A DNA stretch of 64,000 nucleotides from a bacterium (GTDB lineage Bacteria > Latescibacterota > Latescibacteria > Latescibacterales > Latescibacteraceae), in the NCBI GenBank assembly GCA_021372535.1, contig JAJFUH010000149.1, positions 10,803 to 74,802 on the forward strand. Reading direction: 5' to 3'. Numbering within the stretch: the first letter of the stretch is position 1; each line of letters begins with the position of its first letter. Both the position numbers and the translations under genes were made by a program. Below the pieces are notes generated by a model. It did not search any database. It saw only the letters and a program-made list of their open reading frames with translations, and was not told the origin of the DNA. Below are positions 1 to 64,000 of this stretch, one piece after another.

Positions 1-2
1 TC

Positions 3-500
3 AAGCTGGAGAATAACGAGCAGATCGAAGGAGTAATGTACAATAACACGTATCAGCCTGCCGATAACATCAAGACGCTCGCCATGGTTAATAAGGCCAT
101 ATATACGAAGAAGTTAGGAAACTGGACATTTTCACCCGGTGTGAAATTCCGTTTTTACAAGAAAGACCGGAATGACATTGCTCGTCCCGGAGATTACTAT
201 GTGACAAGAATTCCCCTTTTCATGTTCAAATATGACATTTCTCCCCGAACGGACATACAGCTCGGATTGCAGGGAATACCATGGTTCGAGTTGGACCACA
301 AGGATCATGTACAGAGCGAGAACGATTACCAGGGGAAAACGTACATGCTCCAGTTCCAGAACCGTGTGACCTATTTCGGATATGATATCTGGGCCACAAC
401 AGGTATCAGGTTTGATCAGATAAAATTTACTGAAACGACACGGGAATTTGAGAATTATAAATCCTCGACGACGTTTGTAAAGATATTCCTCGGCTGGTAA
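3..500 (+). CDS. outer-membrane beta-barrel protein, C-terminal fragment (5' end lies outside the window)
   Basis: The frame is open from the window edge, with no stop between nt 3 and the listed ATG at 36. Alternating aromatic/polar strand-like pattern with a terminal ...KIFLGW aromatic residue, typical of OMP barrels. A hairpin plus T-run follows the stop. Confidence 0.5.
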   Translation, partial: KLENNEQIEGVMYNNTYQPADNIKTLAMVNKAIYTKKLGNWTFSPGVKFRFYKKDRNDIARPGDYYVTRIPLFMFKYDISPRTDIQLGLQGIPWFELDHKDHVQSENDYQGKTYMLQFQNRVTYFGYDIWATTGIRFDQIKFTETTREFENYKSSTTFVKIFLGW

Positions 501-523
501 CAGAATACCCTGAAAAATAATAT

Positions 524-545
524 CCCGTACTTGTGCGGGTTTTTT
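524..545 (+). terminator. candidate intrinsic terminator after the OMP gene
   Basis: Short GC stem CCCG (524-527) / CGGG (536-539), followed directly by TTTTTT (540-545), 24 nt after the stop codon. Confidence 0.4.
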
Positions 546-839
546 ATGCAGACAGAATCAACTAAGCAATTGTTTGCACTCAGTTTTAGTTACTTTATTA
601 TTATAACATCAGGCGGTTTATTCTGATCAGGCGAATCGAAGGTACATAATTTCTGAACCGCGAATCCCGATAAAAGGCAATTTACGAAAATCGAAAGAGA
701 ATGGTGACATAAACTTTTCACGGGGGCGTGTTTCCCTTTTCGCTGCATCGCATCGCATCAAGGAGGCGCTCAAGGGTAAGTATCATATTAAAAGAGACAA
801 GAAAAAAATGGGGGGATTGCCAGAAAATAGTTTTTCATG

Positions 840-868
840 TTGACGTTGCGAATTCAATGTTTTATATT
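840..868 (+). promoter_or_regulatory. candidate sigma-70-type promoter for tRNA-Glu
   Basis: TTGACG (840-845), a 17-nt spacer, then TATATT (863-868). The -10 element ends about 20 nt upstream of the mature tRNA 5' end. Confidence 0.45.
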
Positions 869-888
869 TATAGTCTATGAAAAATTGC

Positions 889-964
889 GTCCCCTTCGTC
901 TAGTGGCCCAGGACTCAAGGTTTTCATCCTTGCAACAGGAGTTCGATTCTCCTAGGGGACGCCA
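889..964 (+). tRNA. tRNA-Glu (anticodon UUC), CCA encoded
   Basis: 76 nt. Acceptor stem GTCCCCT/AGGGGAC; anticodon stem CAAGG/CCTTG with loop TTTTCAT (TTC); T arm AGGAG-TTCGATT-CTCCT. Near-identical in layout to E. coli tRNA-Glu as I recall it (GTCCCCTTCGTCTAG...GGGGACGCCA). Confidence 0.95.
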
Positions 965-975
965 GAGTCATTTTT

Positions 976-1005
976 CCACCGGTTGGCCTTGATCGGTGGT
1001 TTTTT
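976..1005 (+). terminator. intrinsic terminator after tRNA-Glu
   Basis: CCACCG (976-981) pairs with CGGTGG (994-999) around a 12-nt loop, followed by TTTTTT (1000-1005). Confidence 0.65.
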
Positions 1006-1073
1006 GTTGTGCAATCTGCCGTCTGAACGGACAAATCCCTATTCATCGTCCGGTCATTGCTTGATCGGAAGCT

Positions 1074-2648
1074 TCATGGTAAACCGTCGAATTTCACTAG
1101 TGTCCGTGGGCTTTCATTTCCCGTGCGGTCAACAGCGGAAACCGCGATACAGCTCACCTTACCGGTAATTCCGGGAGATTTTTCTCCGCCCTGTTTATCA
1201 TCGGCCAATCCGTTGTCTGATACGGCGGAGAACGAGTAACTCCGGTCGCTACGGTTGAGAATCACGGAATTCCATGAATCCCCCTTTTTTATATACACAA
1301 TCCACCGAAAAACCGCTTCTTTATCGCCCGGCATCCATGAGATAACCTGATTCACTCCTTCGAGCGCGGTTGTAACATGAGGCGCTGCGGGAGCTCTGTT
1401 ATCGAGCCACGGCGAGGTCGGTACAAGCGCCTGCGCACGGTACGGTCCCGCTGCAAGCGAATCGGCGATACCGCCCATGTTGTCGAGCAGGGCTTTCATG
1501 CTGAAGTGAACATTGCCGGGACCCCCGGGGACAAAACCACGGGTGATCATGATCTGGTTGATGATTTCATCGACACCCTTTTCATCACGGGCGGTGCTTG
1601 TGTATAAACCCGGCCAGAGGTTGCGCTTCCGGGTGTTTTCACGAACCCACCAACCGAGCAGTACCGGGTAGCTCTGCGGTATCCGGTTTGTTGCCCAGTA
1701 AAGCTGGGGGGTCCAGTAATCGACCCAGCCTCTGTTGAGCCACAGCTTCGCATCCGCATAGAGAACATTGTACTGGTCGAAACCACGAATGGATTCGGGA
1801 TAACCGGGTCGCCAGATTCCGAACGGACTCAAGCCGAATTTGACAAAGGGCTTCTCCTTTTTAATGGCCTTGTACACTCGCTCGATAAACCGGTTGACAT
1901 TATCGCGTCGCCAGTCCTCACGGGAACGTTTGCCGCCCCGGTCACGGTATTCCGCCCAGGTGTCGTCGTCGGGAAAATCCTCACCGTCGTTGTAGGAAGG
2001 ATATGGGTAGAAATAGTCATCGAAATGGACACCATCGATGTCATAACGGCGTACTACATCCATGACGACATCGAATGAATGATCCTGCGTCCCCTTTTTT
2101 GCCGGATCGAGCCAGTAGTATCCTCCCTTGAGTTGCCTGACAAGGTCGGGGTGGGTTCTGACAACGGAAGATTCGGTGATTTCTCCTGCTGCAGGATGAT
2201 GCGCACGGTAGGGATTGAACCAGACATGGAGCTCCATCCCGCGGTTGTGAGCTTCCTCGATCCAGAAAGCGAGCGGGTCATAAAAGGGATCGGGAGCTTT
2301 GCCCTGCACTCCGGTCAGGTAATAGGACCACGGTTCGATTGCGCTCTGATAGAATGCGTCGCACTGCGGACGAATCTGCAGTACTATGGCATTGAGGTTG
2401 ATGCTCTGCGCTTTGTCAAGAATCGCGATGATTTCCCTTTTCTGATCATCGGTGGAAAGGCCGGGCGCACTCGGCCAGTCGATATTGGCGACTGTGGCGA
2501 CCCACACCGCACGGAATTCACGATGCGGGGCAGGCACTTTCTCCGTTTCACGTGATGCAGTACCCTGCCTCAGCGCTGCACAACCACCGGCCAGAAGCGC
2601 TGTACAGCATATGAGCACGATACCCTGTGTCAGTTTCTTCAGGATCAT
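1074..2648 (-). CDS. glycosyl-hydrolase-like 10 (GHL10/DUF187, YngK-type) lipoprotein
   Basis: 524 aa with a lipobox signal (LLAGGC). Segments REFRAVWVATVANIDWP, NAIVLQIRP, ELHVWFNPYR and DGVHFDDYFYP fit the GHL10 TIM-barrel family as I remember it. Confidence 0.7.
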   Translation of the reverse strand: MILKKLTQGIVLICCTALLAGGCAALRQGTASRETEKVPAPHREFRAVWVATVANIDWPSAPGLSTDDQKREIIAILDKAQSINLNAIVLQIRPQCDAFYQSAIEPWSYYLTGVQGKAPDPFYDPLAFWIEEAHNRGMELHVWFNPYRAHHPAAGEITESSVVRTHPDLVRQLKGGYYWLDPAKKGTQDHSFDVVMDVVRRYDIDGVHFDDYFYPYPSYNDGEDFPDDDTWAEYRDRGGKRSREDWRRDNVNRFIERVYKAIKKEKPFVKFGLSPFGIWRPGYPESIRGFDQYNVLYADAKLWLNRGWVDYWTPQLYWATNRIPQSYPVLLGWWVRENTRKRNLWPGLYTSTARDEKGVDEIINQIMITRGFVPGGPGNVHFSMKALLDNMGGIADSLAAGPYRAQALVPTSPWLDNRAPAAPHVTTALEGVNQVISWMPGDKEAVFRWIVYIKKGDSWNSVILNRSDRSYSFSAVSDNGLADDKQGGEKSPGITGKVSCIAVSAVDRTGNESPRTLVKFDGLP

Positions 2649-2775
2649 GATGAAAACTCCTCATACGGGTATAGAATTATATGCAAAACCGGTTTTTGTC
2701 CAGATGAGTTGAAATTATATCACTATAAAACAGATTACGAACTCCATGGCATATCATGTTCTACAGACAATGTTG

Positions 2776-4224
2776 TCATTCCGCTCTCTCACTCTCGGGT
2801 ATGTGGACTACTATGATGCATGGATTCCCGAAGGTATCTTTATCTTCCACATCACCGAATGCGCCGTTGAAAACGATATAGAGCGTTGAACCGTCATGAC
2901 TCAGAGTGAAACAGTATGAGCCGCCGTTCACAAAACCGTACTTCTCATGATAGTAAGGGTGAAGAAATGCAAGCACTTTTTTGGTATTCGATACCGTATC
3001 GTATTGAATAACCGGCGCACCCCATTCAAACCCCCGCCCGTGACCGCTGATGATGTAATAGAGGTACCGTGAGCCAGGATTTGCCGCGATGCACGTGACA
3101 TACGTTCCTTGCGGTCCCCAGTTAAGGCCGATAAGTTCCGTTTTTTCCTTTTCAGGCCAGAATTTGAAAAACGTTCCCCGGTAATCCATGCAGTAAAAGG
3201 CGCCATCGGACATTCTGCAGGTGGTGTAAGCCCGCATTATATCATTTTCACCGGTCACAGGATGAGACGGAATCTGACAGGACAACCTCCTGAAACGGTT
3301 GAGCACCGGATCGTATTCCATGAGATGGGAACTCTCTTTCGCGCGTTTTGTCGAGCTGTCGGTAGCATACCACAGCCCGGTATTACTATCGAGAAGAGCA
3401 TTGCAGCTCTCCCACTGCATCCCGTCGGGTGGTTTCCCGGCATACAGCGTCTTTTCAGCCCGTATATCGTATGCTAAAAAATAATAGAAATGCGTCGCGC
3501 CGATAAAAATTCCCCGCCGGGTATCGAATCCAAAATAGGGGTAGGAATCACCGATAAAAGGAACTCCGAGATTTCTGAACTCCCCTGTAAATACGTTGTA
3601 TGTAAATAGTTTACCGCCGCCGTACTGTTTCCGGTCCGAAAGGTCTTCGGGAGGCACCGACCAATATGTTGCGGCGGTAAGCAGTCCGTCGGGGGTAATT
3701 CCGAGTTCGCCGTGTATCTTCCCATCGATGAACTCACCCTGACGCCAGCCGAGCCTCTGTGCAGAATCTACGACGATGTACTGCTCTTTTTGTACGGGAT
3801 CGTACCTGACAATATATACATTGCCGTCTCTAGTCTGATGGCTCCCCACAGCGAAGTAGAAACATTCATCCGGACCGACCGTACCGATACCCCAGACCGA
3901 CCAGAGACCGGGATTATCCTTCGGGAAAAAATAGGGATTGAGATTGCGTACGGGCGCAAAGTCTATGATCGGAGGCGTTACTGCCATGATAAAAGAATTG
4001 TCGCCGGCGTACATTTCTGGTTTTTCGAGCATTTTTTTCGAACTGTCCGTTACGACACCGGTTTTAAAGAGGAGTTTCTTCCTGTCCCATTTCATGAACG
4101 TATCTCGTGTAACTTCACTATACACTTCATGATTCAACCCGGATAATAACGTCCATAAAAGAGCCAGCATACACCTCACGAAGCGTGATGATCGAGTTCG
4201 AATAACTCCTTTCGGATCAAACAT
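2776..4224 (-). CDS. hypothetical secreted protein (W/Y/G-rich, possibly beta-propeller-like)
   Basis: 482-aa ORF with a hydrophobic N-terminal segment (CMLALLWTLLSG). No family motif recognised. Same strand as, and tightly spaced between, the GHL10-like and esterase genes. Confidence 0.55.
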   Translation of the reverse strand: MFDPKGVIRTRSSRFVRCMLALLWTLLSGLNHEVYSEVTRDTFMKWDRKKLLFKTGVVTDSSKKMLEKPEMYAGDNSFIMAVTPPIIDFAPVRNLNPYFFPKDNPGLWSVWGIGTVGPDECFYFAVGSHQTRDGNVYIVRYDPVQKEQYIVVDSAQRLGWRQGEFIDGKIHGELGITPDGLLTAATYWSVPPEDLSDRKQYGGGKLFTYNVFTGEFRNLGVPFIGDSYPYFGFDTRRGIFIGATHFYYFLAYDIRAEKTLYAGKPPDGMQWESCNALLDSNTGLWYATDSSTKRAKESSHLMEYDPVLNRFRRLSCQIPSHPVTGENDIMRAYTTCRMSDGAFYCMDYRGTFFKFWPEKEKTELIGLNWGPQGTYVTCIAANPGSRYLYYIISGHGRGFEWGAPVIQYDTVSNTKKVLAFLHPYYHEKYGFVNGGSYCFTLSHDGSTLYIVFNGAFGDVEDKDTFGNPCIIVVHIPESERAE

Positions 4225-4292
4225 TTATATTTACTCCTCTTCTCTCAGTATATTCTTCGCTGACGATATTTTTCAGGTGTGAAGTATTCCGC

Positions 4293-5231
4293 TCATTTTC
4301 TTCCGCCCATTTCAATCGTCGGTTCGCAACTCAGATACCCAAGCGAAGCGAGAAAACGGTCGGTCACCTGCAGGGCGTTGACAATCGTCGCTTCCGTGCC
4401 TATCCCGACGATTACAAACGCATGCTTCGTATTTTCAAGGGCAACCATGTCACAGCGGTTACCCGCTTTTTTCATCGCCTCGGCAAAGCGATACGCCGAT
4501 TCAATGGGGACGTTCGTGTCATCGATGCCATGCATGAGCAGAGCGGGCGGCTGTCCTTTCGCGACATAGGTGATGGGCGAGTAACGGGCATACCGTGCCC
4601 TGATATCATCATTTACTTCTGAAAGGGTAAAGACATTTTTGAATGCGGGTATATTCATATCCACAGCCGGGTTATACAGTATCATGGCGTTCGCCATGGC
4701 GCTGATCTTTGTGTCCTCGCCGGGATTTTCGAAATCCTTCATCGTTCCGAGGGCCGCGGCAAGATGCCCGCCTGCGGAATCACCGGCCACCGCAATACGG
4801 TCGGAGTCGATACCGAATTTTTCGGCGTTGGCGCGTATGTAACGGACGGCCGATTTGCAGTCAGCCACACAGCTGCCGACAGCGTCGATTCCTTCGGGAC
4901 CTTTTTTGGTGATTAGCCGGTAATTGATTGTGAAAGCGACCATACCCCGTGAGGTGAAATACTGGCAGTGCGGGAAAAAGAACGAGGGATGCCCGCCGAC
5001 AAATCCTCCGCCGTGTATGAATACGATCGCCGGACTCCGGTCAGTGGATTTATGATCCACGGGCTTGAAAACGAGCATATAAAGCTGAGCACCATCCACA
5101 ACTTTGTAATTGAGCCATTCATAGTCCCCGCCGATGTCGTGAAGATGAACAATCTGCGCGTTAATGGACGGAGAGTACATGAGGCATACACATGCACACA
5201 TAAAACCGATTGCACGGAAAGTTCTGGTCAT
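4293..5231 (-). CDS. secreted alpha/beta-hydrolase, esterase/lipase (HSL-like family IV)
   Basis: Signal peptide, oxyanion-hole motif FIHGGGFVGG, nucleophile elbow GDSAGG, and a late HGxxD (LMHGIDD). Confidence 0.8.
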   Translation of the reverse strand: MTRTFRAIGFMCACVCLMYSPSINAQIVHLHDIGGDYEWLNYKVVDGAQLYMLVFKPVDHKSTDRSPAIVFIHGGGFVGGHPSFFFPHCQYFTSRGMVAFTINYRLITKKGPEGIDAVGSCVADCKSAVRYIRANAEKFGIDSDRIAVAGDSAGGHLAAALGTMKDFENPGEDTKISAMANAMILYNPAVDMNIPAFKNVFTLSEVNDDIRARYARYSPITYVAKGQPPALLMHGIDDTNVPIESAYRFAEAMKKAGNRCDMVALENTKHAFVIVGIGTEATIVNALQVTDRFLASLGYLSCEPTIEMGGRK

Positions 5232-5520
5232 GGCGGTTCTTTCCCTTTGCTGATATGGTTATCGTGATTTCGACAATATATCCGTTCCCGGCATTCAGAA
5301 AAATCCGGATAAACACATATTGTAGTATGATTATGATACATCAGTATGTCAAGACGTTTTGCATGGATCGGCAGGAACTGCCCTGATACTAATCAGGAGC
5401 GGTGATTCGTTTCAGGGAATCGGAAGTCGAATCGTACCGGGCGGAGAAAAACAGGAAATATGATAAAAAAGCGGGAGATGAGAGCTAATACCTGAACGGC
5501 TGTCTTAGCTGGAGGATTTT

Positions 5521-5760
5521 TTACGGAGGAGAAGCCCCTTCGGCGGTCATGGCAATCTCATGGAGTGTCGCGAGGGTCTTTTCCGCTTCCTCGAGATCGA
5601 TAACTTCGAGCGCAAAACCCGCATGAACAATCACATAATCTCCCACATTCACATGGTCGACGAGCGCACGGGAAATGTCCATGGAGATGCCGTCCGACTC
5701 GACAACCGCTCTGTCGGGAGGTATAAGCTCCACCACTTTCATCGGAACCGCGAGACACAT
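5521..5760 (-). CDS. hypC: [NiFe]-hydrogenase maturation chaperone HypC/HybG/HupF family
   Basis: 79 aa. The MCLAVPMKVVE N-terminus with the essential Cys2 is the family signature. Confidence 0.9.
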   Translation of the reverse strand: MCLAVPMKVVELIPPDRAVVESDGISMDISRALVDHVNVGDYVIVHAGFALEVIDLEEAEKTLATLHEIAMTAEGASPP

Positions 5761-5847
5761 ATAAGGTTACCCTTCCCCGGTCATTGAGCAATTTATACAG
5801 GTTATTATCACCCTGTATGACGTCATAAATAATTGCTCATATTATAA

Positions 5848-5905
5848 GCGATCAGACCCTGAAATGAGTTCAGGGTGACGGTCATACCGAACTCGTTTCG
5901 GCATC
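5848..5905 (-). repeat. double-hairpin dispersed repeat, copy 1 (sense with the hyp transcript)
   Basis: The reverse complement reads GATGCCGAAACGAGTTCGGTATGACCGTCACCCTGAACTCATTTCAGGGTCTGATCGC. It aligns with the copies at 42716-42780 and 58452-58516. Confidence 0.75.
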
Positions 5906-5970
5906 TGTTGGGAAAAAACTCACTAAAATATATCTTATGTATAACTTCGTTAAACCAATCAATTCGGTAA

Positions 5971-6348
5971 TCACACAGAAGGTTTTTTTTCAGATACCGG
6001 GTCATCTTCCTCGTCAAGCTCAACCGATTCGATTTCCAGCTCACGTCCCGTTATCAGCCTCAAATTGAACGATCCGCAGCGCGGACATGGTATGGCATCG
6101 AATGTAAGCCCGCCCATCCCGCACTCCGAGCACGAACAGGAGGGAGGCGATGTTTCGATCACGAGCTGAGAATCCTCGAGACAAGTTCTCTCGGACGCCA
6201 CCGGATAAACCCGTCTGAGAGCATCTTCATCCACTCCCGAATAGACCCCGATACGCACCCTGACCAACACTACCCGTGAACCGGGACGGTCATGAAGATA
6301 CTGCTCGATATTCCGTACCAGTTCGGCGGCTACGGAAAGTTCATGCAT
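5971..6348 (-). CDS. hypA: hydrogenase nickel-insertion protein HypA
   Basis: 125 aa. MHELS N-terminus (Ni-binding His2) and zinc motif CSCSEC...CPRCG, followed by an acidic tail. Confidence 0.9.
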   Translation of the reverse strand: MHELSVAAELVRNIEQYLHDRPGSRVVLVRVRIGVYSGVDEDALRRVYPVASERTCLEDSQLVIETSPPSCSCSECGMGGLTFDAIPCPRCGSFNLRLITGRELEIESVELDEEDDPVSEKKPSV

Positions 6349-6449
6349 GGGTCTTTACCTCTCTGTTCGATGCGATATCAGCGGCTCTCTATTCAATGCT
6401 GCCCCCGAGAACCGATTAAGCACGATATTTCTGCTCATGAACCGCCGTT

Positions 6450-6824
6450 TCACAGCAGCCGTTTTATGGTTTCCAGGAGAATATTCGGGTGAAGCGGTTT
6501 TTCGAGAAATTCATCCGCCATGACAAAATCCTTATCAACCCTGATTCCTGCATAATCCTCGATTGAGGATACAATAATTATGGGAATAGTCTGAAAGTCG
6601 GGATTATTTTTCAGATCGTAACTTACATTGAAGCCCTCGGTCATTGTCTCCATCATTACATCGAGGATGATAAGGTCCGGCCGCTCACACCGAAGAAATT
6701 CGAGGCATTGCTCCCCGCTGTCAGCAGCTGTCACCTTGTATCCGGCGGATTCAAGAATCATGGCAATGGATTCGACAATATCGTTGTCATCGTCAACCAC
6801 CATTATTTTTTTTCGCGCATCCAT
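6450..6824 (-). CDS. stand-alone CheY-like response-regulator receiver
   Basis: 124 aa. Acidic pocket VVDDDND, phospho-acceptor context LIILDVMM, and conserved Lys in LEKP. No output domain. Confidence 0.85.
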   Translation of the reverse strand: MDARKKIMVVDDDNDIVESIAMILESAGYKVTAADSGEQCLEFLRCERPDLIILDVMMETMTEGFNVSYDLKNNPDFQTIPIIIVSSIEDYAGIRVDKDFVMADEFLEKPLHPNILLETIKRLL

Positions 6825-6902
6825 CGGCTTCTTTTCCTCCGAAAAATATCACCTGTCAAAAAATAACACAAGAAAACCTCGTACTTGTAACAGCTTTCAA
6901 GC

Positions 6903-7367
6903 TCATCTCAATTCCGGTATGCTGAATATATAATCGATTCCAGATTCCCTGCAGGTTTCGGCAAGGGACTCGACGGAGGCTCTCACTTCGGGTGAAATTT
7001 CAGTTTCCAGACCAAGGTTTTTCGGCTGAATTCCAAGAACGAGTACCCGGGCGCCGGTCATTTCTCTGATATAATCGACAAACATCTTCAGCGATCCGTG
7101 GGTTGAAATACCGGATGCTTCGAGTTTTTCCCCGGTAACCACCGTAATCTCACCCGGCACTCCCCCGAAATCGAGTGCATCGACAATAACAACCGTATCG
7201 GGGCATGCGCGGACAACAAGGCCGGTGATATTTTCCGGCGCATCGCCTCCCTCGATCACCGTGAGGGAAACATGGTTCCCGATGAGCCTGCCGAACAGGT
7301 TCCCGGCGCCGTCATCACCTCTCAGTTCATTTCCGAGAGTCACCAGAACAAGCGTAGTCCTCTGCAT
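6903..7367 (-). CDS. hycI: hydrogenase maturation endopeptidase (HycI/HybD family)
   Basis: GNELRGDDGAG motif. I place the start at the internal ATG 7367, which is preceded by GGGAGGTG. The track ORF extends to 7391. Confidence 0.85.
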   Translation of the reverse strand: MQRTTLVLVTLGNELRGDDGAGNLFGRLIGNHVSLTVIEGGDAPENITGLVVRACPDTVVIVDALDFGGVPGEITVVTGEKLEASGISTHGSLKMFVDYIREMTGARVLVLGIQPKNLGLETEISPEVRASVESLAETCRESGIDYIFSIPELR

Positions 7368-7430
7368 GGCACACGCACCTCCCGCATACACTATCCGTAC
7401 GGAATTGATTATACATGGGATTACGGAGAA

Positions 7431-8042
7431 TTATCCCCATTCCTCGGTGAGATACATCTTACGGCGGCAGGCGGGACACATGATTTTAAAGATGTCTTCA
7501 CGGTAGATGGGGCGTTCTTTGTCACGGGGCTCGATCTCATCGGTTTGGGCAAGTTCTTCCAGGCCCGAAAGGATAAGCGTCGGGTTTGCATATGCCAGGC
7601 TTCCGAGTCTTTTTGCTATCCAGCGGAGATGGTCTTTTGTCGCTACGACACTCCCGCATACCTCGCAGAGGGCAAGCTCATGCTCCATGGTAACAACCAT
7701 TTCACTCCGGTCAAAACCGGCAAGGTCATACTCGGTGGTATAATCGATTCCATCTTTGGTTGTGCAGTACAGATGACACTGACCGCAGAAATTGCAGATA
7801 TCGTACCTCAGTTTCAGGGTTCGTTTACCGGCTGCAGTATCATCCACAATTTCTATCGCCCGTGAGGGACACACTTCGCTGCAGGCGCCGCACCCGATAC
7901 ATACATCGGGATCGAACTTCGGTTTTCCGCGAAACGTCTCCGGGGGGACTGTCATTTCCGCGGGAAATCTGGATGTATACGGCCCCTCGATGAAAAGGAC
8001 TTTAAGCGCTTCCCTGAGTTCGCGAAGTTTCGGTTTACGCAT
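7431..8042 (-). CDS. HycF/HyfH-like (NuoI-type) 2x[4Fe-4S] hydrogenase subunit
   Basis: CIGCGACSEVCP and CNFCGQCHLYC cluster motifs, plus a C-terminal CEVCG...CPACR pair. E. coli HycF also has this pair, as I recall its sequence. Confidence 0.8.
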   Translation of the reverse strand: MRKPKLRELREALKVLFIEGPYTSRFPAEMTVPPETFRGKPKFDPDVCIGCGACSEVCPSRAIEIVDDTAAGKRTLKLRYDICNFCGQCHLYCTTKDGIDYTTEYDLAGFDRSEMVVTMEHELALCEVCGSVVATKDHLRWIAKRLGSLAYANPTLILSGLEELAQTDEIEPRDKERPIYREDIFKIMCPACRRKMYLTEEWG

Positions 8043-8118
8043 TCCTCTGTACTCCGTTCAGGAGGGCGGTGAAAAAGAATCTTTTCACACGTCCATTAAC
8101 GAAATGTATTGTCTATTC

Positions 8119-8165
8119 GCTGTCAAGGGCATGTAAATCGGCACTTCATGCCGACCCTTGACAGC
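8119..8165. other. branched inverted repeat (17 bp in total) within the hydrogenase operon
   Basis: GCTGTCAAGGG (8119-8129) pairs with CCCTTGACAGC (8155-8165). An inner hairpin TCGGCA (8138-8143) / TGCCGA (8149-8154) sits inside. It lies in the only large spacer (156 nt) of the operon. Confidence 0.7.
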
Positions 8166-8198
8166 TTGTATCTACAAACGGTGTTTTTTACCAGGCAT

Positions 8199-8543
8199 TT
8201 AGTGTTCCGGCCTGTCAATATCCGCATACTTATCGGTTACGCTGCCGTCCCAGAGTTTTATTCCGTACCGGTGAGCCGCCCGCGCCAGGGCATGCGCCCC
8301 TACCGGAGAAGTAAAAAGTACAAACAGCGCGCACAGGAGTGACAGGATACCGGCCGAACTGATACCAGTAATAACAAAAAGCCCGAATAGTATCATGCAG
8401 GTCCCGAGTGTAACGCACTTCGTTGCCGCCTGAAGACGGTTATAGATATCGGGAAGCCGTACAAGACCGATGCATCCGAAAAGATCGAAGAGAACCCCGA
8501 TAAGGATAAAAATCAGCCCGAGAGTATCAGTCATCGAAGTCAC
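8199..8543 (-). CDS. Mrp/Mnh antiporter-module subunit G (MbhC-like)
   Basis: 114 aa, three TM segments. The GCIGLVRLPDIYNRLQAATK motif is typical of the MnhG/PhaG family. Confidence 0.85.
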   Translation of the reverse strand: MTSMTDTLGLIFILIGVLFDLFGCIGLVRLPDIYNRLQAATKCVTLGTCMILFGLFVITGISSAGILSLLCALFVLFTSPVGAHALARAAHRYGIKLWDGSVTDKYADIDRPEH

Positions 8544-8808
8544 GTCCTTCCAGATATTTGGCCAGGGCGATTGTCCCGATAAAGCTGAGCAGAGCCCAGG
8601 TAATGCCGATATTCATGTAAAACGCTCTGCCGGTTACCCATGTGAGCACGGCGCAGAATCCGACCATGAGCGTTCCGAGAATGTCGATGGCAACCGTTCT
8701 GTCCGGCGCGGTCGGTCCCTTGCCGATACGGTACAGGCAGAGAAAACCGGAAAACAGGAGAACAAGCATGACCGCTCCGGGCCAGGAAGAAACCACAAGG
8801 CTTGTCAT
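8527..8808 (-). CDS. Mrp/Mnh antiporter-module subunit F
   Basis: 93 aa, three TM segments. YRIGKGPTAPDRTVAID motif of the MnhF family. Overlaps both neighbouring genes. Confidence 0.8.
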   Translation of the reverse strand: MTSLVVSSWPGAVMLVLLFSGFLCLYRIGKGPTAPDRTVAIDILGTLMVGFCAVLTWVTGRAFYMNIGITWALLSFIGTIALAKYLEGRDFDD

Positions 8809-9296
8809 TCGAATATCCTCTTGATGATGTTTTCAAAACGGGTAACAATGACCGCTGTCTGGTTTTCCGGGTCATCCGTCGAGACATAAATCCAGTGTAT
8901 GTACATGTCGCTCCCGATAATATCGACCGTGAGCGTTCCCGGTGTCAGGGTGATGGAATTGGCGAGAAAGGTCAATCCCAGGTCGCTTGTGAGCGTCGTC
9001 TTGACCTTCACGATTCCCGGGCGGATGGGAACATCCACATGGAGTACACGGTACGCGACATCAAGGTTCGCCCTGACCATGTGCATCAGGAAGAAGGGTA
9101 TATACACAAGGAACCAGAACACGCGGCGCGGCGAGAGTATCCTGACCGCATTGTCGAAGAAAAGATGCCCGAACAGCACGGTGCATATGACAGCGACGAA
9201 CAGACCCGCAGTGACATTCTCGATATCGGGCGACCATGTCAGCAGCAGCCACATCGCAAACAGCATGATACAGTAAACGATCCGATTGACCATCAC
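8805..9296 (-). CDS. Mrp/Mnh antiporter-module subunit E
   Basis: 163 aa. N-terminal TM pair and the ANSITLTPGTLTVD motif characteristic of MnhE. ATGA-type overlaps on both sides. Confidence 0.8.
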   Translation of the reverse strand: MMVNRIVYCIMLFAMWLLLTWSPDIENVTAGLFVAVICTVLFGHLFFDNAVRILSPRRVFWFLVYIPFFLMHMVRANLDVAYRVLHVDVPIRPGIVKVKTTLTSDLGLTFLANSITLTPGTLTVDIIGSDMYIHWIYVSTDDPENQTAVIVTRFENIIKRIFE

Positions 9297-10795
9297 ATGA
9301 ACTCCAGTACCTTCATGATATACGCACTCTTGTCAGACAGAATCTCCCGCGCCGGTTCAACGAACACACTTATAAACCACGGGCAGGCTATGCCGAACGC
9401 GATACAGCACACCGCAAGGATCACGAGGGCACTCCACATGGAAACCGGAACCTCGCGGATATGAGTCAGTTTTTCAGGTATCGATCCGAAAAGGGCCATT
9501 TTCTGCAGTTTGACGAAATACACGAGCGTCAGAAAACTCACGATAACCGTTACAGCCGCAAGGAAATACGCGATCGGCCCGAGCTTCCCGGCCGCATCGA
9601 CAGCGGCAATGATAATGATAATCTTGCTGAAGAATCCCCCGAACGGCGGAATGCCCGATATGGAGAGGGCTCCGATGCTGCATGCGGCGGATGTTACCGG
9701 CATTTTTTTCCAGAGCCCGCCCAGTTCCCTCAGATCGCGCGTTCCGGTTGAATATTCAACGGCGCCTGAGCACAGGAAGAGGAGCGACTTGAAGAATGCA
9801 TGGTTGAGGAGGTGGAAAAGCCCTCCGATCATTCCGAGCGGAGTCCCGAGCCCGAAGGCGAACATGATGTACCCGATCTGACTGATGCTCGAATAGGCCA
9901 GCATCCGTTTGAAATCCCACTGACCGATGGCCAGCAGCGCCCCGCCGGTCATCGACACCACGCCGAGGATAATGAGAACGTTCGAGAACGAATTTCCTAT
10001 ATCGATAATATTGAAAAATATCCGCAGGATACAATAGACCCCGAGGGCCTTGATAAGCAGTCCCGAAAGCATCGCCGAAATCGGTGCGGGCGCCGATGGG
10101 TGTGCGTCCGGCAGCCAGGCGTGGAACGGTATGAGCGAGGCTTTGACGCCAAAACCCATGATAAACAGTGCGGCAATGAATTTCACCATGAGCCCCGAAC
10201 CCTGTGTATCCAGCACACGGGCGATATCCGCCATGTTGAGGGTTCCCGTGATGCTGTACAGGAGCGCGATGCCGAACAGAATGAAGCTCGATGCGACACT
10301 CCCGAGGACAAGATATTTGAACGATGCCTCCAGTTCCTCATGCTCGATTCCGAACGCCACAAGCGCATAGGACGAAATCGCGGAGATTTCGAGAAACACA
10401 TACATGTTGAACAGGTCGCCGGTGGCAACCACACCGTTCATTCCCGCTGTCATGAGCATGAGCAAAGAATAGTACTTTCCTTGGGCGGTATAGCGTTTCA
10501 TGTATCCCACCGAATAAAGAGTCACCAGAAACGCCACGACATTGATCATGATCTGGAAAAATCCGCTCAGTCCGTCACCGACAAGGTTGATTCCGAACGG
10601 AGGCCGCCATCCTCCCATCGTGTAAACAGCCGTGTCTGCTCCGAGCCGTGAAAATGAAAACACGAGAAGGAAACCGGTAGTCACCAGCGCAAGAAAACCA
10701 CCGAGCCAGTTCTTCAGGCGTACGGCGAGCGGAATGAGGAACCCGGCGCCGAGCGGCACGGCAATAAATAACGGAAGGAGGTTTCCCGAATTCAT
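9293..10795 (-). CDS. MrpD / NuoM-N-like proton-conducting antiporter subunit
   Basis: 500 aa from ATG 10795, which forms an ATGA overlap with the upstream stop. Multi-TM protein with FHAWLPDAHPSAPAPISA and FHLLNHAFFKSLLFL motifs of the NuoL/M/N-MrpA/D family. Confidence 0.85.
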   Translation of the reverse strand: MNSGNLLPLFIAVPLGAGFLIPLAVRLKNWLGGFLALVTTGFLLVFSFSRLGADTAVYTMGGWRPPFGINLVGDGLSGFFQIMINVVAFLVTLYSVGYMKRYTAQGKYYSLLMLMTAGMNGVVATGDLFNMYVFLEISAISSYALVAFGIEHEELEASFKYLVLGSVASSFILFGIALLYSITGTLNMADIARVLDTQGSGLMVKFIAALFIMGFGVKASLIPFHAWLPDAHPSAPAPISAMLSGLLIKALGVYCILRIFFNIIDIGNSFSNVLIILGVVSMTGGALLAIGQWDFKRMLAYSSISQIGYIMFAFGLGTPLGMIGGLFHLLNHAFFKSLLFLCSGAVEYSTGTRDLRELGGLWKKMPVTSAACSIGALSISGIPPFGGFFSKIIIIIAAVDAAGKLGPIAYFLAAVTVIVSFLTLVYFVKLQKMALFGSIPEKLTHIREVPVSMWSALVILAVCCIAFGIACPWFISVFVEPAREILSDKSAYIMKVLEFM

Positions 10796-11142
10796 CCCTT
10801 CAACCTCCTGATCTGAAGAATGTCGAATGTTCCGTACTTTTCGTAGAGCCTGAGACAGATAGCGATAACCATGGCCGTTATCCCGAGACCGATCACTATC
10901 GAGGTCACAATAAGCGCCTGCGGAATCGGGTCGACGAAATTCGCCGACTCGACTGCGGCATAACGGGCGTCCGAAACGATCGGCGCCGTTCCGCCTGTCC
11001 TGTACCCTATGAGGATAAGGAGCAGGTTCGTGGCATACTCGATGATGAGGAGGCCGATGACTATCTTCACGAGATTCTTTTTCGCGATAATCCCGTAAAT
11101 ACCGAGTAACAGCAGTATCGTGCATAATATGTACGGAACCAT
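10792..11142 (-). CDS. MrpC / NuoK-like subunit
   Basis: 116 aa, three TM segments, MnhC-like (LIGLLIIEYATNLLL). Confidence 0.8.
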   Translation of the reverse strand: MVPYILCTILLLLGIYGIIAKKNLVKIVIGLLIIEYATNLLLILIGYRTGGTAPIVSDARYAAVESANFVDPIPQALIVTSIVIGLGITAMVIAICLRLYEKYGTFDILQIRRLKG

Positions 11143-11153
11143 GGCTGCTCCTT

Positions 11154-11585
11154 CTACCGTTTATGTTCCAGACGGAACATAACAAGGGCTATAAAAACCG
11201 CGACGAGACATGCCGAAACCTTTATCCCGATCGCAATATTGCTCCACATCACGGTACCCCCGGAAATAAGCCTGAGCGGGGTGCCTCTCATAATGAAATT
11301 CGTGAAGAAAAATCCCCCGGAAAACCCGATGAGCGCGATTGAGAGAAATCCGAGCGCGCCGATCGAATCCCATGCCGAAAGCGCTTTCTCGCCCACGATA
11401 TCGAGGGCGGTCTTCTTCCCGAAGGCAAGAATAAGGAGAATAATCGCGCACGCGAGCATCACTCCGCCGGCAAATCCTCCGCCGGGAGTTATGTGGCCGT
11501 AGAGAACGATGTTCGCCGCGAACACGATAATGAAACCGAGCACGAGCCGGGTTATCGTTTTAACGATCAGTGTCATCCCGTTCAT
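11154..11585 (-). CDS. MrpB / MnhB-domain subunit
   Basis: 143 aa. HITPGGGFAGGV motif of the MnhB domain. Confidence 0.8.
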   Translation of the reverse strand: MNGMTLIVKTITRLVLGFIIVFAANIVLYGHITPGGGFAGGVMLACAIILLILAFGKKTALDIVGEKALSAWDSIGALGFLSIALIGFSGGFFFTNFIMRGTPLRLISGGTVMWSNIAIGIKVSACLVAVFIALVMFRLEHKR

Positions 11586-12111
11586 CGCTTATTCTGCCTT
11601 TCTTTCTGAGGATAACGAGCGCCCCGACAATGGAGACGAAAATCACCGTCGCCTCGCCGAGTGTATCATACGCCCTGAAATCCAAGAGAATCGCGGTCAC
11701 CAGATTCGCCGCCCGCGAAACGGAAAATCCGTCACGGATATACATTTCCGATACCCTGAAAACGGGGTTGCCAAATTCCGGCATTCCACGGTATGCCAGC
11801 GATGCAAACACGATGAATATGCCGAAAAATACCAGCCCCACCGCTGTCGAGAACACCTCGCCGTAACGGTAGCGGTGGGCAATGGTGACATCCTCGCGTT
11901 CGACAACGAGACGGAGGAGCATGATGAGCGCAACCACCTCGACAACCACCTGAACAATCGCCAGGTCGGGCGCGCCGAGTATCAGGAAAATGATCGAAAG
12001 GGCAAGCCCCATGGCGCCGACCGAGATTACGCTCGAAAGGAGGTCTTTCGTCTCGATGGCGATTATGGCGCCGATAATCATGAATGCTAGCAGACCGTAC
12101 AAGAGGATCAT
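11560..12111 (-). CDS. MrpA C-terminal-like subunit (DUF4040 / MbhD-MbhE type)
   Basis: 183 aa, multi-TM. Segments APDLAIVQVVVE and LLDFRAYDTLGEATV are typical of DUF4040/MnhB-like hydrogenase subunits. Confidence 0.7.
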   Translation of the reverse strand: MILLYGLLAFMIIGAIIAIETKDLLSSVISVGAMGLALSIIFLILGAPDLAIVQVVVEVVALIMLLRLVVEREDVTIAHRYRYGEVFSTAVGLVFFGIFIVFASLAYRGMPEFGNPVFRVSEMYIRDGFSVSRAANLVTAILLDFRAYDTLGEATVIFVSIVGALVILRKKGRISDERDDTDR

Positions 12112-12117
12112 TTCCTG

Positions 12118-13953
12118 TCACCTCACGAGAAAAAATATCAAAAATCCGAGCCCGGCTATTGCAAACGCCACATAAGTTGAAACAACACCATTATGAATCG
12201 ACTGGAGAATCCCGACAATCTTCATGCCGTACCTGCCGCCGAGAACATAGAGATCGTAAACACCCTCCTCAGCGTCCTTATACAGAACCTTCAGGGGCGA
12301 AAATGTCCGTATCGTCTCATAAAAACCGGTGCCGGGATACCTGAGCTCTTCGCTTCCGAACTGTTCGCCGCCCACAAAGATCGTGGTCTTCCGGGGCTTT
12401 ATCGCTGTGCTCATATAGTAGACTATTACACCGATCAGGAGCGCCAGAACGATCAGAAGCGTCGCAAGCGTCGGACTCCACAGCGCATGCGGTAGGAGTA
12501 TCGTGCCGGACACGGGTCCGAAATCGATACCTGCCGCCGGACCGACGAGATATCTGAGCGGGAGCTGTGCAAATACACCGAACAACACGCATATAACCGC
12601 AAGCACAACCATCGGTACAGCCATAGCCCATCCCGCAGGCTTCACCGAGTTAAGGCCCTCGGGCCGTTTCCCGAGAAAAACAGAGTGAATGACCTTGAAG
12701 AACGATGCGAGCGTGAGCGCGCTCCCGAACATGGCGGCGATAAGGAAAACAGGCTGTCCGGTTTCGATGGTTCCCTCGTAAATGAGCCATTTAGACGCAA
12801 AGCCGTTGAGGGGAGGAACGCCGGAAATGGCAAGCGCCGATACAAGCATCGCAGCGAAGGTCACGGGCATTACACGGGCAAGACCGCCCAATTCTTCGAG
12901 TTCGGTTGTTCCGGCACGCTTCTCGACCGCTCCCGTTCCGAGGAACAGACAGCACTTGTAGAGCGCGTTGTTGAGCATATGGAACAGCCCGCCCGCAACA
13001 CCGGCGGGGACTCCGGTCCCGATACCGAGAACCATGTAGCCGACCTGGCTGACCGCATGGAAGGCGAGCAGTTTCTTGAGATTGTGCTGAACGAGCGCCA
13101 TCATGACCGCGAGGATGATGGTGACAGCCCCGATACTGAGCAGAAGAAGCCTGAGCGGCCCGCTGAGCACAAACATGAAAAGCGATATCCGCGCAAGCAG
13201 GTAGATACCGAGCAGTTTGTCGAGACTCGCCGGAAGATAGGCCATGACACTTGTCGGAGCGCCCTCCGCCGCTTTCGGTATCCACGAATGCCCGGGCATC
13301 GCCCCTGCCTTGACGAGGGCGCCGGTAAGCAGAAGGATGTACAGCACGGTCATGAAACCGGATGTAACAGGGACGGAGTCGAAATCGCTGATCCGGAGCG
13401 TACCGAATGAATACCACGCCAGAATAACACCTAAAAGCAGGGCGCAGTCTGCAAATCCGACGATGACGAATGTTTTCCCGGCGGCTTCTCTCGATTCTTT
13501 TCCGCCCATGGTAATAAAGAAGAACAGGAGCATCGTGGTGACTTCCCAGCCGATGAGGAGAAGCACCAGATTATCGGCAAGCAGCGCGGCTGCAGTCGCC
13601 CCCGATGTCCAGAGAAGGTAAGCGTAATACTCGCGGTGGCGGTCGCTGTCGTTCATGAACCCGATCGAGTAAATCGCGATAAGGAGTGCGAATACCGAGG
13701 CGGCAAAAAGGATGAACCCGTTGAGACTGTCGACCCTCAGGTCGAAGGAAAACACAAAACTGCCAAGGCTGAACCACGGCCACGAAACAGCCACATATTC
13801 ACCGGCAAAGAAAACGACGCCCGCGTAATAAGCGGCAATAATCGTTCCGGCAAGCGCGACAATCTCACGCACCCGCTTCATCGCCGAGGGTACGAGCAAA
13901 ACGATAAACCCTGCGGCAATCGGAATTATAACCGGATATACAAGAGCATCCAT
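12118..13953 (-). CDS. NuoL / MrpA N-terminal / HycC-like antiporter subunit
   Basis: 611 aa, many TM segments. PGHSWIPKAAEGAPTSVMA and FHMLNNALYKCCLFL motifs. Confidence 0.85.
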   Translation of the reverse strand: MDALVYPVIIPIAAGFIVLLVPSAMKRVREIVALAGTIIAAYYAGVVFFAGEYVAVSWPWFSLGSFVFSFDLRVDSLNGFILFAASVFALLIAIYSIGFMNDSDRHREYYAYLLWTSGATAAALLADNLVLLLIGWEVTTMLLFFFITMGGKESREAAGKTFVIVGFADCALLLGVILAWYSFGTLRISDFDSVPVTSGFMTVLYILLLTGALVKAGAMPGHSWIPKAAEGAPTSVMAYLPASLDKLLGIYLLARISLFMFVLSGPLRLLLLSIGAVTIILAVMMALVQHNLKKLLAFHAVSQVGYMVLGIGTGVPAGVAGGLFHMLNNALYKCCLFLGTGAVEKRAGTTELEELGGLARVMPVTFAAMLVSALAISGVPPLNGFASKWLIYEGTIETGQPVFLIAAMFGSALTLASFFKVIHSVFLGKRPEGLNSVKPAGWAMAVPMVVLAVICVLFGVFAQLPLRYLVGPAAGIDFGPVSGTILLPHALWSPTLATLLIVLALLIGVIVYYMSTAIKPRKTTIFVGGEQFGSEELRYPGTGFYETIRTFSPLKVLYKDAEEGVYDLYVLGGRYGMKIVGILQSIHNGVVSTYVAFAIAGLGFLIFFLVR

Positions 13954-13954
13954 C

Positions 13955-15190
13955 TCATGCCTTCTCTTTCATGAGGAGTTTTTTGACTGCCAGCTCGACC
14001 GGCGTCGGGGAACCGTAATCTTTTTTCAGACGGTCGGTCGCAGCCCGGGAACACTCGGTCAGCTCACGGCCCGACATGACGATGTTATCCGAGCCGCGCT
14101 CCAGAACCGCCATGCGCTCGGTACAACAGTAGCAGGGATCGACAGCGGCGGTGATGAGAGCCACATCGGCAATGGTGTGCCCGACACAGGTCGCCTTGAA
14201 CGACGGTATGTTGACATAGCTCGGCGCACGGATTTTGTGCCGTATCGGTGAATTGCCGCCGTCACCGCGAACATAGTGGAATACCTCTCCGCGCGGCGCT
14301 TCGGCGTGCCCGATGCCTTCTCCGGCGGGAACCGATTTTATGTGAGCATCGATGGGGCCTTCGGGCATGGCATCGAGGCACTGCTTGATAATCTTCGCCG
14401 CTTCGATAATCTCGAGAAGCCGGACAGCCGCTTTCCCGAAGACATCGCCGCTTTCCCATGTGATGACCTTCCAGTCGATACGGTCATACGCCGCATAAGG
14501 ATCGTCAGTCCTGATGTCATCGGGAATGCCGGAAGCGCGGACAGTCGGTCCCACAGTTCCGTATGCGATGGCATCTTCTTTCGTAAGAACGCCGATTCCT
14601 TTCGTCCGCGCATGGAGAACCGGATCGTCGAGGACAGCTCCGACAAGCATCTCCATCTCCCCGATAATTTTATCCATTTCGCGCTGCACCCAGGCGAAGT
14701 CATCGCTGTTGAGGTCGCGGCGGACACCACCCGGTTTCATCATGGCGTAGTGGTTACGGTTCCCGGTGAGCTTTTCACAGATATCGAGGATCGGCTCACG
14801 GTATTTCCACGCCCACATGAATACCGTATCATACCCGATAAAATGTCCCGCAAGACCGACCCAGAGGAGGTGGCTGTGAATGCGTTCGAGCTCGCAGATG
14901 ATGGTGCGGATATAGTGCGCACGATCGGGAACGGTGAATCCGCCGAGGTCCTCGACCGCCAGCACATACGCGATGGGATGCGATGTCGAGCATATCCCGC
15001 AGATGCGTTCGACGATAAACGTCGACTGGTCATAGGTTTTCAGCGTGCTCAGCTTTTCAATCCCCCGGTGCATGTAGCCGATACGGACGTCCACATCCAC
15101 AACTGTCTCGCCCTCAACGTAGAGCTTGAAGAATTCCGCTTCCTCGAGGAGCGGGTGGAACGGGCCGAGGGGTATGACGGTTCGCTTCAT
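13955..15190 (-). CDS. group 4 [NiFe]-hydrogenase large subunit (NuoD/HycE/MbhL-like)
   Basis: 411 aa. N-terminal RICGICSTSH and C-terminal DPCYCCTER motifs, so all four Ni-Fe cysteine ligands are present. Confidence 0.9.
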   Translation of the reverse strand: MKRTVIPLGPFHPLLEEAEFFKLYVEGETVVDVDVRIGYMHRGIEKLSTLKTYDQSTFIVERICGICSTSHPIAYVLAVEDLGGFTVPDRAHYIRTIICELERIHSHLLWVGLAGHFIGYDTVFMWAWKYREPILDICEKLTGNRNHYAMMKPGGVRRDLNSDDFAWVQREMDKIIGEMEMLVGAVLDDPVLHARTKGIGVLTKEDAIAYGTVGPTVRASGIPDDIRTDDPYAAYDRIDWKVITWESGDVFGKAAVRLLEIIEAAKIIKQCLDAMPEGPIDAHIKSVPAGEGIGHAEAPRGEVFHYVRGDGGNSPIRHKIRAPSYVNIPSFKATCVGHTIADVALITAAVDPCYCCTERMAVLERGSDNIVMSGRELTECSRAATDRLKKDYGSPTPVELAVKKLLMKEKA

Positions 15191-15639
15191 CAGTCAAACT
15201 CCTTGAAATCACGCCGTAACGGGTGAACGCCATCCGGCCAGTCATCGGCAAGAACGAGCCGTCTCGGATCGGGATGGTTTGTGAATACCACGCCTAAAAG
15301 ATCGTATATCTCGCGCTCAATCCAGATGGCTGCCGGCAGGAACATGCCTATGGACCCGATTTCGGGTGATGGTTTTTTTACCTTCGTTCGCACAGTGATC
15401 ATCCGGTGTTCCTGCGGGTACATGAAATGATAGAGAATCTCGATGCCGCTCCTCATGTCAACTCCCGATGCGGTAGCCAGCCGTCCTCCAAGATTCTCAT
15501 ACATGAAACGGCAGACCGCCGGAAGGTCGATAGAATTGACAGTTATATATACTCTGCGGTCGTTCCGCTCATGGATATCGACGAGGGTATCGCCGAATTT
15601 CTTCCGTATCGCTGACAGCGCAGTTTTTTCAGTCGTCAT
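15190..15639 (-). CDS. NuoC-like (30-kDa) hydrogenase subunit
   Basis: 149 aa. EREIYDLLGVVFTNHPD motif of the NuoC/HycE N-terminal domain. Shares one nucleotide (15190) with the large-subunit gene. Confidence 0.85.
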   Translation of the reverse strand: MTTEKTALSAIRKKFGDTLVDIHERNDRRVYITVNSIDLPAVCRFMYENLGGRLATASGVDMRSGIEILYHFMYPQEHRMITVRTKVKKPSPEIGSIGMFLPAAIWIEREIYDLLGVVFTNHPDPRRLVLADDWPDGVHPLRRDFKEFD

Positions 15640-15648
15640 ACATAACTC

Positions 15649-16080
15649 CTACAGGCTCTTGAGCGCCTTCACAACACCAAGAATAATCGCCTCGGGCTTG
15701 GGCGGACAGCCGGGAACATAGGCTATGATCGCATTCGGGTCGATTTCGCGAACAACCTCGTCAAGCGGTCCCACACAGTTATAACTGTCCCGGAACATGG
15801 TCATCGAAAGCGCGCACGAGCCTATCCCGAACACTACACATGGTTTCGCCGTCTGCCGGTACAGCTCCCTGAACCGCGGGAGGACATGACGGTTGATCGA
15901 GCCGCTCACGAGAAGCGCATCGGCGTGTCGTGGGCTGCCCACGAGCTTGATGCCGAAACGCTCCACATCGAAACGAGGGGTCAGAACATCGAGTATTTCT
16001 ATATCGCAGTTGTTACAGGGCGACAGGGCAACATGGTACACCCACGGCGATTTTTTCAGACCCCACATGGTCAGACTCAT
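15649..16080 (-). CDS. NuoB-like hydrogenase small subunit (proximal 4Fe-4S)
   Basis: 143 aa. CNNCDIE, GSCALS and PGCPPKPE cysteine motifs. Confidence 0.9.
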   Translation of the reverse strand: MSLTMWGLKKSPWVYHVALSPCNNCDIEILDVLTPRFDVERFGIKLVGSPRHADALLVSGSINRHVLPRFRELYRQTAKPCVVFGIGSCALSMTMFRDSYNCVGPLDEVVREIDPNAIIAYVPGCPPKPEAIILGVVKALKSL

Positions 16081-16127
16081 AATTTTCTCCCGCGGCTATT
16101 CATATTTTTCCGCCATTGCCATTTCAT

Positions 16128-17075
16128 TTACAATCCGTATATGGCCAGCACAAGGCCGCTGACCGCAAGCACGGTCACAGGTCCCCAGAAGAACTTCACC
16201 GCCTGATCGATTCGTACTCGTGGATTCGTGTTTCTGATCAGGACAACCAGCACAATGATCACTACATACTTCAGTATGCCCCACAGAACGGACACTCCAC
16301 CTAACTGTATGCCACCCATGAGCAGGGTTATCATGAAAAGCGGCATGATCGCCAGAAGGAGGGTGCGGGTAATCCTGATTATCGCAAGGGGCGGGCCCGA
16401 GTACTCGGTAATGGTTCCCCCCATGATTTCCTGCTCCGCTTCGGGAACATCGAATGGGACAAGCCCGAGCTTCGCCTGCGTTGAGAATAGAAGCACAAGA
16501 AAACCGATTACACCCGAAACGCTCCGGAGATACCATCCGCCTTCTATCTGGTTGGCAATGATGCCGCCGAGCCGGAAATCAAATCCGGATTTATAGATAA
16601 CTGTCGCTATTACAATAAGATATGGAAGCTCATATCCGAGCACGAGTTTCATCTCCCGTGATGCGCCTACAGCGGCAATGGGATTCCCGGATGCGCTTGC
16701 GCCGATGATAACCGCAACTGCGGGTATCACGAGCAAATATACGAGCACCACGATATCGCCAATAAAATCGCCATCCGGATTCATTAATGCATATCCCAAA
16801 AGCCCTGCGGCAAGAGCGGCCCCCGCGAGACCGAACAGCGGAGCTGCAAGAAATACGGTTCTGCCGGGACCATCGGGAACGAGCGTTTCCTTACCGAGCA
16901 GCTTGAGAATATCCGCAACCGGCTGAAACCACGGCGGCCCCACACGCGCCTGAATCCGTGCGGTTACCTTTCGGTCTATCCAGCTTGTCGCAAGCCCCAG
17001 AACGAGAACAAATGCGACAATCACGAGAAACGCCACAATATGAATTACCCCGGTAATGATCACATGAAACTCCAT
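16128..17075 (-). CDS. NuoH / HycD / MbhM-like membrane subunit
   Basis: 315 aa, about 8 TM segments. WIDRKVTARIQARVGP and PFDVPEAEQEI motifs. Confidence 0.9.
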   Translation of the reverse strand: MEFHVIITGVIHIVAFLVIVAFVLVLGLATSWIDRKVTARIQARVGPPWFQPVADILKLLGKETLVPDGPGRTVFLAAPLFGLAGAALAAGLLGYALMNPDGDFIGDIVVLVYLLVIPAVAVIIGASASGNPIAAVGASREMKLVLGYELPYLIVIATVIYKSGFDFRLGGIIANQIEGGWYLRSVSGVIGFLVLLFSTQAKLGLVPFDVPEAEQEIMGGTITEYSGPPLAIIRITRTLLLAIMPLFMITLLMGGIQLGGVSVLWGILKYVVIIVLVVLIRNTNPRVRIDQAVKFFWGPVTVLAVSGLVLAIYGL

Positions 17076-17144
17076 GACTCAGATTTCAAACATTCACTGC
17101 ATTATCATTAAAAACCGTACCATACACGTTACACACGACAGCCG

Positions 17145-17663
17145 CTATGGCCTTCTGATATATGTTCTGTATCCCTGCGCATGGGCGCCGAGCACGATCT
17201 CTTTTTCTTTGCCGTATGCATCACTCATTTCCTCGAACCGGAGCGCGCCGGTAGGGCATGTGGCGACACACGCCGGCTCCCTGCCCTCTTCGAGCCGTGA
17301 GGTACAGAGGTCGCATTTGCCGAGAGCAAAGCCGATGAGCTTCATTCCCTGGCTCAGAACTCCGAACGGGCACGCCAGTACGCAGCTCCTGCAGCCGGTA
17401 CACCGCGCCGGGTTCCTCCTTACCGTCCCGTCATCGTCACGGGTCATCGCCTCCCGTGGGCAGGCGGCGACACATGCTGGCTCCTCGCAGTGACGACATA
17501 CGACGGGCAGATTCCCGACTTTTTCAATAAAGGTGCTCTGGAGGGTTACCGTACCGAGGTGTACACGCTGGCAGGCAACCGAGTGCGCCTGACACCCTAT
17601 GCACCGGTCAAGATGGACGAACAGCCTCTTCACCACGCGATCCTTTCCTGTAATTTCACCCAC
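17145..17663 (-). CDS. HycB-like 4x[4Fe-4S] ferredoxin subunit
   Basis: 172 aa with four cluster motifs (CIGCQAHSVAC, CRHCEEPACVAACP, CTGCRSCVLACP, CDLC...CVATCP). Confidence 0.85.
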   Translation of the reverse strand: MGEITGKDRVVKRLFVHLDRCIGCQAHSVACQRVHLGTVTLQSTFIEKVGNLPVVCRHCEEPACVAACPREAMTRDDDGTVRRNPARCTGCRSCVLACPFGVLSQGMKLIGFALGKCDLCTSRLEEGREPACVATCPTGALRFEEMSDAYGKEKEIVLGAHAQGYRTYIRRP

Positions 17664-19057
17664 TCCATGACATCGGTCAGCGCCCCGTCACCATGCCTGA
17701 GCACCGTGGAAAACACCGCAGGCTCAGGGGCTTCCTTCTCCGCGGCATCAAGAAGAGCCTTCACTGTCTCACCGCTTAATCCTGTCCGCTGCCATTCCTG
17801 ACCGGGAGTACCGGGCGGCAGTTCACGCCCCATATATCGTGCGAGACGGCGGAGTATATCCCCATACGAAAGCGCCCCGCCTGGAGGATCGACCACAGGC
17901 CGCAGCTTCCGTCCATTATACGTGCCTTCCGTTTCAAGCCACAGGGTGGTTGGCAGCGTACAATCGGACACGGCGGTCGTTTTGTTATCAAACGGAGCCC
18001 CGGCAGCGACATACTCCGCTTTTTCGAGCACCGCTGCCACATCACGGCCGGGCATACTCCCGACAATATCTGCGCCGAGCACCAGCAGTACCTTGAGAGC
18101 GCCCCGCTTAACCTCATCGAGCAGTTCTTCCACCGATGCGATTTCCGGTAAAACATCGCATATGCCACGAGCATTACCGTATGTGGTCAGGCACATAAGG
18201 CGCTTGTCGTCGCCCGCAGCCGAAACGACTGCGGCGGCGAGAAAAGCGGTCACCGGATCCTGCGTATCGAGGAGCATAACCGCCGAGGGTGTTTCAATAA
18301 ACTTCTTTGCGGTGCCGACAATGTAAGGGTTTTGAGGATACGGCCGCTCTTTCCTGACTACAGCCTTCCATTCGGGTCCACCCACGCCCGACTCTTCAGC
18401 AACGACACGAAGCAGGTCCGCAAGCGTTTTTCTCTCCGGGCCGGGAATGTGGAGATTCGCGAACCGCGCTGCGGTGTTCCGTTTTTTCGAGATAACGGCT
18501 AAAAGACTGCCTCTCCGTCCATACCGGGTGTTGAGAACCTGACCGGCAATCACCGGCCCGACCTCGAACGGGTCTCCGACAGCGATGATACAGTCTGCCT
18601 CACCGGTGTCGTGCGGTTGAGCCGGAGCACCGGTATATCCCACACCCGCCAGGGCGCGATACACCGCATCATCATTGGTTGAGAAATTCACGGCGATATG
18701 GTTTTCACCGAGGAAAGCATTGCCGAAACTCAGGGCTGTCAGGATGTCCTCTATCGATGCGTCCCCGCTCACGATAAGTCCCGCGGAAGACCCATCCGCG
18801 CGCTGTTTCATGTTCGCGGCAATCATCTCGAAAGCGGTATCCCGTGATATCGTTTTTCCACCGGCGCAGGGTTCGGTGAGACGGTTAGGATGGTTGAGCA
18901 GTTCGAGAATGAAATTCCCTTTGCTGCAGAGGTGTCCTTCACCGACGGCATCACCGGTGTCATATTCGAGATTCACCGCTTCACCATAGAGCGTCTCCAC
19001 GATGAACCCGCATCCCAGTGAACAGAGAAGGCATGTACTCTTATGTTTTTCTCGCAT
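17630..19057 (-). CDS. truncated molybdopterin-oxidoreductase-family (FdhH-like) protein, probably non-catalytic
   Basis: 475 aa. N-terminal MopB 4Fe-4S motif CLLCSLGC...HLCSKG and distal LPTTLWLETEGTYNG motif. No C-terminal MGD-binding domain, and no Cys/Sec at the expected ligand position by my by-eye alignment. Confidence 0.7.
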   Translation of the reverse strand: MREKHKSTCLLCSLGCGFIVETLYGEAVNLEYDTGDAVGEGHLCSKGNFILELLNHPNRLTEPCAGGKTISRDTAFEMIAANMKQRADGSSAGLIVSGDASIEDILTALSFGNAFLGENHIAVNFSTNDDAVYRALAGVGYTGAPAQPHDTGEADCIIAVGDPFEVGPVIAGQVLNTRYGRRGSLLAVISKKRNTAARFANLHIPGPERKTLADLLRVVAEESGVGGPEWKAVVRKERPYPQNPYIVGTAKKFIETPSAVMLLDTQDPVTAFLAAAVVSAAGDDKRLMCLTTYGNARGICDVLPEIASVEELLDEVKRGALKVLLVLGADIVGSMPGRDVAAVLEKAEYVAAGAPFDNKTTAVSDCTLPTTLWLETEGTYNGRKLRPVVDPPGGALSYGDILRRLARYMGRELPPGTPGQEWQRTGLSGETVKALLDAAEKEAPEPAVFSTVLRHGDGALTDVMEWVKLQERIAW

Positions 19058-19078
19058 CTGTTTGCCCGCCTGAGACGA

Positions 19079-19903
19079 TCATATTCCGAACACGTTCGGA
19101 TAATCCTTTATAAGCGCGTAATTGATATCGGGGCCGTCCTTGCAGAGATAGTACGGACCTACATTGCACCGCCCGCATTTCCCCGTCCCGCAGCTCATGC
19201 GGCGGTTCATCGAGAGATATAACTGTTCCGGTTTGTACCCGATATCGAGCAGCTTTTTCGTGACAAACTTGAGCATGATCTCCGGCCCGCACACCACGGC
19301 GTAACTGTCGGGAATGGTGATATCGATATCATCGAGCACCGTGGTCACCACACCGACATGGCCATCCCACCCCGGAGCACCGGCATCCACTGTGGGAGTG
19401 AAGCTCACCCGGTCTATCGCCGACCACTCGCTGTACGAATCCCTGTATACGAGATCTGCCGGAGATTTTGCCCCGTATTTTATGGACACACGCTTGAACT
19501 TTTCCATATTCTCGAACAGCACGTATAAAAGCGACCGCAACGGCGCGAGTCCGCATCCCCCGCCAACAACAAGCACTTCACTGCCCTCGAGCTTGTCGAG
19601 CGGATACCCCTTGCCGAACGGCCCGCGGAGTCCGACCGGGTCGCCTGCCTTGAGTTTGTGGAGCTCCTCCGTCACCCTGCCCATTTTCAGGATGGTGAAA
19701 TCGAGTGTTTCGAGCCTGCTTGGTGATGAGGAAGGAGTAAAAGGCGCCTCTCCGACTCCCGGCATGGTCAGCTGCATGAACTGGCCCGACCTGAAGGGGA
19801 TTTGCTGTTCCGGTTTCACAATAATGGTTTTAATGGTCGGGGTTTCATCGATAACCCGCACCACCGTTCCACTAGCCGGCATATAGGGATTGATATCACT
19901 CAT
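19079..19903 (-). CDS. AsrB / HydG(gamma)-like FAD/NAD(P)-binding 2Fe-2S oxidoreductase
   Basis: 274 aa. FNR-like fold signatures (RSGQFMQL, VVGGGCGLAPLRSL) and C-terminal CGTGKCGRCN. Confidence 0.8.
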   Translation of the reverse strand: MSDINPYMPASGTVVRVIDETPTIKTIIVKPEQQIPFRSGQFMQLTMPGVGEAPFTPSSSPSRLETLDFTILKMGRVTEELHKLKAGDPVGLRGPFGKGYPLDKLEGSEVLVVGGGCGLAPLRSLLYVLFENMEKFKRVSIKYGAKSPADLVYRDSYSEWSAIDRVSFTPTVDAGAPGWDGHVGVVTTVLDDIDITIPDSYAVVCGPEIMLKFVTKKLLDIGYKPEQLYLSMNRRMSCGTGKCGRCNVGPYYLCKDGPDINYALIKDYPNVFGI

Positions 19904-20978
19904 GCTTTGTCCCGGTTTCTATCGTTTCAGTGTCGAGTGCTTTGAGCACTTTTCTCATGTCGATTTTACCCATGCATCCTTCGATACACCGCCCGCAGCC
20001 CGTACAGGCCTCGAATCCGAAATTTTTCGGGTAATACTCGAGCTTGTGCAGATAACGGTGACGGAAACGCTCCATGAGACCGAGGCGGGGCGAGCTGCCT
20101 CCGGCCATCCGTGAAAAACCGGCATAAATACATACATCCCATTCCTTGACCCGCTCGAATCCACCCCTGTTGCTTTTCTGGTCGTACAGGAGAAAACAGT
20201 GGCAGGTCGGGCAGGAAAAAAGACACGCCCCGCATTCGACGCATGTGCGTACATGCCCGAACCAGGAATCGCTTTCACGCTGAATCGCGAGGAGTTCGGG
20301 AAAACTCTTCGAGAGTGAGTAATCGCCGTTCTGCCGCTCAACGATACGGGTTGTTTCCGAACGCTGATCATCCCGTGCGCGGAGCAGGTTTTCTCCGGGC
20401 GCCGAAAAAAGCGGGGAATTCTTCCTCACTACCTCGCTGCCTTTTTCGGAACCGGTTTCGATAAGGTATCCCCCTTCGACAGCGCTCATATTGAGATCGA
20501 AGCCTGTCTTCGGATAAGGAGCATTCCCAAGCTGCGTACAGAAACAGGCCGACCGCGGATTTACACAGTCAGCGGTTATGATGAATGTATTATTTCTCCG
20601 CTCACGGTAAAAGATATCGGTAAAGGCTTCATCGAGGAACACGGCATCGAGCGATCGCAGTGAAACGGCATCACAGGCCGCCGCACCCACAATAATGGTC
20701 TTTTCCCGCGCGAAATCCGGGGCAGGCTGATTCCCGGAAGGATACTCGGCCACCTTCACCCGGCCTTTGAACAGAAACGACTTGATCGGCTGTGCGGGAC
20801 GGTAACCACGGAAGATAAACGGTTTTCCGGGAGACCAGGGCTCGTAGAAATAGGACTCTTCACCCTCACGGCTCAGTGCGGGATAAGGCGCGAATACCCG
20901 AGCCCCGGAATTTAATGTCTCAAGGAACCGCCCGAAATCGCTTTCACTGATAAACGATACCCGATTGTTATCGTTCAT
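19896..20978 (-). CDS. AsrA / HydB(beta)-like 4Fe-4S protein
   Basis: 360 aa. CVECGACLFSCPTCHC and CTGCGRCIEGC motifs. Overlaps the downstream gene by 8 nt. Confidence 0.75.
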   Translation of the reverse strand: MNDNNRVSFISESDFGRFLETLNSGARVFAPYPALSREGEESYFYEPWSPGKPFIFRGYRPAQPIKSFLFKGRVKVAEYPSGNQPAPDFAREKTIIVGAAACDAVSLRSLDAVFLDEAFTDIFYRERRNNTFIITADCVNPRSACFCTQLGNAPYPKTGFDLNMSAVEGGYLIETGSEKGSEVVRKNSPLFSAPGENLLRARDDQRSETTRIVERQNGDYSLSKSFPELLAIQRESDSWFGHVRTCVECGACLFSCPTCHCFLLYDQKSNRGGFERVKEWDVCIYAGFSRMAGGSSPRLGLMERFRHRYLHKLEYYPKNFGFEACTGCGRCIEGCMGKIDMRKVLKALDTETIETGTKHE

Positions 20979-20999
20979 TGTCTTCCTCGTGAGTTGTAC

Positions 21000-22139
21000 T
21001 TATCTGTTTTCCCCGCATGACTGTTTTTTCGGCAGATGTACGGTAAAGCTTGTTCCAACATCGATCTGGCTTTCCACGCTGATATAGCCTTTGTGCGCAT
21101 CGACTATTTTTTTCACGATGGCAAGTCCCAGACCCGTACCCGTATCGCCGGTCAGTTGCCGTGTCTTTTCGCTCCGTGTCCGGACCCTGAAAAATTCATC
21201 GAATATGAACGGCAGGCTTTCCTGTGGTATACCGATCCCGGTATCCGCGATCTGTATCTGTATACAATCGCCCACGTCACATGCCTTCGTTGTTATTTTT
21301 CCGCCCTCACGGTTATATTTAATGGCATTGGAGTACAGATTCATGAACAGGTGGACAAGCGCTTCGCCGTTACCATTAAACATCGGCAGATCACCGGGCA
21401 TAACGAATTCGAGGGCAATTTTCTTTTCATCAGCCTGAACGCGGACAAGCTCGAGTGATTCGTCCAGAATCGACCGGAGCTGCACTTCATCCATTTTTTC
21501 AAGGATTGTCGAATTCTGTATTCTGGCCATGCTGAGCCACTCGTTGACTAGAGAAAGGAGCCATTCGATACGCCGTCTGCACTGCGAGAGAATTTCGCCC
21601 TGTTTCTGCTGGAGCTCGCCGGCAATCCCTTCGAGAAGAACCTCAATATATTGTTCCACAGCAACAAGCGGACTCCGCATCTCATGAGTAATGATTGAAA
21701 CAAAATTTTCCTTCAACCGTGCGTTTTCCTCCTGAAGACGGAGCGTCTCGACAAGGAGATGCCGTTTTTCCAGCCCGCGCCGGACAATCATCCGCAATTC
21801 ATCAGGGGTAAAAGGTTTCGGCAGAAAATCTGAGGCGCCGAGCTTCATTGCCTCTACCGCCGATTCAACCGTCGCATACCCCGTTATAACAACCGTCACG
21901 ATCGTTTTATCGATTGCGGCAATTTCCTGGAGAATATCGATTCCGCTTTTCCCGGGCATTTTGAGGTCAAGGAGCACGAGGTCCGGCCTGGCTTCTCTGA
22001 CAAGACTCATTCCGCGCTCACCATTAGACGCCGAAAGAATCGCATATCCTCCGCGGCTGAGAATCTGTGTGCATGAATCATGCATGGTTTCCTCATCATC
22101 GATGATGAGAATGACCGGCGACTTTTTTTTCCCATTCAT
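21000..22139 (-). CDS. hybrid response-regulator receiver / histidine kinase
   Basis: 379 aa. N-terminal receiver (IIDDEE, VLLDLKMPG, LPKPF), coiled linker, H-box ITHEMRSPL, then HATPase motifs (NAIKYN, DTGIGI, GTGLGLAI). Confidence 0.85.
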   Translation of the reverse strand: MNGKKKSPVILIIDDEETMHDSCTQILSRGGYAILSASNGERGMSLVREARPDLVLLDLKMPGKSGIDILQEIAAIDKTIVTVVITGYATVESAVEAMKLGASDFLPKPFTPDELRMIVRRGLEKRHLLVETLRLQEENARLKENFVSIITHEMRSPLVAVEQYIEVLLEGIAGELQQKQGEILSQCRRRIEWLLSLVNEWLSMARIQNSTILEKMDEVQLRSILDESLELVRVQADEKKIALEFVMPGDLPMFNGNGEALVHLFMNLYSNAIKYNREGGKITTKACDVGDCIQIQIADTGIGIPQESLPFIFDEFFRVRTRSEKTRQLTGDTGTGLGLAIVKKIVDAHKGYISVESQIDVGTSFTVHLPKKQSCGENR

Positions 22140-22294
22140 GCTTTTTTCAGGTGCACCGTTAAAAAAGCTTTATGCTATGATCCCGGAATCGAACGTTCCG
22201 GTTCACACCTGCATGAGTGCAGGATATCCGTGTCGAACAGTCAATTTTATATTAGGAAACTAACAATGAAGAAAAACGATGTTTTATGTTGATA

Positions 22295-22309
22295 GCAAAT
22301 TTAATGCCC
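22295..22309 (-). promoter_or_regulatory. candidate sigma-54 (-24/-12) promoter
   Basis: The minus strand reads GGGCATTAAATTTGCT. GG and GC are at the consensus spacing (TGGCACG-N4-TTGCW) and TTGCT is an exact -12 match. It lies about 155 nt upstream of the first operon gene and directly downstream of a sigma-54 activator gene. Confidence 0.45.
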
Positions 22310-22462
22310 GGAAGGAGTATCGATGGGTATGGAATATTTAATTTAAATATTTTTATGAAGTTAATATTGTTTATATGCGGATATGCAGGTCTTTGATTGA
22401 CCGGAAAAACCGAGTATTAATTCCACAATGATGGGGAATTATTCCTCGCTCGGTACAGTGTT

Positions 22463-23824
22463 CTACTGTGTGTTGATGTCGTACCGGTTTATCTTGTTTC
22501 TCAATGTCTTACGGTCTATACCAAGAACAGAAGCCGTATGGGTAATGTTATACCGGCATTTTCTGAGGGTATTTTCAATATGTACGCGTTCGACATCATC
22601 AAGTTTTGTCAGCTTTTCTTCACGTCTGAGGGATACTGCCCCGCCGGAAAAAACATCCCCGTTTATATAGAAGTGCCGCACTTCTTTCTCATCGCAGAGA
22701 GCGGCCGTACGCTCCATGACATTCTCCAGCTCCCTGACATTGCCGGGCCAGTCATATGACATCATTTCTTTCATGATCCTGTCGGATATCCGTTCCGGAA
22801 GCTGACCGGGCTTCTTCTTCCGGAAGTTTTCGAGAAAATAGTTTGCCAGCACAGGAATATCATCACGGCGCTCACGGAGCGGGGGCAGATGAATGGAAAT
22901 AACATTGAGTCTGAAATAGAGATCTTCCCGAAAATTACCTTCTTTTATTTCATCATCGAGGGAACGGTTTGTGGCCGCAATGATTCTGACATCGACCGGA
23001 ATCATCTGGGAGCTTCCGACCCGTGTGATCTCATGCTCCTGTACTGCCCGTAAAAGCTTGCTCTGCATATGATAGCTCATATTGGCTATTTCATCGAAGA
23101 ACAGCGTTCCCTTGTTTGCCATCTCGAATCGTCCGATCCGGTTATAAAACGCGCCGGTGAACGATCCCCGGACATGTCCGAAAAGCTCGCTTTCGATGAG
23201 TGTATCGGAGAGGCCGCCGGAATCGACCGTGACAAAATTACCGGTCCGCCTCTCGCTGCAGGAATGCAGGGCACGGGCGGTGAGCTCCTTGCCGGTTCCC
23301 GTTTCACCCGTTATAAGCACCGAACAGTCGGACTGGGCCACTTTCTTGATATACTCTTTCAGCCGCGATATCACCGGGCTCTGGGTAATAATGGCATCGG
23401 TTCCCCTGATCGATACCAGTTTCTGCGTATCCAGTTTTTTTAATCCGTCACGGTTGTGTTTCTCAAGGGCCTTGGTGACAACGGTGCGGAGCATGTTGGG
23501 AGTAAACGGTTTCGGTATAAAATCATAAGCGCCCATTTTCAGCACCTTGACCGCCCATTCGACCGTAGGATAGCCTGTCACGACGATAACCGCCGTTTCG
23601 GGGCTTTTTTCACGGATCATCCGCAGAATTTCCAGCCCGTTTATATCGGGCAGTTTCAGATCGAGGATTATGGCATCGAACGAGGACTCCCTGAGGTGGG
23701 TAAGCCCTATGGCGCCATTTTCGGAGAGCCAGACATCACATCCCTTCCGGGAGAGTATCTGGAAACATGAATCCCGCATGACCGGTTCATCATCGATGAC
23801 AAGGATTTTAAACGGCATATTCAT
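22463..23824 (-). CDS. sigma-54-dependent response regulator (NtrC/ZraR family)
   Basis: 453 aa from ATG 23824 (AAGGAGGAG RBS; ATGA overlap with the kinase stop). Receiver domain, AAA+ domain ([14 protein letters not shown]-like SFTGAF, ESELFGH) and a C-terminal HTH. The track ORF's upstream extension to 23929 overlaps the kinase gene. Confidence 0.9.
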
Positions 23825-24870
23825 CCGGTCTCCTCCTTGACAACCAGACGAACCGTGAAAACAGCTCCTCCCCCGTTCCGGTTCTGCACCATGACCGTGC
23901 CGCCGTGACGCTCGATAATGCCATAGCATACAGCCAGTCCGAGTCCGGTGCCGTGTCCCTTCGTTTTTGTCGTAAAGAACGGATCGAATATGCGATCCAT
24001 GTGCTCGGCAGGAATACCGGGGCCGGTGTCCTCGAAAACTATCTCGTTCATCGGAGTATTATCGGGTGCATCATGGATATGCCTGCTCGTGATGGTGAGT
24101 TCTCCGGACCCGTTCATCGCTTCCGCGGCATTCCGTATGATATTCTCAAACACTTCCTGAATCTGCGACGCATCCACGAGCACGCACGGCAGATCCTCAC
24201 CTAAGTGTTCGGTGACGGTAATATGCTCGAAGAGAGGCATTCTCTTCATGTTGTTGAGCGCCTCGGTAACAATGATATTCACATCACAGGGATCGAGCTG
24301 GGGATTGGCCTGGCGGGCGAAATCGAGAAGGCTTTTAACGATGTTCTTGCAGCGGTTGGATTCTCTGATGATTTTGGTAATGTTGGAATACCGCGGATCA
24401 CTCTGATCGGTATCCTCGAGAAGAAGGTGAGAATAGACAATGATTCCGGTAAGCGGGTTGTTGATCTCATGAGCCACTCCCGCGGAAAGCTGGCCGAGCA
24501 TCGCCAGACGCTTGTTTTCGGCGGCGAGCTTCGAGAGTTCCTTGAGCTTTTCATTCTGATCCTGCACGGTTCCCGGTCGGTTCACTTCCCTCGCGGTACG
24601 GACGCTGAGGTCATGTATGGGATCATACATACGCTGCAATTCGGGAAGTTCCTCGCCGGACCGGGAAGGTACTACGGTATTTTTTTTTCTTCCCGGCAAG
24701 AGTATCAGATAAAAATACCCTGCGGAAATGAAAAACAAGAATATAACCACAATCGCTACGCCGGCTATATTGCCCCGGACAAACGACCGGCTGCCAAAGC
24801 GCCCGATAATAATTCCCAGCGCCATGAGCATGAGATAAAGGTAGAGCCTGCTTTCCCGGAAAATTTTCAT
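23821..24870 (-). CDS. membrane sensor histidine kinase
   Basis: 349 aa. Two N-terminal TM segments, H-box AHEINNPLTGI, and HATPase motifs (NAAEAM, DTGPGI, GTGLGLAV). Confidence 0.85.
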   Translation of the reverse strand: MKIFRESRLYLYLMLMALGIIIGRFGSRSFVRGNIAGVAIVVIFLFFISAGYFYLILLPGRKKNTVVPSRSGEELPELQRMYDPIHDLSVRTAREVNRPGTVQDQNEKLKELSKLAAENKRLAMLGQLSAGVAHEINNPLTGIIVYSHLLLEDTDQSDPRYSNITKIIRESNRCKNIVKSLLDFARQANPQLDPCDVNIIVTEALNNMKRMPLFEHITVTEHLGEDLPCVLVDASQIQEVFENIIRNAAEAMNGSGELTITSRHIHDAPDNTPMNEIVFEDTGPGIPAEHMDRIFDPFFTTKTKGHGTGLGLAVCYGIIERHGGTVMVQNRNGGGAVFTVRLVVKEETG

Positions 24871-25365
24871 GGAACAGGTCTGTCTCGATATATAATGATT
24901 ATTTTTTTATAATATCATCTGATGTACTGATATTTCAATATGATATTACCGCCGGTCTATGTCAAATGAAAATATAAAAGGTATCTTTTAGTTTAACTAA
25001 ATGATAATATGATATTTATAAAATTATTATATTTTTTTATATTGTAATTTTACAACATCATATATATTTATATTATCGGTTGATTACCGGAATACAGGAA
25101 GAATAAAAAGTCAGGAACGTAATGTCTTTTTCAAATTATAGCTGTCGTAGTTCAGCTCATATTGACTCTGTAGATGCCATTGTCTGTACCGAATCTATTA
25201 ATGTTTATCACTTGAACTTTAAAAATAAGAAAATATCATCTGTGGTAAAAAAACGGGAACAAAAACCCCGCCAAATTGTCATAATATCTACCGGATTACT
25301 GATAATTAAAATTTTTTACTTTAGTAAATGATACTTGAGCGTTTACAACATAAGGGGAGTCCGGA

Positions 25366-26736
25366 ATGAATAAAAAACGTTTGGTTTTACATGCAGCAGC
25401 TGCCGGATTATATATTATGATTGCCGGCTGCGGTGCTCCGGCGAAACAGGTACATCCGGACGATACCACTCAGGAGCCATATCACGTCCTGCAGACAGCG
25501 AATACGGATTCATCTGCGGCCATCGTTCTGGATGAACACAGCGGCCTGAACGACTACCTCGCCTATGCCGCTCTTCACAATCCCGGGCTTGAGGCTGCAT
25601 TCAACCGGTGGCAAGCCGCCCTGGAAAAAATCCCTCAGGCACAGGCGCTGCCCGATCCCCGGCTCACCTATTCCTATTACATCGAAACTGTGGAAACCCG
25701 CGTAGGCCCGCAGAGGCACCGGTTCGATATTTCACAGACCTTCCCGTGGTTCGGGATCCGCGAACTCCGGGGAGATATTGCCCATGATGAAGCAGACGCG
25801 CTCCAGGAAACATTCGAAGCGATGAAGAGAACGCTTTTTTTGTCGGTCAAGCGGTCATACTTCGAATACTACTATCTTTCGCGGGCCATAAAGCTGAACG
25901 ATGAAAACCTGAAACTCCTCGGTACCATGGAAAATATCGCGCGGACAGGATACAGTTCGGGGAACGTGCAGTACCAGGATGTCATCAAGTTCCAGGTGGA
26001 AATCGGGAAGCTCGAAGAACGCCTTCTCAGCCTCAGGGATATGATCGTTCCCGTTACTGCTGAATTGAACGCGGCGCTCAACAGGCCGGTTTACGAAACG
26101 CTTCCGGCCCCGGAATCGATCCCCGATTCACTCGCTGTACCGACGGATGATTCGCTCCTCAGTCATCTTTCACAGGACAATCCCGAACTCAAAGCCCTCG
26201 ATTTCCGTATACACGAGGAAGAGAAATCAATCGACCTTGCCCGGAAACAGCTCTACCCTGACATTACACTCGGGGTCAATTACATCGAGACGGGGAAAGC
26301 TGTGATGCCCGGCGTCAAGAACAGCGGCAAAGACCCCGTCATGGGCATGTTCACGGTCAATCTTCCGATCTGGAGAGGGAAATACCATGCCGCGGTCAGA
26401 GAGGCGCAGGCCCGTCAGAAATCAGCCGTACAAATCCGGAATGCCCGTGAAAACAGCCTCGATGCCGATCTCAAGCGGGCGCTTTTCGATTTCCGGGATT
26501 CGGAGCGGAAAATCGATCTGTATAAAAATACGCTCATTCCCAAAGCGAACGAGTCGCTCGAAGTCTCACTCCGGGCGTTTGAGGCCGGAAAATCCGATTT
26601 TCTCAACCTGATCGACTCCCAGAGAACACTGCTCGAATTCGAGCTTTCATATGAACGCGCAAAAAGTGACCGCGCCCGTGCCTTTGCAGAAATTGAATTC
26701 CTTGCCGGCGAAAATCCTTCGGATAATCGCCGTTGA
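25366..26736 (+). CDS. TolC-family outer-membrane efflux lipoprotein (CusC/CzcC-like)
   Basis: 456 aa. Lipobox IAGC and a two-repeat coiled OMF architecture. First gene of an OMF-MFP-RND operon, with an AAGGGGAG RBS. Confidence 0.8.
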   Translation: MNKKRLVLHAAAAGLYIMIAGCGAPAKQVHPDDTTQEPYHVLQTANTDSSAAIVLDEHSGLNDYLAYAALHNPGLEAAFNRWQAALEKIPQAQALPDPRLTYSYYIETVETRVGPQRHRFDISQTFPWFGIRELRGDIAHDEADALQETFEAMKRTLFLSVKRSYFEYYYLSRAIKLNDENLKLLGTMENIARTGYSSGNVQYQDVIKFQVEIGKLEERLLSLRDMIVPVTAELNAALNRPVYETLPAPESIPDSLAVPTDDSLLSHLSQDNPELKALDFRIHEEEKSIDLARKQLYPDITLGVNYIETGKAVMPGVKNSGKDPVMGMFTVNLPIWRGKYHAAVREAQARQKSAVQIRNARENSLDADLKRALFDFRDSERKIDLYKNTLIPKANESLEVSLRAFEAGKSDFLNLIDSQRTLLEFELSYERAKSDRARAFAEIEFLAGENPSDNRR

Positions 26737-26765
26737 CACATAGTAAAACGAAAGGGGTGGTACCC

Positions 26766-28700
26766 ATGACATCAGGAATTGTGAAACAAACGCTTACAAA
26801 GTTAAAGCTGCCTGTTTTGATACTTCTTACCTTTTCCGTCGGTTTTCTCTTACGGGGCGGTAATAAGAATCAGAGCCAGTATCCCGTTATCAACACGACT
26901 GCCAATGAGCAGGAAACACAGATATGGACATGCTCGATGCATCCACAGATCAGGCAGAACCATCCAGGCCAGTGCCCTATCTGCGGCATGGACCTGATTC
27001 CCGTAACGACCGAGCACGCTGAAGAAGGACTCGGCCCCCGTGAGCTGAAGCTTTCGCCGCGTGCGGTCAAGCTTGCCGAAGTACAGGTCGCGCCGGTGGA
27101 GCGCAGGTCAGTGACAAAAGACATCAGGCTGATCGGAAAGGTTGACTACGACGAAACCAGGGTTCGCACCATTTCCGCATGGTTCTCCGGGCGAATCGAC
27201 CGCCTCTATATCGATTTTACCGGTACCCCGGTATCGAAAGGCAACCGTCTCGCCGATCTCTACAGCCCCGATCTGTACAACGCCCAGCAGGAGTTTCTCC
27301 AGTCCCTGAAGGCGGCCGGACAGTTCCGGCAGGCGTCTCTTTCTTCGACCGGGGAACTGACACTCCGGGCAGTCGATGCCGCCCGTGAGAAACTCCGGCT
27401 GCTCGGCATGACGAGCGAGCAGATCGGGGAATTCGAACGTTCGGGTACACCTTCCGAGCATGTGACAATTTCAAGCACAATGGACGGCGTCGTTATCCAT
27501 AAAAACGCGGTCGAGGGCACCTATATCGCTACCGGAACTCCACTCTACACCATCGCCGATCTTTCACAGGTCTGGGTGAAGCTCGATGTCTATGAATCAG
27601 ACCTCGGATCGATACGGCTCGGCCAGGAAATGGAATTTACAGCTGATGCATATCCCGGCGAGGTATTCAAAGGAAAGATCGTCTTCATCGATCCCGTGCT
27701 CGACAATAAAACACGTACCGTCAAGGTACGTGTCAATGTTCCCAACCCGGCTGGCAGACTCAAACCCGAAATGTTCGTGCATGCCATCGTAAAATCGCCA
27801 TTATATTCCGCAGGACGGTCCTCCGCGCCGCCGCTCGTCATCCCGGCATCGGCTCCCCTCGTTACGGGTAAACGCGCGGTGGTGTATATCGAAGTGCCCG
27901 GTCGGGAAGCGACATACGAAGGCAGGGAGATAGTTCTCGGTCCCCGTGCAGGCAACTATTACATTGTAAAAGAAGGGCTTCTTGAGGGTGAGCGTGTCGT
28001 TGTCAACGGTAATTTCAAGATCGACAGCGCCCTCCAGATTCTCGCAAAGCCGAGCATGATGAATCCGGAGGGCGGTCTGGCTCCTGCCCATGACCATGGT
28101 CAGACCCCGGCAGTACAGGCAGCCATACAGATGGCGGGCGGTTCCGGAGCGCAGATGAAGCATGAAGAGACGGCGAAACAGGAGTCGGGGCCCTTGAAAG
28201 AACCCGAGCCGTTTGCCGTTCCCGATCAATTCAAGGCACAGCTCGACAGTGTTTATGCGTCCTATTTCAGGATACAGTATGCCCTGAGCCACGATTCGCT
28301 CGAAGGGGCGCATAAAGCCGGTGCGACTTTTCTCGGCGCGCTCGGCACGGTGAATATGGAGCTTCTCAAAGACAAAGCCCACATGGCATGGATGGATGAG
28401 CTTAACAACCTTAAAAAGAACGGTGACGCGGTATCAAAAGCGGGTACAATAGAAATCGCCCGCGCTGCGTTTGAGCCGCTGTCTGCCGTCATGATTCGTG
28501 TCGCGCACCGTTTCGGCACAACCGGCAGGGTGGCGGTTTACCGGTTCCACTGTCCCATGGCTTTCAACAACAAGGGCGCCGACTGGCTCCAGGGAAAAAC
28601 AGACCTCGAAAATCCCTGGTTCGGCTCGTCGATGCTCAAATGCGGGAGTCTGGAAGAGACGATTTCCGAAGGACCCGGCGAAACAGGCAGGAAGAAATAA
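26766..28700 (+). CDS. RND periplasmic adaptor (CusB/CzcB-like) with N-terminal Cys-rich metal-binding domain and C-terminal DUF3347-like domain
   Basis: 644 aa from ATG 26766 (GGGGTGG RBS); the track start is TTG 26733. WTCSMHPQI...CPICGM motif, an HlyD-type barrel-sandwich core, and C-terminal ...FHCPMAFNNKGADWLQ as in DUF3347. Confidence 0.8.
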   Translation: MTSGIVKQTLTKLKLPVLILLTFSVGFLLRGGNKNQSQYPVINTTANEQETQIWTCSMHPQIRQNHPGQCPICGMDLIPVTTEHAEEGLGPRELKLSPRAVKLAEVQVAPVERRSVTKDIRLIGKVDYDETRVRTISAWFSGRIDRLYIDFTGTPVSKGNRLADLYSPDLYNAQQEFLQSLKAAGQFRQASLSSTGELTLRAVDAAREKLRLLGMTSEQIGEFERSGTPSEHVTISSTMDGVVIHKNAVEGTYIATGTPLYTIADLSQVWVKLDVYESDLGSIRLGQEMEFTADAYPGEVFKGKIVFIDPVLDNKTRTVKVRVNVPNPAGRLKPEMFVHAIVKSPLYSAGRSSAPPLVIPASAPLVTGKRAVVYIEVPGREATYEGREIVLGPRAGNYYIVKEGLLEGERVVVNGNFKIDSALQILAKPSMMNPEGGLAPAHDHGQTPAVQAAIQMAGGSGAQMKHEETAKQESGPLKEPEPFAVPDQFKAQLDSVYASYFRIQYALSHDSLEGAHKAGATFLGALGTVNMELLKDKAHMAWMDELNNLKKNGDAVSKAGTIEIARAAFEPLSAVMIRVAHRFGTTGRVAVYRFHCPMAFNNKGADWLQGKTDLENPWFGSSMLKCGSLEETISEGPGETGRKK

Positions 28701-28715
28701 CACCATGAGGCAAGT

Positions 28716-32618
<3,903 letters not shown>

Positions 32619-32920
32619 TTCCAGTGTTCCGGGATTATCGTTCCGCTCATGAATACTTTGACCTGGCTGTCTGCTTCCCTGCACTGTAACTGCCGGAAAT
32701 GAAAACTGTCCATGCTGACCACACCTTCAATTTTCCCTGACAGCATTATCAGTTCAGTTTTTTGTTACATATTTTGTTCATGTCAATTATATTTTATACA
32801 GGTAATTTAAAAAAACTGCATTATTCTATCGGCAGACATTTCAGGCTTTGCCGTCATTCTGCGAAAATTTTGTATTGTTTAATTATAATAACCTTATCAT
32901 TTAAAAGGAGTTATCATAAC

Positions 32921-33733
32921 GTGCGTGTCATCATTCAGAAAGACTATGACTGCGTGAGCGCCTGGGCGGCGGCGTTCATCGCCTCCTATATCAGAACCGC
33001 TCAGCCCGATTCCGCAAAACCGTTTGTACTTGGGCTCCCCACCGGCTCGACACCGCTCGGGATGTACCGGGAGCTTATCAAACTCTATAAAGCAAAGATT
33101 ATCTCCTTTGCCAATATCGTCACATTCAACATGGACGAGTATGTCGGCATTCCCGAAGATCATCCCGAAAGCTATCATTCGTTCATGTGGCAGAACTTTT
33201 TCAGTCATATCGATATTCCCCGCGAAAACGTCAACATCCTCAACGGCAATGCGAAAGACCTTCAGCAGGAATGCGACACGTATGAGGAAAAGATCAAATC
33301 CTACGGCGGCATCGATATCTTTGTCGGCGGAGTCGGCCCGGACGGTCACATAGCGTTCAATGAGCCCGGTTCTTCCCTCACGAGCCGTACACGGATCAAG
33401 ACGCTCACCAAGGACACGCTGATCGCCAATTCCCGATTCTTCGACAATGATGTCAACAAGGTGCCTAAAACGGCTCTTACGGTCGGTGTGGGGACAGTAA
33501 TGGATGCCCGCCGTGTCATGCTCCTCGTAACCGGACATAACAAGGCCCGGGCTCTTCACATGGGTGTCGAGGGCGGCGTCAACCACATGTGGACCATATC
33601 GACACTCCAGCTCCACCGTCATGCGGTCATCGTGAGCGATGAAGATGCAACCATGGAATTGAAGGTCGGGACTGTCCGGTACTTCAAGGACATCGAGTCC
33701 CCCAATATGGACCCGAAAAGCATGCTGAAATAA
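32921..33733 (+). CDS. nagB: glucosamine-6-phosphate deaminase
   Basis: 270 aa from GTG 32921 (AAAGGAG 9 nt upstream). [14 protein letters not shown] and [16 protein letters not shown] motifs. The N-terminal 53 codons of the track ORF lack similarity to the family and precede the RBS. Confidence 0.9.
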
Positions 33734-33810
33734 TATCTGTCACAGATATAATAAATCCCTGGATTCATTGAATGTCGAAACGTTAACGGCTCAATAAAGG
33801 TGTCAGTATA

Positions 33811-35085
33811 ATGAGGCTTATAATTTTTGAACATGAAGGTTTGCAGCATCTCTACCCTCTTACATATCTACGGGCTTCTTTCGAACTCCGCTGCGGTCAT
33901 ACGACGCTCGGAGAAAAAATTCGCCGCGCGGCAGGCCCGGTTTCCGGAACTTCATACTGGGTTCGCGATATCCTGAAACCCGTAATCAGCAAGCGGTTTA
34001 CAGGATGCGCTGTCAACGACCCGGCAATGTTTACCGGCGAGGAACTCCTCCTGGTCGATGGCCGTGTGCTTGCTCTCGAAAAGCTGCCCGTTCCAGTAAA
34101 CGAAGGGATAATCACCCACGGCGGCTGTACGGTGATCGCACGGATCAGTGCAAAAACCGCGGAAGCCCTTGACAGCGGCAATATCGGATCGTTTCTCGAA
34201 TCCGCCAAGAGAGTTGTTCCCGTTCAGGAACAGACGGTGCCGCTTATTGAGTATCCGTGGAATCTCATCCATCACAATCCAGAGGCGATTGCCGCAGATT
34301 TCAAGGCGGCGGGCAAATCAGGCATCGAAGGCTCGATGGACAGGCTTTCTTGTATCTATGGCCCTGCAGACAGGTGCTATATAGCGAAGGGGGCGGAGAT
34401 TCATCCGATGGTTGTCATTGACACCAAAGGCGGCCCGGTAACCATAGAAAAAGATGCCATCGTGTTCCCCCATTCGAGGATCGAGGGACCCGCATACATC
34501 GGCCCGCGCACCCAGATCGTAGGCGGTAAAATCCGCGAGGGATGCTCGTTCGGCCCCGAATGCCGTGTGGGCGGCGAGGTCGAGGAATCGATCATCCACG
34601 GGTACTCCAACAAGTATCACGACGGTTTTCTCGGGCATGCGTATGTCTGCGAATGGGTCAATCTCGGGGCTCTCACTACGAATTCGGACCTGAAGAATGA
34701 TTATTCCTCGGTGGAAGTCAAAATCGGGAAAACGACATACGATACGGGAAGCACGAAAGTCGGCTCGTTCATTGGCGACCATACCAAAACATCCATCGGA
34801 ACGCTCCTCAACACGGGAAGCACCATCGGAGTCATGTGCCTGCTCATGGCTGCCGGGGCGCCGCTTCCGAAATACATACCGGGCTTCGCATGGTTTCTCA
34901 ACGGCAGGTTTTCACCGGGCGCCGGTTTTAAAAGCCTGCTCAGAACGGCGCACGGAGCTGTGGCGCGGCGTAAATGTTCCCTCACCGAAGAAGATACGGA
35001 GCTTCTCAGGGCAGTGTACGACATGACGAAGGAAGAACGCGACCCGCTCGTGAAACGCGACTCGAAAGCGATGCTGCGGCGATAA
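33811..35085 (+). CDS. GlmU-like sugar nucleotidyltransferase / left-handed beta-helix acyltransferase family protein
   Basis: 424 aa. The central and C-terminal region is rich in hexapeptide-type repeats (IGPRTQIVGGKIREGCSFGPECRVGGEV...). It resembles the alternative bacterial GlmU-type family as I recall it. Confidence 0.5.
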   Translation: MRLIIFEHEGLQHLYPLTYLRASFELRCGHTTLGEKIRRAAGPVSGTSYWVRDILKPVISKRFTGCAVNDPAMFTGEELLLVDGRVLALEKLPVPVNEGIITHGGCTVIARISAKTAEALDSGNIGSFLESAKRVVPVQEQTVPLIEYPWNLIHHNPEAIAADFKAAGKSGIEGSMDRLSCIYGPADRCYIAKGAEIHPMVVIDTKGGPVTIEKDAIVFPHSRIEGPAYIGPRTQIVGGKIREGCSFGPECRVGGEVEESIIHGYSNKYHDGFLGHAYVCEWVNLGALTTNSDLKNDYSSVEVKIGKTTYDTGSTKVGSFIGDHTKTSIGTLLNTGSTIGVMCLLMAAGAPLPKYIPGFAWFLNGRFSPGAGFKSLLRTAHGAVARRKCSLTEEDTELLRAVYDMTKEERDPLVKRDSKAMLRR

Positions 35086-35181
35086 ATTCGGTAACGAGTG
35101 ACTTTTTTATAGCATAAAATATCGAATTTCATTTACCTTTATTTTTGGCCCTTTATAAAATTTCAAGGAGGATACAAAACT

Positions 35182-35430
35182 ATGACCCGTGATGAAATCC
35201 TGAAACGTGTCAGGACAGTGACCGCCACAATTTTAAATATCGACGAGGCCGAATGTGCTGAAGACAAGAGCTTCACAGCCGACCTTGGCGCAGAATCGAT
35301 CCAGTCGGTCGAGCTCATGGCCGGATTCAACGCCGAATTCGATATCGAGATGGATGAGGACGGCGCGCTTGAATGTGAAACGATAGGATCTGCGGTCGAT
35401 TTTATTGCCCCCTATGTAAGCGGCAAATGA
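35182..35430 (+). CDS. acyl carrier protein
   Basis: 82 aa. DLGAESIQSVELM is the phosphopantetheine-attachment motif, with E in place of the usual D before the Ser. AAGGAGG RBS. Confidence 0.75.
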   Translation: MTRDEILKRVRTVTATILNIDEAECAEDKSFTADLGAESIQSVELMAGFNAEFDIEMDEDGALECETIGSAVDFIAPYVSGK

Positions 35431-35508
35431 TCGGACTGTGTAATTTTCTGTATGACCGTATTACAGTAAGTCCATGGGGCCGGACTGAGCCCTCCTCTTA
35501 TCAATACA

Positions 35509-36912
35509 ATGACTATACAGAACAGACAGAGAGGAATACCAGTGATACACGACATTGACAAACCCAACCTCATTGAGGATATATTTCCCCATTCGATTCC
35601 TCCCAGGATAACATTCGACAATCCTGTGGTGGAAATCATCGACGGCAGGCAGGTCACTTTCGATCCCGGATCTGTTGTCACCCGTGACATTTTCATAACG
35701 GATACGACGTTCCGGGACGGGCAGCAGTCACGGCCACCGTACACTACCGATCAGATGGTCGAGATTTACCGGCTGCTTTCCCGCATGGGCGGCCCGAACG
35801 GAGTCATCCGCCAGACCGAGTTCTTCCTCTATACCCCCAACGACCGTGAAACACTCGACAAATGCCGCAGCCTCGGCCTCCGTTATCCCGAGATCACCGG
35901 CTGGATACGCGCCATCAAGGGCGATTTCAGGCTCGTCAAGGAAATGGGGCTGAAAGAAACGGGCATGCTGACCAGCTCCTCGGATTACCACATCTTCTAC
36001 AAGCAGAAACAGACCCGTCAAAAGGCGTTTGACACCTATATCGGCGTCGTGGAAGCAGCTTTCGAGGCGGGTGTCCGCCCGCGGTGTCATCTCGAGGATG
36101 TGACCCGCGCGGATATCAAGGGTTTCGTGATACCGTTCGTACAAAAACTGAGCGAGTTATCCGAACAGGTCCCCGATGACATGAAGGTGAAAATCAGGCT
36201 CTGCGACACCATGGGCTTTGGCATTTCCTATCCGGGCGCATCGGAACCGCGGAGCATCCCGAAGCTCGTGTACCGCATGATCAACGACTGCGGCATATCC
36301 TCCGACCGTCTCGAATGGCACGGGCACAACGATTTCCACAAGGTGCACGTCAACGCCATGACCGCATGGCTTTACGGCTGCAACGCCGCAAACACAACGC
36401 TGTTCGGATTCGGCGAGCGATGCGGTAATCCCCCGCTCGAATCGGCGCTCATGGAATATATTGCGCTCAAGGGCGATCTCTGCGGCATCGATACGAAAAT
36501 CATCACCGAGACGGCACGGTATTTCGAAAAGGAAATGGGCGTCACGCTTCCCGCAAACTACCCGTTCGTGGGCAGGGATTTCAACACCACCCGCGCCGGT
36601 ATCCATGCAGGAGGACTCAACCGTGACGAGCGTATCTATACGATTTTCGACACCGTCGCTCTCCTCGGCCGCGAGCCCCGTGTCGCCATAACGGATAAAA
36701 CCGGTATCGACGGCGTCGTTCACTGGGTCAACGATTTTCTCGGCCTTTCCGGCGAGGACCGTCTCGGCGCCATAGCCTGCGTGAAGATCGGCCGCTGGGT
36801 CGACGATCAGTACAAGGTGCACGGTCGTCTGACCACCATTTCCGATGAGGAGCTCGAAGCCAAGGTCAAAGAGCACCTGCCGGAATACTACGTAAAGCGG
36901 AAAGGCAAATAG
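35509..36912 (+). CDS. LeuA/NifV (HMGL-like) family synthase; candidate homocitrate/citramalate/Re-citrate synthase-type enzyme
   Basis: 467 aa. DTTFRDGQQ motif, HxH metal site (EWHGHNDFH) and TIM-barrel pattern. Substrate specificity cannot be assigned from the sequence alone. Confidence 0.7.
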   Translation: MTIQNRQRGIPVIHDIDKPNLIEDIFPHSIPPRITFDNPVVEIIDGRQVTFDPGSVVTRDIFITDTTFRDGQQSRPPYTTDQMVEIYRLLSRMGGPNGVIRQTEFFLYTPNDRETLDKCRSLGLRYPEITGWIRAIKGDFRLVKEMGLKETGMLTSSSDYHIFYKQKQTRQKAFDTYIGVVEAAFEAGVRPRCHLEDVTRADIKGFVIPFVQKLSELSEQVPDDMKVKIRLCDTMGFGISYPGASEPRSIPKLVYRMINDCGISSDRLEWHGHNDFHKVHVNAMTAWLYGCNAANTTLFGFGERCGNPPLESALMEYIALKGDLCGIDTKIITETARYFEKEMGVTLPANYPFVGRDFNTTRAGIHAGGLNRDERIYTIFDTVALLGREPRVAITDKTGIDGVVHWVNDFLGLSGEDRLGAIACVKIGRWVDDQYKVHGRLTTISDEELEAKVKEHLPEYYVKRKGK

Positions 36913-36940
36913 ACTATACTTTCCGGCATTCCGTTATCGA

Positions 36941-36965
36941 GGGTCTCTTCCGGAGACCCTTTTTT
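36941..36965 (+). terminator. intrinsic terminator
   Basis: GGGTCTC (36941-36947) pairs with GAGACCC (36953-36959), followed by TTTTTT (36960-36965). Confidence 0.8.
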
Positions 36966-37017
36966 ATTGAACAAGGGCAATTTTAAGCGTCTTTGAATAC
37001 TATTTTCCCCTTTTTAC

Positions 37018-37046
37018 TTGACAAAACGGGGAATAGAATATAATAT
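37018..37046 (+). promoter_or_regulatory. candidate sigma-70-type promoter
   Basis: TTGACA (37018-37023), a 17-nt spacer, then TAATAT (37041-37046), upstream of the DUF3160-like gene. Confidence 0.5.
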
Positions 37047-37133
37047 GCAAATGGACATTTATTCCGTATCATCGTGTGATTACAAATGACGTCAGCCATG
37101 TTTACGTGCTCGAATAAAGAAAACTGCCATTAC

Positions 37134-39692
37134 ATGATACAGAAGATATTACAGACTATTTACATCTTCATACTTCTTCTTTTATTTCTATCGGAACATT
37201 CATCAGCCCAGAGCGGATTCAGTACCGAACGATACCGCAGCTTTCTTAACACCACCGAAAATCTCACGAGCGAAGAAGCGCTCAACCGCCATGCGCTCAA
37301 AAACACCTACTACAGCGATATGAACGCCGCATCAACGAGCTCAGTGGCGTATCTCGATTCGGTAATCATCAAATTCGGTCTCACCCATGACGAGATAGAA
37401 CTCCTTGAGAAGAACAACTTCGTGGTGACGGAGCGTGTCAATTCACTCTTTGCACCGATGTTTCACACTATTTACGGGTACGATCTGCCGGTATTCGTTT
37501 CGACCGATGCCATCCTCCAGGCGCTCCATGCATCGTATGACAGAATTCTCATGGGTCTCGAAGCCGATATTCTCGAACCGAACCTTGAAGAATTCCTGGA
37601 GGCGATGTATTCCTCCTATCCCATGCTGCTCGAAAAGTATAAATCCGAGGAACAACTGAATCAGGCGCTCGAAGACGTGGACCTGTATGTGACCATGGCA
37701 AAATCCCTGCTTGCGGATACAAAACTGTCTCCTCGATATGTATCCCAAATAACATTCGATACCGTCTGGGATGCCGTTCAGTCGGAGCAGATGGTCGAAA
37801 TGCCCCTCTTTTCCGAGCACGGGCGAAAGCTCGATTTCAGCCAGTTCACCGTCAGAGGGCACTATGCCGTCAGTGAACCCGGATACCATCTGGGGCCATA
37901 CTTCAAGACAATGATGTGGCTCGGACGCATGGATTTTCTGCTTACCGCTCCCCCGGATTTTGGCGGCTCGTCCTGGGATGACGATCTGCGGAGAATGAGC
38001 CTCGGCACGGTACTCCTCAACGAGCTCGTCGATCTTTCGGGAAAGCGGGCCCTGTTGAACGAGAACGACAGGATCGTTACCTTCATGGTCGGCGAAAGCG
38101 ACAACCTCACCCCGACGGAGCTTGACGATATTCTCGAATCTCTCGGAATTTCCGGCGCGGATGACCTGCTCGATGAGTCCACATACGGGAAGTTTACGAA
38201 AACCGTGGAAGAATCGGTCAATGCCGGGCAGCGGATCCTCTCGAATTTCTTTATTATGGACCCGTTCAGCGCCGAGCCTGACAAGCTTCCCGTCTCGTTC
38301 AGGCTCATGGGTCAGCGGTTCATCATCGATTCGTATATCTTTTCAAATGTCGTGTACGACCGCATCATCTATGAAGAACGTAAAATCTGGCGCCCCATGC
38401 CTGACCCTCTCGATGCCATGTTCGTGCTCGGAAACGACGACGCCCTGCAGTTACTGAAGAAAGAACTGGATACCTACAAATATTCATCGCAGCTCACCTC
38501 GCTGAGGTACCTCGTGGATGCTTATGATAATTCGTTCTGGGAACAGTCGCTCTACAATACCTGGCTTGAAGCAATCCGCCGCCTGAATCCTCCGGTGGAC
38601 CGAAACGGTTTCCCGGATTTCATGCTTACCGCCGCCTGGCAGCAGGAAAAACTGAACACACAGCTTGCCTCGTGGGCGCAGCTCCGGCATGATACGCTGC
38701 TTTATGCAAAACAATCGTATACGGGCGGATCACTGTGCTCTTTTCCCCATTCGTTCGTCGAGCCTTATCCGGCGTTCTACCGTCAAATCGGGCATTTCGG
38801 AGAATTGGCATACGACTATTTTTCAAATTTTCCCTCCGGCAACACGAGATTAAAAAGTATTTCCGGTTACTTTTCACGGCTGCATGACATTATGGTAACA
38901 CTGGAGGGGATTGCCGGAAAAGAGCTCGCAGGCCAGCAGTTCAGCGCCGAAGAGACGTCATTTCTTCAAACCATGCTGTTTAGAGAAAGCGGGAGCGGAG
39001 CGCCACCGTTTTCAGGATGGTATGCCGATCTTTTCTATATCACCGATGACGCTCTCAAAAACGATTTAACAATTGCCGATGTCCATACCCAGCCTACAGA
39101 CGAGTTCGGCGGTATTGTCGGCAGAGTGCTTCATGTGGGAACGGGTAAGGTCAATCTTGGCGTATTCATAGCCGAATCACCTTCAAACGGATTCATTCCC
39201 ACGGCGTTTGTCGGACCGGTCATGTCATACTATGAAACAATCACGGATCAGTTTGACCGTCTGACTGATGAGCGCTGGATAAAAATGATTGCGACGGGCT
39301 CGCAACCCGACCGACCCGACTGGGTTAACAGCTATTGTGCAGACAGCAACGGCAATGTCCGGGAAAAAGGACGCGAACTGCCCTCCGTCCGGTTCTCCGA
39401 AACATCTGTCGAAAAGAATATTGAACCCGAATCGTTCGTACTTTTCAGAAATTATCCGAATCCGTTCAATCCGGTTACGACCGTTTCATACAGTGTGCCC
39501 GAATCGGGCAGAATTACGGTTACTGTTTATGACATTCTTGGCAGGAAAGTCGAAACCCTGGTCGATGCAGAACAGAGGACCGGCCAGTATTCCGTACAGT
39601 GGAATGCGGGGAACATTTCGAGCGGACTCTACTTCTGCCGCATACAGGCGGGTACATTTGAACGCACAATCAAGATGCTCCTGATGCGTTGA
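37134..39692 (+). CDS. secreted DUF3160-like protein with Por/T9SS C-terminal sorting domain
   Basis: A signal peptide follows ATG 37134 (MIQKILQTIYIFILLLLFLSEHSSAQ); an alternative ATG lies at 37086. The C-terminal ~80 aa (FRNYPNPFNPVTTVSY...VYDILGRKV...SGLYFCRIQAG...KMLLMR) match the T9SS type A sorting-domain pattern. The DUF3160 assignment of the body rests on memory (FTVRGHY region). Confidence 0.6.
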   Translation: MIQKILQTIYIFILLLLFLSEHSSAQSGFSTERYRSFLNTTENLTSEEALNRHALKNTYYSDMNAASTSSVAYLDSVIIKFGLTHDEIELLEKNNFVVTERVNSLFAPMFHTIYGYDLPVFVSTDAILQALHASYDRILMGLEADILEPNLEEFLEAMYSSYPMLLEKYKSEEQLNQALEDVDLYVTMAKSLLADTKLSPRYVSQITFDTVWDAVQSEQMVEMPLFSEHGRKLDFSQFTVRGHYAVSEPGYHLGPYFKTMMWLGRMDFLLTAPPDFGGSSWDDDLRRMSLGTVLLNELVDLSGKRALLNENDRIVTFMVGESDNLTPTELDDILESLGISGADDLLDESTYGKFTKTVEESVNAGQRILSNFFIMDPFSAEPDKLPVSFRLMGQRFIIDSYIFSNVVYDRIIYEERKIWRPMPDPLDAMFVLGNDDALQLLKKELDTYKYSSQLTSLRYLVDAYDNSFWEQSLYNTWLEAIRRLNPPVDRNGFPDFMLTAAWQQEKLNTQLASWAQLRHDTLLYAKQSYTGGSLCSFPHSFVEPYPAFYRQIGHFGELAYDYFSNFPSGNTRLKSISGYFSRLHDIMVTLEGIAGKELAGQQFSAEETSFLQTMLFRESGSGAPPFSGWYADLFYITDDALKNDLTIADVHTQPTDEFGGIVGRVLHVGTGKVNLGVFIAESPSNGFIPTAFVGPVMSYYETITDQFDRLTDERWIKMIATGSQPDRPDWVNSYCADSNGNVREKGRELPSVRFSETSVEKNIEPESFVLFRNYPNPFNPVTTVSYSVPESGRITVTVYDILGRKVETLVDAEQRTGQYSVQWNAGNISSGLYFCRIQAGTFERTIKMLLMR

Positions 39693-39775
39693 CACGACAG
39701 TCTCCGACTGTCAGGCCATCCGGAAATACTCTGTCATTCTCATGAATCGGCCGTATCGGTCGGTGAAACGACGAA

Positions 39776-42604
39776 TTATTGTATTGGCAGCGCTTTGCCG
39801 CCGACTTTTATAAATCCCAGAGCCGCGGAATCACCGGCCAGTACTTTTGCGCCCGCACCTTCGATACTTATTTCAAAGAAGCCGGATTCTTTTGTAAGGG
39901 AAAGCTCCAGTTCTCCCGCCCTGAGCGATTTGCCCCCGTACAGCGCTACATAAGTAACCTTCCCGTTACGGTCATACCGGACATGGCAGAGCTCCCCATC
40001 GAACAGAATTGAAGGTTCACGTACAGCAAGAATCCTGTCGGACGCCCTTGACGGAGCGAGTTTGAGGGGATTTTCGACATCCGCGGCGACAAACACATCC
40101 CTGTGGCCGTCAGCGAGGCTTATCTCGACCGCCGCATTGGTATCGGGATAGGGTTTTCCGTTTTCCGTAACGAGCGGCAGCCGGCGGATACGCAAAATGT
40201 TCGATGATTTCCCGTACGGCTCGATGAGACTGATAAAAGTCGAAACGAGCGGGGCTTTTTCTGCCTGACGGCGGACCATGATGCGGGGAATCCAGAGCTC
40301 CTGATTCTCGTTGTATGAGCTGACCGTTATCCACCCTTCCGCCGTATACGCCTGCGCGCCCTCAGTAAGGTCGCAGTACCGGACATGAATATCGGAGCCG
40401 TTCGGAAGATAACCGAGCCTGTCCTCGACCTTCCAGTCGACTTCCCACCCGGGAGCGGGCGAACCGTCAACCCTGAAATTGCGCATGATCGTGTCGTGCC
40501 CGTAATCGGCGGCGGGTTTCAGGGATAGTCCTTTCGTCGCTATCGAGCCAAAATGGCTCTGCATGAATTTTGCATGATCGGTTCCGCCGACCACGCGGAA
40601 TATGTCGATAAGATACGAGTCCTCATCCGAAATATCGACGAGCGCGACAGTCCGCTCGTATTGCTCGATACCGTAAAACTCCGGCGCCGAGGCCCTGATA
40701 GCTCTGAAACGGTTTCCATCAGCCCAAAGGGTCGTTCTGCCGATGTGGCGAGTCCGCGGATTGTCCTGATCCTTCCCGTCGACCACGACCGTGTTGTGAG
40801 CGGCTGTTCTCCTGACCCAGAGCGCACGCTGCGATTCCCAGCCGCCGTACTGGACGGGAGGATAGCCCATTTCCGGCAGGAGGTCGAGCCTTTTTGCGAA
40901 CAGGCCGAGATTCATGCCGTCGATGTGGCTGTGACGCTCCCCCGTATCGTAATCGAGCCAGAACGCCCGGGCATTCTCTCCCCTGCCCGAACGCATTATC
41001 GCGAGACACCACTGCTCTTTGTTTACGCTGCCGACCTCGATTGTGGTTCCCTTTGTCTTTATGACATCGGCGACCGTTTTTTGGAATTCCTCCGGATCAT
41101 CGGCGAAAAGGTCCCATGGCAGATTGTCGACCGAATTGCCGTTTTCACGGTACAAGACCTGTACATATGCGGGATCGCCGGTCAAAACGTAGAGGTCCCG
41201 GAGAAAGCTGAACATCGATGTATCGACGCCCGGGCTTCTGGTTGTCCGTGCGGTTGGATAAGAGGTTACCTTCTGGGCGAATCCCCCGGTGTCGCCGCTG
41301 AGCGGATAGTATTCCCCGTTGAACCATGTGTCGATATGGAACCGCCAGGTTTTACGGAGATTCGGGTGACGTTCCACAATATCCGGGAGAAATGTCGAGT
41401 CCATCCGGGCGAACATCTCGAAAAAATGGGCGAGGATATTGATGGGATACGATGAATAGCTGGCAAGCCCCTTCTCGCCGCTCAAACCGTCCACCCCGGA
41501 GGAATTTTCAGCCATGGTATCGATGATCGCGTACACTTCCCCTCGGTTCTCCGGCCAGCCGAGCACCGTGTGGGTCACGGCAAGGGATACTTCCGTGGCG
41601 GGATAGTTGGAATTGATCTTGTGACGGTTTGTTATGGCATCCCGGAGTATGCCGTTCTCGATGTTGTCCTGGATGAGACCGAACGATGTTTTCGGATTGG
41701 ACAGGCCGTACGCTTTCGCTTTTCCGGAGAGGAACGCGACAAGCTCGCGGTCATCGCGGAGCGCCTCGAACACCTGATCGTAGGCGATGACGATCTGATA
41801 GTGTTCCACACAGGCGTCGTGCCATGTCGACACATACCCGGTAGCGCCTTTCCGTTCGTAGACAAGGCCTTCCTTCCCGAAATCGAAGGTCCCGTAGAGA
41901 TCGGCCACACGGTCGAGGAGAATTCCCGCCTTGTGGGCATAGGCTTTGTCCCCGGTGACAGTGTACGCTTCGGCGAGGTCACGTATTCCGGCCACAATCG
42001 CCTGTTTCCACTGGCCGTAGATGAGGTACGCGCCGATAAAACGCCAGCGTTTGGTACCCTCGACATATCCCTCGCCGTCATCGACCCCGAACAGATGGAG
42101 CGAATCGGCCGGATCGGGATGTTCGGCGTTGAAGAGCAGCTTCCTGTCCGCACGGGCGGGCATGAATACGCCGTGCTCATCGAGACCGGAGCGGTAAAAC
42201 GCATAAAAGTCATTCGTGGGGAAAATCGCCCCGCAGTGCGGACACTGCACTTTCCATGGCATCCCGAGAGCATCGACTTTCCATGAATACATGCGGACAT
42301 CTTTATGGCAGGCCGGACAGTATCCGTCCGACCATACCATCCACGAGCGGCTGATAGTATTGCCGAACATCATGTTCCAGAGCTCGTCGTCGGAGTATTT
42401 CATCCACGGCTGCGCCGCCGAAACGATACTGTTTTTGATCTCCGCCGCCCAGGGATACTTTTCAGCGTTCAAGCGAGCTTTCCGAACCATGTCCGCGGTA
42501 TAGAGCACGCTGTGTGTTTTTCCGGCGACGGTCTGCGCTGCTGGTGTATCGGAGAATAGAATACATGCGGTGATTATATACAGGGTCAGGTATATGTATC
42601 GCAT
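39776..42604 (-). CDS. heparinase II/III-like (polysaccharide-lyase-fold) secreted protein
   Basis: 942 aa from ATG 42604 (GGGAGGA RBS, then signal peptide MRYIYLTLYIITACILFS). HSHIDGMNLGLFA motif of the heparinase II/III C-terminal domain. N-terminal CPACH-x22-CPHCG zinc-ribbon-like pair. Confidence 0.65.
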   Translation of the reverse strand: MRYIYLTLYIITACILFSDTPAAQTVAGKTHSVLYTADMVRKARLNAEKYPWAAEIKNSIVSAAQPWMKYSDDELWNMMFGNTISRSWMVWSDGYCPACHKDVRMYSWKVDALGMPWKVQCPHCGAIFPTNDFYAFYRSGLDEHGVFMPARADRKLLFNAEHPDPADSLHLFGVDDGEGYVEGTKRWRFIGAYLIYGQWKQAIVAGIRDLAEAYTVTGDKAYAHKAGILLDRVADLYGTFDFGKEGLVYERKGATGYVSTWHDACVEHYQIVIAYDQVFEALRDDRELVAFLSGKAKAYGLSNPKTSFGLIQDNIENGILRDAITNRHKINSNYPATEVSLAVTHTVLGWPENRGEVYAIIDTMAENSSGVDGLSGEKGLASYSSYPINILAHFFEMFARMDSTFLPDIVERHPNLRKTWRFHIDTWFNGEYYPLSGDTGGFAQKVTSYPTARTTRSPGVDTSMFSFLRDLYVLTGDPAYVQVLYRENGNSVDNLPWDLFADDPEEFQKTVADVIKTKGTTIEVGSVNKEQWCLAIMRSGRGENARAFWLDYDTGERHSHIDGMNLGLFAKRLDLLPEMGYPPVQYGGWESQRALWVRRTAAHNTVVVDGKDQDNPRTRHIGRTTLWADGNRFRAIRASAPEFYGIEQYERTVALVDISDEDSYLIDIFRVVGGTDHAKFMQSHFGSIATKGLSLKPAADYGHDTIMRNFRVDGSPAPGWEVDWKVEDRLGYLPNGSDIHVRYCDLTEGAQAYTAEGWITVSSYNENQELWIPRIMVRRQAEKAPLVSTFISLIEPYGKSSNILRIRRLPLVTENGKPYPDTNAAVEISLADGHRDVFVAADVENPLKLAPSRASDRILAVREPSILFDGELCHVRYDRNGKVTYVALYGGKSLRAGELELSLTKESGFFEISIEGAGAKVLAGDSAALGFIKVGGKALPIQ

Positions 42605-42715
42605 CGACCGGAATCCTCCCATGGCTGAAAGATTTTTATAAGTACGCTCCCTGTAAAAACAACGGAACATTTTTTCCGGCAGAATTACCACATAAAATCA
42701 TTTACGATTCTGAAA

Positions 42716-42780
42716 GATGCTGAATCAAGTTCAGCATGACGGCTCTTATACCACCCAGATTTTATTCCGGGGTCTATTGC
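42716..42780 (+). repeat. double-hairpin dispersed repeat, copy 2
   Basis: GATGCTGAATCAAGTTCAGCATGACGG...ACCCAGATTTTATTCCGGGGTCTATTGC, aligning with the copies at 5848-5905 (minus strand) and 58452-58516. Confidence 0.75.
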
Positions 42781-42826
42781 TCACTATATATATAATTTCA
42801 TTGAACGCATCTTGGTATCAACAGAC

Positions 42827-43669
42827 TTACTTCATTCTCCGGGCAACGCGAAACCCTGAAAAATTGCTTGTGCGGTCCGGCCTGTCGCCGATACGAAATG
42901 TCGACCGGCAGTAGGAAGCATTGTTGAACCAGCTCCCGCCGCGCAGAATACGGTAACCGCCTCCCTCGGAAGCTGCCGGATTATTCTGGGGCCCGCTCGT
43001 GTACTCTCCTTCCCAGTCGAAACACCATTCGAGAATGTTACCGTGCATGTCGTACAATCCCCATGCGTTCGGCACTTTCTGACCGACAGGATGAGACTTT
43101 TCAGCGGCATTTCCACGGTCGTTCCCATACCATCCGGCCTTTGCCAGGTCTGCTTCTTCATTTCCCGTATAATACTGAGTCGACGTTCCAGCCCTGCATG
43201 CATACTCCCATTCCGCCTCGGTCGGCAGCCTGAATCCGTTTTTGGTGAAATCACACGCCCATGTGCTCTCATCGTAACACTTCCCGAGCCCCAGTTTTTC
43301 GCTCAGCCTGTTGCAGAATTTCGCCGCATCGATCCAGGTAACACGGTCAGCGGGAAGCCGGTCTTCACCGGTGAAATACGAGGGATTCTCGCCTGTGATT
43401 TCCTTGTACTGTCCCTGCGTGATCTCGGTCTCCCCCATCTCGAACGCATCGAGCGTCACCGAACGGACAGGCTTTTCATCATCCTCGCCATCTTCGCATC
43501 CCATCTGAAAGCTGCCACTGGGAATTGAAATCATGGTGATTCCTTTGGTGGTCTTGAACGGCACATCCTGTCGTTTCAACTGTTTATTCTGTCCTTCTGC
43601 TCCGGTTTCAGCAGCCGTCAGAACAAGAAGAAAAAGTACTGTCATCAAACCAATCGTTTTCCCAAACAT
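42827..43669 (-). CDS. formylglycine-generating-enzyme (SUMF1/EgtB/PvdO) family protein, secreted
   Basis: 280 aa with a signal peptide. RLPTEAEWEYACRAG, HPVGQK..NAWGLYDMHGNILEW and RGGSW motifs. Confidence 0.8.
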   Translation of the reverse strand: MFGKTIGLMTVLFLLVLTAAETGAEGQNKQLKRQDVPFKTTKGITMISIPSGSFQMGCEDGEDDEKPVRSVTLDAFEMGETEITQGQYKEITGENPSYFTGEDRLPADRVTWIDAAKFCNRLSEKLGLGKCYDESTWACDFTKNGFRLPTEAEWEYACRAGTSTQYYTGNEEADLAKAGWYGNDRGNAAEKSHPVGQKVPNAWGLYDMHGNILEWCFDWEGEYTSGPQNNPAASEGGGYRILRGGSWFNNASYCRSTFRIGDRPDRTSNFSGFRVARRMK

Positions 43670-43811
43670 GATAACTCTCCTGCGCTGTAAGTTTTTTCAT
43701 CTTTTCACAGCATAACAACCTGACAATACAATATACGTCAATAAAAATTTCTTTTTCAAGCAAAAGAATCTATACCGGCACCCCCCCATTTTATAATAAG
43801 ACTTTTTATAT

Positions 43812-43960
43812 GATACTTTCCTTTGCGCGCCTAAAGGAAAGTATCCAAAGGAAAAGGCGCCCGTGAAAAGCCTTTTCCCCGTTCACTGCCCGTTTTTCGG
43901 GAATGTGTGAACTCGCGAATCTGCGGCACGCTCGGACAGCACACATTCTTTTTCCGAAAA
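43812..43960. other. cluster of three strong stem-loops in a divergent intergenic region
   Basis: Three stems: a 13-bp stem GATACTTTCCTTT (43812-43824) / AAAGGAAAGTATC (43833-43845); a 9-bp stem GGAAAAGGC (43850-43858) / GCCTTTTCC (43870-43878); and a 16-bp interrupted stem TTTTCGGGAATGTGTG (43894-43909) / CACACATTC..CCGAAAA (43940-43960). Confidence 0.6.
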
Positions 43961-44196
43961 CCGGTTGTGAGCGAGGGGCTTTTCAACGGGATTAAAATTC
44001 ACCAGGTTCCAAAGTCTATATTCTCTTTATAATCAATGTATTACTATACATTTCAATATGGATTTCAGGGGATCGCAAAAGAATCGATGGGGGTATTCAA
44101 TACATGAAATCGAAAAAATCTTATCGGTTTTCCCGCCGAAACTGTTTTGTTGCAAAGCATCGACTCCTGTATTATTATTAAATACCTTAAACAGGT

Positions 44197-45159
44197 ATGA
44201 CTTTTTTATCATCGCGAGGAGATGAAAACGTGGATTTTTCTAAAATAAAAACATTCCCGATCCGTAACAGAACCCATAAAGTGACCGTTTCCCATCTCGG
44301 TTCTATCCCGACGGGGAAAAGTTTCGCCGATTTTTACGATTCCCTTCCCGAAGTCCTCGGCGCCGAAAATCTCAAGCGTGCCGCCCGTGCCATAGCACAC
44401 GCATCCGTCGAAAACAGCGAGGTTATTCTTGCGATGGGCGCTCATCCGGTCAAATGCGGCCTCAGCCCGGTAATCATCGAGCTCATGGAACGGGGCATAT
44501 TCACCTGTGTCGCTCTCAACGGCGCCGGATCGATTCATGATTTCGAACTTTCGTACATCGGGGAAACCTCGGAGGATGTCGCTGAAACCCTTCAGGACGG
44601 CTCGTTCGGCATGGTCGAGGAGACAGGGCGTATTCTCAACGAGGCGATGGCTTCGGGAGTGAACGATGGTCTCGGAGCCGGCGCCGCGGTCGGCCGTTTC
44701 ATAGCGCAGGCCGGATACCCTCACTCAAATCTCAGCATACAGGCAGCCGGATCAAGGCTCGACATCGATATAACCGTCCACATCGCCATGGGAACCGACA
44801 CCATCCACGTTCATCCGAAGGCGGACGGCGCTGTGCTCGGAAAAGCGAGCCATATGGATTTTTCAACCTTCACCGACCATATTGCACGGCTCGAGGATGG
44901 CGTATTCATCAACCTCGGGTCGGCGGTAATTCTGCCCGAGGTTTTTCTGAAAGCCCTTTCGGCGGTACGCAACATGGGCCATGAAGTGCTCCGTTTCACC
45001 ACAATCAACATGGATATGATCAGCCACTACCGTCCATCAGAGAACGTCCTCAAACGGCCCGGCCTGACCGGCGCTCAGGCGATAAACCTCGTCGGCCACC
45101 ACGAGATAATGCTTCCCCTGCTCGCATCGGCGGTGCTCCTCGAAAAAGAGAGGTCATGA
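44197..45159 (+). CDS. hypothetical protein, possibly deoxyhypusine-synthase-like fold
   Basis: 320-aa ORF whose stop lies 1 nt before the hldE start. The segment ILAMGAHPVKCGLSPVIIELMERGIFTCVALNGAGSIHDFE resembles the DS-family core as I remember it. This is a weak assignment. Confidence 0.35.
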   Translation: MTFLSSRGDENVDFSKIKTFPIRNRTHKVTVSHLGSIPTGKSFADFYDSLPEVLGAENLKRAARAIAHASVENSEVILAMGAHPVKCGLSPVIIELMERGIFTCVALNGAGSIHDFELSYIGETSEDVAETLQDGSFGMVEETGRILNEAMASGVNDGLGAGAAVGRFIAQAGYPHSNLSIQAAGSRLDIDITVHIAMGTDTIHVHPKADGAVLGKASHMDFSTFTDHIARLEDGVFINLGSAVILPEVFLKALSAVRNMGHEVLRFTTINMDMISHYRPSENVLKRPGLTGAQAINLVGHHEIMLPLLASAVLLEKERS

Positions 45160-45160
45160 C

Positions 45161-46606
45161 ATGCGGAAACGTCTGGCAATGCTCCTCGATGACATCGTCA
45201 CCGCCTCGGTTACGGTTGTCGGAGACATCATGCTCGATGAATACATCATCGGCGACTCCCACCGGATAAGTCCCGAAGCGCCCGAACCCATCATCGAGGA
45301 ACACGAAAGGATGTACGTTCCCGGCGGCGCGGCGAATGTGGCGGTAAACATCTCCGCACTCGGCGCGCGGGCGCACCTGATAAGCATAATCGGCGACGAT
45401 TCCGACGGCGACAGATTCAGGACGACGCTGTCCGGATCGGGTGTCGATACTTCCGGGCTTGTCACCGTCCCCGGCCGTCCCACGACCCGTAAAACGAGGC
45501 TCATCGCCCGCGGCAACCAGGTGCTCCGCGTGGACCATGAAACGACAGCCCCAATTGACAGCACACTCGAACGTCGCCTTATCGACATGATTCTTGCCAG
45601 TCACGGCGACATTGTCGTTATATCGGATTACGCAAAGGGACTGGTCACGCCGGGACTCGTAAAAGGCCTGACGGGAGCAGGCCGTCGTGTGATCGTCGAT
45701 CCGAAGTCCTCCGATTTCGGCCTGTACGCCGGTTCTTACCTTTTAACGCCGAATCTTTCCGAGATATCTTCTGCTGCGGGTGTCCGCACCCTTTCTGGTG
45801 ATGCGCTCGAACCTTCCTGCCGCGCCCTGATGGCAAAACATTCCATATCAAATATACTCGTGACTCTCGGTTCCGGAGGTATGGCTCTCTTTGAAAAGAC
45901 CCCACCGGCTGTGTATATCCACTCGAGAGCGCGCGAGGTATACGATGTCACCGGCGCCGGAGACACCGTCGTCGCCACACTCTCCGCTGCCGCAGCCGCG
46001 GGAGCCTCTTTGCAGGATGCCTGCACAGTCGCCAACATCGCCGCGGGAATCGTGGTCGGAAAACACTTCACCGCCACAACCTCGCCAAAGGAAATCATGG
46101 CATATGCGTTCGGCCCGACTGCATCGGAAAAAATCGTCGACAGGGAAACGCTCCTGCCCCGCATCGCCGAGCTGAAAAGAACCGGCAACCGTATCGTATT
46201 TACCAACGGGTGTTTCGATCTGCTCCACATGGGTCATATTACCTACCTCAATGAAGCCCGGGGCCTCGGCGATGTCCTCGTCATCGGCATCAATACGGAT
46301 CGTTCCGTCCGCGCGCTCAAGGGCGAGAACCGTCCCATCATCCCCCAGGAGGAGCGGAGCCATGTCATCGCGGCCCTCGAATGCGTGGACTATGTCATTC
46401 TTTTCGATGAGGACACCCCTGCCAATCTAATCGGGGACATCCGTCCCGATGTACTCGTCAAGGGTTCCGATTACTCGAAAGATGAAGTAGTAGGCCATGA
46501 TATCGTCGAGTCGTACGGCGGGACGGTTTCCCTCATACCGCTCGTGGAAAATACATCGACGACATCGATCATCAACCGCATCAAAGATCAGTACAACCAT
46601 GAATGA
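45161..46606 (+). CDS. hldE: bifunctional D-beta-D-heptose 7-phosphate kinase / heptose 1-phosphate adenylyltransferase
   Basis: 481 aa. N-terminal PfkB-type sugar kinase (GAGDT motif) and C-terminal cytidylyltransferase (TNGCFDLLHMGHITYL). Confidence 0.9.
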   Translation: MRKRLAMLLDDIVTASVTVVGDIMLDEYIIGDSHRISPEAPEPIIEEHERMYVPGGAANVAVNISALGARAHLISIIGDDSDGDRFRTTLSGSGVDTSGLVTVPGRPTTRKTRLIARGNQVLRVDHETTAPIDSTLERRLIDMILASHGDIVVISDYAKGLVTPGLVKGLTGAGRRVIVDPKSSDFGLYAGSYLLTPNLSEISSAAGVRTLSGDALEPSCRALMAKHSISNILVTLGSGGMALFEKTPPAVYIHSRAREVYDVTGAGDTVVATLSAAAAAGASLQDACTVANIAAGIVVGKHFTATTSPKEIMAYAFGPTASEKIVDRETLLPRIAELKRTGNRIVFTNGCFDLLHMGHITYLNEARGLGDVLVIGINTDRSVRALKGENRPIIPQEERSHVIAALECVDYVILFDEDTPANLIGDIRPDVLVKGSDYSKDEVVGHDIVESYGGTVSLIPLVENTSTTSIINRIKDQYNHE

Positions 46607-47168
46607 CAGACAGGCAGAACCCCGCCGTTTCGTCTTTATGGACCGTGATGGCGTTATCAATGTGGAACGCGGGGATTACACGACCACCATCGACCAGTGG
46701 CAGTGGGCGGAGGGGGCGCTTGAAGGAATCAGAAAGCTGACCGAAGCCGGCTTCGGGATAATCGTCATCACCAATCAGGCATGCATCGCCAAGGGTATAC
46801 AGACCGAAAAGGGACTCGAAAAACTCCATTCGTTCATGCTCGACCGTATCCGGAAAGAAGGCGGCTCGATACTCGGAATCTATCACTGCCCGCACCAGAC
46901 CTCGGACGGGTGTTCATGCCGTAAACCCGAACCGGGCCTTATACTCAGGGCAGCGCTGGAGCACGGCATTACACTGCCCGGAACATTCATGATCGGCGAC
47001 TCTCTCCGTGACATGGAGGCGGGACGTCGCGCCGGAACACGGACGATCCTCATCGATACAGGCCCCGGCGCCGACAGTCCACGGACTCAGTTCGAGCCCG
47101 GTGAATTCAGGGCCGGTAATCTTTCGGAAGCAGCGGACATCGTAATCAGAGAATCCGGTTCACGATGA
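46599..47168 (+). CDS. gmhB: D,D-heptose 1,7-bisphosphate phosphatase
   Basis: 189 aa from ATG 46599 (8-nt overlap with hldE). HAD motif FMDRDGVIN, zinc motif CPHQTSDGCSCRKP, and GDSLRD. Confidence 0.85.
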   Translation: MNDRQAEPRRFVFMDRDGVINVERGDYTTTIDQWQWAEGALEGIRKLTEAGFGIIVITNQACIAKGIQTEKGLEKLHSFMLDRIRKEGGSILGIYHCPHQTSDGCSCRKPEPGLILRAALEHGITLPGTFMIGDSLRDMEAGRRAGTRTILIDTGPGADSPRTQFEPGEFRAGNLSEAADIVIRESGSR

Positions 47169-47272
47169 TTTACCCATAACGACAGAATTCGAGAGACAGG
47201 ACACGAAAAAAGTATTTTTTTTTACTTCTGCCTTTTACCTTTTACCTTCTGCCTTTTTTTAACGGAAGTACC

Positions 47273-48451
47273 ATGAATCCCGCACGTGTAATCCTGAAAT
47301 CCGGCAGAGAAAGACCCGTTCTCAACGGCAATCCCTGGGTATATTCGGGTTCGGTCGGCCGTATCGAGGGTCTCGAAAAGGATGGCCAGCCCTGCGAAAT
47401 CGTATCGTCTGTCGGTGATTTTCTCGCCACGGGATATGTCAATCCGCAGTCGAGGATCACCTGCCGGATTCTCTCGCGGGAACGGGTTACTGTCGACCGG
47501 GATTTTTTCGCCGTGAGGATACGTCAGGCGCTGTCCCTCCGCGAAGGTATCACTAATGATTCGACGAACGCCTGCCGTCTTATAAACTCCGAGGGGGACT
47601 TTCTCCCCGGGCTCATCGTCGACCGCTACGGGGACGGCGTCGTTGTACAGTTTCTCACGAGCGGTATGGAATTTTTCCGGGAGGATGTGCTCGCCTGCAT
47701 CGTTGATCTTATCAAACCGTCTTTCATCGTGGAGCGCTCCGATTCGTCCGCCCGTCATGACGAGGGACTCGAAACGGCCTGCAGAATCCTCTCCGGGTCG
47801 CCGGGCGATCTGGTGGAAATCGTCGAAAACGCTCTCCGGTTCCGCGTCGACCTGCTCAACGGCCAGAAAACCGGATTCTACCTCGACCAGCGTGATGCAC
47901 GGCGGTTGTTCATGAGCCATACGGTCGGGAAACGGATTCTCAATCTCTTTTCCTACACCGGCGGATTTTCCGTGGCCGCAGCCGCGGGAGGAGCGAACGA
48001 GGTGACTTCGGTGGATTCTTCGGGCCCGGCGCTTTCACTCGCCCGCGAGAACATGGCGCTCAACGGTTTCGGGAGCCTCCCGGGGGATTATATCAAAGAG
48101 GATGCTTTTACATACCTCAATTCCGTGAACTCCACGTGGGACTGCATCGTTATCGATCCCCCCGCCTTCGCGACAAAAAAAACCATGGTGGATAAAGCCG
48201 CCCGCGGATATAAGGACCTCAATCTCCGAGCGCTTAAGATCATGAATACCGGCGGCATTCTCGCGACATTCTCCTGCTCGTACCATATCGGCATGACACT
48301 CTTCCGGCAGATCGTGTACGCGGCGGTCACCGATTCGGGTCGTCAGGCGCAGGTCATCGCACAGACAGCCCACCAACAGGATCACCCGTTCAATGTCTGC
48401 CATATCGAGGGTGAATACCTGAAAGGTATTTTTCTCCGGGTTACAGGATGA
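47273..48451 (+). CDS. rlmI: 23S rRNA m5C methyltransferase RlmI-like (PUA + class I SAM MTase)
   Basis: 392 aa. N-terminal GNPWVYSG motif, central QKTGFYLDQR, and SAM-binding NLFSYTGGFSV ... DPPAF. Confidence 0.8.
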   Translation: MNPARVILKSGRERPVLNGNPWVYSGSVGRIEGLEKDGQPCEIVSSVGDFLATGYVNPQSRITCRILSRERVTVDRDFFAVRIRQALSLREGITNDSTNACRLINSEGDFLPGLIVDRYGDGVVVQFLTSGMEFFREDVLACIVDLIKPSFIVERSDSSARHDEGLETACRILSGSPGDLVEIVENALRFRVDLLNGQKTGFYLDQRDARRLFMSHTVGKRILNLFSYTGGFSVAAAAGGANEVTSVDSSGPALSLARENMALNGFGSLPGDYIKEDAFTYLNSVNSTWDCIVIDPPAFATKKTMVDKAARGYKDLNLRALKIMNTGGILATFSCSYHIGMTLFRQIVYAAVTDSGRQAQVIAQTAHQQDHPFNVCHIEGEYLKGIFLRVTG

Positions 48452-48506
48452 TAAGGAAAGCCTTTCAGGAATAATTAACCCGTCAATTCACAAAGTTTAA
48501 TAGAAC

Positions 48507-48541
48507 GCGGATTTACGCGGATCAGGCGGATTTACGCGGAT
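48507..48541. repeat. short tandem repeat (2 x GCGGATTTACGCGGAT)
   Basis: GCGGATTTACGCGGAT at 48507-48522 and again at 48526-48541, separated by CAG. Each unit itself contains two GCGGAT cores. Confidence 0.8.
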
Positions 48542-48782
48542 TTGTTTTTTAAATATCTTTTTGGTGTCAATGATTAATTGTCACTAAAATTAGTATTAAT
48601 AATCTATTATGTCTCTTTGTGGAGAGATATTTTCACGAATAATCCGGGCAGAAAAAACCGTCACAAAAAATATATAATATATTTTTAGCTATATTACTAT
48701 AATTTTTGGGAACATTGCTTTTTATTCAGCGTTTCATTATTATAGGTGTTATAATTATTCTCATCATTCGAAAGGAAAACCA

Positions 48783-49364
48783 ATGAGATCTTCTTTTGCT
48801 GTACCGGTTGTATTTATTGCTTCCGCATTTTTCTTCGCATGCGGCAGCGGAAACAAAACTCCCGAAGCCGACCAGAATACGGCCCCGAAACCGCTTCAGC
48901 TCGCCCAGAACACCACGGCAGAACAGCAAGCGCAGGTCGATTTTACATGGTTTACCGACTGGGACAAGGGAATCGAGGAGGCTAAAAAAACAAAGAAGCC
49001 GGTGGTCGTCGATTTTTATGCCGACTGGTGCGTTTACTGCAAGAAAATGGACAAGGAAACCTTTTCCGCTCCCGAGATCAAAAAACGCCTTGCCGATGGA
49101 TGGATCGGCATCAGGCTCAATGCCGAAAAAGGCGATTTGAGCGGTACATATGACGGTAAAACCATGACCTACCCGCAGCTTACACAATATTTTGGCGTGA
49201 CCGGTTTTCCATCATTCCTGTTCATTGATAAAGAACTGAAGCCGATGCGGCCTGTCCCGGGTTTCATCGAAAAAGACACGTTCGGTCCGATGCTCGATTT
49301 TATCAAAGACGAAGTATATAAAAAGAATGTCTCGTTCCAGGACTATATGAAATCCAGAAAGTAA
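48783..49364 (+). CDS. thioredoxin-fold lipoprotein resembling the DsbD gamma domain
   Basis: 193 aa. Lipobox FFFACG. The VVDFYADWCVYCKKMDKETF active site closely resembles DsbD C-terminal DLYADWCVACKEFEKYTF, as recalled. Confidence 0.8.
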   Translation: MRSSFAVPVVFIASAFFFACGSGNKTPEADQNTAPKPLQLAQNTTAEQQAQVDFTWFTDWDKGIEEAKKTKKPVVVDFYADWCVYCKKMDKETFSAPEIKKRLADGWIGIRLNAEKGDLSGTYDGKTMTYPQLTQYFGVTGFPSFLFIDKELKPMRPVPGFIEKDTFGPMLDFIKDEVYKKNVSFQDYMKSRK

Positions 49365-49375
49365 GCGGGGACGAT

Positions 49376-49525
49376 ATGTCAGCGCTCAACAGCAAACGGA
49401 CTGTACAGATTTCACTTCTCGTGCTTTCGGTTGTACTCATAGCAGCCGGTGTCATGCGTGAAGAAGTGTTCGATGTTATTTCAAATGCCACCATACTCTG
49501 TTTTTCATGCATAGGATTGAAATAG
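49376..49525 (+). CDS. 49-aa membrane-anchored CXXC peptide (CD1871A-like family); absent from the supplied ORF track
   Basis: ATG 49376 to TAG 49525: MSALNSKRTVQISLLVLSVVLIAAGVMREEVFDVISNATILCFSCIGLK. One TM helix plus a C-terminal CFSC. It starts 11 nt after the thioredoxin-like gene and ends 6 nt before the polyferredoxin gene. Confidence 0.65.
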   Translation: MSALNSKRTVQISLLVLSVVLIAAGVMREEVFDVISNATILCFSCIGLK

Positions 49526-49531
49526 ACCGAC

Positions 49532-50338
49532 ATGGTTTTGGGCAGAATCAAAAGATTATGGTGGCAGATAACCGGCGCAGTACTCTTTAATTTTCCCTTT
49601 GTCGGGCATCTGACGCTGCCATGGCTTCCGGTACCGGTGCTCAACTGCTATTCATGCCCGCTCGCGCAGGGCGCCTGCCCGATAGGAACCATACAGCATT
49701 TCTTCGTTATCGGTGTCCTGCCGTTCTTTGCAGTGGGTGTTGTAGCGATCTTCGGTGTCACCGCCGGGCGGTTTTACTGCAGCCACCTCTGCCCGTTCGG
49801 ATTCCTCCAGGATTTGCTGGGAAGGTTATCACGGTTCAAGGCAAGGATGCCCCGGTTCGTCGGGTACGGTAAATATGCCGTTCTCATAATCATGGTTATT
49901 ATTCTGCCGCCACTCGTTAAAGAACCCTTCTTCTGTACACTCTGCCCCGCAGGGAGCCTTGAAGCGGGAATACCCATCGTGACCGGCGCATGGCTCGATT
50001 CGCGGTCGGCAGACGCGGGAATCTTCGGAGGTTCGAGCGGGATTCTTGCAATGATCGGCTGGTGGTTCTGGTTTAAAATCGGTATTCTCGTGTTGATTCT
50101 GGCCGTCGCGGTATTCATCAAACGGCCGTTCTGCCGTGCCTTCTGCCCGCTCGGGGCGCTGTTCGGCCTGTTCAACCGCATTTCCCTGTTCTTCAGGCAT
50201 CCGGGGGCTCTTCACGGTGACCGTCCCCACTACAATCTCAGGACATGCCCTGTCCACATCACCGATCCCCGCGATGTCGATTCACACAACTGCATCAAAT
50301 GCCGTGAATGCTATACACATCCTGCCCACACTGATTGA
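49532..50338 (+). CDS. NapH/MauN-like integral-membrane 4Fe-4S (polyferredoxin) protein
   Basis: 268 aa, multi-TM. Repeated CxxCP/CxxxCP motifs (CYSCPLAQGACP, CSHLCPFG, CTLCPAG, CRAFCPLG) and a C-terminal CIKCREC. Confidence 0.75.
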   Translation: MVLGRIKRLWWQITGAVLFNFPFVGHLTLPWLPVPVLNCYSCPLAQGACPIGTIQHFFVIGVLPFFAVGVVAIFGVTAGRFYCSHLCPFGFLQDLLGRLSRFKARMPRFVGYGKYAVLIIMVIILPPLVKEPFFCTLCPAGSLEAGIPIVTGAWLDSRSADAGIFGGSSGILAMIGWWFWFKIGILVLILAVAVFIKRPFCRAFCPLGALFGLFNRISLFFRHPGALHGDRPHYNLRTCPVHITDPRDVDSHNCIKCRECYTHPAHTD

Positions 50339-50464
50339 TCTTTCGCCGTTGTGTTGATTGTTTATCTCTCCGGCGGTATACATTACATGAACCGTAGTGC
50401 TTGTATCCCTGTTCCCGACTGATTGAATCGTTCATAATTCACCGATTATACTTCACAAAATGCC

Positions 50465-50493
50465 TTGACATGGTTTGTCTCAAACGGGATATT
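50465..50493 (+). promoter_or_regulatory. candidate sigma-70-type promoter placed for a nearly leaderless thiL mRNA
   Basis: TTGACA (50465-50470), a 17-nt spacer, then GATATT (50488-50493). The ATG at 50500 is only 6 nt after the -10 element. Confidence 0.3.
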
Positions 50494-50499
50494 TCCGGT

Positions 50500-51501
50500 A
50501 TGAACAGCGAAAAACCAACACTTGCACAAATCGGTGAACTTGAGTTTATTAACCGTATCAGAAGCATGATGCCCATCGAGGGAGGGACAATCATCCGTTC
50601 CGCTGGTGATGACTGTCTCGTGACGGAATTTCCCGGCGAAAGGCTGATGCTCTCAACCACCGACACATTTGTCGATAGCGTTCATTTCAATCCGGCCTGG
50701 TCGGATTATCACGACATCGGGTGCCGGTGCATGGCGGCTTCCGTTAGCGATATTGCGGCAATGTCGGGGATACCGCTCTATACGCTCGTTTCGCTGTCGA
50801 TGCCGCCGGGGCTGTTCCTCGACGATGCGGTAAGTCTTTTTGCAGGGTTGAGTAAGACGGGTATCGGTTACAGCTGTCCGGTCTGCGGCGGTGAAACAAC
50901 CTCGACTCCGGGTCCGCTCACTATCACGGTTACTGTTATCGGAGCGGTGGAGCCGGAACGCATGGTTACCCGCTCCGGTGCTCAGGCAGGCGACGCCGTA
51001 TATGTCACCGGCTTCCTCGGCGATGCCATGGGAGGGCTCCTGGCATTTCAGCACGGCGAGGAAGGCTGCGACTCATTAAAGAAGAAATTCGTAATCCCGG
51101 AAGCGAGGGTTGCGTTATCGAGGAGTCTGACCGGAACGTACCGGATCGGCGCCATGATCGATCTTTCGGACGGGCTTGCATCGGATTTGGGCCATATCTG
51201 CGAGGAAAGCCGGACAGGCGCGGTTGTCGATGCCTGCTGCATCCCGCTTTCCGATGATTTTCTGCGCCTCATGGAGAAGCACGGGAGAAATCCCCTCGAT
51301 TTCGCGCTGACGGCGGGGGAAGACTTCGAGCTACTGTTCACATTGCGCGATCCGTCTCTCCCGGCAGCGGGAAATGTTCTCGGCTGCCCTGTGACGAGAA
51401 TCGGATATATCACCGGGCCTTCCGAAGGGATGTCAGTGCGGATGCGGGACGGCTCTGTTAAAACGATCACCGTTAAAGGGTATGAGCATTTCAAATCATG
51501 A
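50500..51501 (+). CDS. thiL: thiamine-monophosphate kinase
   Basis: 333 aa from ATG 50500. GELEFI, GDDCLV and AIR-synthase-related (PurM-like) architecture. The track ORF's 33 extra N-terminal codons lack similarity to the family. Confidence 0.8.
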   Translation: MNSEKPTLAQIGELEFINRIRSMMPIEGGTIIRSAGDDCLVTEFPGERLMLSTTDTFVDSVHFNPAWSDYHDIGCRCMAASVSDIAAMSGIPLYTLVSLSMPPGLFLDDAVSLFAGLSKTGIGYSCPVCGGETTSTPGPLTITVTVIGAVEPERMVTRSGAQAGDAVYVTGFLGDAMGGLLAFQHGEEGCDSLKKKFVIPEARVALSRSLTGTYRIGAMIDLSDGLASDLGHICEESRTGAVVDACCIPLSDDFLRLMEKHGRNPLDFALTAGEDFELLFTLRDPSLPAAGNVLGCPVTRIGYITGPSEGMSVRMRDGSVKTITVKGYEHFKS

Positions 51502-52748
51502 ATAAGCGCAGAGACACAATGGCCGCCGTATCGAGAATCGGCGAGCTGGTAGCCATGACACTGGACACATCCGAAATTCTCCGGCATATCGTGGAGATAA
51601 CGGCGGAGATCATGAAGGTCGATGTGTGCTCGATCTACCTGTGGGATTCCGATGAAGGCTCCCTCGTCCTCGAAGCTACGAGGGGATTGAAGGAAGACGC
51701 CATAGGTCACGTTAAAATCCTTCCTGGTGAAGGAATAACGGGACGGGCGGCAAAACAGGGCAGAATCGTGGCTGTCCGGGACGTAACCATGGACAGAAGA
51801 AACATGTACTTCCCTATCACCGGCGAGGACCGTTACCGTTCGCTCCTCAGTGTACCGCTCCGGTTCAAGGATGAGCTCATCGGTGTCATGAATGTTCAGA
51901 CGGAGAATCCCCGCTCCTTCCGGAAGTCCGAGCGCCGTCTCCTTAAAACGATTGCCCATCAGGTTTCGGGAGCGATTCATAACGCCCGTCTCTACGAGAG
52001 CGTACTCGAGGGGAAAAAAGAAATAGAACGCACCCACGAACGACTCGTGGAATCAGAAAAAATGGCTGCCCTCGGCCGTCTCTCCGCAACGCTGTCACAT
52101 GAGCTGCGCAATCCGCTCGCCGGGCTCAAGGGAGCCTCGCAGCTTCTTGCTCGGAAAACAGGCAATCACGATGAACGGCGACAGTATATCGATCTTATTC
52201 TCGAAGAGATTGAACGGCTCGACAGGATCGTCGAGGACCTCCTCCAGTTTGCACGGCCCGGTAAACTCCGGCTGGAACAGGTCGATATCAATAAAATGAT
52301 CGATGATATTTTGCTTCTCCATTCCGATGATTTTAATGGAAGGGGGATTACAATACGTAAACGCCTCTCCAAACTGCCCAACATCAGAGCCGACCGGGAT
52401 AAGTTCAAACAGGTGCTGGTCAATATCGTCCTGAACGCACGCGACGCCATGCCCGAAGGAGGGGAACTTCTTGTAAGCTCGGGCGTTATATCCAATGAAC
52501 CGGAAAGCAGGGACATCGTGACACTCCAGTTCAGGGATAACGGACAGGGAATCGAGGAGAATGTACTCCGGAGTATTTTCGAGCCTTTTTTTACTACCAA
52601 ACCAGATGGCGTCGGACTCGGGCTGGCTGTCTGCAAGGCCATTATCGAGGATCATAAAGGGCGGATTTCAATACGGTCATTGAATGAGGGCAGTGATATC
52701 AGGGGTACAGTTGTAACAGTTGAAATTCCAAGCCTTGAGATTAAATAA
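51498..52748 (+). CDS. cytoplasmic GAF-domain sensor histidine kinase
   Basis: 416 aa, ATGA overlap with thiL. GAF domain (ITGRAAKQGRIVAVRD), H-box SHELRNPL, and HATPase motifs (NARDAM, DNGQGI, GVGLGLAV). Confidence 0.85.
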   Translation: MNKRRDTMAAVSRIGELVAMTLDTSEILRHIVEITAEIMKVDVCSIYLWDSDEGSLVLEATRGLKEDAIGHVKILPGEGITGRAAKQGRIVAVRDVTMDRRNMYFPITGEDRYRSLLSVPLRFKDELIGVMNVQTENPRSFRKSERRLLKTIAHQVSGAIHNARLYESVLEGKKEIERTHERLVESEKMAALGRLSATLSHELRNPLAGLKGASQLLARKTGNHDERRQYIDLILEEIERLDRIVEDLLQFARPGKLRLEQVDINKMIDDILLLHSDDFNGRGITIRKRLSKLPNIRADRDKFKQVLVNIVLNARDAMPEGGELLVSSGVISNEPESRDIVTLQFRDNGQGIEENVLRSIFEPFFTTKPDGVGLGLAVCKAIIEDHKGRISIRSLNEGSDIRGTVVTVEIPSLEIK

Positions 52749-52823
52749 GAACAATGATGCAAATTCTATCAGAGCTGTTTCACAGGAGTGTCATCGTTCA
52801 ACTTTTCACGAAAGGGAGATGTC

Positions 52824-53174
52824 ATGGAAGATCTGTGGGGACAAATCAAAAAGTCGGTGATGGACGGTGTCAATATTGCCGCTGAAAAAACCGAGGAACT
52901 GACCAAGCTGGGTAAAGTAAAACTCGATATCCTTAATCTGAAATATAAAATCTCAAGGAAATTCACCGAGCTCGGCGGGATAACCTATGAGGCTGTCAAA
53001 AAAGATGATGTAAGCAAAACTCTTAAATCTGAAAAAACCGTGGCTTTAATCGAAGCGATCAAAAAACTCGAATCCGACCTTGAAGCAAAAGAAAAACGAT
53101 ACCAAGACATGATGAAAAAAGCAAAAGACGAAAAGAAAGCCAAAAAAGAGAAAAAAGAGAAAAAATCCGAATAA
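52824..53174 (+). CDS. hypothetical coiled-coil protein with Lys-rich tail
   Basis: 116 aa from ATG 52824 (GGGAGA RBS). Ends KKAKDEKKAKKEKKEKKSE. A strong terminator follows. Confidence 0.5.
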   Translation: MEDLWGQIKKSVMDGVNIAAEKTEELTKLGKVKLDILNLKYKISRKFTELGGITYEAVKKDDVSKTLKSEKTVALIEAIKKLESDLEAKEKRYQDMMKKAKDEKKAKKEKKEKKSE

Positions 53175-53196
53175 CCATGGTTTAATTATGCCTGTG

Positions 53197-53241
53197 ACCG
53201 GATTATACGGGACAATAACCGTTATAATCCGGTTTGTTTTT
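53197..53241 (+). terminator. intrinsic terminator
   Basis: 11-bp stem ACCGGATTATA (53197-53207) / TATAATCCGGT (53223-53233), followed by TTGTTTTT. Confidence 0.8.
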
Positions 53242-53486
53242 GAAACCATAGCACTGATAATATGGTTTAAGTTACTGCTGACAGGAGTTCGGCCGTCTTT
53301 CGGTCTTATTGGCACAAGTGGCTGTAGATATGAAATGAAGTAAAGAGCAGGAATAAACTCCATCGATATGGAAATGGAATTATTTTATCGTTATTACAGT
53401 TCCAGCCGGATACTATTTTTATGCCAATGGATGCTCATGAAGTGAATCGATACATGAAAAATCTGCAATTCATATATAAATGAATA

Positions 53487-53515
53487 TTGACTTTTACTCA
53501 AATTTTTTGTATTTA
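53487..53515 (+). promoter_or_regulatory. candidate sigma-70-type promoter for the htrA-sigma factor unit
   Basis: TTGACT (53487-53492), a 17-nt spacer, then TATTTA (53510-53515). A GGAGG RBS precedes ATG 53541. Confidence 0.45.
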
Positions 53516-53540
53516 ATACAGGATAATTTGGAGGTTCTTA

Positions 53541-54998
53541 ATGACCGTTTTGTACTCTCGACAAACAGTTTTCAGAATGTTTCTTTTTTACTTTGTTATT
53601 CTTCTGTTTTCACCATTCTTTGGATATGCCCAGCCGACTGTTCAGAAACAGGGCGACAGACTAGTAAGTCCGTTCGTCCATGTTTACGACAAGGTTGCTC
53701 TCTCCGTCGTCCGAATTGATGTCAGTACCACGGCAAGGAGAGACCAGCAAACCGTGCAGAATCCATGGGAGTACTTTTTCGGCAAACCTCAGCAGCAACA
53801 GCAGCAAAAACAGATTGAAGGCATGGGCTCCGGTGTTATCATCGATCGTGAAGGGCATATCCTCACCAATAACCATGTCATTTCAGGCGCCGAAAAAATC
53901 TCCGTTAAAGTCAATGAAGATGAAACATATGACGCTGTTGTAGTCGGTACAGACCCGGATACCGATCTTGCAGTGATACAGTTGCAGCTTGACGGTAAGC
54001 AACTTCCCCCGGAATATGTGGCCGAGCTTGGTGATTCGGACACGCTGAAACCCGGTGACTATGCCATAGCGATAGGAAATCCCATCGGGCTCGAACGGAC
54101 TATCAATGTCGGGGTTATCAGCGCGCTCGGCCGCCATGACTTCACCGTTTATGGATCACAGTCACCTCAGTTTCAGAATTTCATCCAAACCGATGCACAG
54201 ATCAATCCGGGCAATTCCGGCGGAGCGCTTGCGGACATCAGCGGAAAGGTTATCGGCATCAACGATATGTATACGGCGCAGTTCGCGGGAATCGGTTTTG
54301 CCATTCCTATCAATCTCGCCAGGAACGTCATGACACAGCTTATCGCATCGGGCGTGGTGAAACGAGGATTTGTCGGAATACGTGCCGAAGAGGAAGGTAT
54401 CACTCCGGAAATCAAAGACGCTATGGAGCTTTCTTCACGGGACGGGGTTCTCATCAAGGAGGTTGTCCAGGGTTCTCCCGCCGAAAAAGCCGGCCTTAAA
54501 CATGGAGATGTCATTGTTTCACTCGATGGTGATAAAGTCAAGAATTTCAACGAGTTTCTGTTTAAAATCGGCGATCATGCCCCCGGAGACACTGTTCAGC
54601 TTCAAATCATCCGTGAAAAAGAACAGAAAGCACTGACTCTTACATTGGCAAGCCGTAATGATTTTCTTGAGGCTGGTGCCATTTCCAACGATTCATGGCT
54701 TGGTATTCAGGTTGTCGAATTATCCAGCCCCGCAGCCCAGCAATTCAAACTCGAAAAAATAACCAGCGGTGTCGTCGTTGTTAAAATTGATAGTGACAGC
54801 CCCGCGTCAAAAGTAAATTTACGTGCTGGCGATGTGATTGTTGAAATTGAAAATAAAGAGATCAAAGATATTCAGGATTTTCTCGATATCAGAAACGATC
54901 CCGATATCAAAGAAAAGAAATACATCCTTATTTTCCGGCAGCGCGTCTATCCCAACGGTCATATTGAAAAGGGGTTTGTAGCAGTAAAAAGCAAATGA
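53541..54998 (+). CDS. htrA: periplasmic serine protease HtrA/DegP/DegQ family with two PDZ domains
   Basis: 485 aa with a signal peptide. Catalytic motifs TNNHV, D (DTDLAVIQ) and GNSGGAL, followed by two PDZ-like segments. Confidence 0.9.
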
Positions 54999-55026
54999 AC
55001 TTTTCAAGATACAGGAGTGTCAATTC

Positions 55027-55884
55027 GTGTCAAAACTAGCAAAAAAACCGTATACGAGGGAAGACCAGTCCTTGGACAGATATCTCCAGGAAATCGGAGA
55101 GGTTGAGCTTCTCTCAGCCCAACAAGAGGTCGAACTTGCACGGCTTATCAAAAAAGGCTCCCAGGAAGCCCTCGAAAAACTGACAAAGGCAAATCTCCGG
55201 TTCGTGGTGAGTGTCGCCAAGCAGTACCAGAACCAGGGTTTATCTCTTGGAGACCTGATTAATGAGGGAAATCTCGGGCTTATCAAGGCTGCCAAGCGTT
55301 TCGATGAAACCAAGGGATTCAAATTCATCTCGTACGCCGTCTGGTGGATACGGCAAGCGATCCTTCAGGCTCTCGCGGAACAGTCGCGTATTGTGCGTCT
55401 GCCGCTCAACAGGGTTGGTGCGCTCCATAAAATCGGCAAGACATCGAGCGGACTCGAACAGGAATTCGGCCGTGAACCTTCGGCAAACGAGATCGCCGAT
55501 GAACTGGAGATGAGCCCGTACGAGGTCATGGATACACTCAAGATTTCCTCGCGGCACCTCTCGCTCGATGCCCCGTTCAATGACGGTGAAGACAACCGGC
55601 TCCTCGATGTGCTCGAAGATAAATTCCAGCCGGCTCCGGATGAAAAACTCATGAAGGATTCTCTCAAACGGGAGATAGAAAAAGCGCTCTCAACCCTTAC
55701 CGAACGTGAAGCCGAGGTCATCAGTCTTTATTTTGGCATTAACCGTGACCATTCGCTGACACTCGAAGAAATCGGAGAGAAATTCAAGCTGACACGGGAA
55801 CGTGTCCGTCAGATCAAAGAAAAAGCGATAAAGCGACTCAGGCACGCCTCGCGCTCGAAACCGCTGAAGGCGTATCTCTCATGA
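55027..55884 (+). CDS. RpoD/SigA-type sigma-70 factor (short form lacking region 1.1)
   Basis: 285 aa, GTG start. Regions 1.2 (DRYLQEIG), 2 ([35 protein letters not shown]), 3 and 4 ([20 protein letters not shown]). Confidence 0.9.
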
Positions 55885-55979
55885 TACCGTAACGGATTCT
55901 GCCTTTTTTCATACGATGAATAAGAAGAGGCAGTCCGTCAGCTGATTGATTTTTAACAGTTTATCCGTGATAAATATTT

Positions 55980-56942
55980 ATGGGTTGGAAACGTCTGACA
56001 TTTATTCTCATTCCGCACTCACGGTCGGACATTAAACAGTTCAACGTACCGCGTGTATTAGTTGTTGCCGCCGTATTTTTTCTTGTTTTTGCCATCGGTG
56101 TCATGATTTTTTACATTCTTGGATTCGAAGGTAAATCCTTCTACATGACCAAGACGAAAGAAATCGTTCAAACGAATACTATCCTCGAAAACCAGCTCTC
56201 CTATCTTGATTCGACACTTACTGTAATGAGCACGACACTCGACAGTATCGAAACTGTCAACGAAAAGATTTGGAAAGAATACGATATTTCCGACCGTGAT
56301 TTAAAACTGAGCGAAGGCGGTGGTATCGAGGTTACCGAATCCGGGGTCAGACTGCCCATGAAGCGGGTGCTGTACCTTATCGACCGTATGAATAAAAAAT
56401 GCATGGCCTTCGAGTACAACTTCAACACGCTCTATGAATTCTGCATGAACAACAGCGATTATCTGAGGCATCTCCCCTCCATCAGGCCGGCAGATGGATT
56501 TGTCATGAAGGAATTCGGGCGTTCATTCGACATTGTCACAAACACCGTGAAAAACTATTTCGGCGTCGATATCAATAATGTCGAAGGTACTCCTATTGTG
56601 GCCACCGCCGATGGAATTGTGGAAGAAGTCGTCAAATATTCGGACGAATATGGCCGGTATGTTGTTATTGATCATGGGAACGGATATAAGACGCGGTACA
56701 CCCATCTCCAGACCATCGCCCAGATGAACCCTAAAATAACGATCAATGTCGGCGACTATGTCAAACGCGGCCAGCAGGTCGGGTGTATGGGAAGAACCGG
56801 TATCTCCATTCTTGCCGTGCCGACCCATATCATGTATTCGGTGGAACATCGGGGCATCATGGTCAATCCGGCGGACTTTTTTTTCGCTTCCGATTTTGCC
56901 GATGAGACGGTTGAGGAAACAGCCGTCGCACAAAATTATTAG
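55980..56942 (+). CDS. M23 family metallopeptidase (LytM-like), membrane-anchored
   Basis: 320 aa. N-terminal TM segment, coiled region, then DHGNGYKTRYTHL and GRTG...HIMYSVEHRG (HxxxD / HxH-type) motifs. Confidence 0.8.
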   Translation: MGWKRLTFILIPHSRSDIKQFNVPRVLVVAAVFFLVFAIGVMIFYILGFEGKSFYMTKTKEIVQTNTILENQLSYLDSTLTVMSTTLDSIETVNEKIWKEYDISDRDLKLSEGGGIEVTESGVRLPMKRVLYLIDRMNKKCMAFEYNFNTLYEFCMNNSDYLRHLPSIRPADGFVMKEFGRSFDIVTNTVKNYFGVDINNVEGTPIVATADGIVEEVVKYSDEYGRYVVIDHGNGYKTRYTHLQTIAQMNPKITINVGDYVKRGQQVGCMGRTGISILAVPTHIMYSVEHRGIMVNPADFFFASDFADETVEETAVAQNY

Positions 56943-58227
56943 CATCCTCGCGGGTATTCAATTCCCCCTCCAGATGATGTTCATCGACCTTGCGGAGTAT
57001 CACTCCGATGAGCGGCCCCTCTTCATAACCGAGAGCCAGCAGATCGTTCCCGTCGAGAAGCGGAGGACTCGGATTCCTGTCTTCCGGTTTCTCTTGCCGA
57101 AAGGTTTGTACAAGAAAATCGTAATCCTCAAGATTGCCGTGGCTGGCAAGACAATCGAGACGGTACAGTTCGAGCATTTCCGTGAATCCATCCTCCTGCA
57201 TGAACCGGAGGAGCTTTGCCGGTTTCATGTTCCTGACATGCATGAAACGCATATGATTCCTGACAAGCCCCTGCACCCGAGCAGTCATCTCATTACTGAT
57301 ACGGAGACGCCGTAATATCTTCCCTGCCATCACGGCGCCGAGTTCATCATGGCGGTTGTACCGTATCCGGTCGGTTTTTGTCATGGTCACCGGTTTGGCT
57401 ATGTCATGAAACAGGACACCGAACGCAAGAGCAGACGAGCCCCCTTCATACAATTCGAGCATACGGCGTGTATGTTCAAACACATCGCCTTCGGGATGAA
57501 ACTCAGCCGGCTGTTCCACTCCCCTGAGCGCCGATACTTCCGGGAGCACTTCACGGAGCAGGCCGGTTTCATCGAGGAGGGTAAGCGCATATCCGGGATG
57601 GGGACCGCCGAATATTTTCACGAGTTCCTCACCGATACGTTCGGCGCTCACATCGTGAATCCCGGCCGTGTTTTCTTTGATTGCCCTCATGGTTTCGTCA
57701 TCGACGGAAAACTGAAAACGGGCGGCAAAGCGTACGGCTCTCAGCATGCGGAGCCGATCCTCCCGGAAACGGATACGGGGATCGCCCACCGCTCTGATTG
57801 TACGATTATGAATATCCTGAATACCGCCGATATGATCGATTATCCTGTTTTCGAGCGGATCGAAAAAAAGGGCGTTGATGGTGAAATCACGGCGCTCCGC
57901 ATCATCGGTCTCGCAGCCGGGCTCAACGGACGAAGGCCGGCGGCCATCCTCGTAAATCCCGTCTTTTCTGAAACAGGCAACCTCGAAGGAATGGTCACCG
58001 ATGACAACGAGGCTGACCCCGAACCTGCTTCCGACAGGGTATACACTGTCAAAGAGCCGTTCGATATCATGGAGCGACGCATTAGTTGCGATATCATAAT
58101 CCTTCGGCTCATTTCCCATTATCATATCACGGACCGCGCCACCGACAAAAAGAGCGCTGAATCCGGCGGATCTGAGCGTTTTTACAATAACAAGCGCCCC
58201 GGCCTTTTTATCTGCCGCATCACTCAC
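56863..58227 (-). CDS. cca: CCA-adding tRNA nucleotidyltransferase with HD domain
   Basis: 454 aa. GGAVRDMIMG and DYDIAT head-domain motifs, RRDFTINA, and the HD motif (LFHDIAKP). Confidence 0.85.
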   Translation of the reverse strand: MSDAADKKAGALVIVKTLRSAGFSALFVGGAVRDMIMGNEPKDYDIATNASLHDIERLFDSVYPVGSRFGVSLVVIGDHSFEVACFRKDGIYEDGRRPSSVEPGCETDDAERRDFTINALFFDPLENRIIDHIGGIQDIHNRTIRAVGDPRIRFREDRLRMLRAVRFAARFQFSVDDETMRAIKENTAGIHDVSAERIGEELVKIFGGPHPGYALTLLDETGLLREVLPEVSALRGVEQPAEFHPEGDVFEHTRRMLELYEGGSSALAFGVLFHDIAKPVTMTKTDRIRYNRHDELGAVMAGKILRRLRISNEMTARVQGLVRNHMRFMHVRNMKPAKLLRFMQEDGFTEMLELYRLDCLASHGNLEDYDFLVQTFRQEKPEDRNPSPPLLDGNDLLALGYEEGPLIGVILRKVDEHHLEGELNTREDANNFVRRLFPQPSHRQNRKRKKSPPD

Positions 58228-58451
58228 GAATTCATTCCTTCAGATACATACGGTTTTTTATGGAGTATTAGGGAAAAATAACCTGTGTGAGACAGGATCG
58301 AAAGAAATACTTTTTTAAGCATAGTGAAGACGCCTTAAGTGCAGATATGCTGTCACGGGTCGGTACATAACACTTCTTAACAGGAGTAAATTCTCCATTT
58401 CATCATGTAACATCTAATTACACTCTAACAGACAGCATAGTTATTCCAAAC

Positions 58452-58516
58452 GATGCTGAAATAAATTCAGCATGACGGCGACAATGTCACCCCGAACTTA
58501 TTTCAGGGTCTATTGC
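58452..58516 (+). repeat. double-hairpin dispersed repeat, copy 3
   Basis: GATGCTGAAATAAATTCAGCATGACGGCGACAATGTCACCCCGAACTTATTTCAGGGTCTATTGC. Confidence 0.75.
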
Positions 58517-58558
58517 ACATTTTATTTTTTACACCGAACGCAGCCTGGTATTATCCCC

Positions 58559-58598
58559 AAAAACATAAACGGTACATGAATATTGACATGTACCGTTT
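58559..58598 (-). terminator. intrinsic terminator after the flgM-like gene
   Basis: 12-bp stem AAACGGTACATG (58567-58578) / CATGTACCGTTT (58587-58598). On the minus strand it is followed by ATGTTTTT. Confidence 0.75.
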
Positions 58599-58648
58599 AC
58601 AAACACGACAAGGAGAAACCTAAGATTGTGGAATTATAAATATATATA

Positions 58649-59098
58649 TTAAAAACCGATAGTATCGATAAGCCGTCCGGCGACTTTTGTAATAACATCC
58701 GGCTGGCTGTACGTTGTTTGAACAGCCTGGCTGTCAACCATTTTCATAGATGCGGACAGCTGTGTCGGTGTTTGATTCTTATCGGCGGTGATTTCAGAAA
58801 GGTTTTGCATTGATTCACCGGTTTCGATGATTTTTTCGGCTACTTTCTGCAAAAGCTCCGGCAGATAATAAGCGCCGTTTGCAACGCTCCTGGCAGCCGA
58901 TTCCACACGTTCGGACCGAGCGGAAAAATCTTCAGATGCGGTTGACAGCATCATCTCGGCCACATCACCCTCCTGCGCAGATCGTGACAGTTCAACAAGA
59001 TCACCTTTTTGGGGTTTCCCCGGTGATACCTTGGTCGACTGTTTGTCACTCAGCCGCTGCAGTCCGCCGTCACCTATTGATAACCCCTGTACTTTCAT
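58649..59098 (-). CDS. flgM: anti-sigma-28 factor FlgM-like protein with C-terminal extension
   Basis: 149 aa. The central segment RSERVESAARSVANGAYYLPELLQKVAEKII resembles the FlgM C-terminal sigma-28-binding helix region. Flagellar gene neighbourhood. Confidence 0.5.
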   Translation of the reverse strand: MKVQGLSIGDGGLQRLSDKQSTKVSPGKPQKGDLVELSRSAQEGDVAEMMLSTASEDFSARSERVESAARSVANGAYYLPELLQKVAEKIIETGESMQNLSEITADKNQTPTQLSASMKMVDSQAVQTTYSQPDVITKVAGRLIDTIGF

Positions 59099-59248
59099 AT
59101 CTGACTCTTTTCCTGATAATAATTATACATGGCTGCATTTTTTTGTGTTTTCAGAAAGACTGATGTCGGAACAGGTCCGGTTTGACAGTCATCCTTTACA
59201 CGTTTTAAGAATCTTTTTATCCTCTCGATGCACATGTATCCAACTGAT

Positions 59249-59662
59249 TCACTGATTAATCCGGCCATAGATTTTTAAAGCATTTCGGGTCTTCGAATAT
59301 GTTTTTATTTCATCGAACGTTTCATTCTTCATATGCTTTAAATCTCTCCTGGTCTGTTCCACCACACCTATTGTATCGGTAATGGTTTCACGAAGCCTGT
59401 TCATCAGCACCGAAAGATTCTGTTTCTGATTTTCCGTAAAATTCACTTTTTCCCGTTCAATGGATTCGAATAACACTTGTATGTCGTGAGTGGCCTTGAC
59501 TATTTCCGCTTCCACTTGTTCTCTGAGCTTCGCTTCCTTCGCCCTGCCCTCAAGATTGTTCTCGCTGAACAGATCTTTTTCTTTACGAACCAGGTCCTTC
59601 AGCAGTTTATGAAGTTTTATGTTTCTGCTGACGGCACGTTCAATTTCTTCGGGCTCCGCCAC
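59249..59662 (-). CDS. hypothetical coiled-coil protein in the flagellar operon (FliT/FlgN-like chaperone candidate)
   Basis: 137 aa, GTG start 3 nt after the fliS stop, with an AAGGGGTG RBS. Predicted all-helical and charged. No diagnostic motif. Confidence 0.45.
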   Translation of the reverse strand: MAEPEEIERAVSRNIKLHKLLKDLVRKEKDLFSENNLEGRAKEAKLREQVEAEIVKATHDIQVLFESIEREKVNFTENQKQNLSVLMNRLRETITDTIGVVEQTRRDLKHMKNETFDEIKTYSKTRNALKIYGRINQ

Positions 59663-59665
59663 AAT

Positions 59666-60097
59666 TCACCCCTTGAATCCATGATATTTTTTTCTGAATC
59701 GCTCACGGTCTTTTTTGAAATCCTGATACTCGGTGCTCCGGAAAACCTTTTTCCACGCATCTTCGAGCTCCACGAGGGAATCTCTCACCTCGGCAACTGA
59801 AAGCAGATCGTTACGGAAGTATGCCGTGTTTAATTTTACATAGAGTCCCCTGTACGTTCGCAGGAGAATTTCACCCATTTCACCGCTTTCGTCCATATTC
59901 AATGACGAAATGAGTTCCAGTATGATGTTTTTTGTCTTATTGACAAGTCTTCCTGTTTCAGAATGATCGTTTTCGGCTATTTCAAGCACTTTATTGAGAT
60001 AATTTATCGATCCGGCAAACATCATAAGTATCAGTTTTGCCTGATCGAGCTCATGCGCATGAGCTTCCTGATATGCCGAATAACCGCAGTGTGCCAT
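59666..60097 (-). CDS. fliS: flagellar export chaperone FliS
   Basis: 143 aa from ATG 60097 (AAGGA RBS 8 nt upstream); the track starts at GTG 60103. YQEAHAHELDQAKLILMMFAGSINYL and ILLRTYRGLY follow the FliS four-helix pattern. Confidence 0.85.
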   Translation of the reverse strand: MAHCGYSAYQEAHAHELDQAKLILMMFAGSINYLNKVLEIAENDHSETGRLVNKTKNIILELISSLNMDESGEMGEILLRTYRGLYVKLNTAYFRNDLLSVAEVRDSLVELEDAWKKVFRSTEYQDFKKDRERFRKKYHGFKG

Positions 60098-60165
60098 TAT
60101 CACAATCCTTATTAAAAAATCAAATCGGTCAGAGTACTGAAATACCTGTTACACCTCTATATACT

Positions 60166-60192
60166 ATATCGGTGTTTCGAGCACAAACTTTA
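60166..60192 (-). promoter_or_regulatory. sigma-28 (FliA)-type promoter upstream of fliS
   Basis: The minus strand reads TAAAGTTT-GTGCTCGAAAC-ACCGATAT, against the consensus TAAAGTTT-N11-GCCGATAA. The -35 element matches 8/8, the spacer is 11 nt, and the -10 matches 6/8. The -10 element ends about 62 nt upstream of the fliS ATG. Confidence 0.65.
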
Positions 60193-60200
60193 GTGGAAAA

Positions 60201-63200
60201 TTACAGACTGGTCTGAGGAAGCGAACTGAGAGATGCTGTAAGCCGCTGCTGGATTGTCTGGAGTCTTGACATGGCAGTTTCAAGTTCGGTGAATTTGCGG
60301 ACATACATTGCCCGTCTCTGTTCCAGGCGCTTGTTCGTTGATTCAATCTGGTTATTCAGAGAATCCAGTGAACGTTCATAATTATCAATTTTTGCCTGGA
60401 CATAACCGTTTATCGGGCTTGTTAATGCGGTCATTTCATTGTACAGAATATCCGCAATTCCTGACACAAGGGTAACAGTACCCTGGTCAGGGCCTTCGAC
60501 AGCAAGCTCATCTGCGGAAATTTCAGCTCTAATGACTATCCCCCGGGAATTTTCATCGGAGTTCGATGCGGTGAGATTCTGGCCTTTACCCGTTCCCACG
60601 GCACCGTTGATCGTACCGGCCACATCGACGCCCTTGATGGTTCCATCCGCTATACCGAGGTTTTTCCCGCCTTCAATGGTTAACGTGTAATCAGCCCCGT
60701 ACGCCGTGTGAGTAATGGTCAGGCGATTGTCATCGGAAACGGATGCATCAGCCGTTACCTTATTACGGCCCTTTTGAGCTGTAGCTAATGTTCCAAAATC
60801 CAGACCCTTGACTGTCGTGCTGATGGTAAAGCCGATAGAGCTTGTTCCGGACTGGATATCTTCTGTCTGTATCCTGCCTTCCGAATCGATGGTAGCATTG
60901 ACCTCGTTACCGGCGATGCTTTCCATCGCGTCGAGAATATCCTGGACATTGATCGTGTCATCTTTTCCGACATTGAGGATTTTCTGGTATGTTTTCCCGG
61001 TACGGTTGGTTCCACTTATGGTTATCGTATCATTCGCGCTGATTTCAACACCGTCTATGTTTTTAATAAGGGTATTCTGATCGACATAGTCGCCGTTGGT
61101 TTGATTGAGCGCGGTAGTCGACTTTAAAATCTGTGCGTACGTCTTTTGTGCTTCCGTATTGATGGCATTGGCAATATCGTCGGGAGTCATATCGGAAGAA
61201 TACGCTACATTCATCGTATTGCCGTAATTATCGGTGACACTCAGTGTCCCGTCGCCGTCAGTCTTGCCGACCAGAGTAGAAACAGCTTCCGCTTTTTCGG
61301 CGGCGCGGGTAATGGTCACATTATATGTTCCCGATTTTGTTTTTTCGGAATGATAGGCAAAAGAAATGTCATTATCGCTCGAGAGCCTGGTTGCGGTAAA
61401 GAGCGATACGACGGAATCCATATCGTTGTTCATGGCCTCTTTCAGTTTACCGGTGTCAAGACTCAGTTTACCGTCCGATGTACTCTCGACACCGATCTCT
61501 GCCAGGTTGGTATAACCGAAATCTTCACCGGAAATCGTAGTTCTGAGAGCGCTTCGTATCCGGTTAAGAACGGATATCGACGTCTGGTCTCCGAGCAGCG
61601 GGCCGGCTGTTTTCGTTTCTTTATCGTATTTAGAATTAGTATCGATAAAATCGACAAAATCATTATATGATTTGACAAACGCTTCAATTTTCGTCTGTAC
61701 TTCATCATTATCGCGCTTTACCGTGAGGTTGATCTCTGTCGCCGTATCAGCCTTCTTCAGCGTCAGGTTAAGACCCGATATCGCATCATTGATTTCATTG
61801 GTATCCCGTGTGATCTCGATGTTGTTGACCAGAATTTTTGCGTCACTTCCCTGTACGACCACACGATCTCGTCCCTTCTGAGTCTCGGCTGCAACACCAA
61901 AATCCAGTGTGCTCCCCGATTCGTTATTTGCCTTGATACTGAATTTCAGCGCCGTTTTTCCGGACTCGTCACTCTGAACGACAATTTTTCCATTTTGGAT
62001 CGAGGCCTGGACGGTATTCGAAAAAGCTTCTTCGATACCGGAAAGAATATCCCCGACCGTTTTATCGGAAGATATCTGAATCGTTCTGGAAACCGACGAA
62101 CCTGAGCTCGTGGTTCCCGAAATAGTGATTGAATCACCAGAAGAGCTTTTCCCCACAAGATCGACGAGTTTCGAGGTACTGTCGGCGATTTTTGTGGCTC
62201 CGTTCCCGTTTCCGTTTCCCTGACTCTTTTTGGTATAAAGAGTTTCTGTCTGGAATTCGGCTTTCACACCTTCGGTGCCTCCCTCGAGAATGCCGAGGGT
62301 TTCAAGAACATTTCCATCGTCGGTAAAAGCTTCGGTACCCGTTATGGCAAGACGATAGGAGGTTATATCATCTTCGGTGACCGACTCGATCGATGCGGAA
62401 ACCCCGTCAATACCGAGTCCGTTGATCTTATCGCGGATTGATGTGAGCGTATCCTTGGAAAGATTTATTTTCAGAGACTCGCCGCGAATCCCGACATTTC
62501 CTGAAGCGGAAGAGGAAATACCGGCGAGACTGCCAATGGTCGATGTCGATGAACTGAAGAGTGAGGAAAGAACTTTATTATCAGTAACTTCACGGACCTG
62601 TTTGGTACCATCCGTGATACCCAGCGCTCCCAGAATATCCGTATCACCGACATTTGCGATGAAAAATCCGTTTTCACCGGCGGTCTGGGAGTTGATGATC
62701 AGTCTGTTGTCACCTTTGGATATATTGAGTATACTTGCGGTTGCCCCTGCATTGAGCGTATTTATTCCGTTACGTATATCCTGTATACTGTCAGTACTTT
62801 TTACTTTGAAGCTCTCGCCGTTTACAAGGATTTCACCATTGAGCCCAAGTTTATCGGTTGAATTCGAATACGAGTTACTCGACAATGTTTCAGCTTGAGC
62901 CAACGAAAGGATTTTAACCGAATAAGTGCCTGAATTGGCAGAAGGCGAAGCACTGATACTCAGTGCCTCCTCATCTGAAGAGGAGGCACTGAAGGCTCCA
63001 AAGGAAACCGTACTTTTAAGCGCGGAAACCTTAGTTTTTAAATCATCGAGATTCGATTTTATGGTAGTATAGGTGTCTTGCTGTTTTGTCAGCTCGGTTT
63101 TACGGGTTTCGAGCCTTGTTAAAGGCTTGGACTCAGCCGTCATGAGATCTTCAATAAGCTGATTTGTGTCCAGACCGCTGACCAGTCCGCCAAAATTTAT

Positions 63201-63218
63201 TGATCCTACACTTGCCAT
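60201..63218 (-). CDS. fliD: flagellar filament cap protein FliD (very long form)
   Basis: 1005 aa. N-terminal GGLVSGLDTNQLIEDLMTAESKPL and a C-terminal coiled region (...RLEQRRAMYVRKFTELETAMSRLQ) are FliD signatures. The Thr/Ser/Gly-rich central region is greatly expanded. Confidence 0.9.
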   Translation of the reverse strand: MASVGSINFGGLVSGLDTNQLIEDLMTAESKPLTRLETRKTELTKQQDTYTTIKSNLDDLKTKVSALKSTVSFGAFSASSSDEEALSISASPSANSGTYSVKILSLAQAETLSSNSYSNSTDKLGLNGEILVNGESFKVKSTDSIQDIRNGINTLNAGATASILNISKGDNRLIINSQTAGENGFFIANVGDTDILGALGITDGTKQVREVTDNKVLSSLFSSSTSTIGSLAGISSSASGNVGIRGESLKINLSKDTLTSIRDKINGLGIDGVSASIESVTEDDITSYRLAITGTEAFTDDGNVLETLGILEGGTEGVKAEFQTETLYTKKSQGNGNGNGATKIADSTSKLVDLVGKSSSGDSITISGTTSSGSSVSRTIQISSDKTVGDILSGIEEAFSNTVQASIQNGKIVVQSDESGKTALKFSIKANNESGSTLDFGVAAETQKGRDRVVVQGSDAKILVNNIEITRDTNEINDAISGLNLTLKKADTATEINLTVKRDNDEVQTKIEAFVKSYNDFVDFIDTNSKYDKETKTAGPLLGDQTSISVLNRIRSALRTTISGEDFGYTNLAEIGVESTSDGKLSLDTGKLKEAMNNDMDSVVSLFTATRLSSDNDISFAYHSEKTKSGTYNVTITRAAEKAEAVSTLVGKTDGDGTLSVTDNYGNTMNVAYSSDMTPDDIANAINTEAQKTYAQILKSTTALNQTNGDYVDQNTLIKNIDGVEISANDTITISGTNRTGKTYQKILNVGKDDTINVQDILDAMESIAGNEVNATIDSEGRIQTEDIQSGTSSIGFTISTTVKGLDFGTLATAQKGRNKVTADASVSDDNRLTITHTAYGADYTLTIEGGKNLGIADGTIKGVDVAGTINGAVGTGKGQNLTASNSDENSRGIVIRAEISADELAVEGPDQGTVTLVSGIADILYNEMTALTSPINGYVQAKIDNYERSLDSLNNQIESTNKRLEQRRAMYVRKFTELETAMSRLQTIQQRLTASLSSLPQTSL

Positions 63219-63276
63219 GGTATCATAACCTCAATTAGCTTTTCTGTTTTGACATTCTACCAGTTTTACCATTACA

Positions 63277-63687
63277 TCAATACTTGTTATCAAAAAACCA
63301 GCCTGTATAATTACGAATTCTTGCTTTCATTGCCAGAACTTCTTCTGGCGGGAATTGTTTAATCAGTTCCCCTGTCTGACTCTTAAAAACTTTAATAACT
63401 GTGGCTTCAGAGTCTTTGTCTACAGAAAAGCTTACATCTTTTTTCTGTGCTTCTGCAATCTTATTGAGCTTCTCGATTGCAACGTGAACATCAATCGGAT
63501 CCGGCGGAGAGGTAACTCCTTCCTGTCCCTTTCCTTTCGATTCACCAGCCTTGGAAAAAGTTGGTTTCCTGGTAGAAGCACCACTCGAGCCAGAGGTGAC
63601 TGATCTCTGTCGGTTAGCAGTATTACTCGTCAGCTCGCTAACACGAACCTCCTGAGTCATGTCCTGCATACGACTTTCAATTTTCAT
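63277..63687 (-). CDS. flaG: FlaG family flagellar protein
   Basis: 136 aa. The C-terminal VSFSVDKDSEATVIKVFKSQTGELIKQFPPEEVLAM matches the FlaG pattern. GAGGTG RBS. Confidence 0.8.
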   Translation of the reverse strand: MKIESRMQDMTQEVRVSELTSNTANRQRSVTSGSSGASTRKPTFSKAGESKGKGQEGVTSPPDPIDVHVAIEKLNKIAEAQKKDVSFSVDKDSEATVIKVFKSQTGELIKQFPPEEVLAMKARIRNYTGWFFDNKY

Positions 63688-63734
63688 AGGTCATCACCTC
63701 ATATACCCATCGATTAATTAACCAGGAAAACCAA

Positions 63735-64000
63735 TTATCTGAACAGTGCAAGCACATTCTGCGGTACAGCATTCGCCTGCGCCAACATTGACATACCCGC
63801 CTGAACCAGAATCTGCGACTTGGTGAAGCTCGTGATCTCGTTGGAAATATCGAGGTCACGGATCGTCGATTCGGAGCTTGCCAGGTTCTCAGATGCATTA
63901 TCAACACTCGCCACGGTAAACGCAAGCCTGTTCTGGATGGTACCGAGATCGGAACGCGTTGAAGATACCGCATCGATAGCCGCTGTCAGGTCATCGAGCG
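63735..64000 (-). CDS. flagellin, C-terminal fragment (5' end outside the window); not in the ORF track
   Basis: The minus-strand frame ending at TAA (63735-63737) translates to ...STRSDLGTIQNRLAFTV...ESTIRDLDISNEITSFTKSQILVQAGMSMLAQANAVPQNVLALFR, the conserved flagellin C-terminal (D0/D1) domain. Confidence 0.9.
   Translation of the reverse strand, partial: LDDLTAAIDAVSSTRSDLGTIQNRLAFTVASVDNASENLASSESTIRDLDISNEITSFTKSQILVQAGMSMLAQANAVPQNVLALFR

What the first reader, a model, noticed from the sequence alone, without database searches (positions are those of the whole stretch)
17145..20978. Unusual four-gene electron-input module on a membrane-bound FHL/Mrp-type [NiFe]-hydrogenase
Four genes sit immediately upstream of, and co-directional with, the NuoH/B/C/D-like hydrogenase core. 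Junctions are an 8-nt overlap, a 21-nt gap, a 34-nt overlap and a 69-nt gap.
- A 360-aa AsrA/HydB-like polyferredoxin.
- A 274-aa AsrB/HydG-like FAD/NAD(P)-binding 2Fe-2S protein (VVGGGCGLAPLRSL, CGTGKCGRCN).
- A 475-aa truncated FdhH-like protein.
- A HycB-like ferredoxin.
AsrAB/HydBG-type pairs are known as the pyridine-nucleotide-linked modules of anaerobic sulfite reductase and of the cytoplasmic sulfhydrogenase of Pyrococcus. The characterised donors of Mrp-linked or FHL-type group 4 hydrogenases are ferredoxin, formate or CO.
Inference: this complex may couple NAD(P)H/NAD(P)+ to H+/H2 with ion translocation. NADH-driven H2 formation is endergonic, so the Mrp module could supply or harvest ion-motive force. 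That would be complex-I-like logic assembled from different parts. I cannot tell without searches whether this arrangement has been described.
Basis: partly seen in the sequence, partly recalled or inferred. Interest (0 to 1): 0.7.

Follow-up and report, generated by a model that had tools for sequence, protein, structure and literature searches.

The report
Hun hydrogenase operon: NAD(P)H-type input module
The four genes are real and form the electron-input end of a 'Hun' membrane hydrogenase/Mrp antiporter operon, which is already described in the literature but has never been tested biochemically; the sequence evidence favours NAD(P)H as its redox partner over formate or the ferredoxin proposed in print.

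Summary
On the minus strand, four genes sit directly upstream of a complete group-4 [NiFe]-hydrogenase/Mrp operon: a 360-aa HydB/AsrA-like, a 274-aa HydG/AsrB-like, a 475-aa truncated FDH-like and a 172-aa HycB-like protein. The stated junctions are correct.

The arrangement is not new.
- Glass et al. 2021 named this operon 'Hun' (HunA-P). They noted an optional molybdopterin-domain gene between hunB and hunC, and a CGIC/CYCC large-subunit signature, which this window has.
- Matheus Carnevali et al. 2019 described the same cluster in Saganbacteria as 'enigmatic'.
- The donor has only been predicted: ferredoxin, or ferredoxin/NADH.

I found the same gene order in 21 other loci from at least six phyla.

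Evidence on the redox partner:
- HunA and HunB are closest to the beta and gamma subunits of NADPH-dependent Pyrococcus sulfhydrogenase I.
- The FAD, NAD(P) and 2Fe-2S motifs are invariant in 27 HunB homologues.
- The FDH-like protein lacks the Sec/Cys ligand and the C-terminal cap domain, and is absent from 4 of 5 newly fetched sister operons. It is best read as a NuoG-like scaffold, not an enzyme.
- Two relatives carry Rex plus Rex operators just before hunA.

Best reading: an NAD(P)H-linked, ion-coupled hydrogenase (confidence 0.55). It is a new member of a known but uncharacterised kind.

The parts
23821..24870 (-). Sensor histidine kinase (HisKA + HATPase_c); first gene of the upstream regulatory cassette
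   Evidence: Pfam. A homologous cassette lies upstream of hun in L001, L005, L007, L019 and L022.
22463..23929 (-). Sigma-54-dependent response regulator (Response_reg + Sigma54_activat + HTH_8)
   Evidence: Pfam. Conserved next to hun operons.
22294..22309 (-). Sigma-54-like -24/-12 element GGGCATTAAATTTGCT in the 323-nt gap upstream of the hybrid kinase gene (weak evidence)
   Evidence: 2 mismatches, and window-wide hit counts are not above chance. A similar GGCATTAGTTTTGCA lies at the equivalent place in L005.
21000..22139 (-). Hybrid receiver-histidine kinase (Response_reg + HisKA + HATPase_c). It ends 21 nt before hunA and is probably the first gene of the transcript.
   Evidence: Pfam; sequence. 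Same position in L001, L005-L008, L011, L022 and the P0027 contig.
19896..20978 (-). HunA: HydB/AsrA-like Fe-S protein, 360 aa
   Evidence: Fer4_22 7.6e-29. ShyB 2.3e-47, HydB 2.5e-41 and AsrA 1.9e-35, all below the equivalog cut-offs. SHI beta 9nez_B 5.8e-40, with all 15 aligned Cys conserved.
19079..19903 (-). HunB: HydG/AsrB-like FAD / NAD(P)H / [2Fe-2S] flavoprotein, 274 aa
   Evidence: Pfam. SHI gamma 9nez_C 2.5e-51. AF2 model pLDDT 86, with best Foldseek hit NADPH-bound SHI 9nf0_C at TMq 0.87. Cofactor motifs are invariant in 27 homologues.
17630..19057 (-). 'FdhX': truncated, probably cofactor-less formate-dehydrogenase-like protein with one [4Fe-4S] site (C9, C12, C16, C44), 475 aa
   Evidence: Sec/Cys position is N, following His is D; no domain IV.
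17145..17663 (-). HunC: HycB/CooF-like ferredoxin with four cluster motifs, 172 aa. Motif I is CIGCQAHSVAC, with His in place of the third Cys.
   Evidence: Fer4_11 2.1e-22. HycB 7z0s_B and other FDH/Nrf beta subunits. Alignment.
16128..17075 (-). HunD: NuoH-like membrane subunit
   Evidence: PF00146 7.5e-64.
15649..16080 (-). HunE: NuoB-like hydrogenase small subunit
   Evidence: PF01058 1.4e-21. 80-92% identical across most loci.
15190..15639 (-). HunF: NuoC-like subunit
   Evidence: PF00329 2.2e-28.
13955..15190 (-). HunG: group-4 [NiFe]-hydrogenase large subunit with CGIC...H and DPCYCC motifs
   Evidence: MbhL 6cfw_L 292 bits and HycE 7z0s_E 290 bits. CYCC signature, matching Glass et al..
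12118..13953 (-). HunH: MrpA/NuoL-like antiporter subunit
   Evidence: Proton_antipo_M 2.3e-56.
11560..12111 (-). HunI: MbhD/MbhE-like subunit
11154..11585 (-). HunJ: MnhB-like subunit
10792..11142 (-). HunK: NuoK/MrpC-like subunit
9293..10795 (-). HunL: MrpD/NuoN-like antiporter subunit. The ATG at 10795 is the likely start; the 630-aa TTG ORF listed mechanically is an over-call.
   Evidence: Orthologues are 495-515 aa.
8805..9296 (-). HunM: MnhE-like subunit
8527..8808 (-). HunN: MrpF-like subunit (93 aa). The overlapping 8540-8887 ORF is spurious.
   Evidence: PF04066 2e-17.
8199..8543 (-). HunO: MrpG-like subunit
7431..8042 (-). HunP: NuoI/HycF-like 2x[4Fe-4S] subunit
   Evidence: PRK12387 formate hydrogenlyase Fe-S subunit, 1.2e-29.
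6903..7391 (-). HycI-type hydrogenase maturation protease
   Evidence: PF01750. Same position in L012 and L017-L021; in L022 it is adjacent but on the opposite strand.
6450..6824 (-). Stand-alone response-regulator receiver protein
   Evidence: PF00072.
5971..6348 (-). HypA nickel metallochaperone
   Evidence: PF01155.

Best explanation
Region 17145-20978 encodes the soluble electron-input (or output) module of a Hun-type complex. Hun is a group-4 [NiFe]-hydrogenase fused to a full Mrp antiporter module.

Proposed electron path:
1. NAD(P)H reduces the FAD of HunB, and electrons move to its [2Fe-2S] cluster.
2. They pass to the Fe-S clusters of HunA.
3. They cross the single [4Fe-4S] of the FDH-derived scaffold FdhX.
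4. They run through the four clusters of HunC.
5. They reach HunP (NuoI-like), then HunE (NuoB-like), then the NiFe site of HunG.

H+/H2 turnover at HunG is coupled through HunD and the Mrp subunits to H+/Na+ movement. The reaction should be reversible. At low H2, NAD(P)H oxidation could build an ion gradient. At high H2, the gradient could drive H2 formation, or H2 could reduce NAD(P)+.

What is shown: gene content, cofactor motifs, the closest structural relatives, the degeneracy and dispensability of FdhX, conserved synteny, and Rex control in two relatives.

What is inferred: the order of carriers, the direction of flow, the ion coupling, and the NADH-versus-NADPH preference. On the last point, the invariant Arg/Lys in YGA[R/K] leans towards NADPH, as in SHI gamma.
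For: 1. HunB and HunA are full-length homologues of the gamma and beta subunits of NADPH-dependent P. furiosus sulfhydrogenase I.
- Sequence matches: 9nez_C 2.5e-51 and 9nez_B 5.8e-40.
- The HunB model matches NADPH-bound 9nf0_C best, at TMq 0.87.
- All 15 aligned Cys of SHI beta are kept in HunA.

2. The HunB cofactor motifs are invariant in 27 homologues of 62-82% identity and kept across phyla. They are PFTPSS, GGGxGxAPLR, YGA[R/K], CGP and four [2Fe-2S] Cys.

3. FdhX is not a formate dehydrogenase.
- The Sec/Cys position is N and the following His is D.
- The family consensus there is FATGDD.
- Domain IV is absent.
- The AF2 model (pLDDT 87) matches FDH/Nap and also the cofactor-less NuoG, StnC/NfnC and HydA domains.
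- Four of the five additional LSU relatives fetched (64-68% identity) have HunA-HunB-HunC with no FdhX.

4. HunAB is present upstream of every locus fetched that extends that far. There is no break-like signal at the junctions.

5. The NADH/NAD+ sensor Rex sits directly upstream of hunA in two relatives.
- L015 (Margulisiibacteriota) has perfect operators TTGTGAAATAATTCACAA before rex and about 17 nt before hunA.
- L020 has Rex at 242 bits and the box TTGTGATTAAATTCACGA 31 nt before hunA.

6. Bird et al. 2019 report co-transcription of the hydrogenase with the adjacent oxidoreductase in Atribacteria.
Against: - There are no biochemical data for any Hun complex in the searched library.
- The paper that named Hun predicts ferredoxin as the donor.
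- NADH -> H2 is endergonic under standard conditions, so the direction depends on untested physiology.
- This window has no Rex gene or Rex box. It uses a sigma-54 two-component cassette whose signal is unknown.
- Rex regulons also include enzymes that do not use NADH.
- Subunit contacts were not modelled, so the position of FdhX in the chain is a guess.
- HunA/HunB score below the NCBIfam equivalog cut-offs for both sulfhydrogenase and Asr.
Confidence: 0.55

Rival explanations
1. Ferredoxin-dependent Mbh-like hydrogenase, the published prediction for Hun. Reduced ferredoxin would donate to HunABC, which act only as an Fe-S wire to the NiFe site, and H2 evolution would pump ions.
For: - Glass et al. 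2021 propose this by analogy to Asr, and HydDB places HunG in group 4g, 'predicted ferredoxin-coupled'.
- The organisms are fermenters that make reduced ferredoxin, and Ace Lake MAG papers assume the same for 4g+Mrp enzymes.
- The large subunit is as close to ferredoxin-dependent MbhL as to HycE.
Against: - It does not explain an invariant FAD/NAD(P)-binding flavoprotein in every operon.
- Mbh takes ferredoxin without any such module.
- The closest relatives of HunAB are the NADPH-binding half of SHI.
- Rex operators lie before hunA in two relatives.
Confidence: 0.2
2. Dual-donor or redox-balancing complex. Both ferredoxin and NAD(P)H/NAD(P)+ connect to the same Fe-S chain. The enzyme would then work as an ion-coupled Fd:NAD(P)+ oxidoreductase and hydrogenase, or would confurcate electrons to H2.
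For: - Bird et al. [quoted passage not shown]
- The long chain of surface-exposed clusters in HunC and FdhX offers possible ferredoxin docking sites.
- HdrA and other flavoprotein genes are adjacent in some loci.
Against: - No recognised bifurcating flavin site is present: no HydB/NuoF-type FMN, NfnB, EtfAB or HdrA within the operon. HunB is an ordinary FNR-family flavoprotein.
- There is no direct evidence for a ferredoxin site.
Confidence: 0.12
3. Sulfur-linked enzyme. HunAB would act as a sulfur/polysulfide (or sulfite) reductase module, giving a membrane-bound 'sulfhydrogenase' that passes electrons from H2 or the chain to sulfur compounds.
For: - Homology to SHI beta/gamma and to AsrA/AsrB.
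- Bird et al. mention 'and/or reduce sulfur compounds'.
Against: - No AsrC/siroheme subunit is present in the operon. Every gene from 5971 to 24870 is otherwise assigned.
- AsrA/AsrB scores are below the equivalog cut-offs.
- No sulfur-handling genes are conserved beside hun in the 22 loci (window plus 21).
Confidence: 0.07
4. True formate hydrogenlyase. The 475-aa FDH-like protein would oxidise formate and feed HunC, as FdhF feeds HycB in E. coli FHL.
For: - HMMs name it formate dehydrogenase alpha.
- Its best PDB sequence hits are FDHs.
- The FDH + HycB + NuoI/B/C/D layout mirrors FHL.
- Some genome papers have drawn 'FdhH + Mbh' this way.
Against: - The Sec/Cys and His catalytic residues are replaced.
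- The cap domain IV is missing.
- Its TIGR01591 score is 96 bits against a cut-off of 666.
- The gene is absent from four of the five additional sister operons fetched.
- Matheus Carnevali et al. could not classify it as an FDH by phylogeny.
Confidence: 0.03

Closest known systems
Hun supercomplex (Glass et al. 2021, bioRxiv 10.1101/536078 / Environ Microbiol): a 16-subunit Ni-Fe hydrogenase-Na+/H+ antiporter operon of Atribacteria, Firmicutes, Omnitrophica, Elusimicrobia and Bacteroidetes MAGs and of cultured Kosmotoga
   Same: - The gene order is identical: AsrA-like, AsrB-like, Fe-S protein, NuoH, NuoB, NuoC, large subunit, eight Mrp-type genes, NuoI-like.
- The large subunit carries the CGIC/CYCC signature.
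[quoted passage not shown]
   Different: - The host lineage is new for Hun: Latescibacterota-like, with the best relative Ca. Latescibacter anaerobius.
- HunC has a His in cluster motif I.
- A sigma-54/hybrid-kinase cassette lies upstream.
- My reading of the donor (NAD(P)H) differs from their prediction (ferredoxin).
'Enigmatic' Mrp-Mbh-type group 4 hydrogenase of Saganbacteria RX5A (Matheus Carnevali et al. 2019, PMC6349859, Suppl. Note 5 and Fig. 3e)
   Same: It has the same four-gene module (asrA-like, asrB-like, unclassifiable molybdopterin oxidoreductase, cooF-like) before the hydrogenase and Mrp genes. Saganbacteria, Margulisiibacteriota and WOR-1 loci fetched here share the order.
   Different: - Only 25-28% FdhX identity and 60-65% large-subunit identity to the window.
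- Those lineages have a canonical all-Cys HunC motif I.
- In L015 the operon is under Rex control.
Pyrococcus furiosus soluble sulfhydrogenase I (group 3b; PDB 9nez/9nf0), beta and gamma subunits
   Same: HunA and HunB are full-length homologues. They share the Cys pattern, the FAD, NAD(P) and [2Fe-2S] motifs, and the fold.
   Different: The partner hydrogenase is a membrane-bound group-4 enzyme with an Mrp module, not a cytoplasmic group-3b alpha/delta dimer. Scores are below the NCBIfam equivalog cut-offs.
E. coli formate hydrogenlyase FHL-1 (PDB 7z0s/7z0t)
   Same: The peripheral-arm layout is the same: FDH-fold protein + HycB-like + HycF/NuoI-like + HycG/NuoB-like + HycE-like large subunit.
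   Different: The FDH-fold protein is catalytically dead and truncated. NuoC and the large subunit are separate proteins. A full Mrp module and HunAB are added.
Respiratory complex I, NuoG/Nqo3 C-terminal domain
   Same: Both have a cofactor-less formate-dehydrogenase-fold domain in the peripheral arm, between an NAD(P)H dehydrogenase module and the NuoI/B/D module (Foldseek hits 7z7r_G and 7awt_G, TMq about 0.7).
   Different: No NuoE/NuoF/FMN module is present. The terminal site is still a NiFe hydrogenase rather than a quinone pocket. FdhX is a separate polypeptide with no N-terminal [FeFe]-hydrogenase-like domain.
P. furiosus Mbh (group 4d; PDB 6cfw)
   Same: Mrp-linked group-4 hydrogenase. 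MbhD/E, MnhB, MrpD/E/F/G-type and NuoH/B/C/D/I-type subunits are all present.
   Different: Mbh has no dedicated soluble input module and takes ferredoxin directly.

Membership tests
Hun complex (Glass et al. 2021) | AsrA-like and AsrB-like genes (HunAB) immediately upstream of and co-directional with the hydrogenase core | tested here: met
   19896-20978 and 19079-19903 on the minus strand.
Hun complex (Glass et al. 2021) | Large-subunit metal-site motifs CGIC (L1) and CYCC (L2) | tested here: met
   ERICGICSTSH and DPCYCC. DPCYCC in the window and in 17 of the 20 other loci that contain the LSU gene; DPCYSC in the other 3.
Hun complex (Glass et al. 2021) | 16-gene order: HunC Fe-S, NuoH, NuoB, NuoC, LSU, eight Mrp-type genes, terminal NuoI-like gene | tested here: met
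Hun complex (Glass et al. 2021) | Optional 4Fe-4S molybdopterin-domain protein between HunB and HunC | tested here: met
   17630-19057.
Hun complex (Glass et al. 2021) | HydDB class 4g but phylogenetically apart from other 4g sequences | not testable with these tools
   HydDB is not available here. The only data are roughly equal scores to MbhL and HycE.
Formate hydrogenlyase (group 4a/4b with catalytic FDH) | FDH subunit with Sec/Cys Mo/W ligand, adjacent His, and the four-domain bis-PGD fold | tested here: not met
   Ligand position is N, the His is D. Domain IV is absent. TIGR01591 scores 96 bits against a cut-off of 666.
Formate hydrogenlyase (group 4a/4b with catalytic FDH) | HycB-type four-cluster ferredoxin linking FDH to the HycF/NuoI-like subunit | tested here: met
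   Fer4_11, four cluster motifs, hit to 7z0s_B.
Group 3b sulfhydrogenase | Beta and gamma subunits (Fe-S protein; FAD/NAD(P)H/[2Fe-2S] protein) | tested here: inconclusive
   Clear homology, but scores are far below the NCBIfam equivalog cut-offs (162 vs 690; 181 vs 600).
Group 3b sulfhydrogenase | Cytoplasmic group-3b large and small hydrogenase subunits | tested here: not met
   The large subunit is NuoD-type group 4: Complex1_49kDa 3.2e-70, with MbhL and HycE as best PDB hits.
Anaerobic sulfite reductase AsrABC | AsrC siroheme catalytic subunit encoded with AsrA and AsrB | tested here: not met
   No such gene in the operon; all genes from 5971 to 24870 are otherwise assigned. The rest of the window was only partly scanned.
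Anaerobic sulfite reductase AsrABC | AsrA/AsrB equivalog-level similarity | tested here: not met
   TIGR02910 scores 122.7 against a cut-off of 323; TIGR02911 scores 203 against 288.6.
Respiratory complex I | NuoE/NuoF/NuoG N-module, and a NuoD that lacks NiFe ligands | tested here: not met
   No NuoE/F genes are present, and the large subunit keeps both Cys pairs.

The most novel reading that the evidence does not exclude
Hun would be a reversible, ion-translocating NAD(P)H:H+ oxidoreductase, working like complex I but with protons in place of quinone. The FdhX-containing subclade would preserve, or independently replay, the step in which a formate hydrogenlyase-like ancestor lost its formate dehydrogenase chemistry and kept the dead enzyme as the scaffold joining a pyridine-nucleotide module to the hydrogenase arm, as NuoG does in complex I. 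The series from long FdhX forms (domain IV kept) to short forms (lost) to operons with no FdhX would then record that decay.
Probability: 0.4. Interest if true: 0.75.

Novelty: new member of a known kind. Interest (0 to 1): 0.4.

Why it matters
No group-4 hydrogenase has been shown to use a pyridine nucleotide. The characterised donors are ferredoxin, formate and CO.

If Hun couples NAD(P)H to H2 with ion translocation, fermenters and syntrophs in anoxic sediments would have a route to dispose of NAD(P)H as H2, driven by or feeding the membrane potential. These lineages include Atribacteria, Latescibacterota, Planctomycetota, Omnitrophota and Saganbacteria. Energy budgets drawn for these abundant uncultured groups would change.

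It would also give a second, independent example of the complex-I design, bearing on how the N-module and NuoG arose.

For this scan the practical message is narrower. The locus is a good Latescibacterota-type example of an operon that is already named. The open question is biochemical, not genomic.

Tried and rejected
- Exact-sequence lookup of the window's large subunit found nothing on record.
- The formate hydrogenlyase reading was rejected on catalytic residues, domain content and dispensability.
- The Asr (sulfite reductase) reading was rejected: no AsrC, and sub-threshold scores.
- A Rex box was searched for in the window itself and none was found. The Rex argument therefore rests on relatives only.
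- A sigma-54 promoter scan gave a plausibly placed site, but the window-wide count (13) is below the shuffle mean (23). It is only a hint.
- The sigma-70 and terminator scan showed nothing at the junctions and counts near chance.
- Literature searches for a cryo-EM paper on SHI and for any follow-up using the Hun names returned nothing usable. The Latescibacteria genome paper does not mention hydrogenases.
- The neighbour-joining tree of large subunits is crude: midpoint-rooted, no support values. I use it only to say that short-FdhX operons cluster together.

Full report
**1. What is there**

The finding's four ORFs lie on the minus strand exactly as stated:
- 19896-20978, 360 aa
- 19079-19903, 274 aa
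- 17630-19057, 475 aa
- 17145-17663, 172 aa, GTG start

The coordinates give the reported 8-nt overlap, 21-nt gap, 34-nt overlap and 69-nt gap. Both quoted peptide motifs are present.

- The first protein has Fer4_22, with ShyB, HydB and AsrA as best families.
- The second has FAD_binding_6, NAD_binding_1 and DHODB_Fe-S_bind.
- The third has Molybdop_Fe4S4 and part of the Molybdopterin domain, but no Molydop_binding domain.
- The fourth has Fer4_11.

A complete operon follows in the same direction:
- NuoH-, NuoB- and NuoC-like genes.
- A [NiFe] large subunit with CGIC...H and DPCYCC.
- An MrpA/NuoL-like gene, then MbhD/E, MnhB, NuoK-like, MrpD, MnhE, MrpF, MrpG and a NuoI-like gene.
- Then HycI, a receiver protein and HypA.

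Two mechanical ORF calls need correcting. MrpD starts at the ATG at 10795, not at the 630-aa TTG ORF. MrpF is 8527-8808, not 8540-8887.

A hybrid receiver-kinase gene ends 21 nt before the first of the four genes. It is preceded by a sigma-54 activator and a sensor kinase.

**2. Is it more than chance?**

The 475-aa protein defines a sharp family. There are 52 clusters of 344-486 aa (nearly all 460-486) at 39-58% identity. Scores then drop from above 300 bits to about 50 bits for ordinary 680-740-aa formate dehydrogenases.

Every relative whose context I could read has the same gene order. A scan of species-representative genomes found the order in several lineages:
- Candidatus Latescibacter anaerobius, the closest named relative
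- Latescibacterota and Planctomycetota MAGs
- A Dehalococcoidia MAG
- Saganbacteria, Margulisiibacteriota and WOR-1

Five further large-subunit relatives at 64-68% identity all carry the first two genes.

No terminator-like or promoter-like site lies in the junction gaps.

**3. It has been described**

Matheus Carnevali et al. 2019 called the Saganbacteria version an 'enigmatic' group 4 hydrogenase. They listed Mrp subunits, a molybdopterin oxidoreductase that phylogeny could not classify as a formate dehydrogenase, cooF, asrA and asrB. They gave the electron donors as unknown.

Glass et al. 2021 named the operon Hun.
- They describe 16 subunits. HunAB are the Asr-like pair, HunC is the Fe-S protein, HunG is the large subunit and HunP is the NuoI-like subunit.
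- They report it in Atribacteria, Firmicutes, Omnitrophica, Elusimicrobia and Bacteroidetes MAGs and in cultured Kosmotoga.
- HydDB calls HunG group 4g, though it is distant from other 4g sequences.
- HunG has a CGIC/CYCC signature.
- They predict ferredoxin as the donor.

Bird et al. 2019 saw the hydrogenase co-transcribed with the adjacent oxidoreductase in Atribacteria. [quoted passage not shown]

The window's large subunit has DPCYCC, as do 17 of the 20 other loci that contain the gene. The locus is therefore a member of Hun, in its FdhX-containing form. I found no biochemical follow-up in the library.

**4. The two Asr-like proteins**

Their closest solved relatives are the beta and gamma subunits of NADPH-dependent Pyrococcus furiosus sulfhydrogenase I.
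- HunA matches 9nez_B at 5.8e-40 over residues 16-341. All 15 aligned cysteines are conserved.
- HunB matches 9nez_C at 2.5e-51 over residues 4-270.

An AlphaFold model of HunB (pLDDT 86) superposes best on the NADPH-bound SHI gamma subunit, at TMq 0.87.

In 27 HunB homologues the following are invariant:
- the flavin motif PFTPSS
- the dinucleotide loop GGGxGxAPLR
- CGP
- the four [2Fe-2S] cysteines

The residue after YGA is always Arg (20 sequences) or Lys (7). It aligns with the Arg of NADPH-specific SHI gamma and with Ala in NAD-dependent PyrK. I take this as a lean towards NADPH, not a proof.

**5. The FDH-like protein**

Its four [4Fe-4S] cysteines are invariant. In the HMMER alignment to a Sec/Cys formate dehydrogenase, however, the ligand position is Asn and the next, normally His, is Asp. 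The family consensus there is FATGDD.

The C-terminal cap domain is missing in the 460-486-aa forms. Longer relatives of 550-620 aa, including the Dehalococcoidia one, keep that domain but also lack the ligand Cys.

The model (pLDDT 87) matches formate dehydrogenases and Nap at TMq about 0.75. It also matches the cofactor-less domains of NuoG, StnC/NfnC and HydA of HydABCSL.

Four of the five extra sister operons go HunA-HunB-HunC with no such gene. A crude tree puts the short-FdhX operons together.

I conclude that FdhX is a degenerate scaffold with one cluster and is not a formate-oxidising enzyme. Residual cofactor binding is not strictly excluded.

**6. Regulation**

In the Margulisiibacteriota locus L015, a Rex gene lies directly upstream. 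Two perfect operators, TTGTGAAATAATTCACAA, are the only zero-mismatch hits in 17 kb. One lies before rex and one about 17 nt before hunA.

In L020, Rex scores 242 bits and is followed by TTGTGATTAAATTCACGA, 31 nt before hunA.

Rex senses NADH/NAD+, so in these relatives expression tracks the pyridine-nucleotide pool.

The window has no Rex box. It uses the sigma-54 cassette, and a weak -24/-12-like element lies at 22294-22309.

**7. Mechanism**

The best-supported model is an electron chain that starts at NAD(P)H and HunB and runs through HunA, FdhX, HunC, HunP and HunE to the NiFe site. Proton reduction there is coupled to ion movement through HunD and the Mrp subunits. The reaction would be reversible, with direction set by H2 partial pressure.

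Established redox potentials make NADH-to-H2 uphill at 1 atm H2. At the low H2 levels of syntrophic sediments it becomes neutral or downhill. The Mrp module could therefore either drive or harvest the reaction.

Content, motifs, homology, synteny and Rex sites are shown. Carrier order, direction, ion coupling and nucleotide preference are inferred.

Confidence that this is Hun is about 0.95. Confidence in NAD(P)H as the physiological partner is 0.55.

**8. Verdict**

The arrangement itself is already described, named and widespread. This locus is a new member of a known but uncharacterised kind, and I score interest at 0.4.

Noticed in passing
window 17571-17603 (-), HunC residues 21-31; alignment of loci L004-L017: HunC cluster motif I reads CIGCQAHSVAC, with His where the third Cys normally sits. 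This holds in the window and all 7 Latescibacterota/Planctomycetota-clade loci in the alignment. The Dehalococcoidia, Saganbacteria and Margulisiibacteriota versions have the canonical Cys. A His-ligated [4Fe-4S] would resemble entry/exit clusters such as N5 of NuoG.
   Followed up: partly
L015 7394-7411 and 8087-8104; L020 4991-5626 and 5780-5797: A Rex repressor gene lies directly upstream of hunA in two unrelated lineages. L015 has two perfect operators (TTGTGAAATAATTCACAA), and L020 has a 2-mismatch one.
   Followed up: yes
L019 5336-6808: HunA is fused to an N-terminal response-regulator receiver domain (490 aa). In the window and many loci, a hybrid receiver-kinase gene abuts hunA instead. 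This hints at direct phosphorylation-dependent control of the enzyme and not only of transcription.
   Followed up: no
L012 1554-3350 (Dehalococcoidia MAG); P0201-P0245: Longer FdhX relatives (550-620 aa) keep the C-terminal cap domain but also lack a Cys/Sec ligand. They look like intermediates between real FDHs and the 475-aa form.
   Followed up: partly
L012, L019, L022 large subunits: The L2 motif is DPCYSC instead of the Hun signature DPCYCC. The third Cys of CYCC is therefore not universal in the family.
   Followed up: no
window 22294-22309 (-): A sigma-54-like element, GGGCATTAAATTTGCT, lies about 155 nt upstream of the hybrid kinase start. L005 has a similar element. The count of such matches in the window is not above chance.
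   Followed up: partly
window 6450-6824 (-): A stand-alone receiver-domain protein is encoded between HycI and HypA, inside the hydrogenase maturation tail of the operon.
   Followed up: no
window 25366-32618 (+): A CusCBA-like heavy-metal RND efflux system runs divergently from the regulatory cassette. It comprises an outer-membrane factor, a membrane-fusion protein with a heavy-metal-binding domain and DUF3347, and a 1300-aa AcrB-family pump.
   Followed up: no
window 1074-2648 (-), 37086-43669: Several polysaccharide-degradation and secretion genes are present: GHL10, DUF3160 with a type-IX secretion sorting tail, a heparinase II/III-like protein and a sulfatase-modifying enzyme. They fit a Latescibacterota-type polymer degrader.
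   Followed up: no
L019 18690-20639; L018 18549-20771: An HdrA2-like flavoprotein (754 bits) or another FAD oxidoreductase gene lies immediately after HycI in some hun loci.
   Followed up: no

Follow-up and report, generated by a model that had tools for sequence, protein, structure and literature searches.

A candidate iron-sulfur-based membrane redox module in a Latescibacterota bacterium: a NapH-like polyferredoxin, a CxxC peptide and a DsbD-gamma-like thioredoxin

Extracytoplasmic reduction underlies cytochrome c maturation, the repair of oxidised envelope proteins, peroxide defence and spore cortex synthesis, and it is thought to depend on cysteine relays of the DsbD/CcdA type. The passage of single electrons from a [4Fe-4S] centre to a disulfide or dithiol has a precedent in ferredoxin:thioredoxin reductase and heterodisulfide reductase, and one of the Fer4_5 proteins, CcoG, is a cupric reductase. 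The NapH-like modules are seen as modular units that conduct electrons across the membrane to extracytosolic partners (PMC8238504), connecting these redox partners with the membrane or the cytoplasm (PMC8238504, PMC5928378), and the role of their CX3CP motif is debated even for NapH and NosR (PMC5928378).

The window analysed in this work, i.e., a stretch of 64,000 nucleotides (contig JAJFUH010000149.1, positions 10,803 to 74,802), originates from a Latescibacterota bacterium. The first-pass annotation of this DNA had pointed to three tightly spaced, co-directional genes, and the list of open reading frames of the window bore this out: all three ORFs lie on the + strand and are separated by 11 and 6 nt. 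They encode an exported, DsbD-gamma-like thioredoxin-fold protein of 193 aa (ORF 1, 48783..49364), a CxxC peptide of 49 aa with a single helix (ORF 2, 49376..49525), and a four-helix, NapH-like Fer4_5 membrane iron-sulfur protein of 268 aa, the polyferredoxin (ORF 3, 49532..50338). Judging from sequence, we consider it rather probable that the trio forms one membrane redox module, which would deliver cytoplasmic reducing equivalents to an extracytoplasmic thioredoxin, i.e., would do a CcdA/DsbD-like job with another membrane component. The genes flanking the trio encode an RlmI-like methyltransferase, an AIR-synthase-related protein and a GAF histidine kinase, and a promoter and terminator scan performed no better than on shuffled sequence. 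Metatranscriptome contigs identical to positions 48787-49236 and 49535-49757 were found in two wastewater libraries of one study; none of them bridges the three genes, the libraries may hold DNA, and the contigs are a weak hint of transcription of the locus.

ORF 1 was assigned to the Pfam families Thioredoxin_2 (62.7 bits) and Thioredoxin_7 (58.7 bits). The NCBIfam DsbD model (NF001419) aligned with it solely in the gamma region (model positions 444-569; 65.7 bits, with a whole-protein cut-off of 330), and the gamma-type thioredoxin domain with its CxxC is present. DsbD gamma domains are also its nearest solved relatives in the PDB (2fwe, E 2.4e-15, residues 45-170), and the active site W82-C83-V-Y-C86 (49026..49040, + strand) aligns with that of DsbD gamma. 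The earlier description of this protein as a thioredoxin lipoprotein akin to DsbD gamma was thereby supported as to the likeness, which both NCBIfam and the PDB returned. As to the lipoprotein, a direct reading of the sequence gives a hydrophobic signal peptide with a lipobox-like FFAC (48783..48842, + strand), and lipidation at Cys20 is proposed here tentatively, because the Phe at position -3 is not a usual lipobox residue. Altogether, only 14 thioredoxin-fold ORFs are present in the 5.35 Mb of the window's own genome.

ORF 2 has a single hydrophobic helix behind a basic N-terminus, and C42-F-S-C45 lies near its end (49499..49510, + strand). The HMM check of the three genes returned the assignments that had been expected, except that ORF 2 did not reach the curated cut-off of the CD1871A family model NF040920 (28.4 bits against 32; E 1.1e-6, model positions 2-37 of 38), and it is therefore treated here as a divergent relative of this family and not as a certified member. 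ORF 2 shows the features typical of NF040920: a length of about 40-60 aa, a hydrophobic helix at the N-terminus and a CxxC[IM]G tail at the C-terminus. Moreover, a profile seeded from ORF 2 reaches peptides of Clostridia that pass the NF040920 cut-off (e.g., L053, at 64.5 bits), and within the alignment of the peptide family C42, C45 and G47 are invariant. The CD1871A family is named in NCBIfam, and no paper mentioning it was found, in line with the previous remark that such peptides are uncharacterised.

The Pfam Fer4_5 family (PF12801) matched ORF 3 in three stretches with 76.1 bits (cut-off 22), following repeated units of a helix and a CxxxCP motif. The NapH models TIGR02163 and NF007013 gave weak matches (33.6 vs 213 and 27.3 vs 234 bits, respectively), and a nap operon context (napA, napG and others) was not found at the trio locus. 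The cysteine motifs of the protein, which has 875 homologues of similar length, are C39xxC42P, C49P, C83xxxC87P, C135xxC138P, C201xxxC205P, C239P and C254xxC257xxC260. According to the alignment of homologues, C239P and C254xxC257xxC260 (50246..50311, + strand) make up the ligand set of one [4Fe-4S] cluster in a C-terminal ferredoxin-like region; the polyferredoxins of other lineages retain the full two-cluster motif, whereas the Latescibacterota sequences lack all four ligands of the other cluster. For the AlphaFold2 model of ORF 3 (mean pLDDT 86.3), Foldseek found no match in the PDB at E <= 0.001 and the best Z of VIA-align wide was 2.1, and a profile search of PDB sequences yielded weak ferredoxin-like matches to the C-terminus only. 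Prediction of a complex of the polyferredoxin, the peptide and three 4Fe-4S ligands, with TGA-containing rows omitted from the alignment, scored 0.09 and 0.06 (mark 0.32), an outcome that counts neither for nor against their binding.

The distribution of charges was analysed in 82 polyferredoxin sequences. The K+R counts were 2.5 for the N-terminus, 0.6 for loop A and 5.4 for loop B, with loop C being net acidic and the C-terminus basic, and in the peptide the N-terminal side is basic and the C-terminal side acidic, indicating an N-in, C-out orientation. Loop A (C39xxC42P...C49P, 49646..49681), in which C39, C42 and C49 are invariant in all 82 sequences, and loop C (C135xxC138P, 49934..49948), with an invariant C138 and a variable C135, are predicted to lie outside. 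The invariant C83xxxC87P after helix 2 (49778..49795), located in the loop with the K+R count of 5.4, and the invariant C201xxxC205P after helix 4 (50132..50149), with K/R flanks, are predicted to be cytoplasmic (all four on the + strand); the former is of the CX3CP type known from NapH, NosR and RdhC (PMC5928378). Because of this charge bias and of the polyferredoxin-thioredoxin fusions described below, the CxxC of the peptide and four invariant polyferredoxin cysteines are predicted on the outer face, and the ferredoxin-type clusters inside, which is the arrangement that the route proposed in the first-pass annotation called for. It is not obvious how an Fe-S cluster would be assembled on the outer face, which speaks against the main reading, as does the debate on the function of CX3CP motifs (PMC5928378).

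In 30 of the 73 homologues of the peptide, an in-frame TGA takes the place of the first Cys. The reading frame then continues with xxCIG[IV]G up to a stop codon, and a SECIS-like hairpin is located 13-15 nt downstream. Within this hairpin 82.8% of cells pair, and 14 cells carry changes on both sides, which was equalled in none of 500 shuffles. SelA is encoded in four of the five genomes with Sec-form peptides, and the fifth has a SelA fragment at a contig end. Hence, for the family, though not for the copy in the window, the TGA aligned with Cys, the SECIS-like hairpin and the Sec machinery, i.e., the criteria for a bacterial selenoprotein, are all present. The copy in the window is of the Cys form, although its genome has SelA. 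On the polyferredoxin tree, Cys and Sec were switched at least 3-4 times, and UxxC is also read in some of the adjacent thioredoxins. As the first Cys is exchanged for a TGA with a covarying SECIS-like hairpin, the CxxC of the peptide is probably redox-active. Against NF040920 the Sec-form peptides scored 20.9-28.6 bits or gave no match; they are absent from the 2026 catalogue of 119 selenoprotein families, and a 2022 preprint on new selenoprotein families treats another locus, CD2365-CD2369 (10.1101/2022.07.06.499078). A membrane selenopeptide of about 45 residues would add a new family to the selenoproteome.

The first-pass annotation had staked its proposal on the recurrence of the trio in other genomes, which was found across many phyla and also in Clostridia. 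Of 80 loci, which represent more than 15 phyla, 72 proved in the search with the ORF 2-seeded profile to have a peptide gene ahead of that of the polyferredoxin, and two more were identified by motif, so that the peptide is recognisable in 74 of the 79 informative loci (one locus starts at a contig edge). Within a sample of 300 Clostridia species, a search with the NCBIfam peptide model detected the peptide in 56, and the same 56 have this polyferredoxin subfamily; in all 30 loci fetched from this search the polyferredoxin gene lies directly downstream. The peptide and the polyferredoxin are an obligate pair. Among their immediate upstream neighbours, the thioredoxin-fold families are the commonest Pfam families: 37 of 80 loci have a thioredoxin-fold ORF at a distance of up to 5 kb, 22 of 79 have one up to 1.5 kb away on the same strand, and 35 of 46 Clostridia genomes have such a gene as a neighbour or in fused form. 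Such recurrence of one gene set in many phyla goes far beyond what chance would give, and a chance adjacency of the three genes was ruled out by these counts.

Most of the thioredoxin partners examined start with a signal or lipoprotein-type N-terminus. The Fer4_5, ferredoxin and Redoxin/Thioredoxin domains are combined in about 110 of 120 longer homologues, one of which (P0222) has a KKR-flanked helix between the ferredoxin domain and a WCSGC thioredoxin domain, and the fused form keeps the peptide gene directly upstream (G155). In another protein (P0122), Fer4_20 and Pyr_redox_2, i.e., a GltD-like NAD(P)H flavoprotein, are fused at the cytoplasmic N-terminus of the polyferredoxin, and its locus (L074) encodes a UxxC peptide and two UxxC thioredoxins. 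Furthermore, ResB-CcsA-peptide-polyferredoxin operons were identified in five loci (CcsA within 5 kb in nine). Together with the Cys/Sec exchange, both kinds of fusion and these operons give the proposed route extra support beyond that available to the first-pass annotation. Two observations run against the main reading: SxxS replaces CxxC in 7 of the 22 adjacent thioredoxin-fold genes of the cross-phylum set, and the ResB-CcsA link is confined to one clade.

The same data bear on the direction of electron flow. The module could be an oxidant sink similar to DsbB/VKOR, in which the thioredoxin-fold protein would pass electrons through Fe-S centres to a quinone or a cytoplasmic acceptor; iron-sulfur chains are reversible, a quinol dehydrogenase function is ascribed to NapH, and reductases as well as oxidases have been proposed as partners of NapH-like modules (PMC8238504). 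We regard this flow as improbable, as two partners from Clostridia scanned against NCBIfam matched best ResA, TlpA and StoA (all under the cut-offs), the thioredoxin of the window is DsbD-gamma-like, WCGPC-like motifs occur, and the DsbA family is not among the 25 neighbour families listed. The fusion to a GltD-like NAD(P)H flavoprotein, the presence of the module in cytochrome c biogenesis operons, which need reductant, and its hosts, which are mostly strict anaerobes, also argue against it. A role in the handling of metals or metalloids, with the module acting as a surface metal reductase or chaperone like CcoG and the CxxC/UxxC of the peptide binding metal, appears very improbable: metal transporter or chaperone families do not recur among the neighbours of the module, and it is thioredoxin-fold proteins and genes of cytochrome c biogenesis that recur as partners. 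In its favour, some bacteria use TlpA-type proteins to assemble copper centres. CxxC and Sec-containing motifs likewise occur in metal-trafficking proteins (10.1101/2022.07.06.499078).

It had also been claimed that no CcdA or DsbD-beta-like gene is present. This holds for the window, in which neither the DNA nor any of the three proteins gave a DsbD_TM/CcdA (PF02683) match, but not for the genome, whose only PF02683 matches lie on other contigs than the trio and include a canonical CcdA (G000:C39:22166-22888, 163 bits) that is not beside an exported thioredoxin. This CcdA could reduce the ORF 1 thioredoxin, an observation against the main reading. In the corresponding alternative, the canonical CcdA would reduce the thioredoxin, the peptide and polyferredoxin pair would perform other extracytoplasmic electron transfer (e.g., quinol-linked, as in NapH), and the pair would have the thioredoxin as a client or a maintenance factor rather than as its acceptor. 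Besides the CcdA itself, it is favoured by the DsbD-gamma type of the thioredoxin, whose known partner is the DsbD_TM domain, and by several genomes that have both systems. Nevertheless, we find it unlikely, considering the position of ccdA on another contig, the natural polyferredoxin-thioredoxin fusions and the comparison of Clostridia: 39 of the 56 module-bearing species have no DsbD_TM match, yet ResA/TlpA-like proteins adjoin their modules. CcdA was found in 17 of these 56 and in 123 of the 244 others (odds ratio 0.43, p = 0.007, not corrected for phylogeny). A strict replacement of CcdA by the module was ruled out, as many genomes carry both.

Returning to the trio as a transmembrane reductant pathway, the following route may be proposed. 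The donor would be cytoplasmic and of low potential, likely ferredoxin, with a fused GltD-like NAD(P)H flavoprotein in some lineages. Electrons would enter the C-terminal ferredoxin-type [4Fe-4S] domain of the polyferredoxin, move on to the pair of CX3CP motifs on the cytoplasmic side of its four-helix NapH-like core, and from there reach the outward-facing C39, C42, C49 and C138, which might bind a cluster or relay electrons as dithiols. From these cysteines the electrons would go to the CxxC at the outer tail of the 49-aa peptide, a site that is UxxC in many species. Once reduced, the peptide would contact and reduce the WCVYC site of the DsbD-gamma-like thioredoxin, and the latter would presumably reduce periplasmic clients. 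The Fe-S route to a periplasmic thioredoxin suggested in the first-pass annotation is supported in part: it agrees with the computational tests that gave answers, and the canonical CcdA of the genome tells against it.

We give an even chance to the broader proposition that the trio represents a third, iron-sulfur-based class of transmembrane disulfide-reducing systems devoid of DsbD_TM, in which single electrons would be delivered, in the manner of ferredoxin:thioredoxin reductase, to an outward CxxC/UxxC micro-protein, whose Sec form would be an uncatalogued selenoprotein family. In some lineages, this system would provide the reductant for System II cytochrome c maturation. No publication on the module, and none on a pathway joining a NapH-like protein and a thioredoxin, was found. 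If true, a widespread NapH-like iron-sulfur route would explain the reduced ResA/TlpA-like proteins in anaerobes without a detectable CcdA, and the debated CX3CP modules would gain a testable readout in the redox state of the thioredoxin that is fused or next to them. The Latescibacterota copy would offer a module with a DsbD-gamma-type thioredoxin and a ferredoxin domain cut to a single cluster.

Comparing the module with known systems, its predicted job is the same as that of DsbD/CcdA/ScsB (PF02683) with their acceptors DsbD gamma, ResA, TlpA, CcmG and StoA; the thioredoxin of the window is closest to the first of these, and the two scanned partners from Clostridia to ResA, TlpA and StoA. 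Each of the two systems has split and fused forms and is encountered in operons for System II cytochrome c biogenesis. In contrast to DsbD/CcdA/ScsB, the membrane component of the module has no DsbD_TM and consists of a Fer4_5 iron-sulfur protein with a separate CxxC/UxxC peptide, and its input is probably one-electron (ferredoxin or Fe-S) instead of a cytoplasmic thioredoxin. With the NapH-like modules (NapH, NosR, RdhC/PceC, MauN) it has in common the four-helix core, two CX3CP motifs and a C-terminal ferredoxin domain (except RdhC). It differs from them in that the trio has neither a nap, nos or rdh context nor an FMN-binding domain, helices 1 and 3 of ORF 3 are followed by additional invariant cysteines on the opposite face, and in place of NapG or a flavinylated domain its partners would be a CxxC peptide and a thioredoxin. 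The module has no sequence relation to ferredoxin:thioredoxin reductase and heterodisulfide reductase, enzymes that are soluble or of another architecture, so that the analogy with them is mechanistic only. Finally, ORF 2 shares with the CD1871A family (NF040920) a size of about 50 aa, the N-terminal helix, the C-terminal CxxCIG tail and the position directly ahead of a polyferredoxin gene, and is set apart from it by its score under the cut-off.

The locus comprises three ORFs on the forward strand, which encode an exported thioredoxin (48783-49364, 193 aa), a CxxC peptide (49376-49525, 49 aa), and a polyferredoxin (49532-50338, 268 aa), and which are separated by 11 and 6 nt, respectively. 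The flanking genes are unrelated, encoding an RlmI-like methyltransferase on the 5' side, and an AIR-synthase-related protein and a GAF histidine kinase on the 3' side. The thioredoxin, with a WCVYC active site and a hydrophobic N-terminus ending in FFAC, was matched by Pfam Thioredoxin_2 and Thioredoxin_7; from the NCBIfam DsbD model the gamma region alone (positions 444-569) aligns with it, and DsbD gamma domains are its closest solved structures (2fwe, E 2.4e-15). The peptide scored 28.4 bits against NF040920 (CD1871A family), i.e., below the curated cut-off of 32, and it is the single match of the peptide model in this genome. The polyferredoxin was matched by Pfam Fer4_5 (76 bits, three stretches) and weakly by NapH models (33.6 bits, cut-off 213). 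It was modeled with confidence by AlphaFold2 (mean pLDDT 86.3), and no solved structural relative was found in fold searches and a PDB-sequence profile search. Two further Fer4_5 proteins are encoded elsewhere in the genome, on contigs C49 (C49:104708-105232) and C230 (C230:16857-17282), their open frames spanning 578 and 263 aa, respectively. It is also worth mentioning that a short segment (48486-48550) within the AT-rich spacer 5' of the thioredoxin gene has approximately 15-20x deeper metagenome-contig coverage than its surroundings, and many of the covering contigs continue into dissimilar sequence on both sides, which suggests a dispersed repeat present in multiple copies.

When one genome per species was scanned, no fewer than 594 polyferredoxin relatives were obtained; the best 80 loci, from more than 15 phyla, formed the cross-phylum set. 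In 72 of these 80 loci, a profile seeded with the window peptide located a peptide gene 5' of the polyferredoxin gene; a motif search added two more (one truncated at a contig edge, one 3.4 kb away), and one locus lacked any upstream sequence. Among 300 sampled Clostridia species, a search starting from the NCBIfam peptide model found NF040920-type peptides in 56, and the polyferredoxin subfamily was present in the identical 56 genomes; two more genomes gave no more than weak matches (E about 1e-21 to 1e-26). In all 30 loci fetched via the peptide search, the polyferredoxin gene lies directly 3' of the peptide gene. The peptide and the polyferredoxin are thus an obligate pair. Three such pairs are present in a Tissierella simiarum isolate (including L053 and L104), whose genome gave no match to DsbD_TM, the CcdA/DsbD membrane domain.

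For 30 of the 73 peptides, the reading frame apparently ends at a TGA placed exactly at the first Cys of CxxC, beyond which xxCIG[IV]G follows in frame, up to a genuine stop codon (UxxC form, with TGA read as selenocysteine). A hairpin (stem GGGRUC/GAYCCC, loop GGGU) starts 13-15 nt 3' of the TGA, with its 3' arm beyond the peptide stop codon; 82.8% of the hairpin cells pair, with both-side changes in 14 cells, and the observed score was reached by none of 500 shuffles. This hairpin fits the published bacterial SECIS model, which has a small G-rich apical loop located 16-37 nt from UGA (PMC13188914). SelA was identified in four of the five UxxC genomes tested; in the fifth, a SelA fragment lies at the end of a contig. 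No fewer than 3-4 Cys/Sec switches are required on the polyferredoxin tree. The occurrence of both Cys and Sec forms identifies the site as redox-active. No NCBIfam model was matched above its cut-off by the Sec peptides, and NF040920 is not among the 119 selenoprotein families listed in a 2026 review. In the Desulfamplus loci L036, L038, and L060, about 1-1.8 kb separates the UxxC peptide gene from the polyferredoxin gene, and in L036 (3744-4172) a PemK/MazF-like toxin gene lies between them. UxxC was also found in some thioredoxins adjoining the pair. Three module-adjoining TlpA/ResA-like genes of Clostridia (L100:2448-3095, L115:1670-2332, and L119:3-500) contain a TGA in frame, so that the active site reads T-U-P-x-C; a lipoprotein-type N-terminus is present in two of the products, and the third gene is interrupted by a sequence gap.

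Alignment of 82 polyferredoxin homologs revealed 11 invariant cysteines (C39, C42, C49, C83, C87, C138, C201, C205, C239, C254, and C260); C257 is almost invariant and C135 variable. The C-terminal ferredoxin region of the Latescibacterota proteins has exactly one [4Fe-4S] ligand set (C239P and C254xxC257xxC260), all four ligands of a second cluster being absent here and retained in other lineages. Over the 82 sequences, the K+R count is highest in loop B (5.4), compared with 2.5 in the N-terminus and 0.6 in loop A (loops A, B, and C follow helices 1, 2, and 3); the C-terminus is likewise basic, and loop C has a net acidic charge. The peptide changes from basic ahead of its helix to acidic behind it. 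Cytoplasmic ends are required by the N-terminal flavoprotein fusion of the longer homolog P0122 and by the C-terminal ferredoxin domain. The charge bias and these ends therefore place loops A and C (C39, C42, C49, C135, and C138) and the peptide CxxC outward, and both CX3CP motifs (C83xxxC87P and C201xxxC205P) inward, the latter orientation being that reported for NapH and NosR (PMC5928378).

Redoxin, AhpC-TSA, Thioredoxin_8, and Thioredoxin were the top Pfam families of immediate same-strand upstream neighbors, and no DsbA-type family was among the 25 neighbor families listed. Thioredoxin-fold ORFs occur within 5 kb in 37 of 80 loci, and in 22 of 79 such an ORF is co-directional and no more than 1.5 kb away, the background in the window's genome being 14 such ORFs per 5.35 Mb. 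Fifteen of these 22 genes encode CxxC or UxxC; the remaining seven, from one clade, encode SxxS, with a TPR-repeat fusion in those examined. In a single UxxC clade, the thioredoxin-fold proteins encoded 5' of the pair are of the SxxS type (L017:3654-4778, L023:3411-4565, and L024:3047-4228); those of L017 and L024 are TPR fusions, one near the CcmH/CycH TPR model, and these proteins may be redox-inactive and handle apocytochromes. In the Clostridia sample, a thioredoxin-fold gene adjoins or is fused in 35 of the 46 genomes with locus sequence. Most partners examined have a signal- or lipoprotein-type N-terminus, and the best NCBIfam matches of two scanned Clostridia partners were ResA, TlpA, and StoA, below cut-offs. 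Stronger evidence for the thioredoxin link than gene neighborhood is provided by fusions: in about 110 of the 120 longer homologs listed, a single chain comprises Fer4_5, ferredoxin, and Redoxin/Thioredoxin domains. In one of them, P0222, a KKR-flanked helix lies between the ferredoxin domain and a WCSGC thioredoxin domain, which must therefore be on opposite membrane sides. The peptide gene is still directly 5' of the fused form (genome G155). Another longer homolog, P0121, has the Fer4_5 module fused to an FGE-sulfatase domain (PF03781).

Concerning a possible electron source, P0122 carries a GltD-like NAD(P)H flavoprotein (Fer4_20 and Pyr_redox_2) at its cytoplasmic N-terminus, and its locus (L074) encodes one UxxC peptide and two UxxC thioredoxins. 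In five loci of a single clade the pair ends a ResB-CcsA operon, and CcsA is encoded within 5 kb in nine loci; in System II cytochrome c biogenesis, this operon position is normally occupied by CcdA or DipZ. DsbD_TM matches were found in 17 of 56 module-bearing and 123 of 244 other Clostridia genomes (odds ratio 0.43, p = 0.007, kinship ignored). The module and a CcdA system occur together in many genomes, including that of the window, where CcdA is encoded on a different contig from the trio, with no exported thioredoxin gene beside it.

The most likely function of the module, which we favor with some reservation, is an Fe-S-based path conveying cytoplasmic reducing power to the exported thioredoxin. 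No published description of this module was found in the literature. Its proposed working resembles that of DsbD/CcdA, although the module is outside that family. NapH-like extracytosolic electron-transfer modules were described with flavinylated partners (PMC8238504); the module presented here is a new variant of these, from which it differs in its partners.
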